This document shows, one piece after another, positions 1-64,000 of a stretch of DNA of 64,000 nt (the first letter of the stretch is position 1; the number at the start of each line of letters is the position of its first letter). A model generated the notes under the pieces. That model saw only the letters and a list, made by a program, of their open reading frames with translations. It searched no databases and was not told the DNA's origin. Location of the stretch: positions 24,791-88,790 of the forward strand of contig JBPOJQ010000006.1 of assembly GCA_052033375.1 (NCBI GenBank). Direction: 5' to 3'. The DNA is from Candidatus Magasanikiibacteriota bacterium. GTDB lineage: Bacteria > Patescibacteriota > Patescibacteriia > Magasanikbacterales > UBA922. Position numbers and translations under genes: made by a program.

Positions 1-1028
1 ATGACAAATGCATAGCATGATGCAAGTGTACAGGTGCGTGCACGTGCGATATAGCCAGATTTTGAAGCTGCGACTGGAGTACCTTGGGCACTTCGGATAT
101 CAATCGCAGGATGTTCATAGATATAGCGGAATGGATAGCTTTTGTCGTGAAAATACGCCGTCACATAGCGACTCTGTGTGGGCCATGAAAGAAGTGTCTC
201 GTCATCGCTCAGATCAGCAAATTTTTGACTCTCGGCTAATTTTTTCCGGACCTGTTGTTCAACAGCCACAATTTCATTCTCCACCTGTTTATATTGGGAT
301 TTGAGACCTGAAACCAGGGATTTATAGGTCATCTCAGATGATTGCGTTTGTGCGAGTAGTGTGCCTTTGAATTTTGATTGTTCATCCAAATCTCGCTTAC
401 GATTATCCAATCGTTCTTTCAATTCCTCGTAAGTCTTTTTTCGCTCCTCAGTTTCAGTCTTCTTCTGTTCTAATTCTTCTTTAGCAATACGAAGAGCCTT
501 GGCACTCTGTCCGAGATCCTGCTCTAGACTCTTTAGATATTGAACACGGGTATAGAAATCAGAAAAATTATCATACGCCGCCATGACCTCAATATACTTC
601 TTGTTGTTTTCATAATGGAGTGTGCGCACTAATTCAGCAAGCATCGCACGCTGTTTTTCAATTGCAGCTTCTTTGGTAGTAATACCAATCGCAAGCTCTT
701 CAATTTGAAGGGTTAGTGTTTCAAGTTTTGCCTGAGTAAGATCGATATCGAGCTCAATTTGTTTTATTTGATTATCCAAAATTGCCAACTGATTCGAAAG
801 TGATACCGCCTCAGTGCGCTTTTCAGAAATTTTCTTATTATATTCATCAATACTTTTCTGGAGTTGTTCAATCTTACTTTTTCCTTCAGAAATTTTCTTA
901 TTAAGCTCATCTATTTCAACTTGAGTTGCAGCATGTACAGGCTGAATAATCAAAAACTGCCGCATCCCGATCAATGCAGCAAATGACAGTACACAGAAAA
1001 AAATTCTAAAAGATAAATGTGTAATCAT
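1..1028 (-). CDS. M23 family metallopeptidase with long N-terminal coiled coil (EnvC/NlpD-like murein hydrolase activator), partial: C-terminus runs off the 5' window edge
   Basis: Own translation of the minus strand from the ATG at 1028-1026. The protein is MITHLSFRIFF..., with a signal/TM segment, long heptad-like coiled coil, then ...YIYEHPAIDIRSAQGTPVAASKSGYIARA, a typical M23 HxxxD region. It is not in the ORF track because no stop codon lies inside the window. Confidence 0.7.
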   Translation of the reverse strand, partial: MITHLSFRIFFCVLSFAALIGMRQFLIIQPVHAATQVEIDELNKKISEGKSKIEQLQKSIDEYNKKISEKRTEAVSLSNQLAILDNQIKQIELDIDLTQAKLETLTLQIEELAIGITTKEAAIEKQRAMLAELVRTLHYENNKKYIEVMAAYDNFSDFYTRVQYLKSLEQDLGQSAKALRIAKEELEQKKTETEERKKTYEELKERLDNRKRDLDEQSKFKGTLLAQTQSSEMTYKSLVSGLKSQYKQVENEIVAVEQQVRKKLAESQKFADLSDDETLLSWPTQSRYVTAYFHDKSYPFRYIYEHPAIDIRSAQGTPVAASKSGYIARARTCTLASCYAFV

Positions 1029-1050
1029 GTATCTTTTAGTATATCACAAA

Positions 1051-2541
1051 TTAAGCAAGACGTGCCAGAGCTGCATTAATTCGATGGAGTGTTCGTTCTT
1101 TTCCCAAAACAGCAGCAATTTCGAATGGTCCTGGAGAATTTTTTTGTCCAGAAAGCGCAGTGCGCATAGGCCAAAGAATATCTCCTACACCAAAATTATT
1201 CGCAGTAATCCAGGCGAGTGTGTCTGTTTCGAGTTGCTCTTTCCCCCACTCATGTTCATTTTTTTGACTCAAATAATCCAACAATATGGCGAGCTTCTCA
1301 TGAGTAGCCTCTTTCGTGCTTTTTTTCCAGACCAACAATTCGGAATCATAGCTCAAAGTCTCAGCAAAAATAAACCCGAGTGCTTCGGGAAACTCTCGAA
1401 GTGTACTTGCTCTCCCCTTCTCAAGCTCAATAACTTTTGCCAAATCTGCCAACTCACTTTCAGACTGAGGCAATGCTTTGATAAGTCCATGATTGAGCAT
1501 AAATGGCGCAACACGTCGTGCGAGCTCAAGTCTATCCAGTGCTATCAGATACTGCTTGTTATACCAATTAAGTTTTTCTACGTTAAATACAGCAGCAGCC
1601 TTACTCACCGTGTCAAAATCAAATTCTTGCTCTAACTCTTTGATTGAGTATATTTCTTGTTCAGTACCAGGATTCCAGCCAAGAAATGCAACGAAATTAA
1701 TCAGTGCTTCAGGTAGATACCCTTTTTCTTTAAAATCACTTACGCTCACATCCCCATGTCGTTTACTTAGCTTCTGTTTCTGCTCATTAACCAAAAGTGA
1801 AAGATGCGCAAATTTGGGCGCTTCCCAACCAAACATTTTGTATAATTGAATATGTTTTGGAGTAGAAGGAAGCCATTCTTCAGAACGAGTTACATGAGTA
1901 ATTCCCATAGTATGATCATCGACGACCACGGCAAAATGGTATGTTGGAAAACCGTCTGCTTTAATAAGCACCTGATCATCAACTAATGCATTTTTGAACT
2001 CCACCCTACCTCGTATCAAATCTTCAATTATGGTCGTACCTTCTTTTGGCATTTTCATACGAACAACAAAAGTTTCCCCGCCATCAATTCTTTTTTGAGC
2101 CTCTTCTCTTGAGATGTTACGGCACGTACCATCGTACCCCGTTGGGAGTTTGTTTTTCTCCTGAGATGTACGCAATTCGGCCAATCGTTCTTTGGTACAA
2201 AAACAATAATAGGCATGCCCTGCATTCAAAAGTTCTGTAATGTATGTACGGTAAATTGACAGACGTTCTGACTGAACATATGGACCTAGGTTTCCTTTCT
2301 GTATGATATTTCCTTCTTCATCCATCGAAACTCCTTCGTCGATAGCAATACCAGCCCAGCGAAGTGAGGAAATCATATTTTCAGTTCCCCCCTCCACAAA
2401 TCGTTCACGATCAGTATCTTCAATTCGAAGTACAAAGGTGCCACCATGTTTTTTTGCAAATAAATAGCCAAATAGAGCGGTTCTGAGTCCACCCACATGG
2501 AGCATTCCTGTTGGACTTGGAGCAAAACGAGTTTTTACCAT
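1051..2541 (-). CDS. gltX: glutamyl-tRNA synthetase
   Basis: N-terminus is MVKTRFAPSPTGMLHVGGLRTALFGY...RIEDTD, the class I HIGH-type motif of GluRS. Length is 496 aa. Confidence 0.93.
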   Translation of the reverse strand: MVKTRFAPSPTGMLHVGGLRTALFGYLFAKKHGGTFVLRIEDTDRERFVEGGTENMISSLRWAGIAIDEGVSMDEEGNIIQKGNLGPYVQSERLSIYRTYITELLNAGHAYYCFCTKERLAELRTSQEKNKLPTGYDGTCRNISREEAQKRIDGGETFVVRMKMPKEGTTIIEDLIRGRVEFKNALVDDQVLIKADGFPTYHFAVVVDDHTMGITHVTRSEEWLPSTPKHIQLYKMFGWEAPKFAHLSLLVNEQKQKLSKRHGDVSVSDFKEKGYLPEALINFVAFLGWNPGTEQEIYSIKELEQEFDFDTVSKAAAVFNVEKLNWYNKQYLIALDRLELARRVAPFMLNHGLIKALPQSESELADLAKVIELEKGRASTLREFPEALGFIFAETLSYDSELLVWKKSTKEATHEKLAILLDYLSQKNEHEWGKEQLETDTLAWITANNFGVGDILWPMRTALSGQKNSPGPFEIAAVLGKERTLHRINAALARLA

Positions 2542-2543
2542 AT

Positions 2544-3305
2544 CTATGATATACGCGACATAACAATTGCCGCAGAGATTGCGATATTCAATGATTCAGC
2601 CTTTCCTTTACCTGGGATAGTATAGCGGACATCGACAATGTCTTCAAGATCTGGTGAAAGGCCTTGTGATTCAGATCCAAACAGAAAGACTGTATGTGTT
2701 GCCTTGGGAATTGATGTGGGAAGCACTTCACCTGAGAGATCAAGCGCAGAAACAGAATAGCCAAACGAATGAGTCAGTTCGGACAATTCTTTGAACAAAT
2801 TATGTGAACGATAAATCTTTGATCGGAACATCGATCCCATCGTGCTCCGAACCACTTTCGGATTATATTCATCTACGCTATTTTCTGAAAGTATAATATT
2901 CGTAATTCCAAACCACTCTGCAGTTCGAATAATTGTGCCCAGATTTCCCGGGTCTTTAATATTATCTAGTGCAATAATAGGACCTGTAGCGATATCTGTA
3001 AGTGTATGTTCAAAGGAATCAACTATTGCAATAATACCCGAAAACGTGTCAGTTGTTTTAATTTCTCCAATATCTTTTCTACCGCAATATTCGACTGGTA
3101 TATCTGCACTTTCTGCTTTTTTAATACACGCGGCAATATGCTCCTCATCTCGTCTGGTGCCTTCTACCACAACCATCGCAACTTCCGCATAGTCGAGTGC
3201 CTCCCCCACCCCCTTGAATCCTTCAACAATAAATTCCCGAAACTCACGTCGATATTTTTTTTCTTGTAATTGATTGAGGTGTTTAACGATTTTTGGTGAG
3301 AGCAT
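2544..3305 (-). CDS. SpoU/TrmH family RNA 2'-O-methyltransferase (RlmB-like)
   Basis: Shows the SPOUT methylase core: ALDNIKDPGNLGTIIRTAEWFG ... LFGSESQGLS ... GKGKAESLNIAISAAI. The ORF extends in frame to 3413. The hydrophobic 36-aa N-terminal extension looks spurious, so the start at MLSPKIV (3305) is preferred. Confidence 0.8.
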   Translation of the reverse strand: MLSPKIVKHLNQLQEKKYRREFREFIVEGFKGVGEALDYAEVAMVVVEGTRRDEEHIAACIKKAESADIPVEYCGRKDIGEIKTTDTFSGIIAIVDSFEHTLTDIATGPIIALDNIKDPGNLGTIIRTAEWFGITNIILSENSVDEYNPKVVRSTMGSMFRSKIYRSHNLFKELSELTHSFGYSVSALDLSGEVLPTSIPKATHTVFLFGSESQGLSPDLEDIVDVRYTIPGKGKAESLNIAISAAIVMSRIS

Positions 3306-3477
3306 AATAAGGAAAAATAATAGTAGCAGTGATAATTCGAGAGAACCGTTTAGGCTGAGTAATGAATCTATACAACCATTCAAAACCTGCTTTGCGTAGC
3401 CATGTTGGAGCACGTTTTATTGAACCAGAAATGTAGTCAACAGCGCCCCACACCCCCATTGCTATTTTGACCCCACG

Positions 3478-4035
3478 TTATTCATCTGCATGGGTATTAA
3501 TCCAAATCTCCTGTTTCTCATGTCCAAATGCTACAAAAATAATATCTGGTTTATTTCTCTGTATTTCATTGATAATTTGTTGATTAATGCGTTTCTCTTC
3601 TTTATTCTTATAGACAATCGCACCGCCCCGGACAAAAAAATTGGGTCCTGGATGCATGCCTGCGACATGCAGTGTCGGGAAGGCTTGCTGGATATAATAA
3701 AATAACTTCTTGAGAGTTTTTGTTTTTCCTGAACCAAGTAGAAAGATTGATTTTTGCTCATGTTCTGCGATAGAGAGAAGCTCAAGCATAAAATCAACCC
3801 CGGTAATCCTATTCAACCTGCCTTCTGAAAACAGGACTAGTCCCCTGCCATCACACAGTGATAGATCAGCAGTATTCAAGATTTCCCGAAATGAATGATG
3901 GCGATATGCGGATACAATCATCTCAGGATTTGGAGTAAAGATACGATGAAGTCGCTCCTCGTGAAGAAACGCCTGCGCTCTGTTTTTTGCCTCATCAATA
4001 GTGACTTCATCAACCTTTACATCGAGGATATGCAT
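3478..4035 (-). CDS. WecB/TagA/CpsF family glycosyltransferase (TagA-like)
   Basis: RIFTPNPEMIV ... LNTADLSLCDGRGLV are motifs typical of the WecG/TagA family. Length is 185 aa. Confidence 0.65.
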   Translation of the reverse strand: MHILDVKVDEVTIDEAKNRAQAFLHEERLHRIFTPNPEMIVSAYRHHSFREILNTADLSLCDGRGLVLFSEGRLNRITGVDFMLELLSIAEHEQKSIFLLGSGKTKTLKKLFYYIQQAFPTLHVAGMHPGPNFFVRGGAIVYKNKEEKRINQQIINEIQRNKPDIIFVAFGHEKQEIWINTHADE

Positions 4036-4075
4036 AGATCCTAAATCAGGGATAATTATGCTATACTAACATATA

Positions 4076-4104
4076 TTGACAGTTTTGGCGAGTGTGATAT
4101 AGTA
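4076..4104 (+). promoter_or_regulatory. sigma70-like promoter of clpB (TTGACA-16-TATAGT)
   Basis: TTGACA at 4076-4081 and TATAGT at 4098-4103, about 125 nt upstream of the clpB ATG. Confidence 0.45.
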
Positions 4105-4131
4105 TTATCACTCTACATCTACGAGTGCTAA
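4105..4131 (+). promoter_or_regulatory. CIRCE-like inverted repeat (HrcA operator) TTATCACTC-N9-GAGTGCTAA
   Basis: One mismatch to the consensus TTAGCACTC-N9-GAGTGCTAA. It lies immediately downstream of the predicted -10 of the heat-shock chaperone gene clpB. Confidence 0.55.
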
Positions 4132-4229
4132 TTCTATCTTAAAGTCCAGTGTCGAATAGTCGGATGTAGCCTACATTTTACATTAAAAATCAGATACAGT
4201 TAAAAACTGTATCTGATTCAACTTTTATT

Positions 4230-6869
4230 TTGTATATGATGCCTCAAAATTTTACCAACAAATCTCAAGAAGCAATTCAAAATGCACAAGGTATTGCGCA
4301 TGAAAATGGACAACAGCAAATAGATCCGCCACATTTGTTTCTGGCTCTGATCAACGAAGATGAGGGTGTTGTCGTATCAATTTTTAAAAAACTCAATGCT
4401 TCCGTCGATGTAATTAAGGAATTCCTACAGACACTAATTGATCGGATACCAAAACAGCCAATCAGTGCCCAAGGTATTGGACAAGTAACCCTCTCACAAG
4501 CGACACTCTATATACTACAAAACGCAAATAATGAAGCCCAAAAAATGAAGGATGAATTTATTTCAGTCGAGCATCTCCTCCTGGGATTTTTGACAAATAA
4601 AAACCCGATCAGTGATTTTCTGACACAGCAAGGCGTCACCTATCACGACATATTGAAGGTGCTCCAATCAATTCGTGGAAACCAGCGTGTTGACTCCCCT
4701 GAGCCTGAAAGCAAGTACCAGGCTCTAGAAAAATATGGGCTCAATCTCACCGAGCGAGCACGCAAAGAAAAACTCGATCCGGTGATTGGTCGTGACGATG
4801 AAATTCGCCGAGTCATGCAAGTGCTTACCCGACGAACCAAAAATAATCCAGTACTCATTGGTGAGCCGGGGGTAGGAAAAACAGCAGTGGTCGAAGGATT
4901 GGCGCAACGTATTGTAAATGGCGATGTACCAGAAAACCTCAAAGATAAGGAGGTCATTTCTCTGGATGTCGGTTCCCTACTCGCAGGTACCAAATTTCGG
5001 GGAGAATTTGAAGAACGTCTCAAGGCAGTAATCAAAGAAGTTACCAATAGTAATGGACAAATTGTTCTATTCATCGATGAACTTCATACAATCGTTGGTG
5101 CAGGTAGTTCAGACGGTGCAGTAGATGCATCAAATATGCTGAAGCCTGGGCTTGCTCGAGGTGAATTGCATATCATTGGTGCGACTACTATCAAGGAATA
5201 TCAAAAACATATTGAGAAAGACGCGGCTTTTGAACGGAGATTTCAAACTGTCATGGTCCACCAACCCACCCTCGATGATGCGACTGCGATTCTTCGTGGT
5301 ATTAAAGAAAAATATGAAATTCATCATGGGGTGCGAATTACTGACCCTGCAATTATAGCCGCAGTCACACTCTCGGATCGCTACATTAGTGATCGATTTC
5401 TTCCAGACAAAGCAATCGACCTCATTGACGAAGCCGCGAGTGCCCTCAAAATGCAGATTGACTCTATGCCTGATGATCTAGACAAAATGAAGCGCAAAAT
5501 GATGAAGATAGAAATCGAACTTCGGGCACTCAAAAAAGAAACTGACAAAGATTCAAAAGAACGTGAGAAATTGCTCAAAGAAGAATTAGCAAACCTCAAA
5601 GAAAAAAGTAAAGAAATCGAAATGCAGTGGGGTAATGAAAAAGAAATCATTACCAAAATGCGTGAACACAAAAAAGAAATTGATAAACTGAAACAGGAAG
5701 CTGAAATCATGGAACGTAAAGGTGATTTACAAAAAGTCGCTGAAATTAGATACGGAAAAATTCCAGTTATCGAAGAGGCAATCAAGAAGTACGAAGCAAA
5801 ACTTGCCGACCTGCAAAAGAAAAGTTCGATCCTCAAAGAAGAAGTCACTGAGGAGGATATTGCTCGAGTGGTATCGAAGTGGACTGGGATACCTGTAAGT
5901 AAAATGCTCGAAGATGAAGTCTTCAAGCTCGCCCGTATGGAACAGGAACTCAGTAAAAATGTAGTCGGACAAGAAGAAGCGATTGGCGCTGTCGCACATG
6001 CGATTCGTAGAAACCGGGCAGGAATTTCGGAAGAAAAGCGTCCAATCGGCTCTTTCATCTTCATGGGACCGACAGGTGTGGGAAAAACAGAGCTTGCAAA
6101 AACACTTGCTGAATTTCTGTTTAATGACCGTGAGGCGCTCGTGAGAGTAGACATGACAGAATATATGGAAAAACACGCGGTCAGCAAAATGGTCGGCTCT
6201 CCTCCAGGCTACATTGGGTTTGACGAGGGTGGACAACTCACCGAAATTGTACGTAGAAAACCATATTCAGTCATCCTATTTGATGAAATTGAGAAAGCCC
6301 ACCCAGACATATTCAATATCATGCTTCAAATTCTTGAGGATGGACATCTGACTGACGCCAAGGGTCGCAAAGTAAACTTCAAAAACACCGTTATTATCAT
6401 GACGAGTAATATCGCAAGTGAACTCATTGTACAGATGGGTACACAGGGAGAATTTGGTTTTGGTGAAAAGAAAAAAGGTGGAAATACAAAACAATCACAA
6501 GAAGCAATCAATAAACGAATTTTCGATGCACTTCGCGAACAATTCAAACCTGAGTTCCTCAATCGTATCGATGAAATCATTGTATTCCATCCATTGAAGG
6601 AAGAACAAATTCGTTCAATCGTCGATCTTCAGTTGGAAATTGTAATGAAGCGACTTGAAAAACAAAAAATAAAACTCGAGATCACTGACAAAGCAAAAGA
6701 TTGGCTCGCGAAAAAAGGTTATGATGAGAATCTCGGCGCTCGCCCGCTCAAGCGAGTAATACAGACAGAGTTATTGAATAAACTTGCGTTAAAAATCATT
6801 GAAAAAAGTGTAAGCGAGGGTGATACTGTGTATATTGACACAACTAAGGACGGATTAAAAATCAGTTAA
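4230..6869 (+). CDS. clpB: ATP-dependent chaperone ClpB (Hsp100, two AAA+ modules with middle coiled-coil domain)
   Basis: N-terminal Clp_N repeats. Two Walker A sites ([22 protein letters not shown]). A long middle coiled coil. [16 protein letters not shown] motif. Length is 879 aa. Confidence 0.95.
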
Positions 6870-6874
6870 AAAAA

Positions 6875-6902
6875 TAAAACCGCTCTCTCGAGCGGTTTTT
6901 AG
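6875..6902. terminator. bidirectional intrinsic terminator between clpB and the convergent ferredoxin gene
   Basis: CCGCTC-tctc-GAGCGG hairpin flanked by A-run and T-run on both sides. Confidence 0.6.
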
Positions 6903-7189
6903 TTTGGAAACAACTTATTCCCCTCTTCATCGTACAGATGTATGGCGAGCACGGGACATACTTGTGCCGCCATCATAATCGTATCCTCATCGGTGCTATC
7001 AGGATCAGTCACATATGCCAGATTTCCATCATCCATCTGGAATACTCCGGGAGCCACCACCACACATGATTGAGCCCCGATACACGCCTGGCGATCTACC
7101 ACAATACGGCGGATCTTTCCGCCTTTTCGTATTTTCATTGAAATGTCTTCTGGTAAATTGTCAGGAAGTTTTGGTTCGATGTCGGACAT
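6899..7189 (-). CDS. small ferredoxin (single-cluster Fe-S protein)
   Basis: CIGAQSC ... CP cysteine motif. Length is 96 aa, with an acidic C-terminus. Confidence 0.55.
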   Translation of the reverse strand: MSDIEPKLPDNLPEDISMKIRKGGKIRRIVVDRQACIGAQSCVVVAPGVFQMDDGNLAYVTDPDSTDEDTIMMAAQVCPVLAIHLYDEEGNKLFPN

Positions 7190-7195
7190 AACGTG

Positions 7196-8077
7196 TTATT
7201 TCAGTTCAATGGTACTGATGATATCTTCGAGATCGTCATAAGAATATCTGTAAAACTCATGGATTGAAAAAGTGTAGGTATATTTATCACCAAAAAATAC
7301 CAACTTATAATTTGTTCCTAAGCCTCCGTCGAAATATTCCAAAACAGTATGTGTATTTTTAGTGTTGTACAGAGATGGAATATTCACTAACTTAAAACCA
7401 TTTGAACTGCCACCAGAATTACGTGCTGATTCGGTTACATACATATCAACATCAGATCCGGTACTATTTCGTATGATAAGAGAAAAAGGACGTGTCAAAC
7501 GATAGCTCACACCTCCCTCAGGCATAGGATAGGTTATCCTACCAAATGAAACATAGGACGCACCCTTATCCCAAGAAACTTGTTCGTCAACGATATACGG
7601 CTCAAACTTATACAAAGGATCCCCCCACTTTTCATCGAATGGTAGACGCAATGATAATTCTTCATTTTCAAAAACAACAAACGTATTCGGAATTGACATG
7701 TTAACCTCTTGAGGAGGTGGAGGATTCGGTGTTTCAGGTTCAATATATTCTTCAGAAGAAAAAAATTTGCGTTCCGAATTGGAATAGACACCACTCCATT
7801 TACGTGTCATCCACCCATCATTTGATGGATCGTTTTTTCGAACTTCAGGAATCAAAACTTCATATTCTTTTTCTACCCTAACCTTAGGTTCTAATTTGGT
7901 CTCTTGCACAGGAGTTGGTTCAGACTTTTTTTCTTCCTGCTGAGAGAGAGTTGATTTTTGCATTGGTGCAGATTTGAACAAAAACTTATCCTGAAATATA
8001 AAAAAAGAAAGGATAACATTCAATCCAATACTGACGCAAAGTCCAATAGTCACAATATTTTTTCTGTCAAAAGTCAT
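7196..8077 (-). CDS. hypothetical membrane-anchored protein (N-terminal TM helix, Pro/Glu-rich linker)
   Basis: Long ORF with an N-terminal hydrophobic helix. No recognisable catalytic motif. Confidence 0.45.
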   Translation of the reverse strand: MTFDRKNIVTIGLCVSIGLNVILSFFIFQDKFLFKSAPMQKSTLSQQEEKKSEPTPVQETKLEPKVRVEKEYEVLIPEVRKNDPSNDGWMTRKWSGVYSNSERKFFSSEEYIEPETPNPPPPQEVNMSIPNTFVVFENEELSLRLPFDEKWGDPLYKFEPYIVDEQVSWDKGASYVSFGRITYPMPEGGVSYRLTRPFSLIIRNSTGSDVDMYVTESARNSGGSSNGFKLVNIPSLYNTKNTHTVLEYFDGGLGTNYKLVFFGDKYTYTFSIHEFYRYSYDDLEDIISTIELK

Positions 8078-8085
8078 AGTTATAG

Positions 8086-8388
8086 TTATAAATCACCTAA
8101 AAAATCATCATTCAAATCAAGTTGCCCAGGGGTAAACTTGTGGTATGGTTCACCGCTCCCCTGCTCAATCTTTTCTACCACATTTTCAGGAGTACTATAC
8201 GAGAAAATTTGATTGTCGTCAACGATGACGTTTACTGCTTTTTTACATCGATCAATACAGCCACATATGCCGACAGTAGTCTCTGTTCCTACATATTTTT
8301 CTTCCAACACACCGACAATAGCATGGGCGCCCTCTACCATGCAGTCCGCTCCACAACAGACTTCGATTTTTTTAATTTCTTTATTCAT
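8086..8388 (-). CDS. thioredoxin-like [2Fe-2S] ferredoxin family protein
   Basis: CCGADC ... CGCIDRC gives a Cx4C...Cx3C pattern typical of Trx-like 2Fe-2S ferredoxins. It sits at the distal end of the Fe-S assembly gene string. Confidence 0.45.
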   Translation of the reverse strand: MNKEIKKIEVCCGADCMVEGAHAIVGVLEEKYVGTETTVGICGCIDRCKKAVNVIVDDNQIFSYSTPENVVEKIEQGSGEPYHKFTPGQLDLNDDFLGDL

Positions 8389-8396
8389 ATTCAGTT

Positions 8397-8482
8397 GTCA
8401 TCCTGAGCGAAGCGAAGGATCCCTTAAAGAATGTTTGAAATAAAAATTTAGTCAAGGGATTCTTCGCTTCGCTCAGAATGAC
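8397..8482. repeat. near-perfect 29-bp inverted repeat pair (GTCATCCTGAGCGAAGCGAAGGATCCCTT / AAGGGATTCTTCGCTTCGCTCAGAATGAC) separated by a 28-nt AT-rich loop; member of a dispersed hairpin-repeat family
   Basis: Seen directly in the sequence. Related copies occur at 9163-9190 and 56115-56140. Confidence 0.7.
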
Positions 8483-8484
8483 AT

Positions 8485-8757
8485 TTATTCAGTATTTTGT
8501 TCGAATTTAGTCGCTAAGTCTTCCCAATGAGGATTTATAGAATTAATCAACTCCTCTTTTCTGATGCGCTTCCAACCTTTTATTTGTTTCTCCCTTCTTA
8601 TAGCTTCTTCAATATCACTAAATTGTTCAAAATAAACTAATTTAGTACAAGCATATTTCTTCGTAAAACTATCTGCGGCGCCTTGCTTGTGCTCATACAC
8701 CCTTCTCTGCAAGTTATTCGTCACCCCGATATACAGTGTTCCAGAATAACTTGCCAT
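8485..8757 (-). CDS. GIY-YIG nuclease family protein (COG2827/UPF0213-like)
   Basis: MASYSGTLYIGVTNNLQRRVYEHK matches the GIY-YIG motif. Length is about 90 aa. The start is taken at MASYSG; the ORF extends in frame to 8787. Confidence 0.85.
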   Translation of the reverse strand: MASYSGTLYIGVTNNLQRRVYEHKQGAADSFTKKYACTKLVYFEQFSDIEEAIRREKQIKGWKRIRKEELINSINPHWEDLATKFEQNTE

Positions 8758-8790
8758 AATATAAATGTAAAAATTATTCCGCAACATATT

Positions 8791-9087
8791 CTAGACGCCC
8801 ATCGCAGCCCGTAAATCTGGAGGTGCTACCCAAGGCGGATCAAAGGTAACATCAATGTAAACCGCTTCACGCTCGAAACCAAACGACATAATTACTTCCC
8901 GTATCTCATCAGTGAGTTGCGGACCGAAGGGACAAAATGGTGTGGTGTAAGTCATGGTTACTTCAACTCTATTCTGTTCACTATCCACACGAATATCATA
9001 AATAAGGCCCATAGTAACCACATCTACATGGACTTCAGGATCAAAGACCGTCTTTAATTTTTCTAAAATTTGCTCTTTGGTGACCAT
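8791..9087 (-). CDS. sufT: Fe-S cluster assembly protein SufT (DUF59/MIP18 family)
   Basis: VFDPEVHVDVVTMGLIY ... TYTTPFCPFG is the DUF59 signature. It is adjacent to sufC. Confidence 0.8.
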   Translation of the reverse strand: MVTKEQILEKLKTVFDPEVHVDVVTMGLIYDIRVDSEQNRVEVTMTYTTPFCPFGPQLTDEIREVIMSFGFEREAVYIDVTFDPPWVAPPDLRAAMGV

Positions 9088-9162
9088 ACATTATTTATTT
9101 TGTTATCCTGAACGTATTGAGTGATCCCGTGAAGAGTGTTATACGTAAAACCCTCTTTAAGA

Positions 9163-9190
9163 GATTCTTCGCCTACGGCTCAGAATGACA
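9163..9190. repeat. solo copy of the TGTCATTCTGAG...GAAGAATC hairpin-repeat family
   Basis: GATTCTTCGCCTACGGCTCAGAATGACA is the reverse complement of a GTCATTCTGAGCCGTAGGCGAAGAATC-type unit. Confidence 0.5.
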
Positions 9191-9196
9191 AATACA

Positions 9197-9925
9197 CTAT
9201 TTAAAATTATTATACCCACTCTTCTCGACTTCATGTGCCAATTCAGGACCACCACTCTTCACAATATTACCATCAATCATGATGTGAACTACGTCCGGCA
9301 CCACGTAATCAAGAATACGATTGTAGTGGGTAATCAATAGTACTCCAGTTTTCTCACTCTTAAATTTAACAATTCCTTCCGCAACGATTTTCAACGCATC
9401 CACATCAAGCCCGGAATCAGTCTCATCAAGTACCGCATATGTCGGCTCAAGAACCGCAAGCTGGAGAATCTCAGCTCGTTTCTTCTCTCCTCCAGAAAAT
9501 CCCGTATTCACATATCGAGTCGCAAATGCTGGATCCATTCCAAACTCTTTTATTTTTTCTACCAACTTTCGGTGAAACTCAAGAGGATTCACCGTAGCAC
9601 CTTTGAGCGAATTATACGCGAGACGCAAAAAATTAGAAATCGTCACCCCTTCAATTTCTGGCGGATACTGCATCGAGAGAAACAATCCATGCTTTGCTTT
9701 CTCATCTGTAGACATATCGGTCACGTCCACAGCGTCAACAATAATCTTCCCCTCAGTGACGGTATATTTTGGATGACTAAGTAGTGTATTTGCAAGGGTG
9801 GATTTCCCCGAACCATTCGGTCCCATAATCGCATGGACTTCACCTGGCTTAATCTCAAGATTAAGACCTTTTACAATCGGCTTTTCTTCTACTGAAACGT
9901 GTAGGTTTTGTATCTGTAAGCTCAT
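9197..9925 (-). CDS. sufC: Fe-S cluster assembly ATPase SufC
   Basis: MSLQIQNLHVSV...GPNGSGKSTL, plus ABC signature and Walker B. The start is taken at MSLQ; the ORF extends to 9985. Confidence 0.9.
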   Translation of the reverse strand: MSLQIQNLHVSVEEKPIVKGLNLEIKPGEVHAIMGPNGSGKSTLANTLLSHPKYTVTEGKIIVDAVDVTDMSTDEKAKHGLFLSMQYPPEIEGVTISNFLRLAYNSLKGATVNPLEFHRKLVEKIKEFGMDPAFATRYVNTGFSGGEKKRAEILQLAVLEPTYAVLDETDSGLDVDALKIVAEGIVKFKSEKTGVLLITHYNRILDYVVPDVVHIMIDGNIVKSGGPELAHEVEKSGYNNFK

Positions 9926-9932
9926 AATATAT

Positions 9933-10304
9933 TTATATAAGTGATTCTTGAGATGCTCTGAAGACAAGTAACGCACATTTTTCACGATTAATCCCTACAT
10001 CAATTCCAAGTAAATTGAGTACTTCAGCATCAGTTATTTTCTCAACCTCATCCAAACTTTTTCCTTTAATATACTCAGTAAATAATGATGCAGAGGCTTG
10101 CGAAATAGCGCATCCAGCACCTTCAAATCCGATATCAATAATTTTCTCTCCATCAGTTTTTACATAAACCGTTAATTCATCACCACACGTCGGATTATTC
10201 TTGTGCGCAGTATGTGTTGCATCCAAAACTTTCTTCTTATTCTTCGGATTGCGATACAGATCCAGAATATACTCTTTGTAAATTGTTTCCATTTCATGAT
10301 CCAT
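9933..10304 (-). CDS. sufU: SufU/IscU-type Fe-S cluster scaffold (NifU N-terminal domain)
   Basis: PTCGDELTVYV ... GAGCAISQASASL ... conserved cysteines. It is 4 nt from the sufS stop. Confidence 0.8.
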   Translation of the reverse strand: MDHEMETIYKEYILDLYRNPKNKKKVLDATHTAHKNNPTCGDELTVYVKTDGEKIIDIGFEGAGCAISQASASLFTEYIKGKSLDEVEKITDAEVLNLLGIDVGINREKCALLVFRASQESLI

Positions 10305-10305
10305 A

Positions 10306-11508
10306 TTATTTCTGAAATACATTAACCAAATCAGAGAGTGCAATATCCAGTCGCTGAATATCTTCTTCATTCGTATACAGGCCAATTGAAACGCGTGCAG
10401 TTCCCTGTGGCATACCCAACACGTTTACAAGCGGCATCGTACAGTGATGACCAGCACGAATCGCAATATTTTTTTCATTCAAAAATCCGGCGATATCATG
10501 TGGATGAATCCCTTCAATTGCAAACGATACAACTCCAATTCTTTTACCCAACTCATTCGTACCGATTATTTTTCCATATTTTGATACAACCTCAACAAGC
10601 TCTTTAGTTAAATTTTTCTCATGCTCTACAACAACATCCCAATCAATACCAGTAATGAATTTCAAAGCAGCTCCAAGTCCAATCACACCTGCAATATTCG
10701 GCGTACCCGCTTCAAACCTACGAGGAATTTCTGCCCACGTGGTTTTTTCATAACTAACCGTATCAATCATGTCTCCACCAAAACTTGCAGGGCTCAGCTT
10801 TTCCAATGCAGTAGTCTTGCCATAGACAATTCCAATGCCAGTTGGCCCATACATTTTGTGTCCTGAACATACCAAGAAATCACAATCCAATTTTTTCACA
10901 TCAATCTGTATGTGAGACACAGACTGTGCAGCATCAACAATGACGAATGCACCGACTCCATGAGCAAGTTTTGTAATCTTTTCAATCGGTAAAATAGTCC
11001 CAAGCGTATTTGATACATGTGCAACGCTCACGATTTTTACCCGCTTATCAAAATATTTTTCCAAATCAGCGTCTAGTTCAAATGTTTCGTTATTTACAGA
11101 CATAAATTGCAACTGGGCTCCAGTTCGTTTTGCAAGTTCTTGCCAAGGAATCAGATTTGCATGATGTTCAAATTCGGTCAACAAAATTACATCGTCTTTT
11201 GAAATGAGATGCTCAAGTCCATATGCAAGCTTATTGATCCCATCCGTAGTGCCTGAAGTAAAAAATATTTCTTTTTCTTCAGCGCCAAAAAATTGAGCCG
11301 TTTGTTTTCGAACTCCCTCATACATTTCACTCGCCTTTTCACTATCAGAATACACACCGCGATGAATATTTGATCGATACTGTGTATAATATTTGTTCAT
11401 TGCATCAAGGACACTATCTGGCGTAAGCGAACTTGCGGCGCTATCAAAATACACGTAGTCAGGACGGTTTTTGAGAATGTTAAATTGTGGGCGTATCTTT
11501 TCATTCAT
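10306..11508 (-). CDS. sufS: cysteine desulfurase SufS (class V aminotransferase)
   Basis: 400 aa. Lys in the SGHKMYGPTG motif (PLP site). C-terminal HHCTMPL with the catalytic Cys. Confidence 0.9.
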   Translation of the reverse strand: MNEKIRPQFNILKNRPDYVYFDSAASSLTPDSVLDAMNKYYTQYRSNIHRGVYSDSEKASEMYEGVRKQTAQFFGAEEKEIFFTSGTTDGINKLAYGLEHLISKDDVILLTEFEHHANLIPWQELAKRTGAQLQFMSVNNETFELDADLEKYFDKRVKIVSVAHVSNTLGTILPIEKITKLAHGVGAFVIVDAAQSVSHIQIDVKKLDCDFLVCSGHKMYGPTGIGIVYGKTTALEKLSPASFGGDMIDTVSYEKTTWAEIPRRFEAGTPNIAGVIGLGAALKFITGIDWDVVVEHEKNLTKELVEVVSKYGKIIGTNELGKRIGVVSFAIEGIHPHDIAGFLNEKNIAIRAGHHCTMPLVNVLGMPQGTARVSIGLYTNEEDIQRLDIALSDLVNVFQK

Positions 11509-11509
11509 A

Positions 11510-12565
11510 TTAGACAGCTAGATTTCGATGCATTCTTTCTTGCAATGTTATGTGTGCATTTTCATCAGAAATAGCATCCAGACAAGGAGATACATGTCCG
11601 TCTACAAAAAGCTGTGCAGCATTCTTCTCACTAATTCCCCTACTCTGTGCGTAGAATAATTTTTCTCGATCAATATGTGCAGTAGTGACTCCATGCGAAC
11701 ACTTCACATCACTATTTTCAATTTCAAGATTAGGCACTGCATTCACCTCAGCACTATTAGACAATACCAAACTATCTTCTTTCTGATATCCTGTACATCC
11801 TACAGACTTCTCATCAATATGGATAAGCCCCTGATACAATGCTTTTGCTTTGCCATTCAATACACCTTTGGTAAGCATATCAGACGTCGTGTGTGACGCG
11901 AGATGGTACATGGAATGGTACATATCAACTACAGTACTGCCTGCAAGCGCAAATATTCCCTTTACTTCAGCTCGACTCCCAGGTTCGTATAAATATGTTC
12001 TAATGTGAGACTGAATCAATTCCCCCTCAATAGTGCCTTCCATCCATTTAATCAATGAATTTTCTTGCAAATACGCATTTCGGAGTACTGTTCGCATACT
12101 TGTATGTTCAGGGTGAGCCACAAACGTAACCTCAGCACCTTTTCCTACAATAATATCAAGCGTATATCCGAGATAAGCACTTCCCGTAATCGATTCAGCA
12201 AGAATAACTTTTGCTCCATCTTCAATAGCAATAACCACATGAGTTCGTGAAGAATTCTGTATGTCTAACAAAAGAGTGTGAGTAGTCAACGTGTTTGTGT
12301 TTTTAACAGTAAAATAAAATTCATCAGTAGGCTGTGTATGTACTAAATTAAAAAGTGGAAAATCGAAGAGATGCTTACTTACAATTGAGCTAAGTTTTTC
12401 ATTTTTTTCTAAAATCGATTGAAGCGTGTTCTTATCACCAACTTCAGAATTTGAAAGTGAAACCACGCTCGATGATGCTTCGAATTTGAGCGTATCATAA
12501 GCCAGTGGCTCAAAATTCATGAGCATTCCTATACCATAGTGAATTGTATAGGGAGTTGATTTCAT
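11510..12565 (-). CDS. sufD: Fe-S cluster assembly protein SufD
   Basis: 351 aa SufBD-family beta-helix C-terminal region. It lies downstream of sufB. Confidence 0.8.
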   Translation of the reverse strand: MKSTPYTIHYGIGMLMNFEPLAYDTLKFEASSSVVSLSNSEVGDKNTLQSILEKNEKLSSIVSKHLFDFPLFNLVHTQPTDEFYFTVKNTNTLTTHTLLLDIQNSSRTHVVIAIEDGAKVILAESITGSAYLGYTLDIIVGKGAEVTFVAHPEHTSMRTVLRNAYLQENSLIKWMEGTIEGELIQSHIRTYLYEPGSRAEVKGIFALAGSTVVDMYHSMYHLASHTTSDMLTKGVLNGKAKALYQGLIHIDEKSVGCTGYQKEDSLVLSNSAEVNAVPNLEIENSDVKCSHGVTTAHIDREKLFYAQSRGISEKNAAQLFVDGHVSPCLDAISDENAHITLQERMHRNLAV

Positions 12566-12635
12566 AATTGACTTTTGTATAAATAATGTTAGTATCTGAT
12601 GAATCGGACGCCTCCACCGTCCGGAAGGAGAAAAA

Positions 12636-12821
12636 ATGACCAGGCGGAGACAAGAGGACCGACGTCGAAGGAGAAAGGCAGGTCGTCATGGTGTCGCGAT
12701 GTTGGATTTTCTCATGAAGATGGAAATCATCTCGAACTGCCTCGGAGAAAACGAACAAGTAGTAGAAGGGTCAGAGGAGGAGAATGGAGAGGAGGATCCT
12801 GCGGACGGCGAGAACGAGTAG
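12636..12821 (+). CDS. hypothetical 61-aa protein encoded in a GC-rich insert, antisense to the suf operon (Arg-rich N-terminus, hydrophobic core, acidic C-terminus)
   Basis: Textbook RBS ccggAAGGAGaaaaaATG. GC content is visibly far above the surrounding genes. Coding status is unproven. Confidence 0.3.
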   Translation: MTRRRQEDRRRRRKAGRHGVAMLDFLMKMEIISNCLGENEQVVEGSEEENGEEDPADGENE

Positions 12822-12929
12822 TCTCGCACCGTGTAGATGCCACGCGCTGCGCCAGACAAGTCTCCCACTCGGGATCGACGACTCTGGTGTGGCGCTTCTT
12901 AATTTTAAAATAATGTTACATACATTTGT

Positions 12930-14336
12930 TTACCCCACACTCCCTTCCATCTCAAGCTCAATAAGTTTATTCAACTCAAGCGCATATTCCAGCGGAAGTG
13001 ATTTAATTACTGGCTCAATAAAACCCGAAACTACCAAATTCATTGCAGCTTCTTCTGAAAGCCCACGTGATTGCAAATAAAAAATCTCATCATCACCTAT
13101 TTTTCCCACCCGCGCCTCATGCGCAATATCAGTCGTACTATTATTAATCTTCATGTACGGATACGTATTGGAAATTGCATCGTCCCCAATCAGAAGCGCA
13201 TCACACTCGACAGATACTTTTGAGCGCTCGGCACCTTTAGCAACTTTTACCAATCCTCGATATGAGGTGATTCCTCCATTAACTGAAATGGACTTTGCTT
13301 TAATGGTAGATTTCGTATCCGGTGCCACGTGAATTGCCTTGGCACCCGTATCCTGATTCTGTCCTGGACCCGCAAACGCAACTCCGAGACTGTCAGACCG
13401 TGCTCCACGTCCACGAAGAACAGATGATGGATAGAGCATAGTTGTGCCTGATCCCATATTTCCATTCACCCATTCAATTACCGCTTCTTCGTCGACAAGC
13501 GCACGCTTCGTATTAAGATTATAGGTATTCTTTGACCAATTCTCGATTGATGAATACCGGCATCGACCACCTTTTTTTACGAATATCTCTACTCCACCTG
13601 CATGAAGTGAATTAGCATTGTATCGTGGCGCTGAACATCCTTCGATATAGTGAAGCTCTGCACCCTCATCAACAATAATCAGCGTATGTTCGAATTGCCC
13701 ACCTTTTTCTGCGTTCATTCTGAAATAGGCTTGCAATGGCAACTCAACTTTCACATTCTTTGGTACATAAATAAACGTACCACCAGACCATACCGCCGCA
13801 TGAAGCATAATAAATTTATGGTCATTGATCGGAATACATTGTGTCATGAAATATTCCTTCACCAAATCAGGATATTGCTGTACTGCCACATCCATATTTT
13901 CAAAAATCACACCCTTCGCTTTGAGGTCATCCTTGATCTTGTGATATACCACATCACTGTCATATTGTGCCCCGGCTCCCCCCAGTGCTGTTCGTTCAGC
14001 CTCTGGAATTCCCAATTTTTCAAATGTTTTCTTGATATCCTCTGGTACCTCTTTCCAATCAGAAGATTCTTTCGCATCCGGACGAATAAAATAGACAATC
14101 TCATCGAGATTTAATTTCGATAAATCAGGCCCCCAGGTAGGAACTGTTGTTTGTTTAAAAAACTCAAATGCCTTGAGCCGTTTTTCAAGCATCCAACTCG
14201 GTTCTTTTTTCTGCTCTGAAATTTCACGAATAATATTTTCACTGAATCCTGGCGCAGTCTTAAAAACAGACCGGTCAGCATTTGCTGAGTCATACAAACT
14301 TCTATCTATCTCAATTATTTGTGGAGCCTTAGACAT
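12930..14336 (-). CDS. sufB: Fe-S cluster assembly protein SufB
   Basis: 468 aa. Conserved SufB C-terminal half: GGVEIFVKKGGRCRY ... DTGAKAIHVAPDTKSTI. Confidence 0.9.
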   Translation of the reverse strand: MSKAPQIIEIDRSLYDSANADRSVFKTAPGFSENIIREISEQKKEPSWMLEKRLKAFEFFKQTTVPTWGPDLSKLNLDEIVYFIRPDAKESSDWKEVPEDIKKTFEKLGIPEAERTALGGAGAQYDSDVVYHKIKDDLKAKGVIFENMDVAVQQYPDLVKEYFMTQCIPINDHKFIMLHAAVWSGGTFIYVPKNVKVELPLQAYFRMNAEKGGQFEHTLIIVDEGAELHYIEGCSAPRYNANSLHAGGVEIFVKKGGRCRYSSIENWSKNTYNLNTKRALVDEEAVIEWVNGNMGSGTTMLYPSSVLRGRGARSDSLGVAFAGPGQNQDTGAKAIHVAPDTKSTIKAKSISVNGGITSYRGLVKVAKGAERSKVSVECDALLIGDDAISNTYPYMKINNSTTDIAHEARVGKIGDDEIFYLQSRGLSEEAAMNLVVSGFIEPVIKSLPLEYALELNKLIELEMEGSVG

Positions 14337-14432
14337 ATAGTTTAGATTGACCTGAAAAGCCCAAAATGCTTAAAAGGCTGGAAAGGTTTTAAAGCCTCTT
14401 AGACCTCTCGGGCATTTCAAGACTTTTGAGCT

Positions 14433-15617
14433 TTATAGCTGCATTTTTTTCACTTTCTCCACAATCGTTGGCAACACCTCCAACACACGCTGAATCTCAC
14501 CATCAGTCGTATGTTTCCCCAGAGTAAATCGAATTGCGCTATTTTTTCTCCCCGTATCATACCCACATGCTTCCAACACATGCGAACCCGATCGAGAATC
14601 CTCTGCACACGCAGAACCAGTGCTTACGCAAATTCCCTGTGCATCGAGATATAGAACCAGCGCTTCTCCAGGAACGCCAATAAATGAAACATTAAGATTG
14701 TTTGGTAGACGTCTCACATCAGTAATTTCAGGACCATTCAAAAAAACACCGGGGACACGCTCCTTAATTCCATTCCACAGACGATCACGGAGTGTTTGTA
14801 TTTTTGTATAATATAAACCAGGGGAAACGCGGGTGATTGCTTCAGTCATGCCGACCACCATGGACATATCTATGGTTCCACTTCTTCTACCTTGCTGTTG
14901 TCCACCACCTACAATCAAGGGATCTAATTCGACCCCACGACGGACATACAAAATTCCCGAAGATTTCGGTCCATACAACTTTCCACCGTTACACGACAAC
15001 AAATCAACGTGTAATTTTTCGACTGATAATTCGAGATATAATACGCTCTGACATGCATCAACATGTATCAGTGGGTACTGCGTCTTTTCTTTTTTTCGAT
15101 ATTTCAAAATTTCACGCCCAATATCTGCAACTGGCTGCACCGAACCGATTTCATTATTAGCATGCATGATTGATATGAGAATAGTATCCGGACGAACTGC
15201 CTGCATTACATCTTCCACACGGACCAATCCATATTCGTCCACTGGCAGATAGGTAATCTCATAGCCATATTTTTCAAGTGTGCGAACTGACTCGAGTACT
15301 GCGCTGTGTTCAATTCGAGTCGTAATAATATGTTTTCCATGTTTTCCATGACTTCGTGCAACACCGAGTATGGCCGTATTGACAGATTCACTCCCACCAC
15401 TTACATACGTAATCGTATCAGAAGTAGTGCAAAAAAAATCAGCAACTCGCCGAGTACACTCAACATATGTTTCTAGCAATTTTTTTGATGATTGATACAA
15501 TGAAGAAGGATTAGTAAATGCATCAGAAAAATATGGTTTCATCGATAAAAACACCTCATGATCGACAGGCGTAGCAGCTGCATAGTCGAGATATATTGTA
15601 TTTTTTTTGCCAAACAT
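14433..15617 (-). CDS. cysteine desulfurase (NifS/IscS family)
   Basis: ILISIMHANNEIGSVQP ... SCNGGKLYGPKSSG ... SAIRFTLG. The start is taken at MFGKKNTIYLD; the ORF extends to 15773. Confidence 0.85.
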   Translation of the reverse strand: MFGKKNTIYLDYAAATPVDHEVFLSMKPYFSDAFTNPSSLYQSSKKLLETYVECTRRVADFFCTTSDTITYVSGGSESVNTAILGVARSHGKHGKHIITTRIEHSAVLESVRTLEKYGYEITYLPVDEYGLVRVEDVMQAVRPDTILISIMHANNEIGSVQPVADIGREILKYRKKEKTQYPLIHVDACQSVLYLELSVEKLHVDLLSCNGGKLYGPKSSGILYVRRGVELDPLIVGGGQQQGRRSGTIDMSMVVGMTEAITRVSPGLYYTKIQTLRDRLWNGIKERVPGVFLNGPEITDVRRLPNNLNVSFIGVPGEALVLYLDAQGICVSTGSACAEDSRSGSHVLEACGYDTGRKNSAIRFTLGKHTTDGEIQRVLEVLPTIVEKVKKMQL

Positions 15618-15618
15618 A

Positions 15619-16014
15619 TTAATGTGAAGAAACCAAAAATCGAGACCCAAGTAAATCAGCAATTTCTGCCTCCACAGAACGAAGTCGATGTTTTGCTGTA
15701 CATACCATTTCAAGTCCGCATTTCCCCCCTTTGGTGCATCCAAGGACAGAAAATGGCCCCTGTACCGCCTCAATCACTTCTCGAAAAGAAATACGCGAAG
15801 CTGGTTTGAGTAGTCGATACCCCCCATTGATTCCACGCACTGATTCAATCAGACCCGCTTCACGCAATGACTTAGCAATGCGTTGTAGAAAGAGAAACGA
15901 TATGGTACTCTGTTTAGAAAATGCACCCAAACTCAATAATTCACCTTCCGTAAGCTTGGAAAGCGCAATAATGAGTTCGACTGCGTAATCTGTCTGTTTA
16001 CCTATCGAAAACAT
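15619..16014 (-). CDS. Rrf2 family transcriptional regulator (IscR-like, Cx5Cx5C cluster-ligand spacing)
   Basis: N-terminal wHTH (MFSIGKQTDYAVELI...) and CTKGGKCGLEMVCTAKH, which resembles the IscR C92/C98/C104/H107 ligands. It is the first gene of the suf string. Confidence 0.8.
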   Translation of the reverse strand: MFSIGKQTDYAVELIIALSKLTEGELLSLGAFSKQSTISFLFLQRIAKSLREAGLIESVRGINGGYRLLKPASRISFREVIEAVQGPFSVLGCTKGGKCGLEMVCTAKHRLRSVEAEIADLLGSRFLVSSH

Positions 16015-16047
16015 AGCGTATTATTGCAAAATTCATACTTCTACAGT

Positions 16048-16076
16048 ATGATATATGAATTGCACCTAACTGTCAA
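16048..16076 (-). promoter_or_regulatory. sigma70-like promoter for the iscR-suf operon (TTGACA-17-TATCAT on minus strand)
   Basis: Minus-strand reading aatggTTGACAgttaggtgcaattcataTATCATactg. A 6-bp inverted repeat CATACT-N5-AGTATG overlaps the -10 (candidate operator). Confidence 0.4.
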
Positions 16077-16081
16077 CCATT

Positions 16082-16765
16082 ATGGAGAGCTACAAAACCA
16101 AACTTCTTGAAAAGAAAAAAATCGCCGATGCCATCATTGAAATGCGTTTTGCGAAGCCAAAAAATTTCAACTTTCAAGCAGGACAATTTATCCAAATTGA
16201 GGTTCCGCAACCCAATAAAACAATCTTTCGTTCCTATTCATTATCTTCTGCACCTCAAGACGAATATTTTGAACTTTGTGTAAAACTCTATGAGACCGGA
16301 CTCGCGTCTCATCTATTCAATACCCTAAATATTGGAGAAGAAATATCATTCAAAGGTCCGGTAGGCAGATTTGTATTACACTCACAGGATGCTGAGGTAC
16401 ACTTTATTGCAACAGGCGTAGGGCTCGCCCCAATCATGGGTATTATTCGTGATGAATTATTATACAAAAAAAATACCCACAATATGCATCTCATTTTTGG
16501 TGTTCGTCATGAAAAAGATATTTTTTGGACTACTGAGCTCGATCAACTTCAACAAATGCATCCCAATTTTACCTACTCCCTTACATTATCTCAGCCAGAT
16601 AAATCATGGACTGGATTGCGTGGCCGAGTAACAGAACATATTCCTGAAAATACCTCCACCATGGATGCATTCCTTTGCGGAAGCGCCGACATGGTACAGA
16701 CAGTTCGAGATATATTAAGAAATCGAGGCACTGATCCAAAACATATTCATTTTGAAATATTTTAA
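16082..16765 (+). CDS. ferredoxin-NADP reductase-type FAD/NAD(P)-binding oxidoreductase
   Basis: FQAGQFIQI ... RSYSLSS (RxYS FAD motif) ... GTGVGLAPIMG (NAD(P) motif). Length is 227 aa. Confidence 0.75.
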   Translation: MESYKTKLLEKKKIADAIIEMRFAKPKNFNFQAGQFIQIEVPQPNKTIFRSYSLSSAPQDEYFELCVKLYETGLASHLFNTLNIGEEISFKGPVGRFVLHSQDAEVHFIATGVGLAPIMGIIRDELLYKKNTHNMHLIFGVRHEKDIFWTTELDQLQQMHPNFTYSLTLSQPDKSWTGLRGRVTEHIPENTSTMDAFLCGSADMVQTVRDILRNRGTDPKHIHFEIF

Positions 16766-16766
16766 A

Positions 16767-16795
16767 AATCCTCCTATATGGAGGATTTTTATTTG
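16767..16795 (+). terminator. intrinsic terminator (AATCCTCC-tatat-GGAGGATT + T-run)
   Basis: Seen in the sequence directly after the stop of the oxidoreductase gene. Confidence 0.65.
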
Positions 16796-16822
16796 CACGT
16801 TGTAAATATCCCTTATAAATTT

Positions 16823-17407
16823 CTAAAATGGTAACGTCAAGTTTACTCCACCCTGTACAGCACCCTGACCCACAACAGCCTTTGGTTTGGGATCAAAATT
16901 CACAGGAAATGGTTGAATTTCTCCGGTGAGAGTTGGGAAATAAAGCATCTTATTTTTTCGACCAAAGTCATACAATTCCTTGGTAACTTTTACATCCTGC
17001 TCACAATATTTTTTAATCAAATCTATTTTTCCTTCCTTATACCACTCCATAGCCTGGAGCCCATCAGCACTTTTCTCAATTTGCAATGTTGCTTTTGCAA
17101 GATCATTCAATTTGAAGCGTTTTCCTGCAGAATCTTTGACCACTTTCAATAAATCGAGGTGCGGGAATTGTGAAATATTCCCTGCATAGTATTTTTTCAA
17201 TACTGCCAAATCAAATGATTCGCTATTGAATCCAATCAATCGCTCAGCTTTCTCAAAAATAGTCCACAGAGATCCAAGCTCGTGTTCATCAAACGAGCGA
17301 TATGAATCAGTCTCGTACTCATATACGGAGACCACCGTAACTTTCAATGAATCGAAATCTCGAATATCGCCAATTGTTTCGATATCAAACACTACTTCTC
17401 GTGACAT
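16823..17407 (-). CDS. DEDD-family 3'-5' exonuclease domain protein
   Basis: MSREVVFDIETIGD gives an Exo motif I with DxE. Length is 194 aa. Confidence 0.5.
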   Translation of the reverse strand: MSREVVFDIETIGDIRDFDSLKVTVVSVYEYETDSYRSFDEHELGSLWTIFEKAERLIGFNSESFDLAVLKKYYAGNISQFPHLDLLKVVKDSAGKRFKLNDLAKATLQIEKSADGLQAMEWYKEGKIDLIKKYCEQDVKVTKELYDFGRKNKMLYFPTLTGEIQPFPVNFDPKPKAVVGQGAVQGGVNLTLPF

Positions 17408-17413
17408 AGAATA

Positions 17414-17767
17414 TTACTGTTTCTTAAATTTGACTGAAAAAACTGGTTCGTAATTATTCTTATATTCATCAGAGAGTTCGAATGTTTCGCCTTTCATCAT
17501 CTTCGTCAGCGCCATATCATTCAACATTTCAGTATCAGATTCAATATCAATTTTCAAATCATCAAGTTTCTGCATTTCTCCTGAAAATCCTTCTTTAATC
17601 GCTGTCTCTACGCGTTTCTTATTTTCACGAAGGGCTTTCATTTTTTCCATCAATTCCTGATATTCACCATTTCCATCAAGTGCGTCTCTCAGCATTACTT
17701 TGATATCTTTCATTTTTTTTCGAGTCTCCTGAATACGATTGAAAATTGACTGTATGTCTTGTTCCAT
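17414..17767 (-). CDS. hypothetical coiled-coil protein
   Basis: 117 aa, charged and heptad-like. No motif recognised. Confidence 0.4.
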   Translation of the reverse strand: MEQDIQSIFNRIQETRKKMKDIKVMLRDALDGNGEYQELMEKMKALRENKKRVETAIKEGFSGEMQKLDDLKIDIESDTEMLNDMALTKMMKGETFELSDEYKNNYEPVFSVKFKKQ

Positions 17768-17911
17768 AGAATAGAATTTATGTAAGTGAAGAATAGTGTA
17801 CCATGTTGAAAAACAATGAGCAACTACTCATACATATCGCGGCTCACATAACACATACTACAACAATTCAAATTTCGTCTGATACATGGTGCGTGATATA
17901 TAAAACAATTT

Positions 17912-19126
17912 CTACAGCCTATCCTTGTATTTTGCAACCTGGTTTTCAAATCCCGACCGATGCTCTTCGTTGATCGGATCCCCTGGAGGAAACTCAACCT
18001 TAAGAGGATTCACCAGAGCCCCATTCTGTCTGATCTGATAATGGAGATGAGGTCCAGTGGAAAGTCCGGTCGATCCCACATATCCAATCACCTGTCCTTG
18101 TACGACACGGCTACCTGATTTAATACCCTTAGCAAAGGCAGATAAATGAGCATATTCAGTAGTAAACTTATCATTATGCTTAATACTGACAAAATTTCCA
18201 TATCCACCGCTATTCCAACCCGCAAATACGACCATACCATCTCCTACTGCCATAATCGGTGTACCCGCCGCAGCAGCATAATCAATCGCAAGATGTGTCG
18301 TATTCCTACCCAGTATAGGATGGAAGCGTGCTGTCGTATATCCAGACGTAATACGTTTATACTCAAGCGGTGCTCGCAAAAATGCCTTGATCATTGATTC
18401 ACCCACTTCATTAAAATATGAAGGCTTCCCTTTTTCTTGTTCATACAAAAATCCATATAACTCCTTTCCATTATTTACAAATTTCCCTGCGCGAACCAAT
18501 CCTGTACCAGCATCAACACCATTTCGTTTGCGCTTCTCATAAATCATAGAAAATGCATCTCCATGCTGTACTTGGGTAGAAAAATCAATCGTCCATGCGA
18601 ATATATCAGCAAATTGCATAATCACCGCATCGGGAATTCCAAGCGCAAGCCCCTCAAGATATAGAGACGAGGAAACAGTGCCAGTGATGACTACCTCCTC
18701 GACATCGTATTCAATCGGGATAATTTCAGTTCGTGCATCCGCAAAATAAAAACGGACGATAACATCTCTGTCTCGTTCGTAGTCCAGATATACCATGGAG
18801 CCATCTTCATCTCTTGCAAGCGTGAGCGGTTGTCCTATCTTTACCCGAGTGAAATCATACGTCGATGAAGCAGCATCAAGAATTTCAAGCATACGAGCAT
18901 AGGTAATCCCAAGTGCATCAGTTGCAATACCAAATGTATCGCCTGTAGCAATAATATGTGTCTTGAAAATAAATTGAGGTTCTGTCATCTGTCTAGAGGA
19001 AGAGGCGGTAGACGAACTACTGATGATTTTTTCACCCCGTATACTCCCTGCTTGTGAAATAAAAAAATAACTCAAGCCACCAAAGACTGAAACTAAAAAA
19101 AAGATACTAATGATTTTGAACTTCAT
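17912..19126 (-). CDS. LysM domain-containing M23 family peptidase
   Basis: N-terminal TM. LysM (TGDTFGIATDALGITYARMLEIL). M23 core (HLAIDYAAAAGTPIMAVGDG ... GSTGLSTGPHLHYQI). The ORF extends to 19180. Confidence 0.85.
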   Translation of the reverse strand: MKFKIISIFFLVSVFGGLSYFFISQAGSIRGEKIISSSSTASSSRQMTEPQFIFKTHIIATGDTFGIATDALGITYARMLEILDAASSTYDFTRVKIGQPLTLARDEDGSMVYLDYERDRDVIVRFYFADARTEIIPIEYDVEEVVITGTVSSSLYLEGLALGIPDAVIMQFADIFAWTIDFSTQVQHGDAFSMIYEKRKRNGVDAGTGLVRAGKFVNNGKELYGFLYEQEKGKPSYFNEVGESMIKAFLRAPLEYKRITSGYTTARFHPILGRNTTHLAIDYAAAAGTPIMAVGDGMVVFAGWNSGGYGNFVSIKHNDKFTTEYAHLSAFAKGIKSGSRVVQGQVIGYVGSTGLSTGPHLHYQIRQNGALVNPLKVEFPPGDPINEEHRSGFENQVAKYKDRL

Positions 19127-19279
19127 ATATGCGCACAAAAAACACCATCTCATAATATCAAAAATAAGATGCCATGTCATTACTGCTTGAAAAAATAGCT
19201 CGGTTGAGATAAGATGGCACTACATGTCATCCCAAGTGAGGGGTCACACGACGAATCGAGGGATCTCTTGATTAAAAAT

Positions 19280-20200
19280 ATGCCCACAAAAATCGCTTTT
19301 TTCGGAACTCACGAATTTGGAGCAATCATACTCAAATCACTTGCACAGGATGATCGTTTTTTAGTTGATCTTGTGATAACACAACCAGATAAACCGGTAG
19401 GTAGAAAACAAGTACTCACTCCCCCACCAGTAAAAATTTTGGCCGACACATTAGGAATTAAAACAGAACAACCAGAAAATCTCAAAAACTTCCATCTTGA
19501 AAAAGATGAATTCGACGTAGCGGTAACTGCACAGTACGGACTATTGATTCCCTCTCATGTATTTAGCGAAACAAAGCATGGATGTATAAATGTACATACC
19601 TCGCTCCTGCCAAAATATCGTGGCGCATCACCAATTCAGTCAGCACTCATTAATGGAGAAGCAGAAACTGGAGTAACTATTATGGTTATGGACGCGGGTA
19701 TGGATACGGGAGATATCCTGTCACAAGAAAAAATTACAATTAATCCAGACGAAACGTACCCCGAGCTCGATATGAAGCTTGCTAAAATAGGCTCAACACT
19801 TCTCATGAAGACCTTGCCCGATTATATTAATGGAAAAATTATTCCTCAAAAACAGGATGAATCCAAAGTGACCGTGTGCAAAAAACTTTCACGTGATGAT
19901 GGGAAAATAAATTGGAATAACACTACTGAAGAAATTTATAATCTGTATCGTGGTACAAAACCCTGGCCAGGAATCTGGACAACCCTCAATGGAGAACGAG
20001 TGAAATTGCTTGAAATTAAACCAGCACAGGAAAAATTCGATCCGGGATATATACGGTGCAAAGAAGATACTATATTAGTTGGAACCAAAAACGGTTCAAT
20101 CAAAATTGAAAAAATTCAATTTGAAGGAAAACAATCGCTCGACGTAAACGCCTGTCTGGCGGGATATTGGCTCACGCTAGATGCACAAACATGTGAATAA
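19280..20200 (+). CDS. fmt: methionyl-tRNA formyltransferase
   Basis: KIAFFGTHEFG ... HTSLLPKYRGASPIQ ... C-terminal Fmt domain. The start is taken at MPTKIAFF; the ORF starts at 19214. Confidence 0.9.
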   Translation: MPTKIAFFGTHEFGAIILKSLAQDDRFLVDLVITQPDKPVGRKQVLTPPPVKILADTLGIKTEQPENLKNFHLEKDEFDVAVTAQYGLLIPSHVFSETKHGCINVHTSLLPKYRGASPIQSALINGEAETGVTIMVMDAGMDTGDILSQEKITINPDETYPELDMKLAKIGSTLLMKTLPDYINGKIIPQKQDESKVTVCKKLSRDDGKINWNNTTEEIYNLYRGTKPWPGIWTTLNGERVKLLEIKPAQEKFDPGYIRCKEDTILVGTKNGSIKIEKIQFEGKQSLDVNACLAGYWLTLDAQTCE

Positions 20201-20202
20201 AA

Positions 20203-20229
20203 AACGAAGCCCAATACGGCTTCGTTTTA
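20203..20229 (+). terminator. intrinsic terminator after fmt (CGAAGCC-caatac-GGCTTCG + TTTT)
   Basis: Seen in the sequence. Confidence 0.6.
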
Positions 20230-20231
20230 AT

Positions 20232-20650
20232 GATAGAGTGTGGGAGGCGGACATAGCATAAAGCTACGTCGCGCCTCCATTCATCCTTGTATGGCCCGTT
20301 GGGAGCCAACGAGTGGCTGCGACCGAGGGTATACAAGGACACTCCTATCATTACATAGAAATAAAAAAGTGTCAAAAAAATCGACTCTCGTCGATACTAC
20401 TAGTACATATGGGACAAGGAGGCATGAGGGATTGCTCCCCCATGCCTCCGAGCGAATTCGTCTTATCTCGATGAATGCACGGACTAGGCAAAGTGTATAC
20501 GGTATGCCGTAAACCGATACCAGAGACAATCCCGCACGCTGCATGATACCGGCAAAAGTGACAGACGGAACAACGAACACACTACCTACTCGTGGAGTCA
20601 GGGAGAACAACAAATTCATCCAGGTTATATCACATAATGTAAAAAAAATC
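20232..20650. ncRNA. about 420-bp GC-rich, hairpin-dense non-coding island between convergent genes; candidate structured RNA of unassigned class
   Basis: Composition is strongly GC-shifted relative to the flanking CDS. Multiple extended stems are present, e.g. GGAGGCG-GACATAGC-ataaa-GCTACGTC-GCGCCTCC, GGAGGCATG...CATGCCTCC, CCTTGTAT...ATACAAGG. No ORF with an RBS. RNase P P4 (GGAAAGUCC) and tmRNA termini were looked for and not found. Confidence 0.3.
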
Positions 20651-20658
20651 AAGTGTGG

Positions 20659-21384
20659 TTAGGGTGAAACCGAATGTTTACGCAATACAATCTCTCGAGC
20701 GGCTTCGTACTTTTTCACCCGCGTACGCAAACCTGGGATCCATCGAAATGGAATGCGGTATGCAAATGAAGGTAACCAAGAACTCATAGTGCCACCCGTC
20801 GAAACCTGAAAAAGCACTTGATCTATCCATTCACCACGATTACCAGACTCAACAACAGTAAGCCACATATCCCAATCCTGAAATCGTTTCAATGATTCAT
20901 CCCACGACACTACATCTCCCACTCTCATAAGTGATGTAGTGGTAATAAAATTTTTCTTATATAATTCAGAAACTGAAAATGCCCGTCCGCGAAATAATTT
21001 TTTTCCAAATAAAAAATTAGAATAAACAAACGATATATCTTTTTGTGTATGCAACACACTATACATAGTATTGAGCATAGTGGGTCGTGCAATCACATCA
21101 GCGTCCCAAAAAATGACATACTCACCCTCGACCTCCCGAAATCCGCGATTTCTTGCAGCAGGGGCACCGTTATTTTTTTCTTGCCTGATACACACAAAGC
21201 TACGTCCCTCACGCTCATATGTAGCACGTACCCGTTCAAATGCGCTGCATACATCCTCGACACTTCCATCATCGACAATAATAATCTGCAACTGAGGATA
21301 TGTTTGCGAAACCAAAGATTCGAGAGATTTGAAAAAAATCTCTATACGATTATAAACCGGAATCACAACACTTATAAGCTCCAT
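20659..21384 (-). CDS. family 2 glycosyltransferase
   Basis: MELISVVIPVYNR ... IIIVDDGSVEDV ... DAD gives the GT-A fold DxD. Confidence 0.85.
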   Translation of the reverse strand: MELISVVIPVYNRIEIFFKSLESLVSQTYPQLQIIIVDDGSVEDVCSAFERVRATYEREGRSFVCIRQEKNNGAPAARNRGFREVEGEYVIFWDADVIARPTMLNTMYSVLHTQKDISFVYSNFLFGKKLFRGRAFSVSELYKKNFITTTSLMRVGDVVSWDESLKRFQDWDMWLTVVESGNRGEWIDQVLFQVSTGGTMSSWLPSFAYRIPFRWIPGLRTRVKKYEAAREIVLRKHSVSP

Positions 21385-22799
21385 AATGAATGAATTTCTT
21401 TTTTGTCTCCGCCACGAAGTTCGAGCGCATCTCGGACTACTTTTCGGTCATCCCAGGGAATCATTTTTCCACCAGCAACGCATAATGCCTGTTCACTCCC
21501 CTTTCCAGTGACTAGTACAATATCTCCAGCTTCTGCCATCATTACCGCGCGTTCAATTGCCTCTGCTCGATCCTCAATCAAAAATACATTTTTCCCTGAT
21601 ATTTTTCCTTTCTTTTCTACTGCATGTAATACATCACGCATAATCTCAAGAGGGTCATCATCATACGGATCTTCATCAGTCACAAATACAATATCCGCAT
21701 GCTTTCCAACAAATTCCCCGACACTCCATCTTCTTGATACATCACGCCCACCACCAGTCGATCCAAACACATGGATAATGCGTCGGGGTGCAAGTTTTGC
21801 AACGACCGCATAGAGTGCTTCCATCGCCTTCGGCTCAAAAGCATAATCGACAATAACACGAAATCCATAGTGCTCTGCCTCAGGGATAAATTCATTTCGC
21901 CCAGGTGCATTGGTACATACTCGGGCTGTATGAATAATCTGATCCCATGTAGTACCTAAAATTGATAGCACACTAAACACAATCGCACAGTTCTCTGCAT
22001 TATGTTCTCCATAAAGTGGTACCCGTATGTCATGACCATCAAGCGAAAAAGCGATTCCGTTTTGCTCACTTCGAGTATTCGAAAGAAGAAAATAATGATC
22101 AAGAGTGTCAATCATCCGCACTCCGCGTCCAAATGCATACGCATGATCAAAGGGTCCTTGTGATAAAAATTCTGGAGCATGCACTGAATCACCGTTCACC
22201 AAAGCAATTTTTGACATGTATTCGGTTCCAGGTCGAGTGAGTAAGGGAAATCCGAGTGCATCAGCATTTTTCTTAGTTCTTCCAAATCGTGCAATATAGC
22301 GAAAAATAGATAATTTTGCTTTTTTGTAATTATCAAAGCTACCATGAGATTCAATATGCTCAGGATATAAATTCGTGAGAATAATCATGTCATAATTAAT
22401 AAACTCATGACGATGCTGGACTGCTCCCTCTGAAGTAGTTTCAACAATCGCAATTTTACAACCCTTCGTAACCATTTCTCGTAAATACTTCTGGATCTGG
22501 GTACGACCGAGCATAGTCATTTTTTGATTGTTCAATTTATTTTCCCCCGCAATATGAAAATCAATCGTAGAAAGTGAACCAACGCGGTATCCCAATGCTT
22601 CGAGCATAGTACGAAGCAAAAAAACCGTGGTAGATTTTCCACTCGTTCCAGTAACACCAATTACCAAAAGCTCACGTGATGGATGCCCATATCGAATTGC
22701 ACCATACCAGGCAAATACCAAATGACGCAGATTAAGCATCGACTTCGGTACGTACTTTTTAATCAATTGTTTAATTTTTTGAAGCATAGTTTGGGGCAA
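21372..22799 (-). CDS. Mur ligase family protein (MurE-like UDP-N-acetylmuramoyl-tripeptide synthetase)
   Basis: GVTGTSGKSTTV P-loop. PGRNEF motif. C-terminal Mur ligase domain. Length is 475 aa. Confidence 0.75.
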   Translation of the reverse strand: MPQTMLQKIKQLIKKYVPKSMLNLRHLVFAWYGAIRYGHPSRELLVIGVTGTSGKSTTVFLLRTMLEALGYRVGSLSTIDFHIAGENKLNNQKMTMLGRTQIQKYLREMVTKGCKIAIVETTSEGAVQHRHEFINYDMIILTNLYPEHIESHGSFDNYKKAKLSIFRYIARFGRTKKNADALGFPLLTRPGTEYMSKIALVNGDSVHAPEFLSQGPFDHAYAFGRGVRMIDTLDHYFLLSNTRSEQNGIAFSLDGHDIRVPLYGEHNAENCAIVFSVLSILGTTWDQIIHTARVCTNAPGRNEFIPEAEHYGFRVIVDYAFEPKAMEALYAVVAKLAPRRIIHVFGSTGGGRDVSRRWSVGEFVGKHADIVFVTDEDPYDDDPLEIMRDVLHAVEKKGKISGKNVFLIEDRAEAIERAVMMAEAGDIVLVTGKGSEQALCVAGGKMIPWDDRKVVRDALELRGGDKKEIHSLWSL

Positions 22800-22829
22800 C
22801 AGACCATGTGAAATTTTTGACCATGGTCA

Positions 22830-23402
22830 TTATTTTCGAAGTGATAATTCATACACGATATGCTCAAGTTTCTGTACTGCACTTTTTGCCTGGTCGAACT
22901 TATTTCTGAGATAGCTGGTGAGATTACACTCGATAAGCTCTCCAATAATTTCGTCAGCCACCTCAGCGCACACTCTGACTGTAGTAGTATCCCCCGCAGT
23001 CGCAGCCTTAATCGCAAATCGATACAACTCGCCGGGTACATCCGTGAGACCTGCAACATATGATTCAGAATTGACCTTAATTCCCTTCACTTCTCCAATT
23101 TTGTGTGTGGTAACAAATTGGTAAAACAATTCAGCCTCAACAAATTCTTCCACTGCAGCTTTATAGGCACCCTCTTCGAGCACTCGTGAATCGCGCCCAT
23201 ACTCTTTTGAAACCTTTACCAAGAATTCACGCGATGAAGCAAGTTTTTCCTTTGCCTCGCCTACCTGATCTCGATGAAGAGCAAAAATCGCACGTTTTGC
23301 ATGAAAAAGCGCATCATTTGAATCTTTGATTACCTTTTGTCGAACTTCAGCATACGTAAGCAAATCTTTTCTAATTTTTGAGAGGAGACCGGTGTTCAGC
23401 AT
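22830..23402 (-). CDS. hypothetical protein, possible translin-family fold
   Basis: 190 aa, all-helical. Resemblance to translin is weak (SKIRKDL ... FALHR). Treat as a low-confidence family call. Confidence 0.35.
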   Translation of the reverse strand: MLNTGLLSKIRKDLLTYAEVRQKVIKDSNDALFHAKRAIFALHRDQVGEAKEKLASSREFLVKVSKEYGRDSRVLEEGAYKAAVEEFVEAELFYQFVTTHKIGEVKGIKVNSESYVAGLTDVPGELYRFAIKAATAGDTTTVRVCAEVADEIIGELIECNLTSYLRNKFDQAKSAVQKLEHIVYELSLRK

Positions 23403-23411
23403 AATTTAAAA

Positions 23412-23813
23412 TTAATTTGTACTAATATTTCTTTTTTTGGCAAACAAACTGCCAATCCCATAAGAAAATCCACCCCAAACTATCATATTAAGCAAAATTG
23501 AAAATTCAGAAAAAACCGAACGTTGATTACATACAGCTCCCACATGTGCCCCTAAAAAATCCATAGAACAACCTGCATACGCACTGAAGGGAAAACCGAA
23601 TCCTAAAAACTTATCGTCATATGCTATAGTTGTAGTAAACCCTATAGGCTTATGCAGAAAATTAGAAGCTGCATTATCTGGAACAAGACTTATATTCCAA
23701 TAGAAATCTCCTGACCAAGATGCAATATACGAAAATCTAGTTAGTACTGCAAAAAGAAATCCGATTAAAAAACTAGCTAAAAATAATTTTTTCTCTAAAG
23801 GCAACAAAAACAT
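23412..23813 (-). CDS. hypothetical integral membrane protein
   Basis: 133 aa with several hydrophobic helices. Confidence 0.4.
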   Translation of the reverse strand: MFLLPLEKKLFLASFLIGFLFAVLTRFSYIASWSGDFYWNISLVPDNAASNFLHKPIGFTTTIAYDDKFLGFGFPFSAYAGCSMDFLGAHVGAVCNQRSVFSEFSILLNMIVWGGFSYGIGSLFAKKRNISTN

Positions 23814-23895
23814 ACATGTTTAGTATAGCTAATACAGCACAAAAAGCAAGTAATACACTATTGAAGTTTTTGCTCATTGTTCCTTGCTAATTGCT

Positions 23896-23945
23896 TTTTA
23901 CTAAAAACAAAAACCGCCGTGTTTGGCCCGGCAGTTTTGCGGTGA
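23896..23945 (-). terminator. intrinsic terminator downstream of the DsbA-like gene (minus strand CCGCC...GGCGG hairpin + TTTTTGTTTTT)
   Basis: Seen in the sequence. Confidence 0.5.
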
Positions 23946-23994
23946 AAACTGTTACCATGTGATTGCTCACACGGTTACACCTGGGATCCTGAAT

Positions 23995-24807
23995 TTAGTC
24001 GAGTCCAATCTCTGTCGCTGCACGCTTATATCCATTAATTCCGAGCTGATTTGACGACTGTAATCCGAATAATTTACTATGCATCTCCCACGCTTTTTCA
24101 GCACCCTGTTCTTTCGCACATTCGAATGCTTCTGCAGCTTTTTGTGCCTGTTGGTGGAATGATAGTGGGAAATGTCGATAGGTAAATCTAATCTTGTCCC
24201 CATATTCTTCAAGCATCTGTTTAATAGCTGGTTCAAATCGGAGACAAAATGGACACTCAAAATCAGAGAATTCAATAATACTCACTTTTGCATCCTCATT
24301 TCCCAACCAGATTGCATCAGGCAATTCGGGCATCGTTACCTTTACAATAGGTAATAATTCTCCAGTATTTTGATCTTTTTGCTTCAAGAAATCAAAAGCA
24401 GAATCCTTTGTCACATCTTTTCCAGCAAGCGCAGCATCAATTACCATTTTCAAAGCATTGTATGGAAAAGCACCGCTCACCAATACACCATTAACAAATG
24501 TCGCAGGAGTACCCTCGACACCAATCGCTGAACCGAGCTGCAAATCAGCCTCGACAACATTTGCAGTCTTTCCAGAATCGAGACATTGACTGAATTCTTC
24601 GGGACCTTCTACATTTCCATTTGCATCAGTCGTGACAGTGGTATTTGTATTCTTAGCCCCCTTCACAGAAGGAGATCCATCACCGAGCATAATACCAAGC
24701 AAGACAAAAAAACCGATCGTACAGAGCACCATAACTCCACCGACAAGCCCAACCACAAACATTTGTTTAGGTGACAGGAGTTCAAACACGCTTTTCTCTT
24801 CATTCAT
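23995..24807 (-). CDS. membrane-anchored DsbA-family thiol:disulfide oxidoreductase
   Basis: N-terminal TM. FSDFECPFCLRFEP gives a CxxC thioredoxin motif. The start is taken at MNEEKS; the ORF extends to 24858. Confidence 0.8.
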   Translation of the reverse strand: MNEEKSVFELLSPKQMFVVGLVGGVMVLCTIGFFVLLGIMLGDGSPSVKGAKNTNTTVTTDANGNVEGPEEFSQCLDSGKTANVVEADLQLGSAIGVEGTPATFVNGVLVSGAFPYNALKMVIDAALAGKDVTKDSAFDFLKQKDQNTGELLPIVKVTMPELPDAIWLGNEDAKVSIIEFSDFECPFCLRFEPAIKQMLEEYGDKIRFTYRHFPLSFHQQAQKAAEAFECAKEQGAEKAWEMHSKLFGLQSSNQLGINGYKRAATEIGLD

Positions 24808-24908
24808 AACGTCCAAGTTAATTAATAAGTAATAAAAGCTTATGGCAAAGTATACCATGGGCTTGCAATTGATACAATTGTGGATAACGATTTATTTCAA
24901 TTGATCAA

Positions 24909-24937
24909 TTTGACGTAACAAAAACATACTTGTATAG
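24909..24937 (+). promoter_or_regulatory. sigma70-like promoter of sod (TTGACG-17-TATAGT)
   Basis: Seen in the sequence about 50 nt upstream of the sod ATG. Confidence 0.45.
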
Positions 24938-24985
24938 TACATACAAATAAAAATAATACAATACTACATTGCACTACTACACACT

Positions 24986-25567
24986 ATGAAACATGAATTA
25001 TATTCACTTCCCTACGATTTCAATGCACTCGAACCCCACATCGACGCGAGAACCATGGAAATTCATTATACAAAACATCACCAAACCTATCTGGATAATT
25101 TCCTAAAATTTTTAGAAAAATACCCAGAATTACAAGAAAAAACTGCTGAAGAAATTTTACGTTCACTTAATTCACTGCCGATCGATGAGATGGATAAGAC
25201 AATCTGCAGAAATCACGCAGGCGGGTTGGTAAATCACAATCTATACTGGTCAATCATGGGACCACACAAAAACGAAAATGTACACCTAAAAAAAGAAATA
25301 GAAGAGACGTTTGGTTCAGTCGACGCATTCAAAGAACAATTCAGTGCACTTGCAACCAAACATTTTGGAAGCGGGTGGGCATGGCTCGTACGAGATGAAG
25401 CTCAAAAACTAGTCACCTACTCTCTCCCCAACCAAGATTCACCTTATATGAAAGGCCATACTCCTATCATAGGACTTGACGTGTGGGAGCATGCATATTA
25501 TCTCAAATATCAAAACAAACGCCCTGACTATGTGAAAGCATGGTGGGAAGTGATGACACTGTTCTAG
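24986..25567 (+). CDS. Fe/Mn superoxide dismutase
   Basis: HYTKHHQTYLDN ... DVWEHAYYLKYQN(K)RPDY, with the canonical metal ligands. The metal type was not assigned. Confidence 0.95.
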   Translation: MKHELYSLPYDFNALEPHIDARTMEIHYTKHHQTYLDNFLKFLEKYPELQEKTAEEILRSLNSLPIDEMDKTICRNHAGGLVNHNLYWSIMGPHKNENVHLKKEIEETFGSVDAFKEQFSALATKHFGSGWAWLVRDEAQKLVTYSLPNQDSPYMKGHTPIIGLDVWEHAYYLKYQNKRPDYVKAWWEVMTLF

Positions 25568-25589
25568 TGATCGTCATGGGATACCAGAC

Positions 25590-25618
25590 TTGACAAGATA
25601 CAAAAAATTGTGTATTCT
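25590..25618 (+). promoter_or_regulatory. near-consensus sigma70 promoter (TTGACA-17-TATTCT) preceding a GC-rich non-coding transcript
   Basis: Seen in the sequence. Confidence 0.5.
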
Positions 25619-25625
25619 CCGTACA

Positions 25626-26036
25626 CTTTTTCAAGAGACCACAGCTCTATATCAGATTGGATATAAATTTGTGGTCTGAGTAGGGGTTATGGACACGTCC
25701 CCTTCAGAGGACAGCTCTGCGGGTCGGCCTCATCAACCCCCTCCAGAGAAATCTTTGTAGCATCGGGCTAACGTATCCAATGCAACAAGTGGGCAGATGT
25801 AGTGTCTGATGCGTCGCGCCATGCGCGAAAGCTCCACTCATGTGCCTGCCTATATGCATGCCAATGCTGCGAGGTTCACCCTCGCCTCGCATGAAGATTT
25901 TTGAGGTGCGCTAACGTGGTTTACCCTTGGGCCACGATACGCGAACACCTCTCTGTCCTCTGCACTTTTCCATAATAGCAATAGAACATAGGATAACAAA
26001 AAACCACTCTCATATACGATAGTGGTTTTTTGTTTT
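25626..26036 (+). ncRNA. about 400-nt GC-rich candidate structured RNA bounded by its own promoter and an intrinsic terminator (class unassigned)
   Basis: Promoter at 25590-25618. Terminator AACCACT-ctcatatacgat-AGTGGTT + T-run at 26000-26036. Internal stems AGACCACA...TGTGGTCT, GGGG...CCCC, CAGAG-gacag-CTCTG, CGTGG...CCACG. No convincing ORF or RBS. Confidence 0.4.
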
Positions 26037-26069
26037 AACATTGCACCATGTATCAGACGGGATGCAAGT

Positions 26070-27416
26070 CTAGTAATCACTCAATTTATCAATTACCTCA
26101 AAACTCTTAATTTTTTCAATCGCTTTTGCCTCAATCTGACGAATACGTTCACGAGTTACCCCAAATTCCTTACCCACCTCTTCGAGTGTATGCGTGACTC
26201 CGTCTTCGAGACCAAACCGCATTTCCAAGATTTTTTTCTCACGTGGAGAAAGATCCTGAATCGCTTCGCGAATATAGTCTTTCAACAATTCAGAACCCGC
26301 AGCAGCTGACGGACTAATATTTTTTACATCCTCAATAAAGTCTGAGAGTGAGGTATCATCGTCGTCGTCATCACCGACAGAAGTTTCAAGTGATACGGTA
26401 TCTTGTGAAATCTTAATAATATGTTTTACTTTCTCGACGTCTTCGCCCATTTCTGCCGCAATTTCTTCTGGAGTTCCATCACGACCAAGATCTTGAAGCA
26501 ATCGACGTGATACTTGCTGAAGTCGATTAATTGTTTCTACCATGTGGACTGGAATACGGATGGTACGAGAATGATCTGCGAGCGCACGAGTAATCGCCTG
26601 CCTAATCCACCACGTAGCATACGTAGAAAATTTGAATCCCTTCCGATAATCAAATTTTTTAACTGCACGAAAAAGTCCGATATTTCCTTCCTGAATCAAA
26701 TCCAATAACGACAATTGTTTCCCCACAAATTTCTTCGCGATAGAGACCACCAGACGCAAATTCGCTTCAATCATACGTCTTTCTGCTTCTTTGTCACCAC
26801 GTTCTTTGCGTTTTGCCAAAGACATTTCTTCCTCAGCATTGAGCAAATGTACTTTTCCAATTTCACGCAAATACATCTGAATAGAATCTTGTGAAATACT
26901 TCCTAGATCAAAATATGAACCACTCTCTTTATCAGGCTGTTCACCCTGGAATCCCTGAAGCATTTCTCGCTTTTTCTCAACCGTATGATTACCTCCGAGA
27001 AGTCCTTCCTGACCTTCAACCAGAGAAATACTATTTTTATCCATGAGATTCAAAAAATACTCATAGAGATCAAGATAGAGTTCAGCTCGAGGAAACTTCA
27101 ATAGGACTTCTTTTTCAGTAAGAAATCCTCGATTGCGTCCTTTGGTCACGAACTCATGAATCTGATCTGCGGTTGGCGGAAGTACTATTTCCTGTTCAGG
27201 TTTTCGTTTAGGAGCCTGCTGTCGGAAATTACGTACAAATTTTTTCTTTCCCTGCTTTCCTCGATTTTTTCCAAATTGATTCCCGGTTTTTGCCCCGCTT
27301 ACGCGTCGGGATTGGGCTTTAGCACTAGGTGCTGATGGTGCCGCTTTTTTTGAAGCGGTGATAATTCGTTTCTTCGCTTTGAGCGATTGTTTAGTTGTCG
27401 ATGGTTTCTTGGCCAT
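26070..27416 (-). CDS. rpoD: RNA polymerase sigma factor RpoD (sigma70) with Lys/Ala-rich basic N-terminal extension
   Basis: Region 2 ([39 protein letters not shown]). Regions 3 and 4 ([20 protein letters not shown]). Confidence 0.95.
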
Positions 27417-27448
27417 GACGATAAGAATAATTTTATTTAAAATAACCC

Positions 27449-29254
27449 TTATTGATATTGTTGTAGCGACCGGAGTAATGACTCGATAGTTGCGCTATCC
27501 CCCCGCATCTCTGCATCTCTGAGAGCATTCTGTATTACACTTCGTTTCTGTTTTATCCACTCTGATCGTATGCGCATTGCTAATGCGATGATCTCCTGCT
27601 CACGAGCTTCTGATGTAAAATCAGAAAACTCCTTCTCTCCCATGAGAAGAAGTACGTCGAGAGGATTTTCAGTGTCAACATGTGTATAACGCTCCCGTAC
27701 ATGTGTAAAATCACATGGTATACGCTGAGTATAGGCTATTTTTACGATTTCGTAAAGGTCTTGATGGAGTGCTGTGGAAAACGCATCAATCGTGAAAAAA
27801 TTCTCAGGTATTTTGAGCACCAATCCGGGCGCAATATATAGAAGAGAAAACAGACGATCAGCCAGCACTGTCAGATGATCTATGGTAGATTTCACCGGGG
27901 CTCCTGTAGGTGAAGAACTACGCGAATGGATGGTCTTCTGTTGTTCCTTGAGAATACGAGCAATGTCCTCGCGCAACACTACCACATCCACCTGAAGTCG
28001 GTGGGATAATGTTGAAAGCCAGTGATCACGTTCTACCGCATATGGTATTCGAGAAATTTCGAGCAATAGCTCATTTGCAATCTTTTGTTTTGTTTTCGGA
28101 TCGTCAAGTGGCATGTCTGCAAATGACCGATCAAAATACCATTGCATAATATCTTTCGCATGCGCAACAGATTCAAACCATACAGACGCATTTTTCTTAA
28201 TACATTCATCTGGATCTTTTCCTGCACCTTCTGGAATCTGAATAACTTTTACATTCATTCCATCTTCAATCAATAAATCAATACCTCGTTTTGCTGCAGC
28301 AATACCCGCAGAATCTGAATCAAAAGCCATATTTACATTCGTGGAATATCGTTTCAATAATGTTATCTGATGTTCGGTCAAAGCAGTACCGCTTGTCGCA
28401 ACCACATTAGTCATCCCCGCCTGATGACAGGCAATTACATCCATCTGGCCTTCGACCATGACAATCAAATCGCGTGCCTTGATTTCACGTTTTGCCTTAT
28501 TCAAACCAAACAAGACCCGCGATTTATCATAGAGTAACGTCTGAGGTGTATTCACATACTTTCCGCCACTATGTTCAGTTTCCACGAGCACACGACCAGT
28601 AAATCCGACTACAGCATCATGCGCATCCCAAATTGGAAACATGATGCGTCCACGAAAACGATCATAGTATCCCCGTCCGCTCCGCTCAGAAGTACCATCT
28701 TTCTTAATTGCAAGCCCACTCGCAATCACATCATCAATTGCATGTCCTTTTTTGAGCAAATACTTGGTGAGAAGATCCCACTGATCCGGAATAAATCCGA
28801 TTTGCCAGGCACTAATAGTCTCATCTTTCAATCCACGATTAACAAGATATTCAAGCGCTGGTCTGGACTGAGGAAGTTTGAGAAGAATGTAATGAAAAAA
28901 TTTTGACGCATCATGATTGATATCTTTCAAACGATTTTTCTGACTAGTCTCAGTGGTATTAATTGTTCGAGATAATACAATACCTGCCTTATCAGCAAGA
29001 AATCGGAGTGCATCCCGAAATTCCATTCCCTCAATTTCTTGAATAAACGTAAACACATCCCCGCCTTTGGCACACCCAAAACAATGCCAGCTCTGTCGCT
29101 CGCGATTTACCATAAACGAAGGAGATTTCTCGTGATGAAACGGACAGAGTCCCTTGTGGTTGACACCTGCCGGCTTCAATGCAACATACTCAGAAATCAA
29201 GTCCACCACATCGACCTTCTCTTTTATACGTGTAATGTCATCGTTCATACTCAT
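27449..29254 (-). CDS. dnaG: DNA primase DnaG
   Basis: CHC2 zinc finger ([11 protein letters not shown]...WHCFGC). Toprim ([14 protein letters not shown]). The start is taken at MSMNDD; the ORF extends to 29380. Confidence 0.9.
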
Positions 29255-29303
29255 TCGAGAGTACCTTATTGTGGATAAACTTTCAAGATGAATAGTGATA
29301 ATA

Positions 29304-29331
29304 TTGACAAAAAATAAAACAATACTATAAT
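29304..29331 (+). promoter_or_regulatory. consensus sigma70 promoter TTGACA-16-TATAAT pointing away from dnaG into a GC-rich non-coding region
   Basis: Seen in the sequence. Confidence 0.5.
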
Positions 29332-29337
29332 TCGTCT

Positions 29338-29447
29338 TTGTGTCTTGGTGTCTAAACTGAGAGGGAAAAAACACGCACATGTAGATGAATGAGGGTACAT
29401 ATGCTTGGCTTGAATGGCGATATCCTGCTTGCAGGATACGCTTTTTT
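29338..29447 (+). ncRNA. candidate about 110-nt small RNA (promoter to intrinsic terminator GCGATATCCTGC-ttgc-GCAGGATACGC + TTTTTT), followed by about 350 bp of further GC-rich hairpin-rich sequence to about 29800
   Basis: Promoter at 29304-29331. Terminator hairpin at 29418-29441 with U-run 29442-29447. No downstream same-strand gene. A 13-bp perfect inverted repeat ATACCAGTTGCAT...ATGCAACTGGTAT + T-run lies near 29730-29800. Confidence 0.3.
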
Positions 29448-29852
29448 CGGCACCATCGTTCTCATGGTTGCGATTCCTGCAGTGCTCATGTGCACTCGCA
29501 ATTACGAGAAACCGAAGACCATCTCAAAGAAGGGACGAAAACCGTAGAGGAGGACTCGGACCAAGGCGAAAAAAAAGCGCGTAAACAACATGCTCGAAAC
29601 CGAGAATGCTCGTGCAGATCTCGATGAGGCAGGCTTCTGACCCCCCCACTACCCCCACAAGAGGAGTAGACCACACAGCTTTCTACGAAGAAGGGTATCC
29701 GCGGGGGAACAACAAAATACCAGTTGCATCCCCCACTGTTGGACCCGAATCATATCGGATCCAGCACAAGGAGAACTATGCAACTGGTATTTTTGTATCA
29801 CGATATTGTGTTGACAGCCAATGTGCCACCCCGGATCAAAAAGTCTCCTGAG

Positions 29853-30560
29853 TTACAATGCGATAAATGGACGAATGACAGTTCCCTTGAATTTCTTTCC
29901 TTGAATTGCCTTTGCAACTTCGCCCAGATCACTCCCGCGTACGATTGAAACAGTCATACCATATGTCTCCGCACTCCTACTCGCGATCGGATCAAATGGA
30001 GAATTTTTTCCCGGTTCCCACACATTCCCGACAATATCTCGACGGTACGTTTTCCAATCAATATTCTCTATTTTTTCCGCGTCAGAAAACTGATTTGGAT
30101 CTTTGGTGTACACATATTCAATATTGGAAATATTTACCAATTCACGTGCGCCGTATGTTCGCGCGAGCAATACTGCATCAGCATCCGTACTGCATCCGGG
30201 CTTCCATCCACAAGCAACAATAATTGATTTTGATGTTTTTACAGGCTTAGTCGGATCAAAAATGACTTCGCCATATGCGTGCTCTCCAAAAAAAAGACGA
30301 ACAAAGTTTGCATTAAGTCGTGTGGTTTCAATTCCAATCAAATCAAGTTGATGATGTTGTTCACCAATCATGGCCCTGAGACCTGCCTGATAGGTGCGAG
30401 CTGTCGTACCACCACCCACCACCAAAATAAATCGAATACCTTTTCTCGCTTCCCTAAGAATCAGGGCTTTGAATTTCTTGAGGAATTCGATATCGAATCC
30501 GGTCGAAGGGATGATAATCGATCCTCCAATGGAGAGAATTTTGGTTTGTCGTTTCGCCAT
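29853..30560 (-). CDS. pyrH: amino-acid kinase family protein, archaeal-type UMP kinase
   Basis: KILSIGGSII ... LVVGGG ... about 235 aa. The short N-terminus is typical of archaeal-type PyrH. Confidence 0.7.
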   Translation of the reverse strand: MAKRQTKILSIGGSIIIPSTGFDIEFLKKFKALILREARKGIRFILVVGGGTTARTYQAGLRAMIGEQHHQLDLIGIETTRLNANFVRLFFGEHAYGEVIFDPTKPVKTSKSIIVACGWKPGCSTDADAVLLARTYGARELVNISNIEYVYTKDPNQFSDAEKIENIDWKTYRRDIVGNVWEPGKNSPFDPIASRSAETYGMTVSIVRGSDLGEVAKAIQGKKFKGTVIRPFIAL

Positions 30561-30752
30561 ACACGTGAATAATTAAATTGACTAGCACGCACCTTGAAGC
30601 CGCTCGACGTGCGATACGCTGTCTTTCCTTTGCCTGCACGATTCGAACTATACTTTTTCATAATACCCTAACCACTAGACACATCACACATCTGTAATAT
30701 ACACATTTTGACTATATAAAGATATCAAAATGTAAAAATATTGCATAGATCT

Positions 30753-31097
30753 TTAGCTTCGACGGGACACCAGACTTGAAATAAGCCAACTCGAAACACT
30801 AAACAACAGCGCACCCCAAAACGCACCCCAAAACCCATCTACTTCGAATCCCTTGACAATTGAAGAGGCAAACCAAAACATGAGTGCATTGATGACGAGA
30901 GTGAACAAACCAAGAGTCAAAATATTTACAGGCAGGGTCAAAATAAGAATCAACGGACGGATAAGTGCATTCACAATACCCAATACAATAACAGTCACGA
31001 TGGCAGACCACCACCCACCAAGCCTAATCCCTTCGACAACATTTGAAATAAGTAGCAGTACACCTGCATTGAGTACAATTCGGAGCAGAAAAAGCAT
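30753..31097 (-). CDS. DUF360/phage-holin-4-like small membrane protein
   Basis: 114 aa, four TM helices, GG/W-rich. Resembles the YvlD/DUF360 family. Confidence 0.5.
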   Translation of the reverse strand: MLFLLRIVLNAGVLLLISNVVEGIRLGGWWSAIVTVIVLGIVNALIRPLILILTLPVNILTLGLFTLVINALMFWFASSIVKGFEVDGFWGAFWGALLFSVSSWLISSLVSRRS

Positions 31098-31222
31098 AAT
31101 TAAAACTGAATTTAATAACTAATAAAATTAGTATAGCACAGAAGAACAAACACGCAATATAAAAAAGTGGATATTTACAGAAAAAATGCGCTCAGGTACA
31201 CTAATCTAATAACTTCAAGCAT

Positions 31223-32605
31223 ATGACTGATCTCAAACTATACAATACATTGACCAGAACAATTGAAACTTTCAAACCTATTACAGATAAAAAGGTCGGT
31301 CTCTATACCTGCGGACCTACTGTCTATCACTATGCGCATATAGGAAACTTACGAACCTATATTTTCGAAGATATTTTGAAAAGAACATTAATGACTCAAG
31401 GGTATACCGTACAGCATGTCATGAACATCACCGATGTTGGTCATTTATCAGGTGATGATGATACAGGGGAAGATAAGATGGAAAAGGGGGCAAAACGTGA
31501 AGGAAAAACCGCATGGGAAATTGCTGAATTTTATACCAAAGCATTTACCAAAAACATCGAGGAGTTAGGGATTCTACCTCCAGACATATGGTGCAAGGCC
31601 ACTGACCATATTGAGGATCAAATCGCGCAAGTACAGATTCTGATTGATAAAGGTTTTACCTACGAAACCAGTGATGGTATTTATTTTGATACAACCAAAT
31701 TTCCACGATACGGAGAAATGGCACTACTCCACAAACAAGAGTTGCAAGCAGGGGCACGCATAGATTTGGGTGAGAAAAAAAATACACACGATTTTGCGCT
31801 ATGGAAATTTTCGACACCCACCGAAAAAAGACAAATGGAATGGAAAGCATTCGGTAGAATGGGATTCCCTGGGTGGCATATCGAATGCTCTGCTATGAGC
31901 ATGAAATATCTCGGAAATCATTTTGATATCCACTGTGGTGGTATTGATCATATTCCCGTTCATCACACCAATGAAATCGCGCAAGCAGAATGTGCAGGAG
32001 CAAATCATCCCTGGGTAAATTATTGGCTCCATAGTGAATTTCTACTGATCGATGCAGGAAAAATGTCAAAATCAGATGACAATTTTATCACACTCGATAC
32101 CGTGACACAGAAGGGCTATTCCCCACTCGCCTACCGATACTTCCTACTCCAAGCACATTACCGGAAACAACTTAATTTTACATGGGAAGCGCTCGACGCG
32201 GCGGAAAAAGGTTTGGAAAATCTCTATCGCACGATTGAGTCACTCGGAGACATGGTCGGAGAATCAGATGAAAAATACATATCAAAATTCAGCGAACACC
32301 TAGCTGAAGATTTGAATACACCCCAAGCAATAGCAGTACTCCACGAAATGCTAAAGTCTGGCTTACCAAAAGAAATAAAACTCGCCACAGTGTATGAATT
32401 CGACAAAATTCTCGGACTAGGCCTCAATAATATTCAAAAAAATGAAGTGGAAATCCCCAAAACAGTCCAAAAATTACTAGAAGAACGTGAAGTAGCGCGC
32501 AGAGAAAAAGACTGGACAAAAAGTGATACATTGCGCAAAGAAATCAATGCACATGGATTCGAAGTCAAGGATACGGAAAATGGGCAAGAAGTGACTTCTA
32601 TCTAA
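31223..32605 (+). CDS. cysS: cysteinyl-tRNA synthetase
   Basis: CGPTVYHYAHIGN (HIGH) ... KMSKS. Zinc-binding C in LYTC. Length is 460 aa. Confidence 0.95.
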   Translation: MTDLKLYNTLTRTIETFKPITDKKVGLYTCGPTVYHYAHIGNLRTYIFEDILKRTLMTQGYTVQHVMNITDVGHLSGDDDTGEDKMEKGAKREGKTAWEIAEFYTKAFTKNIEELGILPPDIWCKATDHIEDQIAQVQILIDKGFTYETSDGIYFDTTKFPRYGEMALLHKQELQAGARIDLGEKKNTHDFALWKFSTPTEKRQMEWKAFGRMGFPGWHIECSAMSMKYLGNHFDIHCGGIDHIPVHHTNEIAQAECAGANHPWVNYWLHSEFLLIDAGKMSKSDDNFITLDTVTQKGYSPLAYRYFLLQAHYRKQLNFTWEALDAAEKGLENLYRTIESLGDMVGESDEKYISKFSEHLAEDLNTPQAIAVLHEMLKSGLPKEIKLATVYEFDKILGLGLNNIQKNEVEIPKTVQKLLEEREVARREKDWTKSDTLRKEINAHGFEVKDTENGQEVTSI

Positions 32606-32703
32606 AAATCTATTGTGTAATAAGACTGTAACAACAATTTTTGTAGCTAAACATTTTATTTTTTGCTATACTATAAAGCGCTAGATATTTCTGCGCTTTT
32701 TTC

Positions 32704-33285
32704 TTGTCATGTATGGCATTACGCGACAGTCGCGACCCAAAAAAACTCATTGAACAAATCGGAGGTGGTCCCACTGAAAATAATTCATTCCACATCAACA
32801 AAGAAATCCCCACACCGGATGTTTCTTTGGGCACCCCACCAGCACGTGAAAGTGAAAAAAAATATGAAATACAGGAGAAAAAACCAGATACCCCCTCTGC
32901 TGAAGAACCAATAGAACATATTGAATCTTCAATAAAAACACTTACCAACAAATTACGAATGGGTAAAAAAAAGAAGACCATTATCCCCACAACCAAAGAT
33001 GAATTTACACTACGAGTAGAAAAAATAATGGAAGAAGGTTTGGGTGATGCTTATCGTGAACTCACGACTGTACAACGCGAAGAGTTCAAAATAAAAGGAG
33101 AAGAGACTGCATGGAAAATCCGCGAACTATTCAAAAAAACGCATATCAAAGTAAAAGAAATTTTTAGATTACTCGTAGAATGGTTGCGTCTACTCCCTGG
33201 AGTAAATAAATTTTTTATTGAACAAGAGGCAAAAATCAAGGCAGACAAAATCCTCACGCTCAAAAAACATCAAAATTTTGAATAA
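32704..33285 (+). CDS. hypothetical protein
   Basis: 193 aa, charged, no motif recognised. Confidence 0.4.
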   Translation: MSCMALRDSRDPKKLIEQIGGGPTENNSFHINKEIPTPDVSLGTPPARESEKKYEIQEKKPDTPSAEEPIEHIESSIKTLTNKLRMGKKKKTIIPTTKDEFTLRVEKIMEEGLGDAYRELTTVQREEFKIKGEETAWKIRELFKKTHIKVKEIFRLLVEWLRLLPGVNKFFIEQEAKIKADKILTLKKHQNFE

Positions 33286-33286
33286 T

Positions 33287-35863
33287 ATGCTGCCCTTCCT
33301 ACAATTCACGGCAGGTTTTCCGGAAACAGAAAATTTTATCGCACCAACGATTGCACTGCCTACTTTTGCAATTACCCTAACCGTCGTGGTTCTCGTATCG
33401 ACTGTCGCGACCATATATATCATCCGCAGTGTTCTTCACTCTCTCTACAAAGTACAAAAAGCATTCGATCGAGTAGTGCTACATATTCTTGTGCCAAAAG
33501 AACGAAAATCAGAAGGATCATCAAACGGGATGCAAGAAGACCGTTTGGAGCATGTAAAGGAAGAAATCGGAATCACAGAAACATTCTTCTCGACTATTGG
33601 AGGACTGAAACCAGAGCATGGGATCAAAACATGGTTTACCGGACGAAACGATCATATTTCGTTTGAATTAGTTGTTCATAATAATTTAATTAATTTTTAT
33701 ATTGGTGTTCCTCAAAAATTAAAGGGATTTGTCGAACAACAAATCAATGCGCAGTACCCATACGCTCATATTGAAGAAATCACTGATTATAATATTTTTA
33801 GCGAACACAGCTCGATTGTAGGTGCATATCTCAAAGGAAAGGCAGTCGGTGCTCTACCCTTTAAAACATACAAAAAAATGGATTCAGATCCCCTATCAGG
33901 AATTCTGAATACGCTTGCAAGAATACACGAGACAAACTCATCAGCAGCAATACAATTTGTCGTGCGAGTAGCAGATAAAAAATGGCGCAAAGAAGGTGTG
34001 CACATCGTGCGAGAAGTACGCAAAGGCAAGCCATTCGAAGACGTCATCCATGGAAAAAGTAAACTAGGCGGACTCATCACAGCTTTCAGTAGCGAGGCAA
34101 AAAGACAGATGATTGACTCAAAAGAAAGTATCAGAGAGAAAGAAAATTACCAGCTCTCAGCACTCGAGGAAGAAATGATGAAAGGTATCGAAGAAAAATT
34201 AGTAAAAGGTGGATTGGAAATCACTATTCGTGTCGTATCCTCTTCGGATAATCCAGAACTCGCCGGTCTCAATCTCGATAATATCGTCAATTCCTTTGCA
34301 CCATACAATCTCTATCGATACGGAAACTCGCTTGGAGCAATCATCCCAAAAAATCCCCAAAGTATTATTCGATCATTTATCTACCGATCATTTCATGAAA
34401 AACGTGCAACTATTGTAAACACCGAGGAAATGGCGGGATTCTGGCATCTTCCACTCCACTCGACCGAGGCACCCAATATCAAATGGCTCCTTGCACGCAA
34501 AGCTCCACCTCCACCAAACCTCCCTCACACAGGAATCGACCTCGGTCGTGTGCTGTATCGTGGTCAAGAATATCCCGTAAAGATGAAAGATGAGGATCGG
34601 AGACGACATCTCTATGTCATTGGTAAGTCAGGAAGTGGAAAATCAGTATTTATCGAAAACCTTGCAGTGCAAGATGTACTGAATGGCAAAGGTCTTGCAG
34701 TCATAGACCCTCATGGAGATTTTGCAGAATACGTACTCGAACATATACCCAAAGAACGTGCCGATGACGTGGTTATATTCAATCCATCAGATTTCGAACG
34801 TCCTATCGGATTGAACATGCTTGAGGCAAAGACAGAAGATGAGAAAGATTTTGTTGTGCAAGAGATGATAGCTATTTTCTACAAACTTTTTCCTCCCGAA
34901 ATGATTGGTCCGATGTTTGAGCATAACATGAGAAATGTGATGTTGACTCTCATGGCTGATTTGGAAAATCCAGGAACAATTATCGACATTCCCCGCATGT
35001 TTACCGATGACGCATATGTAAAAAAATATTTGGTAAAACTCAAAGACCCCGTAGTACGCGCATTCTGGGAAAAAGAAATGGCAAAAACAAGTGACTTCCA
35101 TAAATCAGAAATGCTCGGATATCTGATTTCAAAAGTGGGACGATTCGTCGAAAATGAAATGATGCGCAATATCATGGGACAACAGAAATCAGGATTTGAT
35201 TTCAGAGATATCATGGATAAGCAAAAAATTCTGATTGTAAATCTTGCCAAAGGAAAAACAGGAGAAGTAAATGCAAAATTAATCGGTCTGATTATCGTAG
35301 CAAAACTCCAAATGGCAGCACTCGGTCGTGCAGATCTACCAGAAGAAGAGCGCAAAGATTTTTATCTCTATATCGACGAGTTCCAAAACTTTATCACAGA
35401 CTCAATTGCAACTATTCTCTCAGAAGCCCGCAAATACCGCCTAGATCTGATTATCGCCCATCAATATCTTGGTCAATTGACAGATGAAAAAGGACGATCC
35501 GATATCAAAGACGCGGTACTCGGAAATGCAGGGACAATGGCAGCGTTCCGTATTGGGCCAGAAGATGCCGAATTACTTGCAAAGGAATTCTCCCCCGTGT
35601 TTGGTCCATACGACCTTATGAACGTGGAAAAATTCACTGCCAATATCAAACTTTTGATTGATAATGAGCCTACCAAACCATTCAACATGTCGACCTACCC
35701 ACCCACACGAGGAAGCAAGGAGTTGGGTAATGCGATTCGTGAACTTTCCCGCTTGAAATATGGACGTGACCGACGTATTGTAGAATCGGAAATCATGGAA
35801 CGAACAAGACTCGGTGAAAGCAGTGAAAATAGCAAAACAGACATGATCGAAGCAAGCCTCTAA
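33287..35863 (+). CDS. membrane-anchored P-loop ATPase of the TraG/VirD4/HerA-like (T4SS-DNA_transf / DUF87-type) superfamily
   Basis: N-terminal TM. Walker A VIGKSGSGKSV. Walker B LYIDEFQNF, followed by IIAHQYLGQL. The N-terminal about 170 aa is homologous to the protein at 58238-59656 (AQYPYAHIEEITDY versus AQYPDAEITEVEDY). Confidence 0.55.
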   Translation: MLPFLQFTAGFPETENFIAPTIALPTFAITLTVVVLVSTVATIYIIRSVLHSLYKVQKAFDRVVLHILVPKERKSEGSSNGMQEDRLEHVKEEIGITETFFSTIGGLKPEHGIKTWFTGRNDHISFELVVHNNLINFYIGVPQKLKGFVEQQINAQYPYAHIEEITDYNIFSEHSSIVGAYLKGKAVGALPFKTYKKMDSDPLSGILNTLARIHETNSSAAIQFVVRVADKKWRKEGVHIVREVRKGKPFEDVIHGKSKLGGLITAFSSEAKRQMIDSKESIREKENYQLSALEEEMMKGIEEKLVKGGLEITIRVVSSSDNPELAGLNLDNIVNSFAPYNLYRYGNSLGAIIPKNPQSIIRSFIYRSFHEKRATIVNTEEMAGFWHLPLHSTEAPNIKWLLARKAPPPPNLPHTGIDLGRVLYRGQEYPVKMKDEDRRRHLYVIGKSGSGKSVFIENLAVQDVLNGKGLAVIDPHGDFAEYVLEHIPKERADDVVIFNPSDFERPIGLNMLEAKTEDEKDFVVQEMIAIFYKLFPPEMIGPMFEHNMRNVMLTLMADLENPGTIIDIPRMFTDDAYVKKYLVKLKDPVVRAFWEKEMAKTSDFHKSEMLGYLISKVGRFVENEMMRNIMGQQKSGFDFRDIMDKQKILIVNLAKGKTGEVNAKLIGLIIVAKLQMAALGRADLPEEERKDFYLYIDEFQNFITDSIATILSEARKYRLDLIIAHQYLGQLTDEKGRSDIKDAVLGNAGTMAAFRIGPEDAELLAKEFSPVFGPYDLMNVEKFTANIKLLIDNEPTKPFNMSTYPPTRGSKELGNAIRELSRLKYGRDRRIVESEIMERTRLGESSENSKTDMIEASL

Positions 35864-36064
35864 AAATAAAAGGTAAAAAGCCTGCCCGCATCGCTACGCG
35901 AAACGTTGCAGACGGGGCAAAAGTAAAAAGAAAATCGAAGCGTTCCTCCCCTTTTAGGGGAGGACAGGTGGGGTTGAAGGTCGAAGAAACAAAGTTTGCT
36001 CACTACAATTCAAGTAGATCCTGATAACAAAAATTAACCAACAAATAAACTTAACACAAACCCT

Positions 36065-36766
36065 ATGGACCACATCTCAAATTATCTCGATTTCTCACTC
36101 GCAGGAATTGACCCACCACACAACAAAGGAACAACACTACCTACGTTTTCTGATCTTCCACTTGATACTTCACCAAATACATCTGACGAGAAGAACAATC
36201 CGGCACATAGTACAGAAGTTACCAGTGTGCAGCCAATAGACACCATCTCAGAGGTCAAAAAACGCCTCTACACACTAAAAGATGAGTTATCCTCTCTCAT
36301 ACGTCTTCTCGAAGGAAATACTGAAAAAACTGAAATACCAAAGCCATTCCGATCATCTGTTGTGGAAACTGTCCATACACTATCCCCCAATGGGGAGCAA
36401 ATTATCGAAGGTGTGTTTAATGGCGAAAAAATGGTGGGTCCTGATGGACACGAGTATGCTGTTCCACCAAATTATGCGAGCAAATCAAGGCTGGTCGAGG
36501 GTGATCACATGAAGCTGACAATTACCTTGTATGGAAAATTCATTTACAAGCAAATCGGACCAATAGAGAGAAAACGTATCATCGGTGTACTACAATTCGA
36601 TGAGACCACCCAGCTCTGGAGCGTAGTCCATGAAGGAAATACCTACAAAATTCTCACTGCCTCCGCAACCTTCTATCGAGGGAAGCCCGGAGATCATGTC
36701 GTAATCCTCGTTCCGAAAGATGCTAAGAGTTCGTGGGGGGCGGTAGAGAATATTATTGCTTCATAA
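36065..36766 (+). CDS. hypothetical protein
   Basis: 233 aa. No motif recognised. Confidence 0.4.
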   Translation: MDHISNYLDFSLAGIDPPHNKGTTLPTFSDLPLDTSPNTSDEKNNPAHSTEVTSVQPIDTISEVKKRLYTLKDELSSLIRLLEGNTEKTEIPKPFRSSVVETVHTLSPNGEQIIEGVFNGEKMVGPDGHEYAVPPNYASKSRLVEGDHMKLTITLYGKFIYKQIGPIERKRIIGVLQFDETTQLWSVVHEGNTYKILTASATFYRGKPGDHVVILVPKDAKSSWGAVENIIAS

Positions 36767-36821
36767 AAGCTTAAAATGTTTTAGCATTTCAAGCATTTTC
36801 GGCATTTTAAGCCTTCTTCAA

Positions 36822-36851
36822 AAAAACAAAACCCCGGCACTAGCCGGGGTT
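36822..36851. terminator. bidirectional intrinsic terminator (AACCCCGGC-acta-GCCGGGGTT)
   Basis: T-run on the minus strand serves the SWIB gene. A-run on the plus side. Confidence 0.55.
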
Positions 36852-36876
36852 TAAAATACTTCGATAAAACCGAGCC

Positions 36877-37140
36877 TTAGGCAGCGGTCAAATGGTTGTT
36901 TACGAGTTTAGCCATTTCAAACATGGTCACCTCACTCTTGCCACCAAAGATTGCTTTAAGCTTATCATCTGCAAGAATGTTTCGTTTGTTCTTTGGATTC
37001 TGAAGATCATTCTTCTTGATATATTCCCACATTTTCTTTACTACCTGTGAGCGAGGCATAGGACCTGCTCCTACTACTGCTGCGAGCTCAGTTGAAACCT
37101 TGTATGGTCTCATGAGCGCTGGATTTGCTTTGCGTGGCAT
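36877..37140 (-). CDS. SWIB/MDM2 domain protein
   Basis: VSTELAAVVGAGPMPRSQVVKKMWEYIKKNDLQNPKNKRNI is a typical bacterial SWIB domain. Confidence 0.85.
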   Translation of the reverse strand: MPRKANPALMRPYKVSTELAAVVGAGPMPRSQVVKKMWEYIKKNDLQNPKNKRNILADDKLKAIFGGKSEVTMFEMAKLVNNHLTAA

Positions 37141-37311
37141 AGAGATATGATTAAATTATTAAAATGTACCATGCGAGATTAGTATAGCATTGACCGTTCC
37201 CCCTCGCAAGAGGGTACCCCCCTTCTCCATTTGAAACACCACAGAATCTAGGATATACTAGTGTCTACGCTGATAGATAAAAACATATACTAACATCCTA
37301 CAAAATCACCT

Positions 37312-38895
37312 ATGGCACTCTACCACAAACACCGACCGCAGACCTTTGATACTATTATTCATCAGGAACACATCACGACCACTCTGAAGAATGAAATCAC
37401 CGGAGGCATGGTAGCTCACGCATATCTTTTTTCTGGTCCGCATGGCGTAGGAAAGACAACAACTGCCCGTATTTTAGCGAAATCTTTGAACTGTAAAAAT
37501 CGAAAGTCTGATGAGCCAAATCCATGTGATCAGTGCGACTCATGCAAAGACATCTCGAATGCGCGATCAATTGATGTCATAGAAATTGACGCAGCCAGTC
37601 AGACAGGTGTCGATAATGTGCGAGAAAATATTATTGAAAATGCACAATTCAAACCTACACTTGGAAAATACAAAATTTTCATCGTAGATGAGGTGCACAT
37701 GTTGTCCACAGCTGCATTTAATGCACTCCTAAAAACACTTGAGGAGCCACCAGAACATGTCGTATTCATTCTTGCAACGACTGATGCACAAAAACTTCCA
37801 GCAACAGTAGTATCACGATGTCAGAGATTCACGTTCTCACGAATTCCTGATGAAACCACCAAAAAACATCTTCAATCAATCGCGAAAGAGGAAGGGGTAA
37901 CTATTGATGAGGTCGTGCTTGATGCAATTGTACGCAAAGCTCGTGGAGGCGCACGCGATGCAGTGAGCCTGCTCGATCAATTAATCGCAACCGGGGAAAA
38001 GCATCTTACGGCACAGGCAGCTTCACATATCATGCCAACTACATCAAATGAATCCCAAATCAGGTTTCTCTCACATCTAATCGAAAAAAATGCTATCGCA
38101 ACACTCGGTGACATTGAAATATTGAGTGAACAAGGAACACATCCGTATTTTTTCATGGAAGAAATCGTACAAATGCTCAGATTACTCCTAATCACATCGA
38201 TTGATGAAAAATTGGCAAAAAAAGAATCGTATCTTCCAGAAAGTGATATAGCAACATTACAATCACTCACCACACACATATCAAAACGCGATATCGTACG
38301 CCTGACAGACAGAACAATCGCTCGAATGCAGGAAGTGAAATCATCACTCCTCCCCTACCTCCCCCTTGAGCTTCTTGCTGTCGAGTGGTCTGCAGACGAA
38401 GAAGATGTCACTCCTCCTCCCAGCCGCCCTGTGGCAACGGCGCCCGCTGTAGTGGTGCCAAAACAACAACCCACTACTCCACAATCCCAGACATCAGTAT
38501 CGTCGCCCACAAGCAGAGAAGAGAAAAAGAGTGATATACCTCACACAGACAATCTGCCTCCTGCACCAGCAGACGCTGATTTATCCCAAGTAAAGAAAGC
38601 GTGGAATTCGCTCATCACTGAAATCGAAAAAACTACGCCATCGCTTATATTCATACTCAAAAACGCGATATTACTCTCATCAACACACGGAGTACTCAAA
38701 TTGAAGGTCGCCTATAGTTTTCATCAAGATAAAATCATGCAGGTAGCCACCCGAAAAAAAATAGAAGACCATCTCGCAACCATACTCGGATTCAGATTGT
38801 CACTCGAAGTAGAAATAGATGAAATGATGCAACAAAAAAATGCAGCCTCAGATCTCAATGATCTCGCGACAGCATTGGGCGGTAGTATTATTTAA
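37312..38895 (+). CDS. dnaX: DNA polymerase III subunit gamma/tau
   Basis: YLFSGPHGVGKTTTARILAKSLNC ... zinc module CDQCDSC ... sensor motifs. Length is 527 aa. Confidence 0.9.
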   Translation: MALYHKHRPQTFDTIIHQEHITTTLKNEITGGMVAHAYLFSGPHGVGKTTTARILAKSLNCKNRKSDEPNPCDQCDSCKDISNARSIDVIEIDAASQTGVDNVRENIIENAQFKPTLGKYKIFIVDEVHMLSTAAFNALLKTLEEPPEHVVFILATTDAQKLPATVVSRCQRFTFSRIPDETTKKHLQSIAKEEGVTIDEVVLDAIVRKARGGARDAVSLLDQLIATGEKHLTAQAASHIMPTTSNESQIRFLSHLIEKNAIATLGDIEILSEQGTHPYFFMEEIVQMLRLLLITSIDEKLAKKESYLPESDIATLQSLTTHISKRDIVRLTDRTIARMQEVKSSLLPYLPLELLAVEWSADEEDVTPPPSRPVATAPAVVVPKQQPTTPQSQTSVSSPTSREEKKSDIPHTDNLPPAPADADLSQVKKAWNSLITEIEKTTPSLIFILKNAILLSSTHGVLKLKVAYSFHQDKIMQVATRKKIEDHLATILGFRLSLEVEIDEMMQQKNAASDLNDLATALGGSII

Positions 38896-38980
38896 AAAAT
38901 TCAAAACTAATATCAGGTTATTGAGTGATAAAAAAAAGACTCCTCCAATTCGGAAGAGTCTTTTAGTATATACAATCGTA

Positions 38981-39523
38981 TTATTGAGCGTATATCTTAT
39001 CTCCACAATACGTTCCAGTAAAGCTTCCGGAAATCGTCAATTCTTTTCCAGTATACACACCAGTATCTGGAGTGAAGGTGGTCTCGTCAACACAGATCGT
39101 CATCTCTTCGCCTACCCCCGCTGGTTGCTTGCTAACCTTGGTCTGTACACCAAACCAGGTATATGCATCAGTATTCAAACCTTGTGCATCTCGAGCAAAA
39201 GCTCCGATTTTCTGTTCACCCGGCTTTGACTGATAACCAAAATCCAATGCATCTTCACAGGTGACCTGGTCATGATTATACAAATCTACTTCCTCGGTGC
39301 GATATTCTTTATTTACCAGCGTATACGCGACACCATGAGTCAAATTAGTAACTTCTTCTCCATCGACAACCACTTTGAGCGGTCCACACTTTGAACCTTT
39401 TGCGGAGGTTTCTGCGCCTGTGTTGGAACTAATATCACCCGACGAAGACGATGGTGAACATCCTGCCCCCACGAGAGTGAGTGCCAAGGCGCCCAAGAGA
39501 AGTCTGTATCCGATACTGTGCAT
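38981..39523 (-). CDS. hypothetical lipoprotein
   Basis: Lipobox LVGAGCS after a signal peptide. Length is 180 aa. Confidence 0.5.
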   Translation of the reverse strand: MHSIGYRLLLGALALTLVGAGCSPSSSSGDISSNTGAETSAKGSKCGPLKVVVDGEEVTNLTHGVAYTLVNKEYRTEEVDLYNHDQVTCEDALDFGYQSKPGEQKIGAFARDAQGLNTDAYTWFGVQTKVSKQPAGVGEEMTICVDETTFTPDTGVYTGKELTISGSFTGTYCGDKIYAQ

Positions 39524-39601
39524 AGAATACTAAAGATTAAAAAATAAAACTACATAAAAGTATAAAAGATTGTGGCACAGTACGCAAGAGTGGAAAAAAT
39601 A

Positions 39602-39928
39602 TTACCGCAATTCGATCGGATATCCATTCTCTCTCCACATACGCATACCTCCGACAACATTGCATACATTCGTAAGTCCTGCGATTTCGAGCTGTGTTGT
39701 GGCAAGCAGGCTTCTTCCACCGGATTGGCAAATGAGATATACCCGATCATAGGAAACCAGACGATCTTTTTCTTGTATAATCTGATCCAGAGGAATATTC
39801 AGTGCACCCTTGATTTTGCCACTCCTAATTTCAAAAGGCATCCGCACATCGACAATAATCCGACGCGGGTCATCATGTTCGAGCAATGAGTGTAGCTCCT
39901 GTACGGTGATTTCTTGTGGCATAAGCAT
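39602..39928 (-). CDS. rhodanese-like domain protein
   Basis: Active-site loop CQSGGRS. Length is 108 aa. Confidence 0.85.
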   Translation of the reverse strand: MLMPQEITVQELHSLLEHDDPRRIIVDVRMPFEIRSGKIKGALNIPLDQIIQEKDRLVSYDRVYLICQSGGRSLLATTQLEIAGLTNVCNVVGGMRMWRENGYPIELR

Positions 39929-39962
39929 AAATAGATAGACACGTCTGCTGAATAATAAAATC

Positions 39963-39990
39963 TTGACTTTTATTGTATTTTTGGTAAAAT
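39963..39990 (+). promoter_or_regulatory. sigma70-like promoter of tRNA-Gln (TTGACT-16-TAAAAT)
   Basis: Seen in the sequence about 30 nt upstream of the tRNA. Confidence 0.45.
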
Positions 39991-40019
39991 TTTCTAGTCA
40001 AATATATCATACCACATAT

Positions 40020-40090
40020 TCGGGGATCGTCTAATGGTAGGACTACAGGTTCTGGACCTGTGTATCGGGGTTCGAATCCCTGTCCCCGAG
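40020..40090 (+). tRNA. tRNA-Gln (anticodon CUG)
   Basis: Manual fold. Acceptor TCGGGGA/TCCCCGA. D-arm GTCT-AATGGTA-GGAC. Anticodon stem ACAGG/CCTGT with loop TTCTGGA (CTG at positions 34-36). T-arm CGGGG-TTCGAAT-CCCTG. Discriminator G. CCA not encoded. Confidence 0.85.
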
Positions 40091-40098
40091 CTAAAAAA

Positions 40099-40130
40099 AG
40101 AATATCGCCAATTGGATATATTCTTTTTTT
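40099..40130 (+). terminator. intrinsic terminator after tRNA-Gln (GAATAT...ATATTC + T7)
   Basis: Seen in the sequence. Confidence 0.55.
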
Positions 40131-40142
40131 AAGTCAGAGATA

Positions 40143-40261
40143 AAGAGGGATTCGAACGAGGGAAGGGTGAAACCGTGAGGTTTCACTGGACTGAGGAAAG
40201 TACACGAAAACCCGAAGGTTTTCGTGATATGTTCGAATAGCGAAGCGCCCTGTCCCCGAGC
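40143..40261 (+). repeat. tRNA-Gln 3'-end-derived element 1: starts with an inverted copy of the tRNA T-arm/3' region (GAGGGATTCGAAC) and ends with a direct copy of the tRNA 3' end (CCCTGTCCCCGAGC); internal perfect hairpins
   Basis: Direct comparison with tRNA positions 40072-40093. Internal hairpins GTGAAACC-gtgag-GGTTTCAC and CACGAAAACC-cgaa-GGTTTTCGTG. Confidence 0.6.
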
Positions 40262-40306
40262 AAAATATAAATACACCCATATAGGTGTATTTATATTTAT
40301 GATAGT

Positions 40307-40407
40307 GAGAGGGATTCGAAGGACGCGAGAGAAGCCGAGCGTGCGAGGCTTCGGTGCGCAGCGCCCCGGTACCCGAACGGAGTGAGGGGGAATCCCTGTC
40401 CCCGAGC
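40307..40407 (+). repeat. tRNA-Gln 3'-end-derived element 2: same architecture (GAGAGGGATTCGAA ... GGGGGAATCCCTGTCCCCGAGC)
   Basis: 21-nt match to the tRNA 3' end with the TTCG of the T-loop deleted. Internal hairpin GAAGCC-gagcgtgcgag-GGCTTC. Confidence 0.6.
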
Positions 40408-40418
40408 TAGTGACAGTA

Positions 40419-40763
40419 TTAATCTTTGGCGCGACGATAAATGACACCAGTGATAATCGAAGCAATTAATGCAAAGGTTATTAGTACAGTAATCCAATTT
40501 TGAGTAACCAAATACCAGATGAGTGTTGCAAACATTTTGCAAAATCCATACACAAATTGTATGGCCACATTCAGACTTTCATAGATGATGTTAAAAATAG
40601 GAATTTGTATCATTCCTGTACTATTATTAACAATAACAAAACAGCTAATACTGATAATAGCTAATAGCGCTATAATTATCCATTCAATTTTGTGCTTTTT
40701 TGAGACCATATTATCATAAAAGACGGCGTAGCCATCTCTATATTTGTGTAGTTTTGCGACCAT
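40419..40763 (-). CDS. small hypothetical membrane protein (3 TM) at the edge of the AT-rich island
   Basis: 114 aa, hydrophobic. AT-rich composition like the island. Confidence 0.4.
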   Translation of the reverse strand: MVAKLHKYRDGYAVFYDNMVSKKHKIEWIIIALLAIISISCFVIVNNSTGMIQIPIFNIIYESLNVAIQFVYGFCKMFATLIWYLVTQNWITVLITFALIASIITGVIYRRAKD

Positions 40764-40880
40764 GTCCTAAGGAATAGTTTTTAGGTCTTAAATTTTTTTT
40801 ATTTTACGTCATTTAAGTATTAAAGGCAAGAAATTGTCTTTTTAGAATAAATTAGATACTATAGGGTAAATTACGATGCT

Positions 40881-42884
40881 ATGTATCTATCGCAACTTAT
40901 AGTAAGAAATTATAGATCAATAAAACAGTTAAATATTAATTTTGAAAAAGGAAAAAATATTATTGTTGGAAAAAATAACGCAGGAAAATCCAATATAATA
41001 AAGGCAATAGATCTTATACTTGGAGACACAAGTCCTACATACGAAAAGTTAGAAAATATAACTGATAATGATTTTTTCGGCGGTGACACTTCAAAAAACA
41101 TTTTAATTTTTGCAAAATTAAATCGTGAAGCAAAAGAACCTCTTAATTATGAGGAACTATACAAGTGCTATGGTTTTTATAGAGATACTAACCAGGTGAA
41201 TTTACCTGAAAATAATCCAGATATATTTTCTAGACATTTAGCTGTTTTATTTAAAACTAATCCTGAAGACTTGGAACGCGCAAGAAAAAAATATATTAAT
41301 CCAAAATTAAAAAATCAACGGACCTTTGAAAATGAATTTGATAACAAACATGAATTCGGCCTAGTATTTTATGCTCATAAAGATGATCACGGCAGAATTA
41401 ACAAAGAAATGAGATTTATATATAGAGAAGGATCTGGTCAAAATTGGGTGGTCGCTTTTTCGGCAGCAGCAAGGAATGGATTATTACAAAGCGCAATAAT
41501 TCCTTCTTTTAGGGATCCTCAGAATCAATTAAGAATAAGTAGTTGGAGTTGGTATGGAAAATTATTAAAAAGCGTGGTCGATCCTAATAATAAAAATTTA
41601 CAAAAAGCATTTCAAGAGGTTAAAATTGCATCTGAAGATGTTTTTTCTCAGCTTGAAACTAAAATTAATAATAGTAAAGTTAAAGTTGCTTTTCCAAATA
41701 CTAAAATTTCCTTTCAATTTAATCCAGACACTAAGCAGGACATTCATAAGAGTGCATTGGTTTATGTTGACGATGGTTTTAAGAGTCAATTACAAGATAA
41801 AGGATCGGGAATACAAAGTGCCGTGATAATAGGATTATTTGATTTTTATACACGAGAGATTGCACATCAAGGAAATTCATTGCTGGCAGTTGAAGAACCA
41901 GAACTCTATTTACATCCTCATGGACGAAGAGTGCTCTCTAACAGATTAGACGATTTTTTAGATGGGAATAAAAATCAAGTTATTATTACTACCCATTCAC
42001 CTGAATTTATTAGTACAGCAAATGATAGGTTTAATATAGTAGTGGCTTGTAAAAATGAAGAAGGAAAGACAGAGGCAAAAAATGTTAATTTTAGTAATGC
42101 TAAAGAAAGACAAATTTTAATAAAAAATCAAAATGCTGAAATGTTTTTTGCTGATTGTGTAATTTTGGTTGAAGGCGGAGGTGATAAATATATTCTTGAA
42201 ATGGTGGCTAAAAAATTTGGTGAAGAAAAAAATATAGGATCAAATTGGTTAAATGATAATAACATCTCTGTTATTCCTGTAATTGGAAAATCCGAATTTT
42301 ATAAATATGCTAAAAAATTAAAAGAAGCGAATATTGATTGTTATATTTTTGCAGATTTTGATTATCTTTGTTCAAAATTAGCAGAATGTTTAACCGAACT
42401 CGATTATAAAGAATTAAAAAATGATCATAACACTGTTAATGGTAAGATTAAAAAGATTCCAAATGAAAAATGTGAGGCGTGTAAACAAAATATTAAAGCA
42501 CAATCTTACCCTAAGAGAATAGATGAATTAACAGATAAAGCCCTAAAGACAGAGGTGGAATCTTTTATTGCAAAACTATCAGATAGTAAAATTTATATTT
42601 GTGCCGATGAATTAGAAGATCGTTATAGAGACAAAAACTTAATTAAAGGTATCAGTGGTAAAGAAGAAGCAGCTTTACATATAGTGGGGCATATTTTAGA
42701 AACTAATAAAGATATTAATGACCTTATTGAGTTAAAAGATTTTTGGAATATTTTTGATAAAATATTAGAACATAAAAAAATACCACCTAAAACACAAAAT
42801 AGCTCAGAAAAGAAAGTCCCCACAGACTTACCTAATGATCTTGATAGTAACTTAGAATTAGAATCAAATGAGAACATTTTTTAA
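40881..42884 (+). CDS. OLD-family ATP-dependent endonuclease: N-terminal ABC-type ATPase + C-terminal TOPRIM domain (GajA / P2 Old / AriAB-like)
   Basis: Walker A GKNNAGKSN. Walker B/D-loop LLAVEEPELYLHPHGRRVL. H-loop VIITTHSPEF. TOPRIM with CVILVEGGGDKYILE (catalytic Glu) and IFADFDYL (DxD). Length is 667 aa. First gene of a tight three-gene operon. Confidence 0.8.
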   Translation: MYLSQLIVRNYRSIKQLNINFEKGKNIIVGKNNAGKSNIIKAIDLILGDTSPTYEKLENITDNDFFGGDTSKNILIFAKLNREAKEPLNYEELYKCYGFYRDTNQVNLPENNPDIFSRHLAVLFKTNPEDLERARKKYINPKLKNQRTFENEFDNKHEFGLVFYAHKDDHGRINKEMRFIYREGSGQNWVVAFSAAARNGLLQSAIIPSFRDPQNQLRISSWSWYGKLLKSVVDPNNKNLQKAFQEVKIASEDVFSQLETKINNSKVKVAFPNTKISFQFNPDTKQDIHKSALVYVDDGFKSQLQDKGSGIQSAVIIGLFDFYTREIAHQGNSLLAVEEPELYLHPHGRRVLSNRLDDFLDGNKNQVIITTHSPEFISTANDRFNIVVACKNEEGKTEAKNVNFSNAKERQILIKNQNAEMFFADCVILVEGGGDKYILEMVAKKFGEEKNIGSNWLNDNNISVIPVIGKSEFYKYAKKLKEANIDCYIFADFDYLCSKLAECLTELDYKELKNDHNTVNGKIKKIPNEKCEACKQNIKAQSYPKRIDELTDKALKTEVESFIAKLSDSKIYICADELEDRYRDKNLIKGISGKEEAALHIVGHILETNKDINDLIELKDFWNIFDKILEHKKIPPKTQNSSEKKVPTDLPNDLDSNLELESNENIF

Positions 42885-42896
42885 GATTTTCATAAA

Positions 42897-44360
42897 ATGG
42901 AAAGCAATAGATTTTTTCAAAAACTAAGTGAAGTATCTCCATTAGTAAACAATTACGCGTTTAATTTTTTTGAAATATCCAAGTATGGGAGTTTTAAAGA
43001 ATCACTTGAGAAAGTAAATCATAAAGATTTCATAAGTAAATGTTACGAAGGTTTTAAAATCGCTCAGGATAAATTAATCGAAAATATTTTGGAGATTGAA
43101 TCAGAAATTGAGAAAATAAAAAGCGAAATCAATGAATATGAAAGAGGTAAAAAGAAATCATCTTTAAAAGATGATTCTCATTATTTAGGAATGAATCGAC
43201 AAAAAAATGACCTAATTTTTCAAAGAGCTTCTTTTAGAGAATTAGCCAATGTTATTGTCTGGACAATTTTTTTAGAACAAAGAACAGATATTAAGAGTTT
43301 TATAAAATTAAGTAACAGTGATGGATATTTAAAAGACAGAGATATTGAAAATTGCATAAAGGTTGCAAGACAAATAAATAATGATAGTAATACTTTTGCT
43401 CTAATTACTGACATTACCTCTACTCTTCATGTTGGAGACCTGATTGTAGTGGAAGAAGGTAAAATATCTGTAACTGAAGTTAAAAGAGATACTAAGATAA
43501 ATAATTTAATATCAAATATTGTTGAATATCCAAAAGATCCTAAAGATACAAAAATTTTTCTTGAAGAACTCATACAAACTTATGGTGTTAAGGGTGTTAA
43601 GCAGCTTCAAAGAAACATGCGTCAAATGATAAGAATGCATAATATTAAAGAGTACATTGAAAAAGATGAAGTTTTTGATTTTGATTTAAATCAAAAGAAA
43701 TATGCTTTTGAGGTTTCAACTCCGGATATAGATTTCATGAAATTCTTAGAAATGGCATTAGATGAGTTTTACAAACATGAAAGAAAAATGTTTGTTTTTC
43801 CTACAGACTGTTGTTTCGTAGGAATTGTAAGAAAAAATGGAGAAAAATCAGAAATAGCTTTTAAATTGGATTTTAAACATGACATATATCATAGACTATT
43901 TAAAAATTGGGACGAATGCGCGTTTAGTAATAAAGATAAGCCAGGATTTACAAAAGAAAATATTCCAGAAATGTTTTTATATCATAAGTTGGATATATAT
44001 TCTTTTAAAGACAAAGTATTTTTTCCGGCACAGCGGCCACTTTTTTTGAGTCTGAAACAGGAATATGTAATTGACTTGTTGACTGACAAGATTGCTATCT
44101 ATATTTATTTTGATCCAGATCGTCTAATAGAAATGGCTAAAGAAAGAAAATTAAAAATGGAATTTGTAAAAAAGACCTCGAAAATAAAAGATCATCCTTA
44201 TAAAAATGAATTTCCTTTTTTCGAAAAGGGTTATATGCAGGTAAGTAATAAGGAAACAAAACTAATAATAGGCTATGGAATTATATTGAGAATAGTTTAT
44301 GAATTGCAGTCTGGATATAATTTGATTGAACATTTAAAAGAAGACCTTAAAAAGATTTAG
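42897..44360 (+). CDS. 487-aa protein of unknown function, second gene of the OLD-family operon; possible PD-(D/E)xK-type core (LHVGDLIVVEEGKISVTEVK)
   Basis: 12-bp gap to the upstream gene. No P-loop or helicase motifs, so not a GajB/UvrD-type partner. GD...EVK spacing is compatible with a restriction-endonuclease-like fold. This is an inference only. Confidence 0.45.
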   Translation: MESNRFFQKLSEVSPLVNNYAFNFFEISKYGSFKESLEKVNHKDFISKCYEGFKIAQDKLIENILEIESEIEKIKSEINEYERGKKKSSLKDDSHYLGMNRQKNDLIFQRASFRELANVIVWTIFLEQRTDIKSFIKLSNSDGYLKDRDIENCIKVARQINNDSNTFALITDITSTLHVGDLIVVEEGKISVTEVKRDTKINNLISNIVEYPKDPKDTKIFLEELIQTYGVKGVKQLQRNMRQMIRMHNIKEYIEKDEVFDFDLNQKKYAFEVSTPDIDFMKFLEMALDEFYKHERKMFVFPTDCCFVGIVRKNGEKSEIAFKLDFKHDIYHRLFKNWDECAFSNKDKPGFTKENIPEMFLYHKLDIYSFKDKVFFPAQRPLFLSLKQEYVIDLLTDKIAIYIYFDPDRLIEMAKERKLKMEFVKKTSKIKDHPYKNEFPFFEKGYMQVSNKETKLIIGYGIILRIVYELQSGYNLIEHLKEDLKKI

Positions 44361-44366
44361 TTTATA

Positions 44367-45149
44367 GTGTTTACTATGAATTTTGATATAGAAGTTTTTA
44401 ATAAAAAAACTCAAGATTTTATTAAAGAAATAGAGCAAGAATTTGGTCATGAGATTAGAGTTGAATACATTGATTTAGAAGAAGGGCATAGTGGTTTTTG
44501 TAATGTCGATGAAACGGGTACACCAACTGTAACATTAAATTCCAATGAAAAAGATGCTGAGAAAATAAAACATTTTTTAATTCATGAAACTTATCATCTT
44601 AGATTACTATTAAATAAGTTTCCAATGTTTGCTTCTGTGGGAAATGCGCAGGTAGTCTATGTGCCAGAGTACTATAAATATATAAGTAACAATTTTTGGG
44701 ATAAAATTGTGCATTCATATTTTTATCCTAAAATAAAAAATGAACTAGATCATGATCCGTATAAACATTTCGAACCAGATTTTAATTTGATTAAAAATAG
44801 TTTATTGGAAAAGAAATTTAGTGAGAACTCAGATGACGTAAAAAAAATGCGAATAATCGGTTGGTATCACCAAATTTGGGCCGAAGGGAAAAAAGAGGAT
44901 CTATTAGAGTATGAGAGTTTAGTTAAGGAGTATCATAATAGTCTCGGTTTAAAAGAGAGCGAAAAAATGATTAAAATATTTGAAAAAAGAGATATTAAAA
45001 ATTCTAAGGATCTGATCGATATTTTCATTGAATTTTTTAATGCTATACACGAGGATAGAGAAATAATTTTAGTAAGTGAAGAGGTTAAATTGAGAGGGAG
45101 TTTTGAATTGCAGGTCGCATATTTTACTGTTTATAAGCTGGATAAATAA
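44367..45149 (+). CDS. HExxH zinc metallopeptidase-like protein (ImmA/IrrE/M78-like motif HETYH), third gene of the operon
   Basis: LIHETYHLRLL motif. 6-bp gap to the upstream gene. Length is 260 aa. Confidence 0.45.
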   Translation: MFTMNFDIEVFNKKTQDFIKEIEQEFGHEIRVEYIDLEEGHSGFCNVDETGTPTVTLNSNEKDAEKIKHFLIHETYHLRLLLNKFPMFASVGNAQVVYVPEYYKYISNNFWDKIVHSYFYPKIKNELDHDPYKHFEPDFNLIKNSLLEKKFSENSDDVKKMRIIGWYHQIWAEGKKEDLLEYESLVKEYHNSLGLKESEKMIKIFEKRDIKNSKDLIDIFIEFFNAIHEDREIILVSEEVKLRGSFELQVAYFTVYKLDK

Positions 45150-45250
45150 GTTCCTATTTCATCCCACAGCCAGAGCTAATAAAAAATACCCTATCCACGG
45201 GTATTTTGTTTTTACATTATCATGATATACTATATGCCTAATTTTAGTAT

Positions 45251-45916
45251 ATGATCGACCAACTCGTCACCTACATCCAATCACTCATCGCGACCTACGG
45301 CGCATGGGGAGTATTCCTCGCAACCATGATTGAGGAAATCATCGCCCCAATCCCCTCACCTATCGTCCCTCTTGCCGCAGGCTTTTTCCTCATCACCCCC
45401 GAGATAACATCACTCATACAAATATTGATCAAAATAGGCGTCGTCATTGCTCTCCCCGTGACCGCGGGCATTACCATAGGATCTGCCTGTGTATATGCGA
45501 TTGGTTTTTTTGGCGGGAAACCAGTACTTGATCGGACCAAAAAATGGCTGGGCTTCGGATGGGACGATGTACAAAAAGTAGAAACTCGTCTCCACAAAGG
45601 AAAGAAAGACGAATGGGTGTTATTTTTTCTCCGCATGATTCCGATTGTACCAGGTGTCGCTATTTCCGGTTTATGTGGCATCATACGCTATCCGTTTTTC
45701 AAATTCATCACTATCACCATGCTCGGGGCATGTCTGCGAGCATTCATTCTCGGAATTATTGGATGGAAAGTGGGAGAAGTATATGGCGCGTTTGCACATA
45801 CGGTAGAAAAGAGTGAAGATTATATTCTATATGCGGTTATCGGCATATTGTTCATATGGGGAGTATATTACTTTTTTAAAAAACGTACATTAAAAAATAA
45901 CATCACACAACCATAA
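45251..45916 (+). CDS. DedA/VTT family membrane protein
   Basis: GAWGVFLATMIEEIIAPIPSPIVPLAAGF is the typical DedA N-terminal motif. Length is 221 aa. Confidence 0.75.
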   Translation: MIDQLVTYIQSLIATYGAWGVFLATMIEEIIAPIPSPIVPLAAGFFLITPEITSLIQILIKIGVVIALPVTAGITIGSACVYAIGFFGGKPVLDRTKKWLGFGWDDVQKVETRLHKGKKDEWVLFFLRMIPIVPGVAISGLCGIIRYPFFKFITITMLGACLRAFILGIIGWKVGEVYGAFAHTVEKSEDYILYAVIGILFIWGVYYFFKKRTLKNNITQP

Positions 45917-45918
45917 AT

Positions 45919-46644
45919 ATGCATCGGTCATCACATGCTATTCTCGTAATCCTCACAGCACTCATCACTCTCGGTGCTGGCTGTACCAACACAGAGATGA
46001 AAAGAACTTACATCTCAAGCGATGGACCCACCGCAGAAGAACTATTTGTAAAAAAAGAATCTACGCCAACTAACAACAATCAATCGACCTCGAGCCCACC
46101 ATCTCAATTACTAGCTACTTCACCTAATTCACCTACTACAACCACAAATTCTATGGAATTCAATGCTTCAAAACATTACACTGCGATACTACATACCAGC
46201 AAAGGTAATATTGAAATCGAACTTAATTTTGGACAAACGCCAAATACGGTAAAAAACTTTGTCGATCTCGCAAGAAAAAATTTCTACGATCAGACAATTT
46301 TCCACCGCGCAATCAACGGGTTCATGATCCAGGGTGGCGACCCCAATGGTGACGGTACAGGCGGACCTGGGTATCGATTCAATGACGAGCCATTCACCGG
46401 GGAATACACGCGTGGCGCAGTGGCTATGGCAAATGCAGGCCCAAACACCAATGGTAGTCAATTCTTTATCATGCATGCCGACAACCCCCTACCAAAAGCC
46501 TATACAATCTTTGGACGTGTAATCAAAGGAATGGAAGTGGTAGATGCGATTGCAACAGACAAAGTCACGATGAGCTCATCAGGAGAAATGTCAAAACCTG
46601 TATCGCCTACATCAATTACAACCGTCGAAATTCAAGAAAAATAG
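45919..46644 (+). CDS. lipoprotein peptidyl-prolyl cis-trans isomerase (cyclophilin type)
   Basis: Lipobox LGAGC. Cyclophilin core FHRAINGFMIQGGDP ... MANAGPNTNGSQFFI. Confidence 0.9.
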   Translation: MHRSSHAILVILTALITLGAGCTNTEMKRTYISSDGPTAEELFVKKESTPTNNNQSTSSPPSQLLATSPNSPTTTTNSMEFNASKHYTAILHTSKGNIEIELNFGQTPNTVKNFVDLARKNFYDQTIFHRAINGFMIQGGDPNGDGTGGPGYRFNDEPFTGEYTRGAVAMANAGPNTNGSQFFIMHADNPLPKAYTIFGRVIKGMEVVDAIATDKVTMSSSGEMSKPVSPTSITTVEIQEK

Positions 46645-46717
46645 CTTACCATTGCTATTTTGAGAGAAATCTGATACACTCCCCGCTTATTCAAGAAATT
46701 CAATAATATACGTTCAT

Positions 46718-47248
46718 ATGGGTAATTTCAATCGAGGTGGCGGAAGATCATTTGGTGGCAAAAAATTCGGTGGCGACCGAGGTGGATTCCGAGGTGGCGA
46801 CCGCAGAGAAGGTGGCAGATCAGAAATGCATGCTGCTACGTGTAGTGAATGTGGCAACGCATGTGAAGTCCCCTTCCGACCTACCGGAGCCAGACCTATT
46901 TTCTGCAGCACGTGTTTTGGTAAGCAGAAAAGCCAGGAAGGCAAAAGTTTTGGCGGAGGATCACGTGAAAGAAGTTTTGACCGACCACGCTTTGAAAACA
47001 AACGCCCTGATTTTCGACAGGCTCCTATTCAGGACAACAAAGCAATCAACGAACTCAAACAACAGATGGAGATTATAAACAACAAACTTGAGCGAATTCT
47101 AAAAGCAGTGAGCCATGAATTTTCTGAAGAAAAACAACCAGAAAAAAAGAAAGAGTCAAAAGCACCAAAAAAATCTGAAGAGAAGAAAGAAGAAGTGGTT
47201 TCTGAAAAACCAAAAGCAAAAAAAGCTAAAACGAAAAAGAAGAAATAA
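46718..47248 (+). CDS. Arg/Gly-rich zinc-ribbon protein with Lys-rich C-terminal tail (putative nucleic-acid binding)
   Basis: RGG/GGR repeats. CSECGNAC-x13-CSTC zinc ribbon. KKxx tail. Length is 176 aa. Confidence 0.5.
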   Translation: MGNFNRGGGRSFGGKKFGGDRGGFRGGDRREGGRSEMHAATCSECGNACEVPFRPTGARPIFCSTCFGKQKSQEGKSFGGGSRERSFDRPRFENKRPDFRQAPIQDNKAINELKQQMEIINNKLERILKAVSHEFSEEKQPEKKKESKAPKKSEEKKEEVVSEKPKAKKAKTKKKK

Positions 47249-47262
47249 TAGCTTACAAAAAA

Positions 47263-47291
47263 ACATCCCGACTCAATCGGGATGTTTTTTA
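47263..47291. terminator. intrinsic terminator (ACATCCCGA-ctcaa-TCGGGATGT + T6), between convergent genes
   Basis: Seen in the sequence. Confidence 0.65.
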
Positions 47292-47305
47292 TTCAGGAAA
47301 AAATA

Positions 47306-48064
47306 TTATGATTTATTCTCATGCTGATCGCAATAATACGCAATTGCATCGCGCATGAATACTGCCAACCCTGGACGAAATTTCTCATAGTATGCAGTAA
47401 ACCGTGGATCCTCTACATACATCTTCCCCAAATTGCGAAACATCTCGTAGCTGCAATCATAAAAGAAATTCACCCCTTCATGACTTTGCTTAATAAGCTT
47501 CTGTACATCAGAGTGTTCAATTCCCTTATCCATCGCGTCAGCAATTGCCTGCGTATGCTTTTTTCCATCTGCTTTTAGTTTTTCCATTTCTTTTTTTGTC
47601 ATCGTACCCACTTTCGCCATACTCTGACGGTACGCGTCGCTATTCCCCCACCGCTCCTTTACTTCATCCTGATACTGTTTTACCTCAGCGTCTTTGAACA
47701 CGTCATACAGTTCCTCATCGTTAATTTTGTGATTATTACTCATAGTTTTAATAGTTTTATTAATTGAATTAATTAATTTTTCAAGTCTCGCCTGCTTTAA
47801 TCGTATTAATTTTTTCTGATCTTTCAGCGCTTCGACTACGCTAAACTGAGGACGATTAAGCATACGCTTGATGTCTTCCAGTGGAAACTCTAGTTCGCGG
47901 AAAAAGAGTATTTGTTGCAAACGAATAAGTTCGGCATCCTCGTAATAACGATATCCATTCTTTTTGATGACCGAGGGCTTCAAAAGACCAATTTCATCAT
48001 AGTAATGAAGGGTGCGAACACTAATTCCTGCCAATTGTGCGAGACTGTGGACGGTATACGACAT
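47306..48064 (-). CDS. MerR family transcriptional regulator with TipAS-like C-terminal effector domain (Mta/TipAL-type)
   Basis: MSYTVHSLAQLAGISVRTLHYYDEIGLL gives the MerR HTH. A coiled-coil linker and a C-terminal roughly 140-aa TipAS-type domain follow. Confidence 0.8.
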   Translation of the reverse strand: MSYTVHSLAQLAGISVRTLHYYDEIGLLKPSVIKKNGYRYYEDAELIRLQQILFFRELEFPLEDIKRMLNRPQFSVVEALKDQKKLIRLKQARLEKLINSINKTIKTMSNNHKINDEELYDVFKDAEVKQYQDEVKERWGNSDAYRQSMAKVGTMTKKEMEKLKADGKKHTQAIADAMDKGIEHSDVQKLIKQSHEGVNFFYDCSYEMFRNLGKMYVEDPRFTAYYEKFRPGLAVFMRDAIAYYCDQHENKS

Positions 48065-48180
48065 AGATAGGATCCTATAATACCTATACTAAACTATAAC
48101 GTAACGTTAGGGTCAAGAAAAGTTATCAACACGAGCACTCTGAGAGCAAAATAAAGTAAATATGCTATAATTTTGACACT

Positions 48181-49122
48181 ATGCCTGTCTATCTCTCAAT
48201 TATTATATTGATCGCGTTGTTTGGTCTTTTGGGATTTTCTGCAAACATTGTAGTCGATAATATAAAAAAAATTACACACAAACTCGGTGTGCCTATTTTC
48301 CTATTGGGACTAATTCTCGGATTACTCACCTCACTTCCCGAACTCTCGATTGCAATAAACGCAGCGATACGAGGAGTCGAGGATGTGTCAGTCGGAAATC
48401 TGCTTGGAGGAATTACAGTATTATTGGGATTAATTCTCGGATTGAATCTAGTACTCAACCGCAAAGTAAAGACCGATGGAAAAATAACGACACCACTCCC
48501 CGGTTTTTTACTCCTCATACTTCCTCTTATCATGGGATTAGACGGAACACTTGGCATCGGTGATGGAATTATTCTCTGCATCGGATATATCGCCGTACTC
48601 ATACACTTTTACAAACAAAATCACTATACTGCCGACCACCCTCATCCAGAAATCACAAAATACAACAAAAAAATAGCAAAAGAAATTGTCCTGATCGTCG
48701 GTGGATCGCTCGTCATCGTCGGTAGTTCAAATATCATGATACGCATCACAACCGATCTACTAAACCAATTCAACATATCGGGATTTTTGGTCGGGTTGAT
48801 GATTTTTTCTCTGGGAACCAATTTGCCAGAACTGACAGTTACCATCACTTCATGGAGAAAAAAAGTAAAAGAAGTAGCATTCAGTCATCTACTCGGTTCA
48901 GCGATTGCAAATCCGCTCATACTCGGTAGCATCGCATTACTTAGTCCCATATCCATCACCGTAGATCGATCATTCATGCTTATTCTGTATTTCTTCCCAA
49001 TTCTATTTATCATGCTGTTATACTTTTATCACTCACACAAAAATTTAAGCCGTGTTGAAGGCGTATTTTTGCTTCTCATGTTCATTACTTTTGGATACCT
49101 GCAAATGTACCTGTTGTATTGA
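48181..49122 (+). CDS. CaCA-family cation/Ca2+ antiporter (YrbG-like)
   Basis: Two alpha-repeats with GxSxPEL-type motifs (LTSLPELSIAI and GTNLPELTVTI). Multiple TM helices. Confidence 0.7.
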   Translation: MPVYLSIIILIALFGLLGFSANIVVDNIKKITHKLGVPIFLLGLILGLLTSLPELSIAINAAIRGVEDVSVGNLLGGITVLLGLILGLNLVLNRKVKTDGKITTPLPGFLLLILPLIMGLDGTLGIGDGIILCIGYIAVLIHFYKQNHYTADHPHPEITKYNKKIAKEIVLIVGGSLVIVGSSNIMIRITTDLLNQFNISGFLVGLMIFSLGTNLPELTVTITSWRKKVKEVAFSHLLGSAIANPLILGSIALLSPISITVDRSFMLILYFFPILFIMLLYFYHSHKNLSRVEGVFLLLMFITFGYLQMYLLY

Positions 49123-49416
49123 CAATACGCTTCTTACAAATACACACACCCAAAATGTCAGTAAAAACAGGTGTGGTGACAACTATCGACTACTCAGAGA
49201 TACGACAGAGAGTCAAAAAAACAAATACCCATTCGGAAGCTTCCAAAATGGGTATTATGTTATTTGAGTATCCTATACGCATCACAATCACAAGCATGTA
49301 ACTGCGATACAAAAGTGAATTAAGTGTATCATGCGATAAAATAAAACGTCAAAATTGGCTAACTGCTTTATTTTTTTGCCAATAAGTGATAACATATCCA
49401 CAAGTCACATACACCT

Positions 49417-50271
49417 ATGAAAGCTACACTCATTGACGGTAAACAACTCTCAGAAAAAATTCTTAGTTCTCTTAGAATTGAGATTACAAAACTCAAAACA
49501 CACGGAATCATACCAAAGTTGGCTATTGTGCACGTCGGCGACCATCAGCCTTCAAAAACCTATATCCGAAGAAAAGAAGAAGCGGCTAGATCAATCGGTA
49601 TCGATTTTGAATTGCATTCATATCCAGCGGATATTTCAAAAGAGGCCATCATCGGATATATCAAAAAAATTCAAAAAGATACAAAATTATCAGGCCTCAT
49701 CGTACAATTACCACTACCTGAGCCACTCGATACGGCCGACGTATTGAATGCAATAGATCCTGAACTTGATGTGGACTGTCTGACGGATACACAAATGGGG
49801 AAACTTGTGATGAATACACATACTATCGCTCCCCCGACTCCAGGAGCAGTATGCGAAATACTAGACATGCTGAATATAGACGTGCAAGGGAAGCACATCG
49901 TAATTGTCGGTGCAGGAGCACTCGTCGGAAAACCACTTTCAATCATGCTTCTCAATAAACTCGCGACAGTGACGATCTGCAATTCTCATACAAAAAATAT
50001 AAAATCAATTACCAAAAAAGCAGATATTCTTGTATCCGCGGCGGGGAAAAAAGACTTGATTACCAAATCTCACATAAAAAAAGGGTGCGTGGTGATTGAT
50101 ACGGGCATTGTGTTTGAAAATAAAAAAATGTATGGGGATGTTGATTTTAAAAAAGTCTCAAAGAAAGCATCCTACATCACTCCAGTGCCTGGAGGAGTAG
50201 GCCCAATTACTGTTGCATTACTTTTAAAAAATACAGTGACGCAAGCGAAAAGATTGAAAATTAAAAAATAA
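49417..50271 (+). CDS. folD: bifunctional 5,10-methylene-tetrahydrofolate dehydrogenase/cyclohydrolase
   Basis: KLAIVHVGDHQPSKTYIRRK ... VIVGAGALVGKPL ... TPVPGGVGPIT. Confidence 0.9.
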   Translation: MKATLIDGKQLSEKILSSLRIEITKLKTHGIIPKLAIVHVGDHQPSKTYIRRKEEAARSIGIDFELHSYPADISKEAIIGYIKKIQKDTKLSGLIVQLPLPEPLDTADVLNAIDPELDVDCLTDTQMGKLVMNTHTIAPPTPGAVCEILDMLNIDVQGKHIVIVGAGALVGKPLSIMLLNKLATVTICNSHTKNIKSITKKADILVSAAGKKDLITKSHIKKGCVVIDTGIVFENKKMYGDVDFKKVSKKASYITPVPGGVGPITVALLLKNTVTQAKRLKIKK

Positions 50272-50287
50272 AGATTGAAAATTAAAA

Positions 50288-50311
50288 AATACTCGATACC
50301 GAGTATTTTTA
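50288..50311 (+). terminator. intrinsic terminator after folD
   Basis: ATACTCG-atacc-GAGTAT + T-run. Confidence 0.55.
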
Positions 50312-50329
50312 TATAGTATTCCCCAATCC

Positions 50330-51367
50330 TTATTCCACAATCTTCGGTCGTAATTCTTTCAGAATATCTTCCAACTCCTCAAAACTTTCCACTTTCATCA
50401 ATTTCATCCGCAAATCTTTCGCTCCGTCCATTCTCTCCCCCATTCGTTCATTTTTGAAATACCACGCGAGATGTTTACGAAATGTAGGCATCGATCGTTT
50501 CTGAATTTCTTCTGGAGTAATACCATCAGCCTTGTTTTTCTTTCCCATCGCCCGGATACGTGACTGATACATCATATGGAGTTGTGCATGCTCCAATACC
50601 ACTCTCACTCGCTCAACCAGTGATACAGAAAAATCTGGATGCATATATTCTTTGAAAAACCATGGATTCCCGAGCGCCCCCCGAGCAATCAATACCCCAT
50701 CAGCGCCAGTAATCTCTAGAGCTTCATCGACCTGTCGTGGTTTGTGTATATCTCCATTTGCAAGTAGTGGAACAGTCGCGATTTTTTTTGCTTCAGCAAT
50801 TCTACCCCAATCAGAAACCCCAGTGTACCCCTGCTCTTTGGTACGACCATGTACCGTAATCAATTGTGCACCAGCTTCTTCGATTGCAGGAATGAAATAT
50901 TTGAAATCATCAGGTGAAGACCAGCCGAGACGAATTTTTATGGATACAGGAGTTGCACCAATTGCACGTTTAATTTCCCGAATGATATCTTGGGCAAGCT
51001 TTGGGTCTTTCATGAGGGCACAGCCATTAAAATTACTTGTAATTTTGTATACTGGACAACCCATATTGATATCAATACCTTCGGGGCCTGCATGCTCCAT
51101 CACAATCGCTGCTGCACGAGCCATCGTGAGTGGGTCTGAGCCAAAAATCTGCTGCACAATAGGGCGCTCTGCATCGACAAAATCAGTCATACCGAGAGTT
51201 TTTTCATTATCACGAACAATAGCTTCCGCAGAAACCATTTCACGAAACACGACATCTGCCCCGCCGATACTTCTCACAATTTGACAAAAGGCCGAATCAG
51301 TCATGTCAGCCATTGGTGAAAGCGCGAGAATTTTTTTATTTTTTTTCAAAATATTTGTAATCCACAT
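50330..51367 (-). CDS. tRNA-dihydrouridine synthase (Dus family)
   Basis: LSPMADMTDSAF ... NMGCP ... TIM-barrel FMN motifs. The start is taken at MWITN; the in-frame extension to 51460 lies in GC-rich foreign-looking DNA. Confidence 0.85.
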   Translation of the reverse strand: MWITNILKKNKKILALSPMADMTDSAFCQIVRSIGGADVVFREMVSAEAIVRDNEKTLGMTDFVDAERPIVQQIFGSDPLTMARAAAIVMEHAGPEGIDINMGCPVYKITSNFNGCALMKDPKLAQDIIREIKRAIGATPVSIKIRLGWSSPDDFKYFIPAIEEAGAQLITVHGRTKEQGYTGVSDWGRIAEAKKIATVPLLANGDIHKPRQVDEALEITGADGVLIARGALGNPWFFKEYMHPDFSVSLVERVRVVLEHAQLHMMYQSRIRAMGKKNKADGITPEEIQKRSMPTFRKHLAWYFKNERMGERMDGAKDLRMKLMKVESFEELEDILKELRPKIVE

Positions 51368-51473
51368 AGAGATAATATGCAGTGGGTGTTGGAAAGACGC
51401 GTACGGTCCCCCCGAGACACCCACCACTCTGACATGTACCGCACTACTCCACGCGCTCATCAGCGCGAGAATA

Positions 51474-51608
51474 CTACGGAGAATCGTTAATCAACAGCGT
51501 ATACAGGAGTACGACTTCTGCAACGCGGTCGATGAGCCGGACCAACACAGCGCAGGGTCCGCCACGGAGTTGCTGACTCAGGGCGACCAGCGCTTCGATG
51601 AACGACAT
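51474..51608 (-). CDS. hypothetical 44-aa ORF in GC-rich island
   Basis: RBS AGGGGG 6 nt upstream of the ATG. Very weak call. Confidence 0.2.
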   Translation of the reverse strand: MSFIEALVALSQQLRGGPCAVLVRLIDRVAEVVLLYTLLINDSP

Positions 51609-51621
51609 GAGAACCCCCTTG

Positions 51622-51867
51622 TTACAGAACCACTTCCATGAAGAGTCCTTCGACCATCTCGACGACCTCCGCCCAGAACTGGACGAGGCTCTCGACGAGA
51701 TTCGCCAGGAATTTCGGATGAGTGACATCCGATTTCAGGCGACCGAGGTCGACACCGAGCTGACCGATGATGGTCGCACCCGCACGAAGCAGGCAGACCG
51801 GGATCTCGGAGAGAGCCGCGATCATGCGATCAGTCGTGTCCATATCTTCCACCGCTCCAATTGCCAT
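51622..51867 (-). CDS. hypothetical 81-aa protein in GC-rich island
   Basis: GGAG about 9 nt upstream of the ATG (MAIGAVEDMD...). Composition is foreign to the host. Confidence 0.3.
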   Translation of the reverse strand: MAIGAVEDMDTTDRMIAALSEIPVCLLRAGATIIGQLGVDLGRLKSDVTHPKFLANLVESLVQFWAEVVEMVEGLFMEVVL

Positions 51868-52018
51868 GTTTTTCACTCCTCTCACCAAGACTTATTTCTT
51901 GCTTGGTTTGCATCTATAAAGAAAAATTCTTTGCAGATGTAAACCAAATATACCTTGATTGCCCGGGGTGCGCCTTTTGCTAAGCACATGCCCCGGACAA
52001 TCGTTTCACCCCCTTGCA

Positions 52019-52372
52019 TCACGCAAGAACCTTCCCAGCACTCTTGCGAATGAATGCTCCAGGATTGACCACCCTCTCCTCGAGCTCAAGCGTGAGTTGC
52101 ACGTACTTGATCAGGGCATCAGCCTGAACAGCCGTCGACGCGATGATCTGTTCCCCGACGGGTGGATCCAATATGATGAGGGATCGGCCGTCAGCCATGA
52201 TCTTGAAGTTCACGGTGTAGATCTGGCCTGCAGGAGACCTGTACTCATACACCGTAGTAATCGGATCTTGCGGACGCTTTTGCGGCACCTCTGTTGAAGA
52301 AATGCGTTTACCAGGAGACCTGAACAGCTTCCCCAGCTGTTCACCGTACACATTCACCATCTCTGATTTCAT
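52019..52372 (-). CDS. hypothetical 117-aa protein in GC-rich island
   Basis: RBS AAGAGG 4 nt upstream of the ATG (MKSEMVNVYGEQL...). No family recognised. Confidence 0.35.
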   Translation of the reverse strand: MKSEMVNVYGEQLGKLFRSPGKRISSTEVPQKRPQDPITTVYEYRSPAGQIYTVNFKIMADGRSLIILDPPVGEQIIASTAVQADALIKYVQLTLELEERVVNPGAFIRKSAGKVLA

Positions 52373-52779
52373 AAAACCTCTTGGTTGCACAGGTTTTGTC
52401 TATGGGCTATCCACCTCTCGGTTCTAAGACCAAAAGACATAGGATAATATCCCATTTCCAGACTCTTTGTCAAGATTAGTGAAATTATCCACAGAATATC
52501 AAAAAAAGGCTATTTTAACAAGAATTACACTCATTTGACATCACGCGGACACTTGATACAATTCTATTGTCATTTACAATTCAACCATATTCTGTGGAAC
52601 TAGGGTGCAATTCCCTGACTGTGCCGCAACGGTATGTCCTAAGCTTGGCGAAGGATGAGAGTCCGATCTTCAGAATATGAGTTATCCCGAGCAGGAAGTA
52701 GAAACGCCATATTTTTGGATACCGGCGCATACCCACTTTTATTCCTTTCTCGAGGAATTTTTTTGTCTCAAAATTATCT

Positions 52780-53385
52780 ATGCGTCAAAAAGTACTCTAC
52801 TTTCTCATTACCATCCTCGGTACCGCAACACTCGTGAGCGGATACTCGTTAGTAGAAAGTCAAAAAGTCTTTAAAGTCGAAAGTAAAAAAAACAATTCAA
52901 TTGAACAACAGTACGACGACGATCAACAACCAACGATCAACGATTACAATACTAAAACAAATGCCGAAAAAATCACGGGTTACAAGTTACAGGATGAAAA
53001 ACAAAAGATATCTACTAACACCGCTACAAAACCAGACACTCCTACAACTACTGAAATAAACCAAGCAGAAATATTCAAAACAAAAGTAACACTCCAGATT
53101 AACGGAAAAAGCTTGTATATCCCCTATCAAGAAAACATGTCAGCAGAAAGTGCGATGAAAGATGCCTATTCACGATATCCCGAATCATTCTGGTATGAAA
53201 GTATCGAATACGGCGGAGATCTCGGCACATTTGTGAAATCAATCAATGGTATAGCAGAAAATTATAGAGAAAAAATGCACTGGATACTCTACGTCAACGA
53301 TAAAAAATCAAACAAAGGAATATCAAAACTCAAACTTAACCCAGACGACATAATCATGTGGAACTATGAAAAAGAAATACTCTAG
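52780..53385 (+). CDS. secreted DUF4430 domain protein
   Basis: Signal peptide. C-terminal ...GGDLGTFVKSINGIAENYREKMHWILYVNDKKSNKGISKLKLNPDDIIMWNY is the DUF4430 pattern. Confidence 0.65.
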   Translation: MRQKVLYFLITILGTATLVSGYSLVESQKVFKVESKKNNSIEQQYDDDQQPTINDYNTKTNAEKITGYKLQDEKQKISTNTATKPDTPTTTEINQAEIFKTKVTLQINGKSLYIPYQENMSAESAMKDAYSRYPESFWYESIEYGGDLGTFVKSINGIAENYREKMHWILYVNDKKSNKGISKLKLNPDDIIMWNYEKEIL

Positions 53386-55480
53386 CCTATTTATTATCCT
53401 TGCCCTATCTTTCTCAATAACCGTGTCGGTACATGCAGAAGATGCTGTTCCAGAAATTATACAACCAGAAGTAATTGATACCCCGACGAGCACACCCGAA
53501 GAAGTAACAGAAAATCAACCAGAAATTCCCGAAGAAACTGTTTCAACTTCAACAGAAGATATTGTACTAGAAATACCTCTCGACTTACCATCCACTACAG
53601 CAAAACTATACGCAGTTGCAAATGGCACAACACTATTCGACGATATAGTACATGTCACCGCATGCAAACCATATGAAGCGTCAGTTGAATACACGCTTAA
53701 TGCAAAATGTCTGATTGACCAGGCAGTTGGGCTGACGACAACCTGGAACTCATATGGAACCGATGCATTCCTCAACTCGGTCAATGAATATACCAATGAT
53801 TTTGCTACAAATAATTTCTGGGGATATTTTATTAATCTAGAATACGCATCAGTAGCATTGAACGCATACACACTAACGGAGGGAGATGAGATATTGATCC
53901 AATACAACACCATTCCACTCAAACTTGAAATATCCACCACCACTCCAGTAGTCGGAGATTCAGTCACTCTATCAATATCAGAATTTGGACTGGATGAATT
54001 CTGGAATCCAATCTGGCTTCCCAGCATGAGCTCTACATTTACTATCAATGAAGAAATAACTTTTGTATCAAGCTCAACAGTCGATCTACCTATAACAACA
54101 ACTTCGCCATATACGATTCGTGTTGAAAAAAATGGATACGTCACGCGGGAAATTACGCTCACTCCCGGCGCAGCACCAACACCAATAACTCCCCCAAGTT
54201 CTGGTGGTGGCGGAAGTGGTGGCACTAGTGTACAGAACACTAGTGGTGCAGAGGGTATGATTAATTTTCTTGACGCAAAACAAAATTCAAATGGTTCATT
54301 TGGTACTACCGCATTCTTGAGTGACTGGGCAGCTATTGCCTATGGTGCATGGACTGGTGACTCTCGTGGTGAGTCAAAACTTACCAATTATCTACTCACC
54401 AACCCAAACCCACTTGATGGCCCAAGCGAAACAACGAACTATGCACGACGCGCAATGGCATTGATGGCACTCGGCATAAATCCCTATACTGGCACACAAA
54501 CAAATTATATTAGTGAAATAATAAAAAAATTTGATGGAACACAATTTGGTGAGGCGGGATTAATCAATGATGATTTATTCGCACTCGCTCCCCTACTTCA
54601 TTCGGGATATTCAACGAACGACGCACTCATCGTAAGTACCACCAAATACATTATTGCAAACCAAGATACATACGGTTCATTCGGAAGTATCGACCTTACC
54701 GGAGCTGCAGTGCAGACACTTTCAGAGCTGTCATCTATAGAGGGAGTAAGCGAAGCTCTCACCAAAGCAAAAAATTATCTGACATTAGCACAACAAGCTG
54801 ACGGAGGATTTGGAAATGTATATGCAACTGGGTGGGTCATGCAAGGAATTGCAGCGCTTGGTGAAAATACTACAAATTGGAATAGTAATGGAAACACGCC
54901 AGTAACATATATTGAAAACAAGCAAGCTTCTGATGGTGGAATGCTCGTAGGAGATACTGATGCAAATAGAATCTGGGCAACATCATACGCGCTTCCTGGA
55001 GTATTAGGTAAACCATGGCACACTATTCTCACATCATTCAGTAAGCCTAATAGTAGTACAGGTTCCACAAGTAGTAGTAACACCACGGAATCGACATCGA
55101 GTACCACTACAACTACTTCAACGCCAACCATCATGACTACTCCGACCTCCACACCTACATCTACTACTACAACATCGACAACTACGACTGATAGTGTAAT
55201 TGAAGAACCAATACTGTACACTCACACCGAAGTAACTCAAGAAAACGCTCAAATTCCAACACAACCTAAACCAGTGAAAGCAGTAGTACTCGGTGAGAAA
55301 GAAGAAAATACTGAAATAGCCAATGAACCAATTATCGAGGAAAATATAGAAAACAGCGAGACTGAGGAAGTAAACAATGAAAGGAACGAAAATCTGCAGA
55401 CAAAAAAATACCTATTCATAACTTCGCTTATTATATTCCTCACTCTAATCGGGTACATGGCTTTCAAACATAAATCTTGA
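53366..55480 (+). CDS. cell-surface protein with prenyltransferase/terpene-cyclase-like alpha/alpha-toroid repeats, Thr/Ser-rich stalk and C-terminal TM anchor
   Basis: Signal peptide. Repeats of the type NGSFGTTAFLSDWAAIAYGAW and DGGFGNVYATGWVMQGIAALG. A low-complexity T/S-rich linker and a C-terminal hydrophobic helix. Confidence 0.6.
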   Translation: MKKKYSSLFIILALSFSITVSVHAEDAVPEIIQPEVIDTPTSTPEEVTENQPEIPEETVSTSTEDIVLEIPLDLPSTTAKLYAVANGTTLFDDIVHVTACKPYEASVEYTLNAKCLIDQAVGLTTTWNSYGTDAFLNSVNEYTNDFATNNFWGYFINLEYASVALNAYTLTEGDEILIQYNTIPLKLEISTTTPVVGDSVTLSISEFGLDEFWNPIWLPSMSSTFTINEEITFVSSSTVDLPITTTSPYTIRVEKNGYVTREITLTPGAAPTPITPPSSGGGGSGGTSVQNTSGAEGMINFLDAKQNSNGSFGTTAFLSDWAAIAYGAWTGDSRGESKLTNYLLTNPNPLDGPSETTNYARRAMALMALGINPYTGTQTNYISEIIKKFDGTQFGEAGLINDDLFALAPLLHSGYSTNDALIVSTTKYIIANQDTYGSFGSIDLTGAAVQTLSELSSIEGVSEALTKAKNYLTLAQQADGGFGNVYATGWVMQGIAALGENTTNWNSNGNTPVTYIENKQASDGGMLVGDTDANRIWATSYALPGVLGKPWHTILTSFSKPNSSTGSTSSSNTTESTSSTTTTTSTPTIMTTPTSTPTSTTTTSTTTTDSVIEEPILYTHTEVTQENAQIPTQPKPVKAVVLGEKEENTEIANEPIIEENIENSETEEVNNERNENLQTKKYLFITSLIIFLTLIGYMAFKHKS

Positions 55481-55565
55481 TATAATCCACAAGCTCACAG
55501 CACGCTGGATAACCATAATCGCAGTTAATCCTGGTAATCTGTGCTCCAATAACCTACACAAAAAT

Positions 55566-56102
55566 ATGAAAAAATACCTTATCCTAGTTATCGCCTTAGC
55601 AACATACGGTGTCCTAGCGCGTCTCATGCCCCATTCACCGAACTTTGTGCCAATTACCGCTCTCGCACTCGTAGGAGGGCTATATATGCCCCGCAAACTG
55701 GCATATATCGTGCCAATGGCTGCAATGCTCGTAAGTGACCTATTTATCGGCCTGTACCACCCACTAGTTATGGTCTCAGTATACGGGTGTCTCCTACTCA
55801 CCACCTACATGGGTACCTGGGCGAAAAAACATAAAAACTTCGGGACTATCGTTGGGATCACATTCGCAAGCTCAATGCTATTCTACTTCGCAACCAATAC
55901 CATGGTTTGGGCATTTGGAGCGCTCTACCCACGTACACTCACAGGACTTCTCGAAAGTTATACTCTTGCACTCCCCTTCTTTAGAAATAGTCTCTTGAGC
56001 GACTTCTTCTACACTGGAGTATTGGTCGGAGGAATTGAAGCTGTACGATTTTATAGTTCAAAACTAAAAACGCAAAATTCAAAACTGAAACTAGAAATAT
56101 AA
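55566..56102 (+). CDS. hypothetical integral membrane protein (about 5 TM; possible ECF-type substrate-capture component)
   Basis: 178 aa, hydrophobic. It is adjacent to the DUF4430 and surface-protein genes. Confidence 0.45.
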   Translation: MKKYLILVIALATYGVLARLMPHSPNFVPITALALVGGLYMPRKLAYIVPMAAMLVSDLFIGLYHPLVMVSVYGCLLLTTYMGTWAKKHKNFGTIVGITFASSMLFYFATNTMVWAFGALYPRTLTGLLESYTLALPFFRNSLLSDFFYTGVLVGGIEAVRFYSSKLKTQNSKLKLEI

Positions 56103-56114
56103 AACTCTTCATTA

Positions 56115-56140
56115 TGTCATTCCTGCGAAAGCAGGAATCC
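56115..56140. repeat. copy of the TGTCATTCCTG-CGAAA-GCAGGAATCC hairpin-repeat family
   Basis: 9-bp perfect stem. Same conserved flanks as the repeats at 8397-8482. Confidence 0.55.
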
Positions 56141-56150
56141 ACTACAAATT

Positions 56151-56178
56151 AAAAAACCCGGCCAATCCGGGGTTTTTT
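56151..56178 (+). terminator. intrinsic terminator (CCCGG-ccaat-CCGGG + T6)
   Basis: Seen in the sequence. Confidence 0.6.
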
Positions 56179-56368
56179 AATCCTCAATTACTTCGTAGTG
56201 GACAAAATAATATTCGGCTTCGGGGTTTTGTATATATATTCAGTATCTCATTTTCCCCGTCGGCCGCTTTTTTATACCACAGATACTTTTCACAATACAC
56301 AGATTCCACAATACACAAAAGCATCTCATACAACAAAGCGACCATCACAACACTATTTCGCGTTGTGT

Positions 56369-56725
56369 CTAGCGGACAAAAGAAGCCCGCCTTTGAAAGA
56401 ACATCTCATTGCACACAGGACACCGCCTCTCATGCGGGAGTCGGACGAACTCACTGACCCGGATCTCATTGATCCCGACAGACTTCCCACACACAGACGT
56501 CTGGTGCCTGCCGACGTATGCGAGCAGGTGGAAGATACTGATCTCCTGCCCATGGCACATGTCGTCATGGAGGAGCCGGACACAGCGGGGGCACCTCCCC
56601 ACGTCCGGGAGCTGAGCGAACTCACCCAGATCGACGATCGGATCACGATGCGTGGCCCTGCCACACGCATCGCCGAACATGTTGTAGATTCCCCGATGAA
56701 TCCACTGGTATTTCATGTGAATCAT
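56369..56725 (-). CDS. small HNH-endonuclease-like zinc-ribbon protein in GC-rich island
   Basis: Strong RBS AAGGAG-7-ATG. CPRC ... HDDMCHG ... N ... H ... CPVC, an arrangement consistent with an HNH motif bracketed by two CxxC pairs. Length is 118 aa. Confidence 0.4.
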   Translation of the reverse strand: MIHMKYQWIHRGIYNMFGDACGRATHRDPIVDLGEFAQLPDVGRCPRCVRLLHDDMCHGQEISIFHLLAYVGRHQTSVCGKSVGINEIRVSEFVRLPHERRCPVCNEMFFQRRASFVR

Positions 56726-57350
56726 CTCGATTCTCCTTGGCAGCCTCTGATGGCGGGATTGCCAGCTGCGCCAGATGTACATACTATACAGCCAGCGCAG
56801 TAGACAATAGTTGATAGATGAATCTACCAAAAAGACAAACAATTGTCAAGATCTAGGCATAAAGTATGAACTACCACCGGCTGAACGCCGGTGGTTTCGT
56901 TCTGCTGGCTACGCCAGCGCAAGCATTCGTGACTATATGAAGGTATGAGAGTCCAATGGGGGGGTTCGGGGGGGTGAAAACTGTCTGAGCTACGAGAGTA
57001 GAATCATACACTAATCTTAGTGAGGCGAGTTTTTTCACCCCCGAAAGTTTTTGGTACTTTTTGGTTACAAAAAGTACGGATAAGGTACTCCGTATTGCTT
57101 TCAAGCTAGATGGTCACCACAGTGTCTATTCTACTCTCCGAAGAAAAGCTAAACGCAATTCCAAGAGCTTCGCGTGTAAACGCACTCACCTGTCTGACGC
57201 TGGTGATTTTTAGGGTAAAAAAATTGAAGACCCTGTACTTGTGGTACAGGGTGCCAGTTAGACGCTAACTGGAAAACGTGTGGCAGGATTGCCGGATCAA
57301 GGACTAAGTTCCAAGGATCCAAAAGAACCCAAGGTTCAAAGTGAAAAGGA

Positions 57351-58004
57351 CTACTTGCGGGGCTGCACGAACACCCAGCGGCTGTCAGGGTCCCAGACGT
57401 AGTCGGGGTAGCCATTGCAGCAGTAGAGCCACAGACCGTCACCGCTGCGCTCGACGTAGAACACGTCCAGGTACCCGCCCGAGTCAGAGATCGGCTCCAT
57501 ACCAATGAGGAGCAACTTGCCCATGGGCTGATCCTTGTACTGCAGGCGCAGCTGGGGACCGACCTCAGCCGGGCAGCGTTCGAGACCGAGCTCGATCGCA
57601 CGCTTGTAGATTTCACGACGCGTGGCACCCTTCGCGAAGCCGAGTTCACCGACCGAGACATTGACCAGGTCGAGTTCGACCTCCTCGGTCGCCACCGTAA
57701 AGGCAGGATTCCCGAGGATATCGGTCGCAACTCCGCCGACCTTCCCGCCCGCCTTCACGATGGCCAGACGGAACTGACGAGCATTCTTCATGCCCGTGCC
57801 GAGCTTGATCGTCTTCCAGACTTTGAAGTCGGATTTTGACGGAGAGAGGCCGGACAGGAATTTCTTGAGCCCATTCGGGTTCTCGATCCAGCCCTGCATG
57901 ACATAGCAAGGCATGTCAGGAAGATTCTCCGCGATCCTCGCGATCAACTTTGCAGTCTGCTTATCCATGGCGGTTTTTCCTATTGGTTTTCGCCATTTAT
58001 CCAC
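57351..58004 (-). CDS. hypothetical protein, GC-rich (horizontally acquired-looking)
   Basis: 217 aa. Composition is strongly GC-shifted. No motif recognised. Confidence 0.4.
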   Translation of the reverse strand: MDKWRKPIGKTAMDKQTAKLIARIAENLPDMPCYVMQGWIENPNGLKKFLSGLSPSKSDFKVWKTIKLGTGMKNARQFRLAIVKAGGKVGGVATDILGNPAFTVATEEVELDLVNVSVGELGFAKGATRREIYKRAIELGLERCPAEVGPQLRLQYKDQPMGKLLLIGMEPISDSGGYLDVFYVERSGDGLWLYCCNGYPDYVWDPDSRWVFVQPRK

Positions 58005-58237
58005 GCTAGAGGTCTACCAAGGTTTGTGGTAGTCATAGCTAAAAGATACCGACCAGTCAGTACTTTTTAGTTATGACTACATATTAAAAAGAACTAATGC
58101 AAAATAATGACATAAAAATTCTATTTTGTCAACCCAATCAACCATGCCTATTATAAAATCCCCTCGACTAAGTCGGGGGAATTTTATTTTTACTTCTTAG
58201 CTCACTTAGTAAACGGTGATAACTTGGCCAACTACTT

Positions 58238-59656
58238 TTATCCATACTCTTCCTCATCTGTCACAATCTCCTCACCCGAATCAGTCACAACACGCTTTTT
58301 TTGCCCATTTGCATGAGTCGTAGGAGCTTCGGAAGCAGGCGCAGGTATAAATTCCACCGGCAATCCAGAAGGAGGTTCTGCAGCCTTGTTTGCTGCTTTC
58401 TGAAGCAAAGGTACTTTTACATGAGACATTGGGAAATGCCAAATAGTAGCGAGCTCTTCAATATTCAATACATACGCATGTACTTCAAGATCCATTGAAC
58501 GACTCCGATAGGCTTCAATATATTTTGCTTTTTTCTTATCTGAAGAAGCTTGTGCGCCGACTACAATAGAATTAGCAGTAGGAATATTGAATTGACTCAC
58601 TGATCCGATGAGCGCAGTGACTCCGCGCGAAGGATTAAATACCTCTTTGCGTGCAAGATAGACTGCACGGATATTAGTCTCAAAACCAATTTTTTGTATC
58701 TTTTTTTCCATTGACTCTACCAATTTTACCTGTCCAGGAGTCATATACTTCAATTGATTCTTATCTTTTGACTCTTCATGTTCTTCATGATGAGCACCAC
58801 CCATTCCCGCTATCTGTCTCCCCGCTTCCTGCAGAAGCCCCTTCCCTTCGGTTATAAGAAAATTATCAGTAATAAAACTCAATGGTGACCCATGGCCATG
58901 CCCATGACTATCTTCTTCCCCAATAAATTCTTTAATTTTTGCAATTACTGATTCTTTCCAGGAATTATCTATTGGTCGTACCAAAATCTGAAACCACATC
59001 TGTTCCCCATGCCCAATCCGAGAAAAACTCTCGAGCATCGTACCCATCGGATCCTTCAATACAGTGTCTTTTGAAATACTATGTTCGAATTCTTCATAAC
59101 TCCGAATAGGAAAAGCAGCATTTTCTGCAAGAGCAAAATCAGCAGCCCATACATCATACTCAGCATTGGGAAAACGTGTGGGGGCGGCTGTAGTATAATC
59201 CTCGACTTCAGTAATTTCTGCATCAGGATACTGTGCATAAATCGCTGTCTCAATCAAATCACGATATTGCTCTTCAGTCCATACTAAAAACTGAATGTAC
59301 CCTTCGATACTAATCACTTCAAAGCTAAACCATTTTTGCTTATACCCCTGATAAAATTTTCCTTTCAAATCCGGCTTACTAAATACACCCGCCAAATGAC
59401 TAAAAAGCTGTTCGACCGCTTTTGGAGTCTGTACATTAAGCTGCGGAATATCAATCGCAAGCACGACATATTTCCAATGATGCATTGTCTGATGCACCTT
59501 CATATGATGATAGGTATCAAGAATTTCTTTCAGCAAGAAATTAACGATCGGTACCCAGAGAAAAATAGCAAATAACTGAATAAGGATTATCAACGGTGGC
59601 TGATCGATAAAATCAAGAATTGATGAAAAATTGAAATCAAATAAGCCGAACTCCAT
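58238..59656 (-). CDS. hypothetical membrane-anchored protein sharing an N-terminal domain with the TraG/VirD4-like ATPase at 33287-35863
   Basis: N-terminal TM. A domain ...KVHQTMHHWKYVVLAIDIPQ...AQYPDAEITEVEDY aligns to the N-terminus of the 33287 protein. Length is 472 aa. Confidence 0.5.
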   Translation of the reverse strand: MEFGLFDFNFSSILDFIDQPPLIILIQLFAIFLWVPIVNFLLKEILDTYHHMKVHQTMHHWKYVVLAIDIPQLNVQTPKAVEQLFSHLAGVFSKPDLKGKFYQGYKQKWFSFEVISIEGYIQFLVWTEEQYRDLIETAIYAQYPDAEITEVEDYTTAAPTRFPNAEYDVWAADFALAENAAFPIRSYEEFEHSISKDTVLKDPMGTMLESFSRIGHGEQMWFQILVRPIDNSWKESVIAKIKEFIGEEDSHGHGHGSPLSFITDNFLITEGKGLLQEAGRQIAGMGGAHHEEHEESKDKNQLKYMTPGQVKLVESMEKKIQKIGFETNIRAVYLARKEVFNPSRGVTALIGSVSQFNIPTANSIVVGAQASSDKKKAKYIEAYRSRSMDLEVHAYVLNIEELATIWHFPMSHVKVPLLQKAANKAAEPPSGLPVEFIPAPASEAPTTHANGQKKRVVTDSGEEIVTDEEEYG

Positions 59657-59669
59657 ACAAAATCAAATT

Positions 59670-59852
59670 CTAGTGATGTCCCCCGCCAGAAGAAGGGTTG
59701 ACGAGCTTGTAGACAATCGGATATATCACCAACACCACAACAGCTGAAAGCCACCAGCCGAGTGTTCCTGCGACATACCCCGCAAGAAACACAACAACAA
59801 ACGCAGCAGTAGCTAGAAAAGCGATAATGTGACGAGTAGAATTGTCGGTCAT
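59670..59852 (-). CDS. small 2-TM membrane protein
   Basis: MTDNSTRHIIAFLATAAFVVVFLAGYVAGTLGWWLSAVVVLVIYPIVY. The ORF extends to 59900. Confidence 0.4.
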   Translation of the reverse strand: MTDNSTRHIIAFLATAAFVVVFLAGYVAGTLGWWLSAVVVLVIYPIVYKLVNPSSGGGHH

Positions 59853-59974
59853 AGAGAATATATTATGAAAAAAGTATAGCACAGATGCATCAAATTCCAA
59901 AATACACTATTCAAATTAAAAACCCCCAGAAACATACATGTATACGGGGGTTTTTATGTATCAATCCTGAGGTA

Positions 59975-60955
59975 TTACTTTCGATGAGACCAATTGTGCC
60001 AACTCACCAAAAGCGAAGACGCAATAAATATTGAAGAATACGTACCAAAGAAAATACCAACAATCAACGCAAGAACAAAATATCTGATAGATTCTCCTCC
60101 AAAGAAAAATAATGAAGTGAGTACGATGAGAACGGTGACCGAAGTATTAATCGAACGCACAAATGTTTCATTAAACGCACGATTCACCAATCCAATGAAA
60201 TCACTCGTGCCATAACGAGTCAAATTTTCACGAATTCGATCAAAGACGACAATAGTGTCATTGATAGAATATCCAAGAATAGTAAGAAGTGCGACGACAA
60301 ACGGAATACCTACTTCCACACCATAGAAATGCCCGAGCAATGCAAATACTCCAAGTGTAATGATAATATCATGAAACAGTGCAACAATAGCTGCGGCACC
60401 ATATTTCCATGAAGCAACCGGACGTGAAACTTTTCTGAAAGTATACGCAATATAGAGACCAATCGTGAAGACCACGAATAGTACCGCCTGGATTGAACGC
60501 TCTTTTAGTGACTCGCTGATAGTAGCACCTACCGTCTCCACGCTTTTTTCTAATACACGATTTTCTGGAGTAGAAGAAGTCGCCCCTGTCTCAAATTTTG
60601 TACGTGCATCGCTAAGAATTTTCTGATGCTCTGTCTCAGTGACAAAACGGAGACGAAGCAAATATCCATCTTCCCCGACTGGCTGCACGACAGACGCTCC
60701 ATAGGTCTCTTGAGGCAATATTGACTGCATGTCTTCGAGTGAAGGTCGTGTGTGTGTAAAACCAAGCTCAATTGCTGATCCTCCAGTAAAATCAATTCCT
60801 GGCTTCAATCCATACATAACCAAACTCACTACACTCACCACCACAAAAAACAATGAGATCAGGAAAAAATAATTTCGTTTTGCTACAAATGCAATATTCA
60901 TATGATTATGATTGTTCAGGCGAGTGACCTCCGCCAAGGAATAATTTTCCGCCAT
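59975..60955 (-). CDS. secF: protein translocase subunit SecF
   Basis: MAENYSLAEVTRLNNH... resembles the E. coli SecF N-terminus. GLKPGIDFTGGS. 6 TM. The start at 60955 overlaps the secD 3' end by about 50 nt. An alternative start MNIAF lies at 60901. Confidence 0.8.
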   Translation of the reverse strand: MAENYSLAEVTRLNNHNHMNIAFVAKRNYFFLISLFFVVVSVVSLVMYGLKPGIDFTGGSAIELGFTHTRPSLEDMQSILPQETYGASVVQPVGEDGYLLRLRFVTETEHQKILSDARTKFETGATSSTPENRVLEKSVETVGATISESLKERSIQAVLFVVFTIGLYIAYTFRKVSRPVASWKYGAAAIVALFHDIIITLGVFALLGHFYGVEVGIPFVVALLTILGYSINDTIVVFDRIRENLTRYGTSDFIGLVNRAFNETFVRSINTSVTVLIVLTSLFFFGGESIRYFVLALIVGIFFGTYSSIFIASSLLVSWHNWSHRK

Positions 60956-62951
60956 CGCGTTTTTTGAACCATGGCACGACGAATCTGAGCAATACACGAG
61001 TAACAGTAATCGCACTAAACATACTCACCAAAATACCTATAATCAAAGTAACCGCAAATCCTTTGACAAAGCTCGTGCCCAACCAAATCAATAATGCGCA
61101 GGTGATAAGTGTCGATACATTTCCATCTCGAATCGAAGTCCATGCCCGTTTGAATCCCTCTTCAACCGCAACTTTGAGACTTTTTCCACGCTGCAATTCT
61201 TCCTTCATACGTTCAAAGATAAGGACATTCGCATCCACCGCCATTCCAACAGAAAGAATAAATCCTGCAATTCCCGCAAGCGTAAGCGTAACTCCAATAA
61301 ACTTGAATATTGCAAGTGTAAGTACGATATAGAGCGAAAGAGAGATAACTGATAAAAATCCAGGCAATCGATAATAGAAGAACATGAAGAGCATGATCAC
61401 CAACACACCAATCACACCAGCCTTCACACTCATAGTGACTGATTCCTGTCCGAGAGAAGCACCTACCGTCTGCTGACTTGCTAATTCCACGGGAACAGGT
61501 AATGCTCCAGCATTGAGACGCTGTGTCAACGTGCGAGCCTCCTGTACATTACCACTACCAGTAATTACCGCCCGTCCATCTCTGATAACTGTCTGGACAG
61601 TCGGCGCACTGATAATCTCGCCATCGAGGAAAATAGCAACTGTCTTTCCCAAATTTCGTTCTGTAATTTCAGAAAATAATTTGGTACCCTCATCATTAAA
61701 ATTCAAAGCTACTTGTACAGCACCTGTCTGCTGATCAGTAACAACTTCAGACCGTGCAAGCTGTTTTCCTGATAAGCCAGTCTCTTTCCATTGATCGACC
61801 GGGGGGACAATATCTTCTTTTGCCTGAGTTTCAATCAAGATTCTCCATACTTCATATTCTTTTGCAATACGTTCATCTTGCCTGAAAATAATATGAAAAC
61901 CAAATTGCGTCTCGACAGGTCCGATAATTTGCCCGTTCTGTGCACTGAAAAGTGCGGTTTCAAATTCAGGAACAGTAAGACCTGCAGGTACCCATCCCAA
62001 ATTCCCCTGATTCGACGATACCGTCGGATCAGTCGAATTCGCTGTTGCAAGCTCAGCAAAATTATCACCCGTAGCCTGCGCATAGATCTCCTCAGCCTTT
62101 GCTCGAGCTTCTTCTTTGGTATACTGAGGCGCATTACAATTAGTGGCACCGAGATAACAAATCAAAATATGACTTGCAAGCACTTCTTTTCCCCCATCTT
62201 GCTCACGTCCACGTTTCAAAATATTGTATCCATCCGCTGTCTCAACCAATTTTGCTGAAACCATTCCTTCAGTCGAGCTTGCAGCCCATGAATAAATTTC
62301 AGGATATATGTTAGTCGCGCTCACGTATGAAAGATAACCCCCGTTCACCTTACTCTGTTCATCTTCTGATAATTCACGCGCAACATCTTCGATTTTTTCA
62401 CCTTTCTTTACGCGACTAAGAATTTTCTCAGCTCGTTTTTTTGCATCAACATTATATGCGCGCATTGCTTGTTCTTCTTCAGCAGTCAATTCTCGAGCAG
62501 GTTCAGTATTTTGTTCTTTGAATTCCAAAATAGGAGTCTGGCCAATCAAATTAGTAGCTTCAGTGATATCTTGCATTCCCGGTAAATCCACTGTGAGACG
62601 ATATGAGTCACCAACTTTACTTGTTTGCACTTGAGGTTCTGATACTCCGATTCCACTAACTCGACGTTCAATAACATCGCGCACACCTTCAAGTGCTCCT
62701 GCTCGTTCTGTTTCACCAATCGAACTCATGTCTGCTTCGTATACCAAATGCGCTCCACCCTGAAGATCAAGACCTAATTGGAATGGTTTTTCAGACACCT
62801 CAGGGATACCTAATCCAGAGGAATTCAGCCATCGGATAAGCTTATTTGCAGGTTGCGGGTATACAAAAGTACCCGATACAATCAAAAGCGCGAATATTCC
62901 AACAATTCCCCATTTAATTTTCGATCGAATGTCTGTGTTTCTGTGGCTCAT
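60906..62951 (-). CDS. secD: protein translocase subunit SecD carrying two tandem parvulin-type (PpiC) PPIase domains in its periplasmic region
   Basis: SecD N-terminal TM and periplasmic head. C-terminal 6-TM bundle. Two inserted segments with parvulin signatures (…NGGYLSYVS…EIYSWAA… and ASHILICY…GNLGWVPAGLTVPEFETALFSAQNGQIIGPVETQFGFHIIF). Confidence 0.85.
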   Translation of the reverse strand: MSHRNTDIRSKIKWGIVGIFALLIVSGTFVYPQPANKLIRWLNSSGLGIPEVSEKPFQLGLDLQGGAHLVYEADMSSIGETERAGALEGVRDVIERRVSGIGVSEPQVQTSKVGDSYRLTVDLPGMQDITEATNLIGQTPILEFKEQNTEPARELTAEEEQAMRAYNVDAKKRAEKILSRVKKGEKIEDVARELSEDEQSKVNGGYLSYVSATNIYPEIYSWAASSTEGMVSAKLVETADGYNILKRGREQDGGKEVLASHILICYLGATNCNAPQYTKEEARAKAEEIYAQATGDNFAELATANSTDPTVSSNQGNLGWVPAGLTVPEFETALFSAQNGQIIGPVETQFGFHIIFRQDERIAKEYEVWRILIETQAKEDIVPPVDQWKETGLSGKQLARSEVVTDQQTGAVQVALNFNDEGTKLFSEITERNLGKTVAIFLDGEIISAPTVQTVIRDGRAVITGSGNVQEARTLTQRLNAGALPVPVELASQQTVGASLGQESVTMSVKAGVIGVLVIMLFMFFYYRLPGFLSVISLSLYIVLTLAIFKFIGVTLTLAGIAGFILSVGMAVDANVLIFERMKEELQRGKSLKVAVEEGFKRAWTSIRDGNVSTLITCALLIWLGTSFVKGFAVTLIIGILVSMFSAITVTRVLLRFVVPWFKKRDGGKLFLGGGHSPEQS

Positions 62952-63074
62952 AAGTTAGTGGTCACTATCAATTAGAATGAGCGGTATTTTACGATACATT
63001 GTCTATAGAGTCAAGTTCAGATATACACCCCAAATCAGGCCCGTATGGTATATACAGAAAATGTTTTAATTTAC

Positions 63075-63899
63075 CTAAGGGCTCCCTAGTGGGGGGACGA
63101 CTATCATCGCGGTGCGTCTACCGACTATCGGCTCATGATCCCCGGTCTCATAATCTCGAAAGGATGCCTCAAAATTATGATATGAATAGGTAAATCCCTG
63201 CCCCAGGCGAGTACCCGGATCATTGGTAATAATATGATCCTTCGTATCATCATACCCAATTACAACGAGCATATGTCGCTCAGGTCCGCCGTTCAAAAAA
63301 TTCGGATTATCAAGAATTTGCCCATCAAATGGAATGATAAGGACATTCCCCGCTGCAAGCTCATGCTTCACATCATCGAGAGTAATATCATATTCCACTC
63401 GACCACCGGTATAGCCATAAAATTCTTTCAGTAATCGACCATACGTATCTTCGGCCGACGTATCACGGTAGCTGCCATACTGACGCTCTTCCCAATTAGA
63501 CATACTGGTTATCTCCTCAAGTGCTTCTTGTCTGGTGAGATCTCTGCCATTTGCCCATTTCCACGCCATAATAACTGATGCTTCCTCACATCCATCCTGC
63601 TGACGCTGGTCGCTCCAATCACCAAATGGAGCTTGGGGAGTAAATGGAACATCAAGTAGAACTTTTGTTGGTAATTCTACAACCGAAGGAGTGCTGGTAG
63701 ATGTAGCCTGGGTTTCTACGCCTTCTGTATCTTCTTCATCTGTCCGAACAGGTGAAGAAGATGAAATTGTAATTGGGGTATTATCTACCGAAGAAATTAC
63801 TGGTGGACGACTTTGTGAAAAAAAATAATTAGCTGCAAAAAAACTTGCAACAAGGACTGCTGAACCGAGCGCTAATATACTTATGAGACGTTTAAACAT
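63075..63899 (-). CDS. membrane-anchored papain-like cysteine peptidase domain protein (C39-like/PF13529-type)
   Basis: N-terminal TM and Ser/Thr-rich linker. A domain with QQDGCEEASVIMAWKWANG, where the Cys follows a Q and a His lies downstream. Confidence 0.55.
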   Translation of the reverse strand: MFKRLISILALGSAVLVASFFAANYFFSQSRPPVISSVDNTPITISSSSPVRTDEEDTEGVETQATSTSTPSVVELPTKVLLDVPFTPQAPFGDWSDQRQQDGCEEASVIMAWKWANGRDLTRQEALEEITSMSNWEERQYGSYRDTSAEDTYGRLLKEFYGYTGGRVEYDITLDDVKHELAAGNVLIIPFDGQILDNPNFLNGGPERHMLVVIGYDDTKDHIITNDPGTRLGQGFTYSYHNFEASFRDYETGDHEPIVGRRTAMIVVPPLGSP

Positions 63900-64000
63900 A
63901 TTCTAAACAATCTGTGATAAATCACCATTAATAATCACTGGTCTTACAGCCTCAATCTCTGACTTATAATAAGGAATCTCAGGAATCGGATTATAGAGAA

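What the first reader, a model, noticed from the sequence alone, without database searches (positions are those of the whole stretch)
60906..62951. SecD with two inserted parvulin (PpiC) domains; secF start overlaps secD by ~50 nt
The periplasmic region of SecD contains two segments with parvulin-type rotamase signatures. This would fuse a PrsA/PpiD-like folding catalyst directly to the SecDF motor. SecDF normally recruits such chaperones in trans. The best-supported SecF start (MAENYSLAEVTRLNNH, similar to the E. coli SecF N-terminus) overlaps the secD 3' end, suggesting translational coupling.
Basis: partly seen in the sequence, partly recalled or inferred. Interest (0 to 1): 0.5.

Follow-up and report, generated by a model that had tools for sequence, protein, structure and literature searches.

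The report
SecD carrying a nested parvulin pair
The protein-export motor subunit SecD of this candidate-phyla (Patescibacteria) bacterium carries two prolyl-isomerase/chaperone domains, one nested inside the other, so a folding helper that other bacteria recruit as a separate protein sits at the export exit; the proposed overlapping secF start is probably wrong.

Summary
The 681-aa ORF at 60906-62951 (minus strand) is a bona fide SecD. About 230 residues (about 150-388) are inserted between the P1-base strand and the P1-head. The insert holds two PpiC/parvulin domains (Pfam Rotamase E 1.7e-39; each half is significant alone).

- **Topology.** AF2 models, covariation and the pattern of histidine retention agree that the domains are nested, not side by side. 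The outer domain (157-250 plus strand 365-374) is circularly permuted and has lost both catalytic histidines. The inner domain (257-360) has canonical order and keeps the H-[D/E]-[T/S]-H network in 150/150 aligned relatives.
- **Distribution.** Among 80 species-level Patescibacteria loci, 29 have two domains, 14 have one permuted domain that still looks catalytic, 2 have a degenerate single domain, 8 are Peri-/Gracilibacteria variants, and 27 have none.
- **Literature.** No paper describing this fusion was found.
- **Likely function.** A translocon-tethered foldase/chaperone, analogous to PrsA, PpiD or SurA, which act in trans. This is inferred, not shown.
- **secF start.** The overlap claim fails. 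In seven close relatives SecF starts at a conserved MNI... 2-11 nt after the secD stop. In the window that is ATG 60901, 4 nt after TAA. The upstream ATG at 60955 is not conserved.

The parts
60906..62951 (-). secD CDS, 681 aa, stop TAA at 60906-60908
62862..62918 (-). TM1 of SecD (residues 12-30). The N-terminus is basic, so it faces the cytoplasm.
   Evidence: Hydropathy scan: the only hydrophobic segment before residue 507. AF2 helix 5-30.
62508..62789 (-). P1-base N-terminal part with the GG motif (residues 55-148), ending in strand ILEFKE (142-147)
   Evidence: Pfam Sec_GG 55-76 and SecD_1st 89-148. Alignment with insert-less SecDs.
61788..62504 (-). Whole insertion (residues about 150-388). 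It replaces the 10-25-aa base-to-head linker of insert-less SecDs.
   Evidence: MAFFT of SecDs with 0, 1 or 2 parvulin domains. Foldseek aligns the 221-aa P1 domain 3aqo over 431 columns.
62202..62483 (-). Outer parvulin domain (dom1), helices and strands alpha1 to beta4, residues 157-250. The position of the second catalytic His is N243.
   Evidence: Rotamase E 8e-16, profile 9-95, no beta1. AF2 pLDDT about 90. N243 replaces Pin1 H157.
61872..62183 (-). Inner parvulin domain (dom2), canonical order beta1 to beta4, residues 257-360. Key residues: H261, S306-x-D308, L318, T326, F330, T348, H353.
61830..61859 (-). Strand 365-374 (EYEVWRILIE): the permuted beta1' that completes dom1. R370 occupies the first-His position.
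   Evidence: Unbroken AF2 strands 241-264 and 351-374. Covariation peak at i+j=613-618. Joint states at 243/370 are N/R 111, V|I|A/A 80, H/H 3.
62136..62159 (-). C265 and C272 in dom2: a probable lineage-specific disulfide
   Evidence: Both are Cys in 70 of 150 relatives and never one alone. This is the top covarying pair.
61494..61787 (-). P1-head (residues 389-486)
   Evidence: Pfam SecDF_P1_head E 1.3e-28.
60978..61433 (-). TM2-TM6 of SecD (residues 507-658), with D573 in GMAVDANVLIFERMKEEL
   Evidence: Hydropathy scan. D573, N575, E580 and R581 are invariant in 150/150. The motif matches T. thermophilus GAAVD340GNVLSFERIKEEL; D340 is esAspIV (PMC5974789).
59975..60901 (-). secF CDS as revised: 308 aa, start ATG 60901 (MNIAFVAKRNYFF...)
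   Evidence: TIGR00966 278.4 bits, profile start at this Met +2. Conserved MNI.. start in L001-L007. D and R align to T. thermophilus D637 and R671.
60899..60908 (-). secD-secF junction TAA-TCAT-ATG (4-nt spacer)
   Evidence: Sequence. Relatives have 2-11-nt spacers.
60953..60955 (-). Judged not to be the conserved start.
   Evidence: It arises from the secD codons GAT-GGC (Asp-Gly). There is no equivalent ORF in relatives. The similarity to E. coli SecF is within chance.
62986..63014 (-). Promoter-like TTGACT-17-TAAAAT, 35 nt upstream of secD (weak evidence)
   Evidence: 10/12 match, but the number of such sites in the region (11) is not above the shuffles (8.5 +/- 3.2).

Best explanation
This is the secD-secF operon of a Magasanikbacteria-type Patescibacterium.

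Shown:
- SecD has the full motor: TM1, P1-base, P1-head and TM2-6 with the essential TM4 Asp. SecF carries the essential Asp and Arg.
- At the connector between P1-base and P1-head, on the outer face of the membrane, SecD carries a module of about 230 residues made of two parvulin (PpiC) domains.
- The outer domain is a circularly permuted parvulin. Its beta1 strand comes after beta4, and in this protein it lacks both catalytic histidines.
- The inner domain is a canonical parvulin sitting at the tip of the outer domain's beta4-beta1' hairpin. It retains the catalytic hydrogen-bond network.

Inferred:
- When the proton-driven P1-head captures an unfolded chain leaving SecYEG and swings away, the attached parvulin pair receives the chain.
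- The histidine-less outer domain would act as a binding or holdase surface, like SurA P1 or the PpiD parvulin.
- The inner domain would act as a prolyl isomerase.
- The module would thereby do in cis what PrsA, PpiD/YfgM or SurA do in trans.

secF is translated from ATG 60901, 4 nt after the secD stop, probably by coupled reinitiation.

For: Motor intact: D573 is invariant in 150/150 relatives. SecF D and R align to T. thermophilus D637 and R671, residues defined as essential in PMC5974789.

Outside location: residues 31-506 form one loop between TM1 and TM2, homologous to the periplasmic P1 domain. The co-occurring Cys265/Cys272 pair (70/70) fits an oxidising compartment.

Nested and permuted topology:
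- The one-domain relative's AF2 model (pLDDT 87; 92-97 in the domain) shows beta4 225-237, a 2-residue turn, then beta1' 240-251.
- The window's AF2 model shows unbroken strands 241-264 and 351-374 with pLDDT about 90.
- APC-corrected mutual information peaks only at register i+j=613-618. It shows no peak for the hairpin alternatives.
- Positions 243 and 370 covary as N/R, hydrophobic/A and H/H.
- H261 and H353 are both kept in 150/150 relatives, while positions 243 and 370 both lack His.
- Moving the trailing strand to the front extends the Pfam match from profile 15-96 to 1-96.

Selection: dN is 0.11-0.21 for dom2 and 0.21-0.30 for dom1, against saturated dS of at least 1.2.

Conservation: every one of the 120 best clusters in each of three searches carries Rotamase plus SecD domains.

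Functional analogy: PpiD contacts SecD (PMC9643414). SurA binds the periplasmic regions of SecDF (PMC9987972). The PPIase Mpn444 crosslinks to SecD (10.1101/2024.09.05.611430).

secF start.
Against: - No biochemical data exist. PPIase and chaperone activity are inferred from sequence only.
- In the window protein and its closest relatives the dom2 pocket is altered: M326T, F321V and D317N, versus M in 139/150 relatives. Isomerase activity may therefore be reduced in this particular lineage.
The nested topology rests on DSSP strings, covariation and conservation, and the covariation is partly confounded by clade structure.
- pTM is only 0.49, so the position of the parvulin pair relative to the P1-head cavity and SecYEG is unknown.
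- Whether these genomes lack stand-alone PrsA/PpiD/SurA could not be tested. Only the 64-kb window was checked, and it has none.
- The start codon actually used for secF cannot be proven from sequence.
Confidence: 0.7

Rival explanations
1. The parvulin pair is catalytically irrelevant. It would serve only as a passive chaperone or spacer, or as a steric regulator or lever of the P1-head swing. Examples would be extending the head's reach across a thicker envelope, or docking to another envelope protein. No prolyl isomerisation would be involved.
For: - Chaperone functions of SurA and PpiD are largely independent of PPIase activity (established knowledge). The importance of the PpiD parvulin domain is questioned in PMC9643414.
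- Dom1 has lost both histidines.
- The window's own dom2 has M326T, D317N and F321V in the proline pocket.
- The insertion sits exactly at the mobile base-to-head connector.
Against: - The H-[D/E]-[T/S]-H network of dom2 is kept in 150/150 two-domain proteins, and L-M-F pocket residues in 136/150.
- Both histidines are kept in the one-domain family: H227 is invariant and H247 is at least 90% conserved.
- Such strict retention of catalytic residues is hard to explain for a mere spacer.
Confidence: 0.2
2. SecF starts at the upstream ATG 60955 (MAENYSLAEV...), overlapping secD by 50 nt. The 18 extra residues would form a cytoplasmic N-terminal extension like that of E. coli SecF.
For: - The ATG is in frame with secF, with no intervening stop.
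- HMMER starts the alignment to E. coli SecF (5mg3_F) at query residue 15, aligned to E. coli residue 11.
- There is no strong Shine-Dalgarno sequence before either ATG. GGAGG lies 26 nt upstream of 60901.
Against: - In seven relatives SecF starts at MNI.. just after the secD stop.
- In L001, L004 and L007 the frame is closed upstream. In the others the upstream peptide is unrelated and has no start codon.
- The region is conserved in the secD frame (KRDGG.LFLG.GHS.EQS). The ATG is a by-product of the Asp-Gly codons.
- The similarity to E. coli is reached by 5.9% of shuffles.
- The TIGR00966 profile begins at the downstream Met.
Confidence: 0.08
3. The fusion is an artefact: a metagenome misassembly or a frameshift joining a parvulin gene to secD.
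For: The window comes from an uncultured-organism assembly. The identical protein P0001 is seen on a single 102-kb contig.
Against: - The same architecture is found in at least 360 independent 90%-identity clusters from NCBI, JGI, ENA and Logan assemblies. These include contigs above 1 Mb and 53 of 80 species-level genomes.
- The ORF is uninterrupted.
- SecD sequence flanks the insert on both sides.
- AF2 folds it with pLDDT 84.
Confidence: 0.01

Closest known systems
Canonical SecD/SecDF (T. thermophilus SecDF, PDB 3AQP/5XAN/5YHF; E. coli SecD)
   Different: A module of about 230 residues holding two parvulin domains replaces the short base-to-head linker. No solved SecDF has this, and insert-less Patescibacteria SecDs are only 430-500 aa long.
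SurA (E. coli periplasmic chaperone, PDB 1M5Y)
   Same: Two parvulin domains in one chain, one inactive and substrate-binding (P1) and one active (P2). It gives the best PDB sequence hit (E 1.4e-21). SurA binds the periplasmic regions of SecDF (PMC9987972).
   Different: SurA is soluble. It has N- and C-terminal chaperone segments that are absent here (no SurA_N hit). Its parvulins are in canonical order and sequential, not permuted or nested.
PrsA (Bacillus and other Firmicutes lipoprotein foldase, PDB 4WO7/1ZK6)
   Different: PrsA is a separate, dimeric lipoprotein with an NC chaperone domain. The NCBIfam PrsA models hit only the parvulin part, far below cut-off (72 bits against 343).
PpiD-YfgM (E. 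coli, PDB 8ZHT)
   Same: An inner-membrane-anchored parvulin chaperone positioned over the SecYEG exit. [quoted passage not shown] Its parvulin domain is non-catalytic, like dom1 here.
   Different: It is a separate single-pass protein with SurA-like N and C domains and a TPR partner. It has one parvulin, in canonical order.
Mpn444 of Mycoplasma pneumoniae
   Same: A surface PPIase/chaperone of a wall-less, genome-reduced bacterium that crosslinks to SecD (bioRxiv 10.1101/2024.09.05.611430).
   Different: A separate trimeric lipoprotein, not a fusion.
One-parvulin SecD of Kerfeldbacteria and related Patescibacteria (for example P0241)
   Same: Same insertion point. The same N-terminal junction helix as dom1 (dom1 HMM matched over 1-99, 65-80 bits). 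The trailing beta1' strand is present.
   Different: A single permuted domain that still has both catalytic histidines (H227, H247). There is no nested second domain.

Membership tests
SecD (TIGR01129 / SecDF of the RND superfamily) | Profile match above the curated cut-off | tested here: met
   TIGR01129 scores 396.7 bits against cut-off 244.4. The match falls in two stretches because of the insert.
SecD (TIGR01129 / SecDF of the RND superfamily) | Topology of TM1, large outside P1 (base plus head), then five TM helices | tested here: met
SecD (TIGR01129 / SecDF of the RND superfamily) | Essential proton-path residues: TM4 Asp in SecD; TM10 Asp and TM11 Arg in SecF | tested here: met
   D573 is invariant in 150/150 relatives. 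SecF D and R align to T. thermophilus D637 and R671. The residues are defined in PMC5974789.
SecD (TIGR01129 / SecDF of the RND superfamily) | Partner secF adjacent in the same operon | tested here: met
   secF lies at 59975-60901, 4 nt downstream. TIGR00966 scores 278.4 bits against cut-off 160.
SecD (TIGR01129 / SecDF of the RND superfamily) | PMF-dependent stimulation of protein export | not testable with these tools
   Needs biochemistry or genetics.
Parvulin / PpiC-type PPIase domain (PF00639), inner domain 257-360 | Profile match above the gathering score over the full domain, in canonical order | tested here: met
   Rotamase 84.6 bits (GA 21.7), profile 1-94/97. Rotamase_3 94.1 bits.
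Parvulin / PpiC-type PPIase domain (PF00639), inner domain 257-360 | Parvulin fold (four-stranded sheet plus helices) | tested here: met
Parvulin / PpiC-type PPIase domain (PF00639), inner domain 257-360 | Catalytic network equivalent to Pin1 H59, C113 (Asp in Par14), T152 and H157, plus the proline pocket L122/M130/F134 | tested here: inconclusive
   The network is present (H261, D308, T348, H353) and kept in 150/150 relatives. The pocket is L318/T326/F330, whereas M is found at 326 in 139/150. The D308 = C113 equivalence rests on the S-x-[C/D] motif and on my own knowledge; MAFFT placed it one column off.
Parvulin / PpiC-type PPIase domain (PF00639), inner domain 257-360 | Measured cis-trans isomerase activity | not testable with these tools
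   Needs an enzyme assay.
Parvulin / PpiC-type PPIase domain (PF00639), outer domain 157-250 + 365-374 | Profile match above the gathering score | tested here: met
   Rotamase 59.2 bits (GA 21.7), but only over profile 9-95: beta1 is missing at the N-terminus.
Parvulin / PpiC-type PPIase domain (PF00639), outer domain 157-250 + 365-374 | Canonical strand order beta1-alpha1-3-beta2-alpha4-beta3-beta4 | tested here: not met
   Beta1 is supplied after beta4, a circular permutation. Support comes from the AF2 DSSP strings, covariation and the re-permutation test.
Parvulin / PpiC-type PPIase domain (PF00639), outer domain 157-250 + 365-374 | Dual-histidine catalytic motif | tested here: not met
   N243 and R370 occupy the two His positions. 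H/H survives in only 3 of 273 relatives.
PrsA / SurA / PpiD chaperone families | N- and C-terminal chaperone module (SurA_N / PrsA NC domain) flanking the parvulin domain(s) | tested here: not met
   No SurA_N-type Pfam hit at E <= 0.1. The NCBIfam PrsA, SurA and PpiD models match only the parvulin part and fall far below cut-off: 72/343, 60/394 and 55/493 bits.
PrsA / SurA / PpiD chaperone families | Stand-alone protein: lipoprotein, soluble, or single-pass anchor | tested here: not met
   The parvulins are internal to SecD.

The most novel reading that the evidence does not exclude
In two large Patescibacteria lineages (Magasanik-/Uhr-/Falkow-/Kerfeldbacteria and Peri-/Gracilibacteria), SecD may have become a self-contained 'pull-and-fold' machine.
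- A circularly permuted parvulin was inserted at the moving base-to-head connector of P1.
- A second, canonical parvulin later became nested in its beta4-beta1' hairpin, either by tandem duplication with strand exchange or by insertion.
- The proton-driven swing of the P1-head then physically hands the emerging chain to a covalently attached holdase and prolyl isomerase.
- This would replace stand-alone PrsA/PpiD/SurA in these reduced genomes.

As far as my searches show, this would also be the first described circularly permuted parvulin and the first covalent SecDF-foldase fusion.
Probability: 0.35. Interest if true: 0.7.

Novelty: new variant of a known kind. Interest (0 to 1): 0.55.

Why it matters
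How exported proteins pass from the Sec channel to folding helpers on the far side of the membrane is still unclear. The evidence that SecDF recruits parvulin chaperones (PpiD, SurA, Mpn444) comes from crosslinks, low-resolution EM and AlphaFold models.

A natural, widely conserved covalent fusion of parvulin domains to the mobile P1 domain is independent evolutionary ('Rosetta-stone') evidence for that partnership. It also fixes the point of attachment, the base-to-head connector.

The series of SecDs with zero, one or two parvulin domains in related genomes is a ready-made system for testing what the foldase adds to the motor. The nested, circularly permuted parvulin is also a clean example of domain evolution by duplication and strand exchange.

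For annotation, these proteins are currently labelled only 'SecD'. The secF start in this window should be set at 60901.

Tried and rejected
- **Overlapping secF start at 60955.** Rejected on comparative grounds and because the E. coli similarity is within chance.
- **Side-by-side hairpin topology** (241-252 pairing with 255-266; 351-362 pairing with 364-375). There is no covariation peak for it and no turn in the AF2 DSSP string.
- **BLASTP of dom1 against dom2.** No hit. The two domains are related only at profile level.
- **Foldseek against afdb50,** to list organisms with the same architecture. The library was not available.
- **The listing of cluster members** on ten divergent long variants, to see whether phyla outside Patescibacteria have the fusion. 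Only one carried a name, Peribacterales, so distribution outside Patescibacteria remains untested.
- **Literature searches.** 'SecD + parvulin', 'SecD + Patescibacteria + peptidyl-prolyl', 'SecD + PpiC + fusion', 'SecD + rotamase' and 'parvulin + circular permutation' found no description of the fusion or the permutation. The library lacks most subscription journals, so absence is not proof.
- **Promoter and terminator scan around the operon.** Counts were not above the shuffles. One 10/12 promoter-like site lies upstream of secD.
- **dN/dS.** dS is saturated, so only dN values and an upper bound on the ratio are meaningful.
- **Other parvulin genes in the window.** tblastn found none. This says nothing about the rest of the genome.
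- **Exact strand register from the DSSP end-points.** This could not be resolved without model coordinates.
Full report
**1. What is at the coordinates**

The window holds an uninterrupted 681-aa ORF on the minus strand, 60906..62951, with an ATG start and a TAA stop.

- It is SecD. NCBIfam TIGR01129 scores 396.7 bits against a cut-off of 244.4.
- Pfam finds Sec_GG (55-76), SecD_1st (89-148), SecDF_P1_head (389-486) and SecD_SecF_C (488-656).
- A hydropathy scan finds one TM segment at 12-30 and none again until 507-658. Residues 31-506 are therefore a single loop homologous to the periplasmic P1 domain.
- The TM4 motif GMAVD573ANVLIFERMKEEL is invariant at D573, N575, E580 and R581 in 150 relatives. 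It matches T. thermophilus GAAVD340GNVLSFERIKEEL.
- The downstream SecF carries the residues aligned to T. thermophilus D637 and R671. D340, D637 and R671 are the essential esAspIV, esAspX and esArgXI (PMC5974789). The motor therefore looks intact.

**2. The two parvulin matches are real**

- Between SecD_1st and the P1-head, Pfam reports Rotamase (PF00639) with E 1.7e-39 in two stretches, and Rotamase_3 with E 6.2e-38.
- Scanned separately, residues 150-256 give Rotamase E 8e-16. Residues 254-374 give Rotamase_3 E 1.1e-26 and Rotamase E 9.7e-24.
- The best solved relatives by sequence are SurA (E 1.4e-21, both of its parvulin domains) and PrsA.
- An AF2 model built on a 150-sequence alignment has mean pLDDT 84.2, about 90 in the insert.
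- Aligned with insert-less Patescibacteria SecDs, the module replaces a 10-25-residue linker. That linker lies between the base strand ILEFKE (142-147) and the first head strand W-K-x-T-G-L (388-393). This is the connector about which the P1-head swings (PMC5974789).

**3. The domains are nested, and the outer one is circularly permuted**

*The clue*

- Pfam matches the first domain only from profile position 9, so beta1 is missing. It matches the second from position 1.
- A further beta-strand (EYEVWRILIE, 365-374) follows the second domain.
- Related SecDs with a single parvulin match only from profile position 8-15, and a strand '..RASHIL..' follows the domain.

*One-domain family (120 sequences)*

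- The beta4 His (H227) is invariant and the trailing-strand His (H247) is at least 90% conserved.
- The AF2 model (pLDDT 87.3; 92-97 in the domain) shows beta4 225-237, a two-residue turn, then strand 240-251. This is a permuted parvulin whose beta1 follows beta4 as a hairpin.
- Moving the trailing strand to the front extends the Pfam match from profile 15-96 to 1-96.

*The window protein*

- The model has no turn. Residues 241-264 and 351-374 are two unbroken 24-residue strands. They can only be satisfied by pairing with each other.

*Independent support from 273 two-domain sequences (Neff 154)*

- APC-corrected mutual information, averaged along anti-diagonals, peaks at i+j = 613-618. Values there are 0.04-0.076 over 21-24 pairs, against a background mean of -0.0015.
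- It is flat for both hairpin alternatives.
- The pair 243/370 takes the joint states N/R (111), V|I|A/A (80) and H/H (3: P0012, L022, L024). This is the behaviour expected of the two positions of a dual-histidine site.
- Position 206 (beta2 of dom1) covaries with 367.
- H261 and H353 are both kept in 150/150 relatives, whereas N243 and R370 both lack His.

*Conclusion and caveats*

- Dom2 (257-360) is a canonical parvulin sitting at the tip of the beta4-beta1' hairpin of dom1 (157-250 plus 365-374).
- No coordinates were available, and clade structure inflates covariation. The register-shift control keeps the same columns, and only the predicted register stands out.

**4. Catalytic status**

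- The typed Pin1 sequence was verified as identical to PDB 1PIN.
- Alignment gives dom2 H261 = H59, L318 = L122, T326 = M130, F330 = F134, T348 = T152 and H353 = H157.
- By the S-x-[C/D] motif, D308 = C113, equivalent to Asp74 of Par14. This equivalence is from my own knowledge; MAFFT placed it one column off.
- The H-[D/E]-[T/S]-H network is present in 150/150 relatives and the L-M-F pocket in 136/150.
- The window and its nearest relatives have M326T, D317N and F321V, so activity in this sub-lineage is uncertain.
- Dom1 has R370 and N243 in place of the histidines and is most likely non-catalytic. It resembles SurA P1 and the PpiD parvulin domain (established knowledge; PMC9643414).
- C265 and C272 are both Cys in 70/150 relatives and never singly. 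They are the top covarying pair. This suggests a lineage-specific disulfide, which fits an outside location.
- Both domains are under purifying selection. dN is 0.21-0.30 for dom1 and 0.11-0.21 for dom2, compared with 0.09-0.17 for the P1-head. dS is saturated at 1.2 or more.

**5. Distribution**

The identical protein is on record once, from NCBI on a 102-kb contig. The closest named relative, at 84% identity, is a Candidatus Magasanikbacteria SecD, MBP9732408.1.

All 120 best clusters in each of three searches carry Rotamase plus SecD Pfam domains and are annotated only as 'SecD'. The three queries were the window protein, an Uhrbacteria protein and a Kerfeldbacteria protein.

Among 80 species-representative loci, all Patescibacteria:

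| SecD insert state | Loci | Lineages |
|---|---|---|
| Two parvulin domains | 29 | Magasanik-, Falkow-, Uhrbacteria and others |
| One permuted domain | 14 | Kerfeldbacteria and others |
| One degenerate domain | 2 | - |
| Canonical domain preceded by a divergent region | 8 | Peri-/Gracilibacteria, several fused as SecDF |
| No parvulin domain | 27 | Saccharibacteria, Doudna-, Azam-, Berkel-, Giovannonibacteria and others |

- The single domain of one-domain forms matches the dom1 HMM over its full length, including the junction helix. It also matches the dom2 HMM from about position 20. It therefore sits in dom1's place but keeps a catalytic-type sequence.
- The simplest history (inference) is a permuted parvulin insertion, followed by tandem duplication with strand exchange or by a nested insertion, and then decay of the outer active site.
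- In an exhaustive search of 1.84 billion cluster representatives, 74 of the best 150 carry at least one parvulin-like domain.
- All ten long variants tested (776-1119 aa) have Rotamase plus SecD domains.
- Whether any lie outside Patescibacteria could not be established.

**6. secF**

- However, TIGR00966 begins at the downstream Met.
- In L001-L007, SecF begins MNI[SAPI][FI].. 2-11 nt after the secD stop.
- In L001, L004 and L007 the frame is closed upstream. Elsewhere the upstream peptide is unrelated.
- The overlapped DNA is conserved in the secD frame (KRDGG.LFLG.GHS.EQS), and the ATG comes from the Asp-Gly codons.
- The similarity to the E. coli SecF N-terminus scores 22, a value reached by 5.9% of shuffles.
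- The supported gene is 59975..60901 (308 aa), with the junction TAA-TCAT-ATG. Coupling by reinitiation is plausible but unproven.

**7. Mechanism, comparison and novelty**

*Mechanism*

- Shown: an intact SecDF with an extracytoplasmic nested parvulin pair at the mobile connector of P1.
- Inferred: the P1-head captures the emerging chain (PMC5974789, PMC6028853) and passes it to the attached holdase-like dom1 and isomerase-type dom2.

*Comparison*

- This mirrors, in cis, the contact of PpiD with SecD (PMC9643414), the binding of SurA to the periplasmic regions of SecDF (PMC9987972), and the crosslinking of Mpn444 to SecD (10.1101/2024.09.05.611430).
- It is not a member of the PrsA, SurA or PpiD families, because their N/C chaperone module is absent.

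*Novelty*

- Five literature searches found no description of the fusion or of a permuted parvulin.
- I rate it a new variant of a known kind, of moderate-to-good interest.

Noticed in passing
window 40020-46000: GC falls to 0.27-0.34 against a background of about 0.41, and GC skew turns positive. The change begins right after the only Rfam hit in the window, a tRNA at 40020-40090 (+). This may be a tRNA-flanked island. It holds ORFs 40881-42884, 42897-44360 and 44367-45149, all on the + strand.
   Followed up: no
window 56200-58000: GC rises to 0.53-0.60. ORFs 56198-56803 (+), 57149-57730 (-) and 57351-58004 (-) have no Pfam match.
   Followed up: partly
window 58238-59900: Directly downstream of secF lie two ORFs on the same strand. 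One is a 76-aa hydrophobic protein (59670-59900, ending GGGHH). The other is a 472-aa protein (58238-59656) with an N-terminal TM segment and an HGHGHG stretch. Neither has a Pfam family.
   Followed up: partly
window 63075-63899: A Peptidase_C39_2-like protein (E 2.9e-13) with an N-terminal hydrophobic segment lies just upstream of secD on the same strand.
   Followed up: no
window 52780-56102: A cluster of two DUF4430 proteins (52780-53385 and 53366-55480; the latter also has weak cobalamin-binding and terpene-cyclase-like hits) and a DUF6580 protein (55566-56102).
   Followed up: no
L001, L002, L004, L011, L012, L017, L020, L022, L026 (GTDB genome records): Records titled 'uncultured Gammaproteobacteria bacterium' carry SecDs that are 44-83% identical to the window protein and have the Patescibacteria-type parvulin insert. 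The organism names in these records look wrong.
   Followed up: no
L033, L034, L036, L041 (Peri-/Gracilibacteria); P0371, P0376, P0388 and others: In these lineages SecD and SecF are fused into one protein of about 1020-1100 aa that also carries the parvulin insert. Other variants of 775-940 aa have about 100-200 extra, unassigned residues before or after the parvulin domain.
   Followed up: partly
P0012, L022 and L024 (relatives), positions equivalent to window SecD residues 243 and 370: A few two-domain SecDs still have histidines at both dual-His positions of the outer, permuted domain. In those lineages both parvulins may be catalytic.
   Followed up: partly
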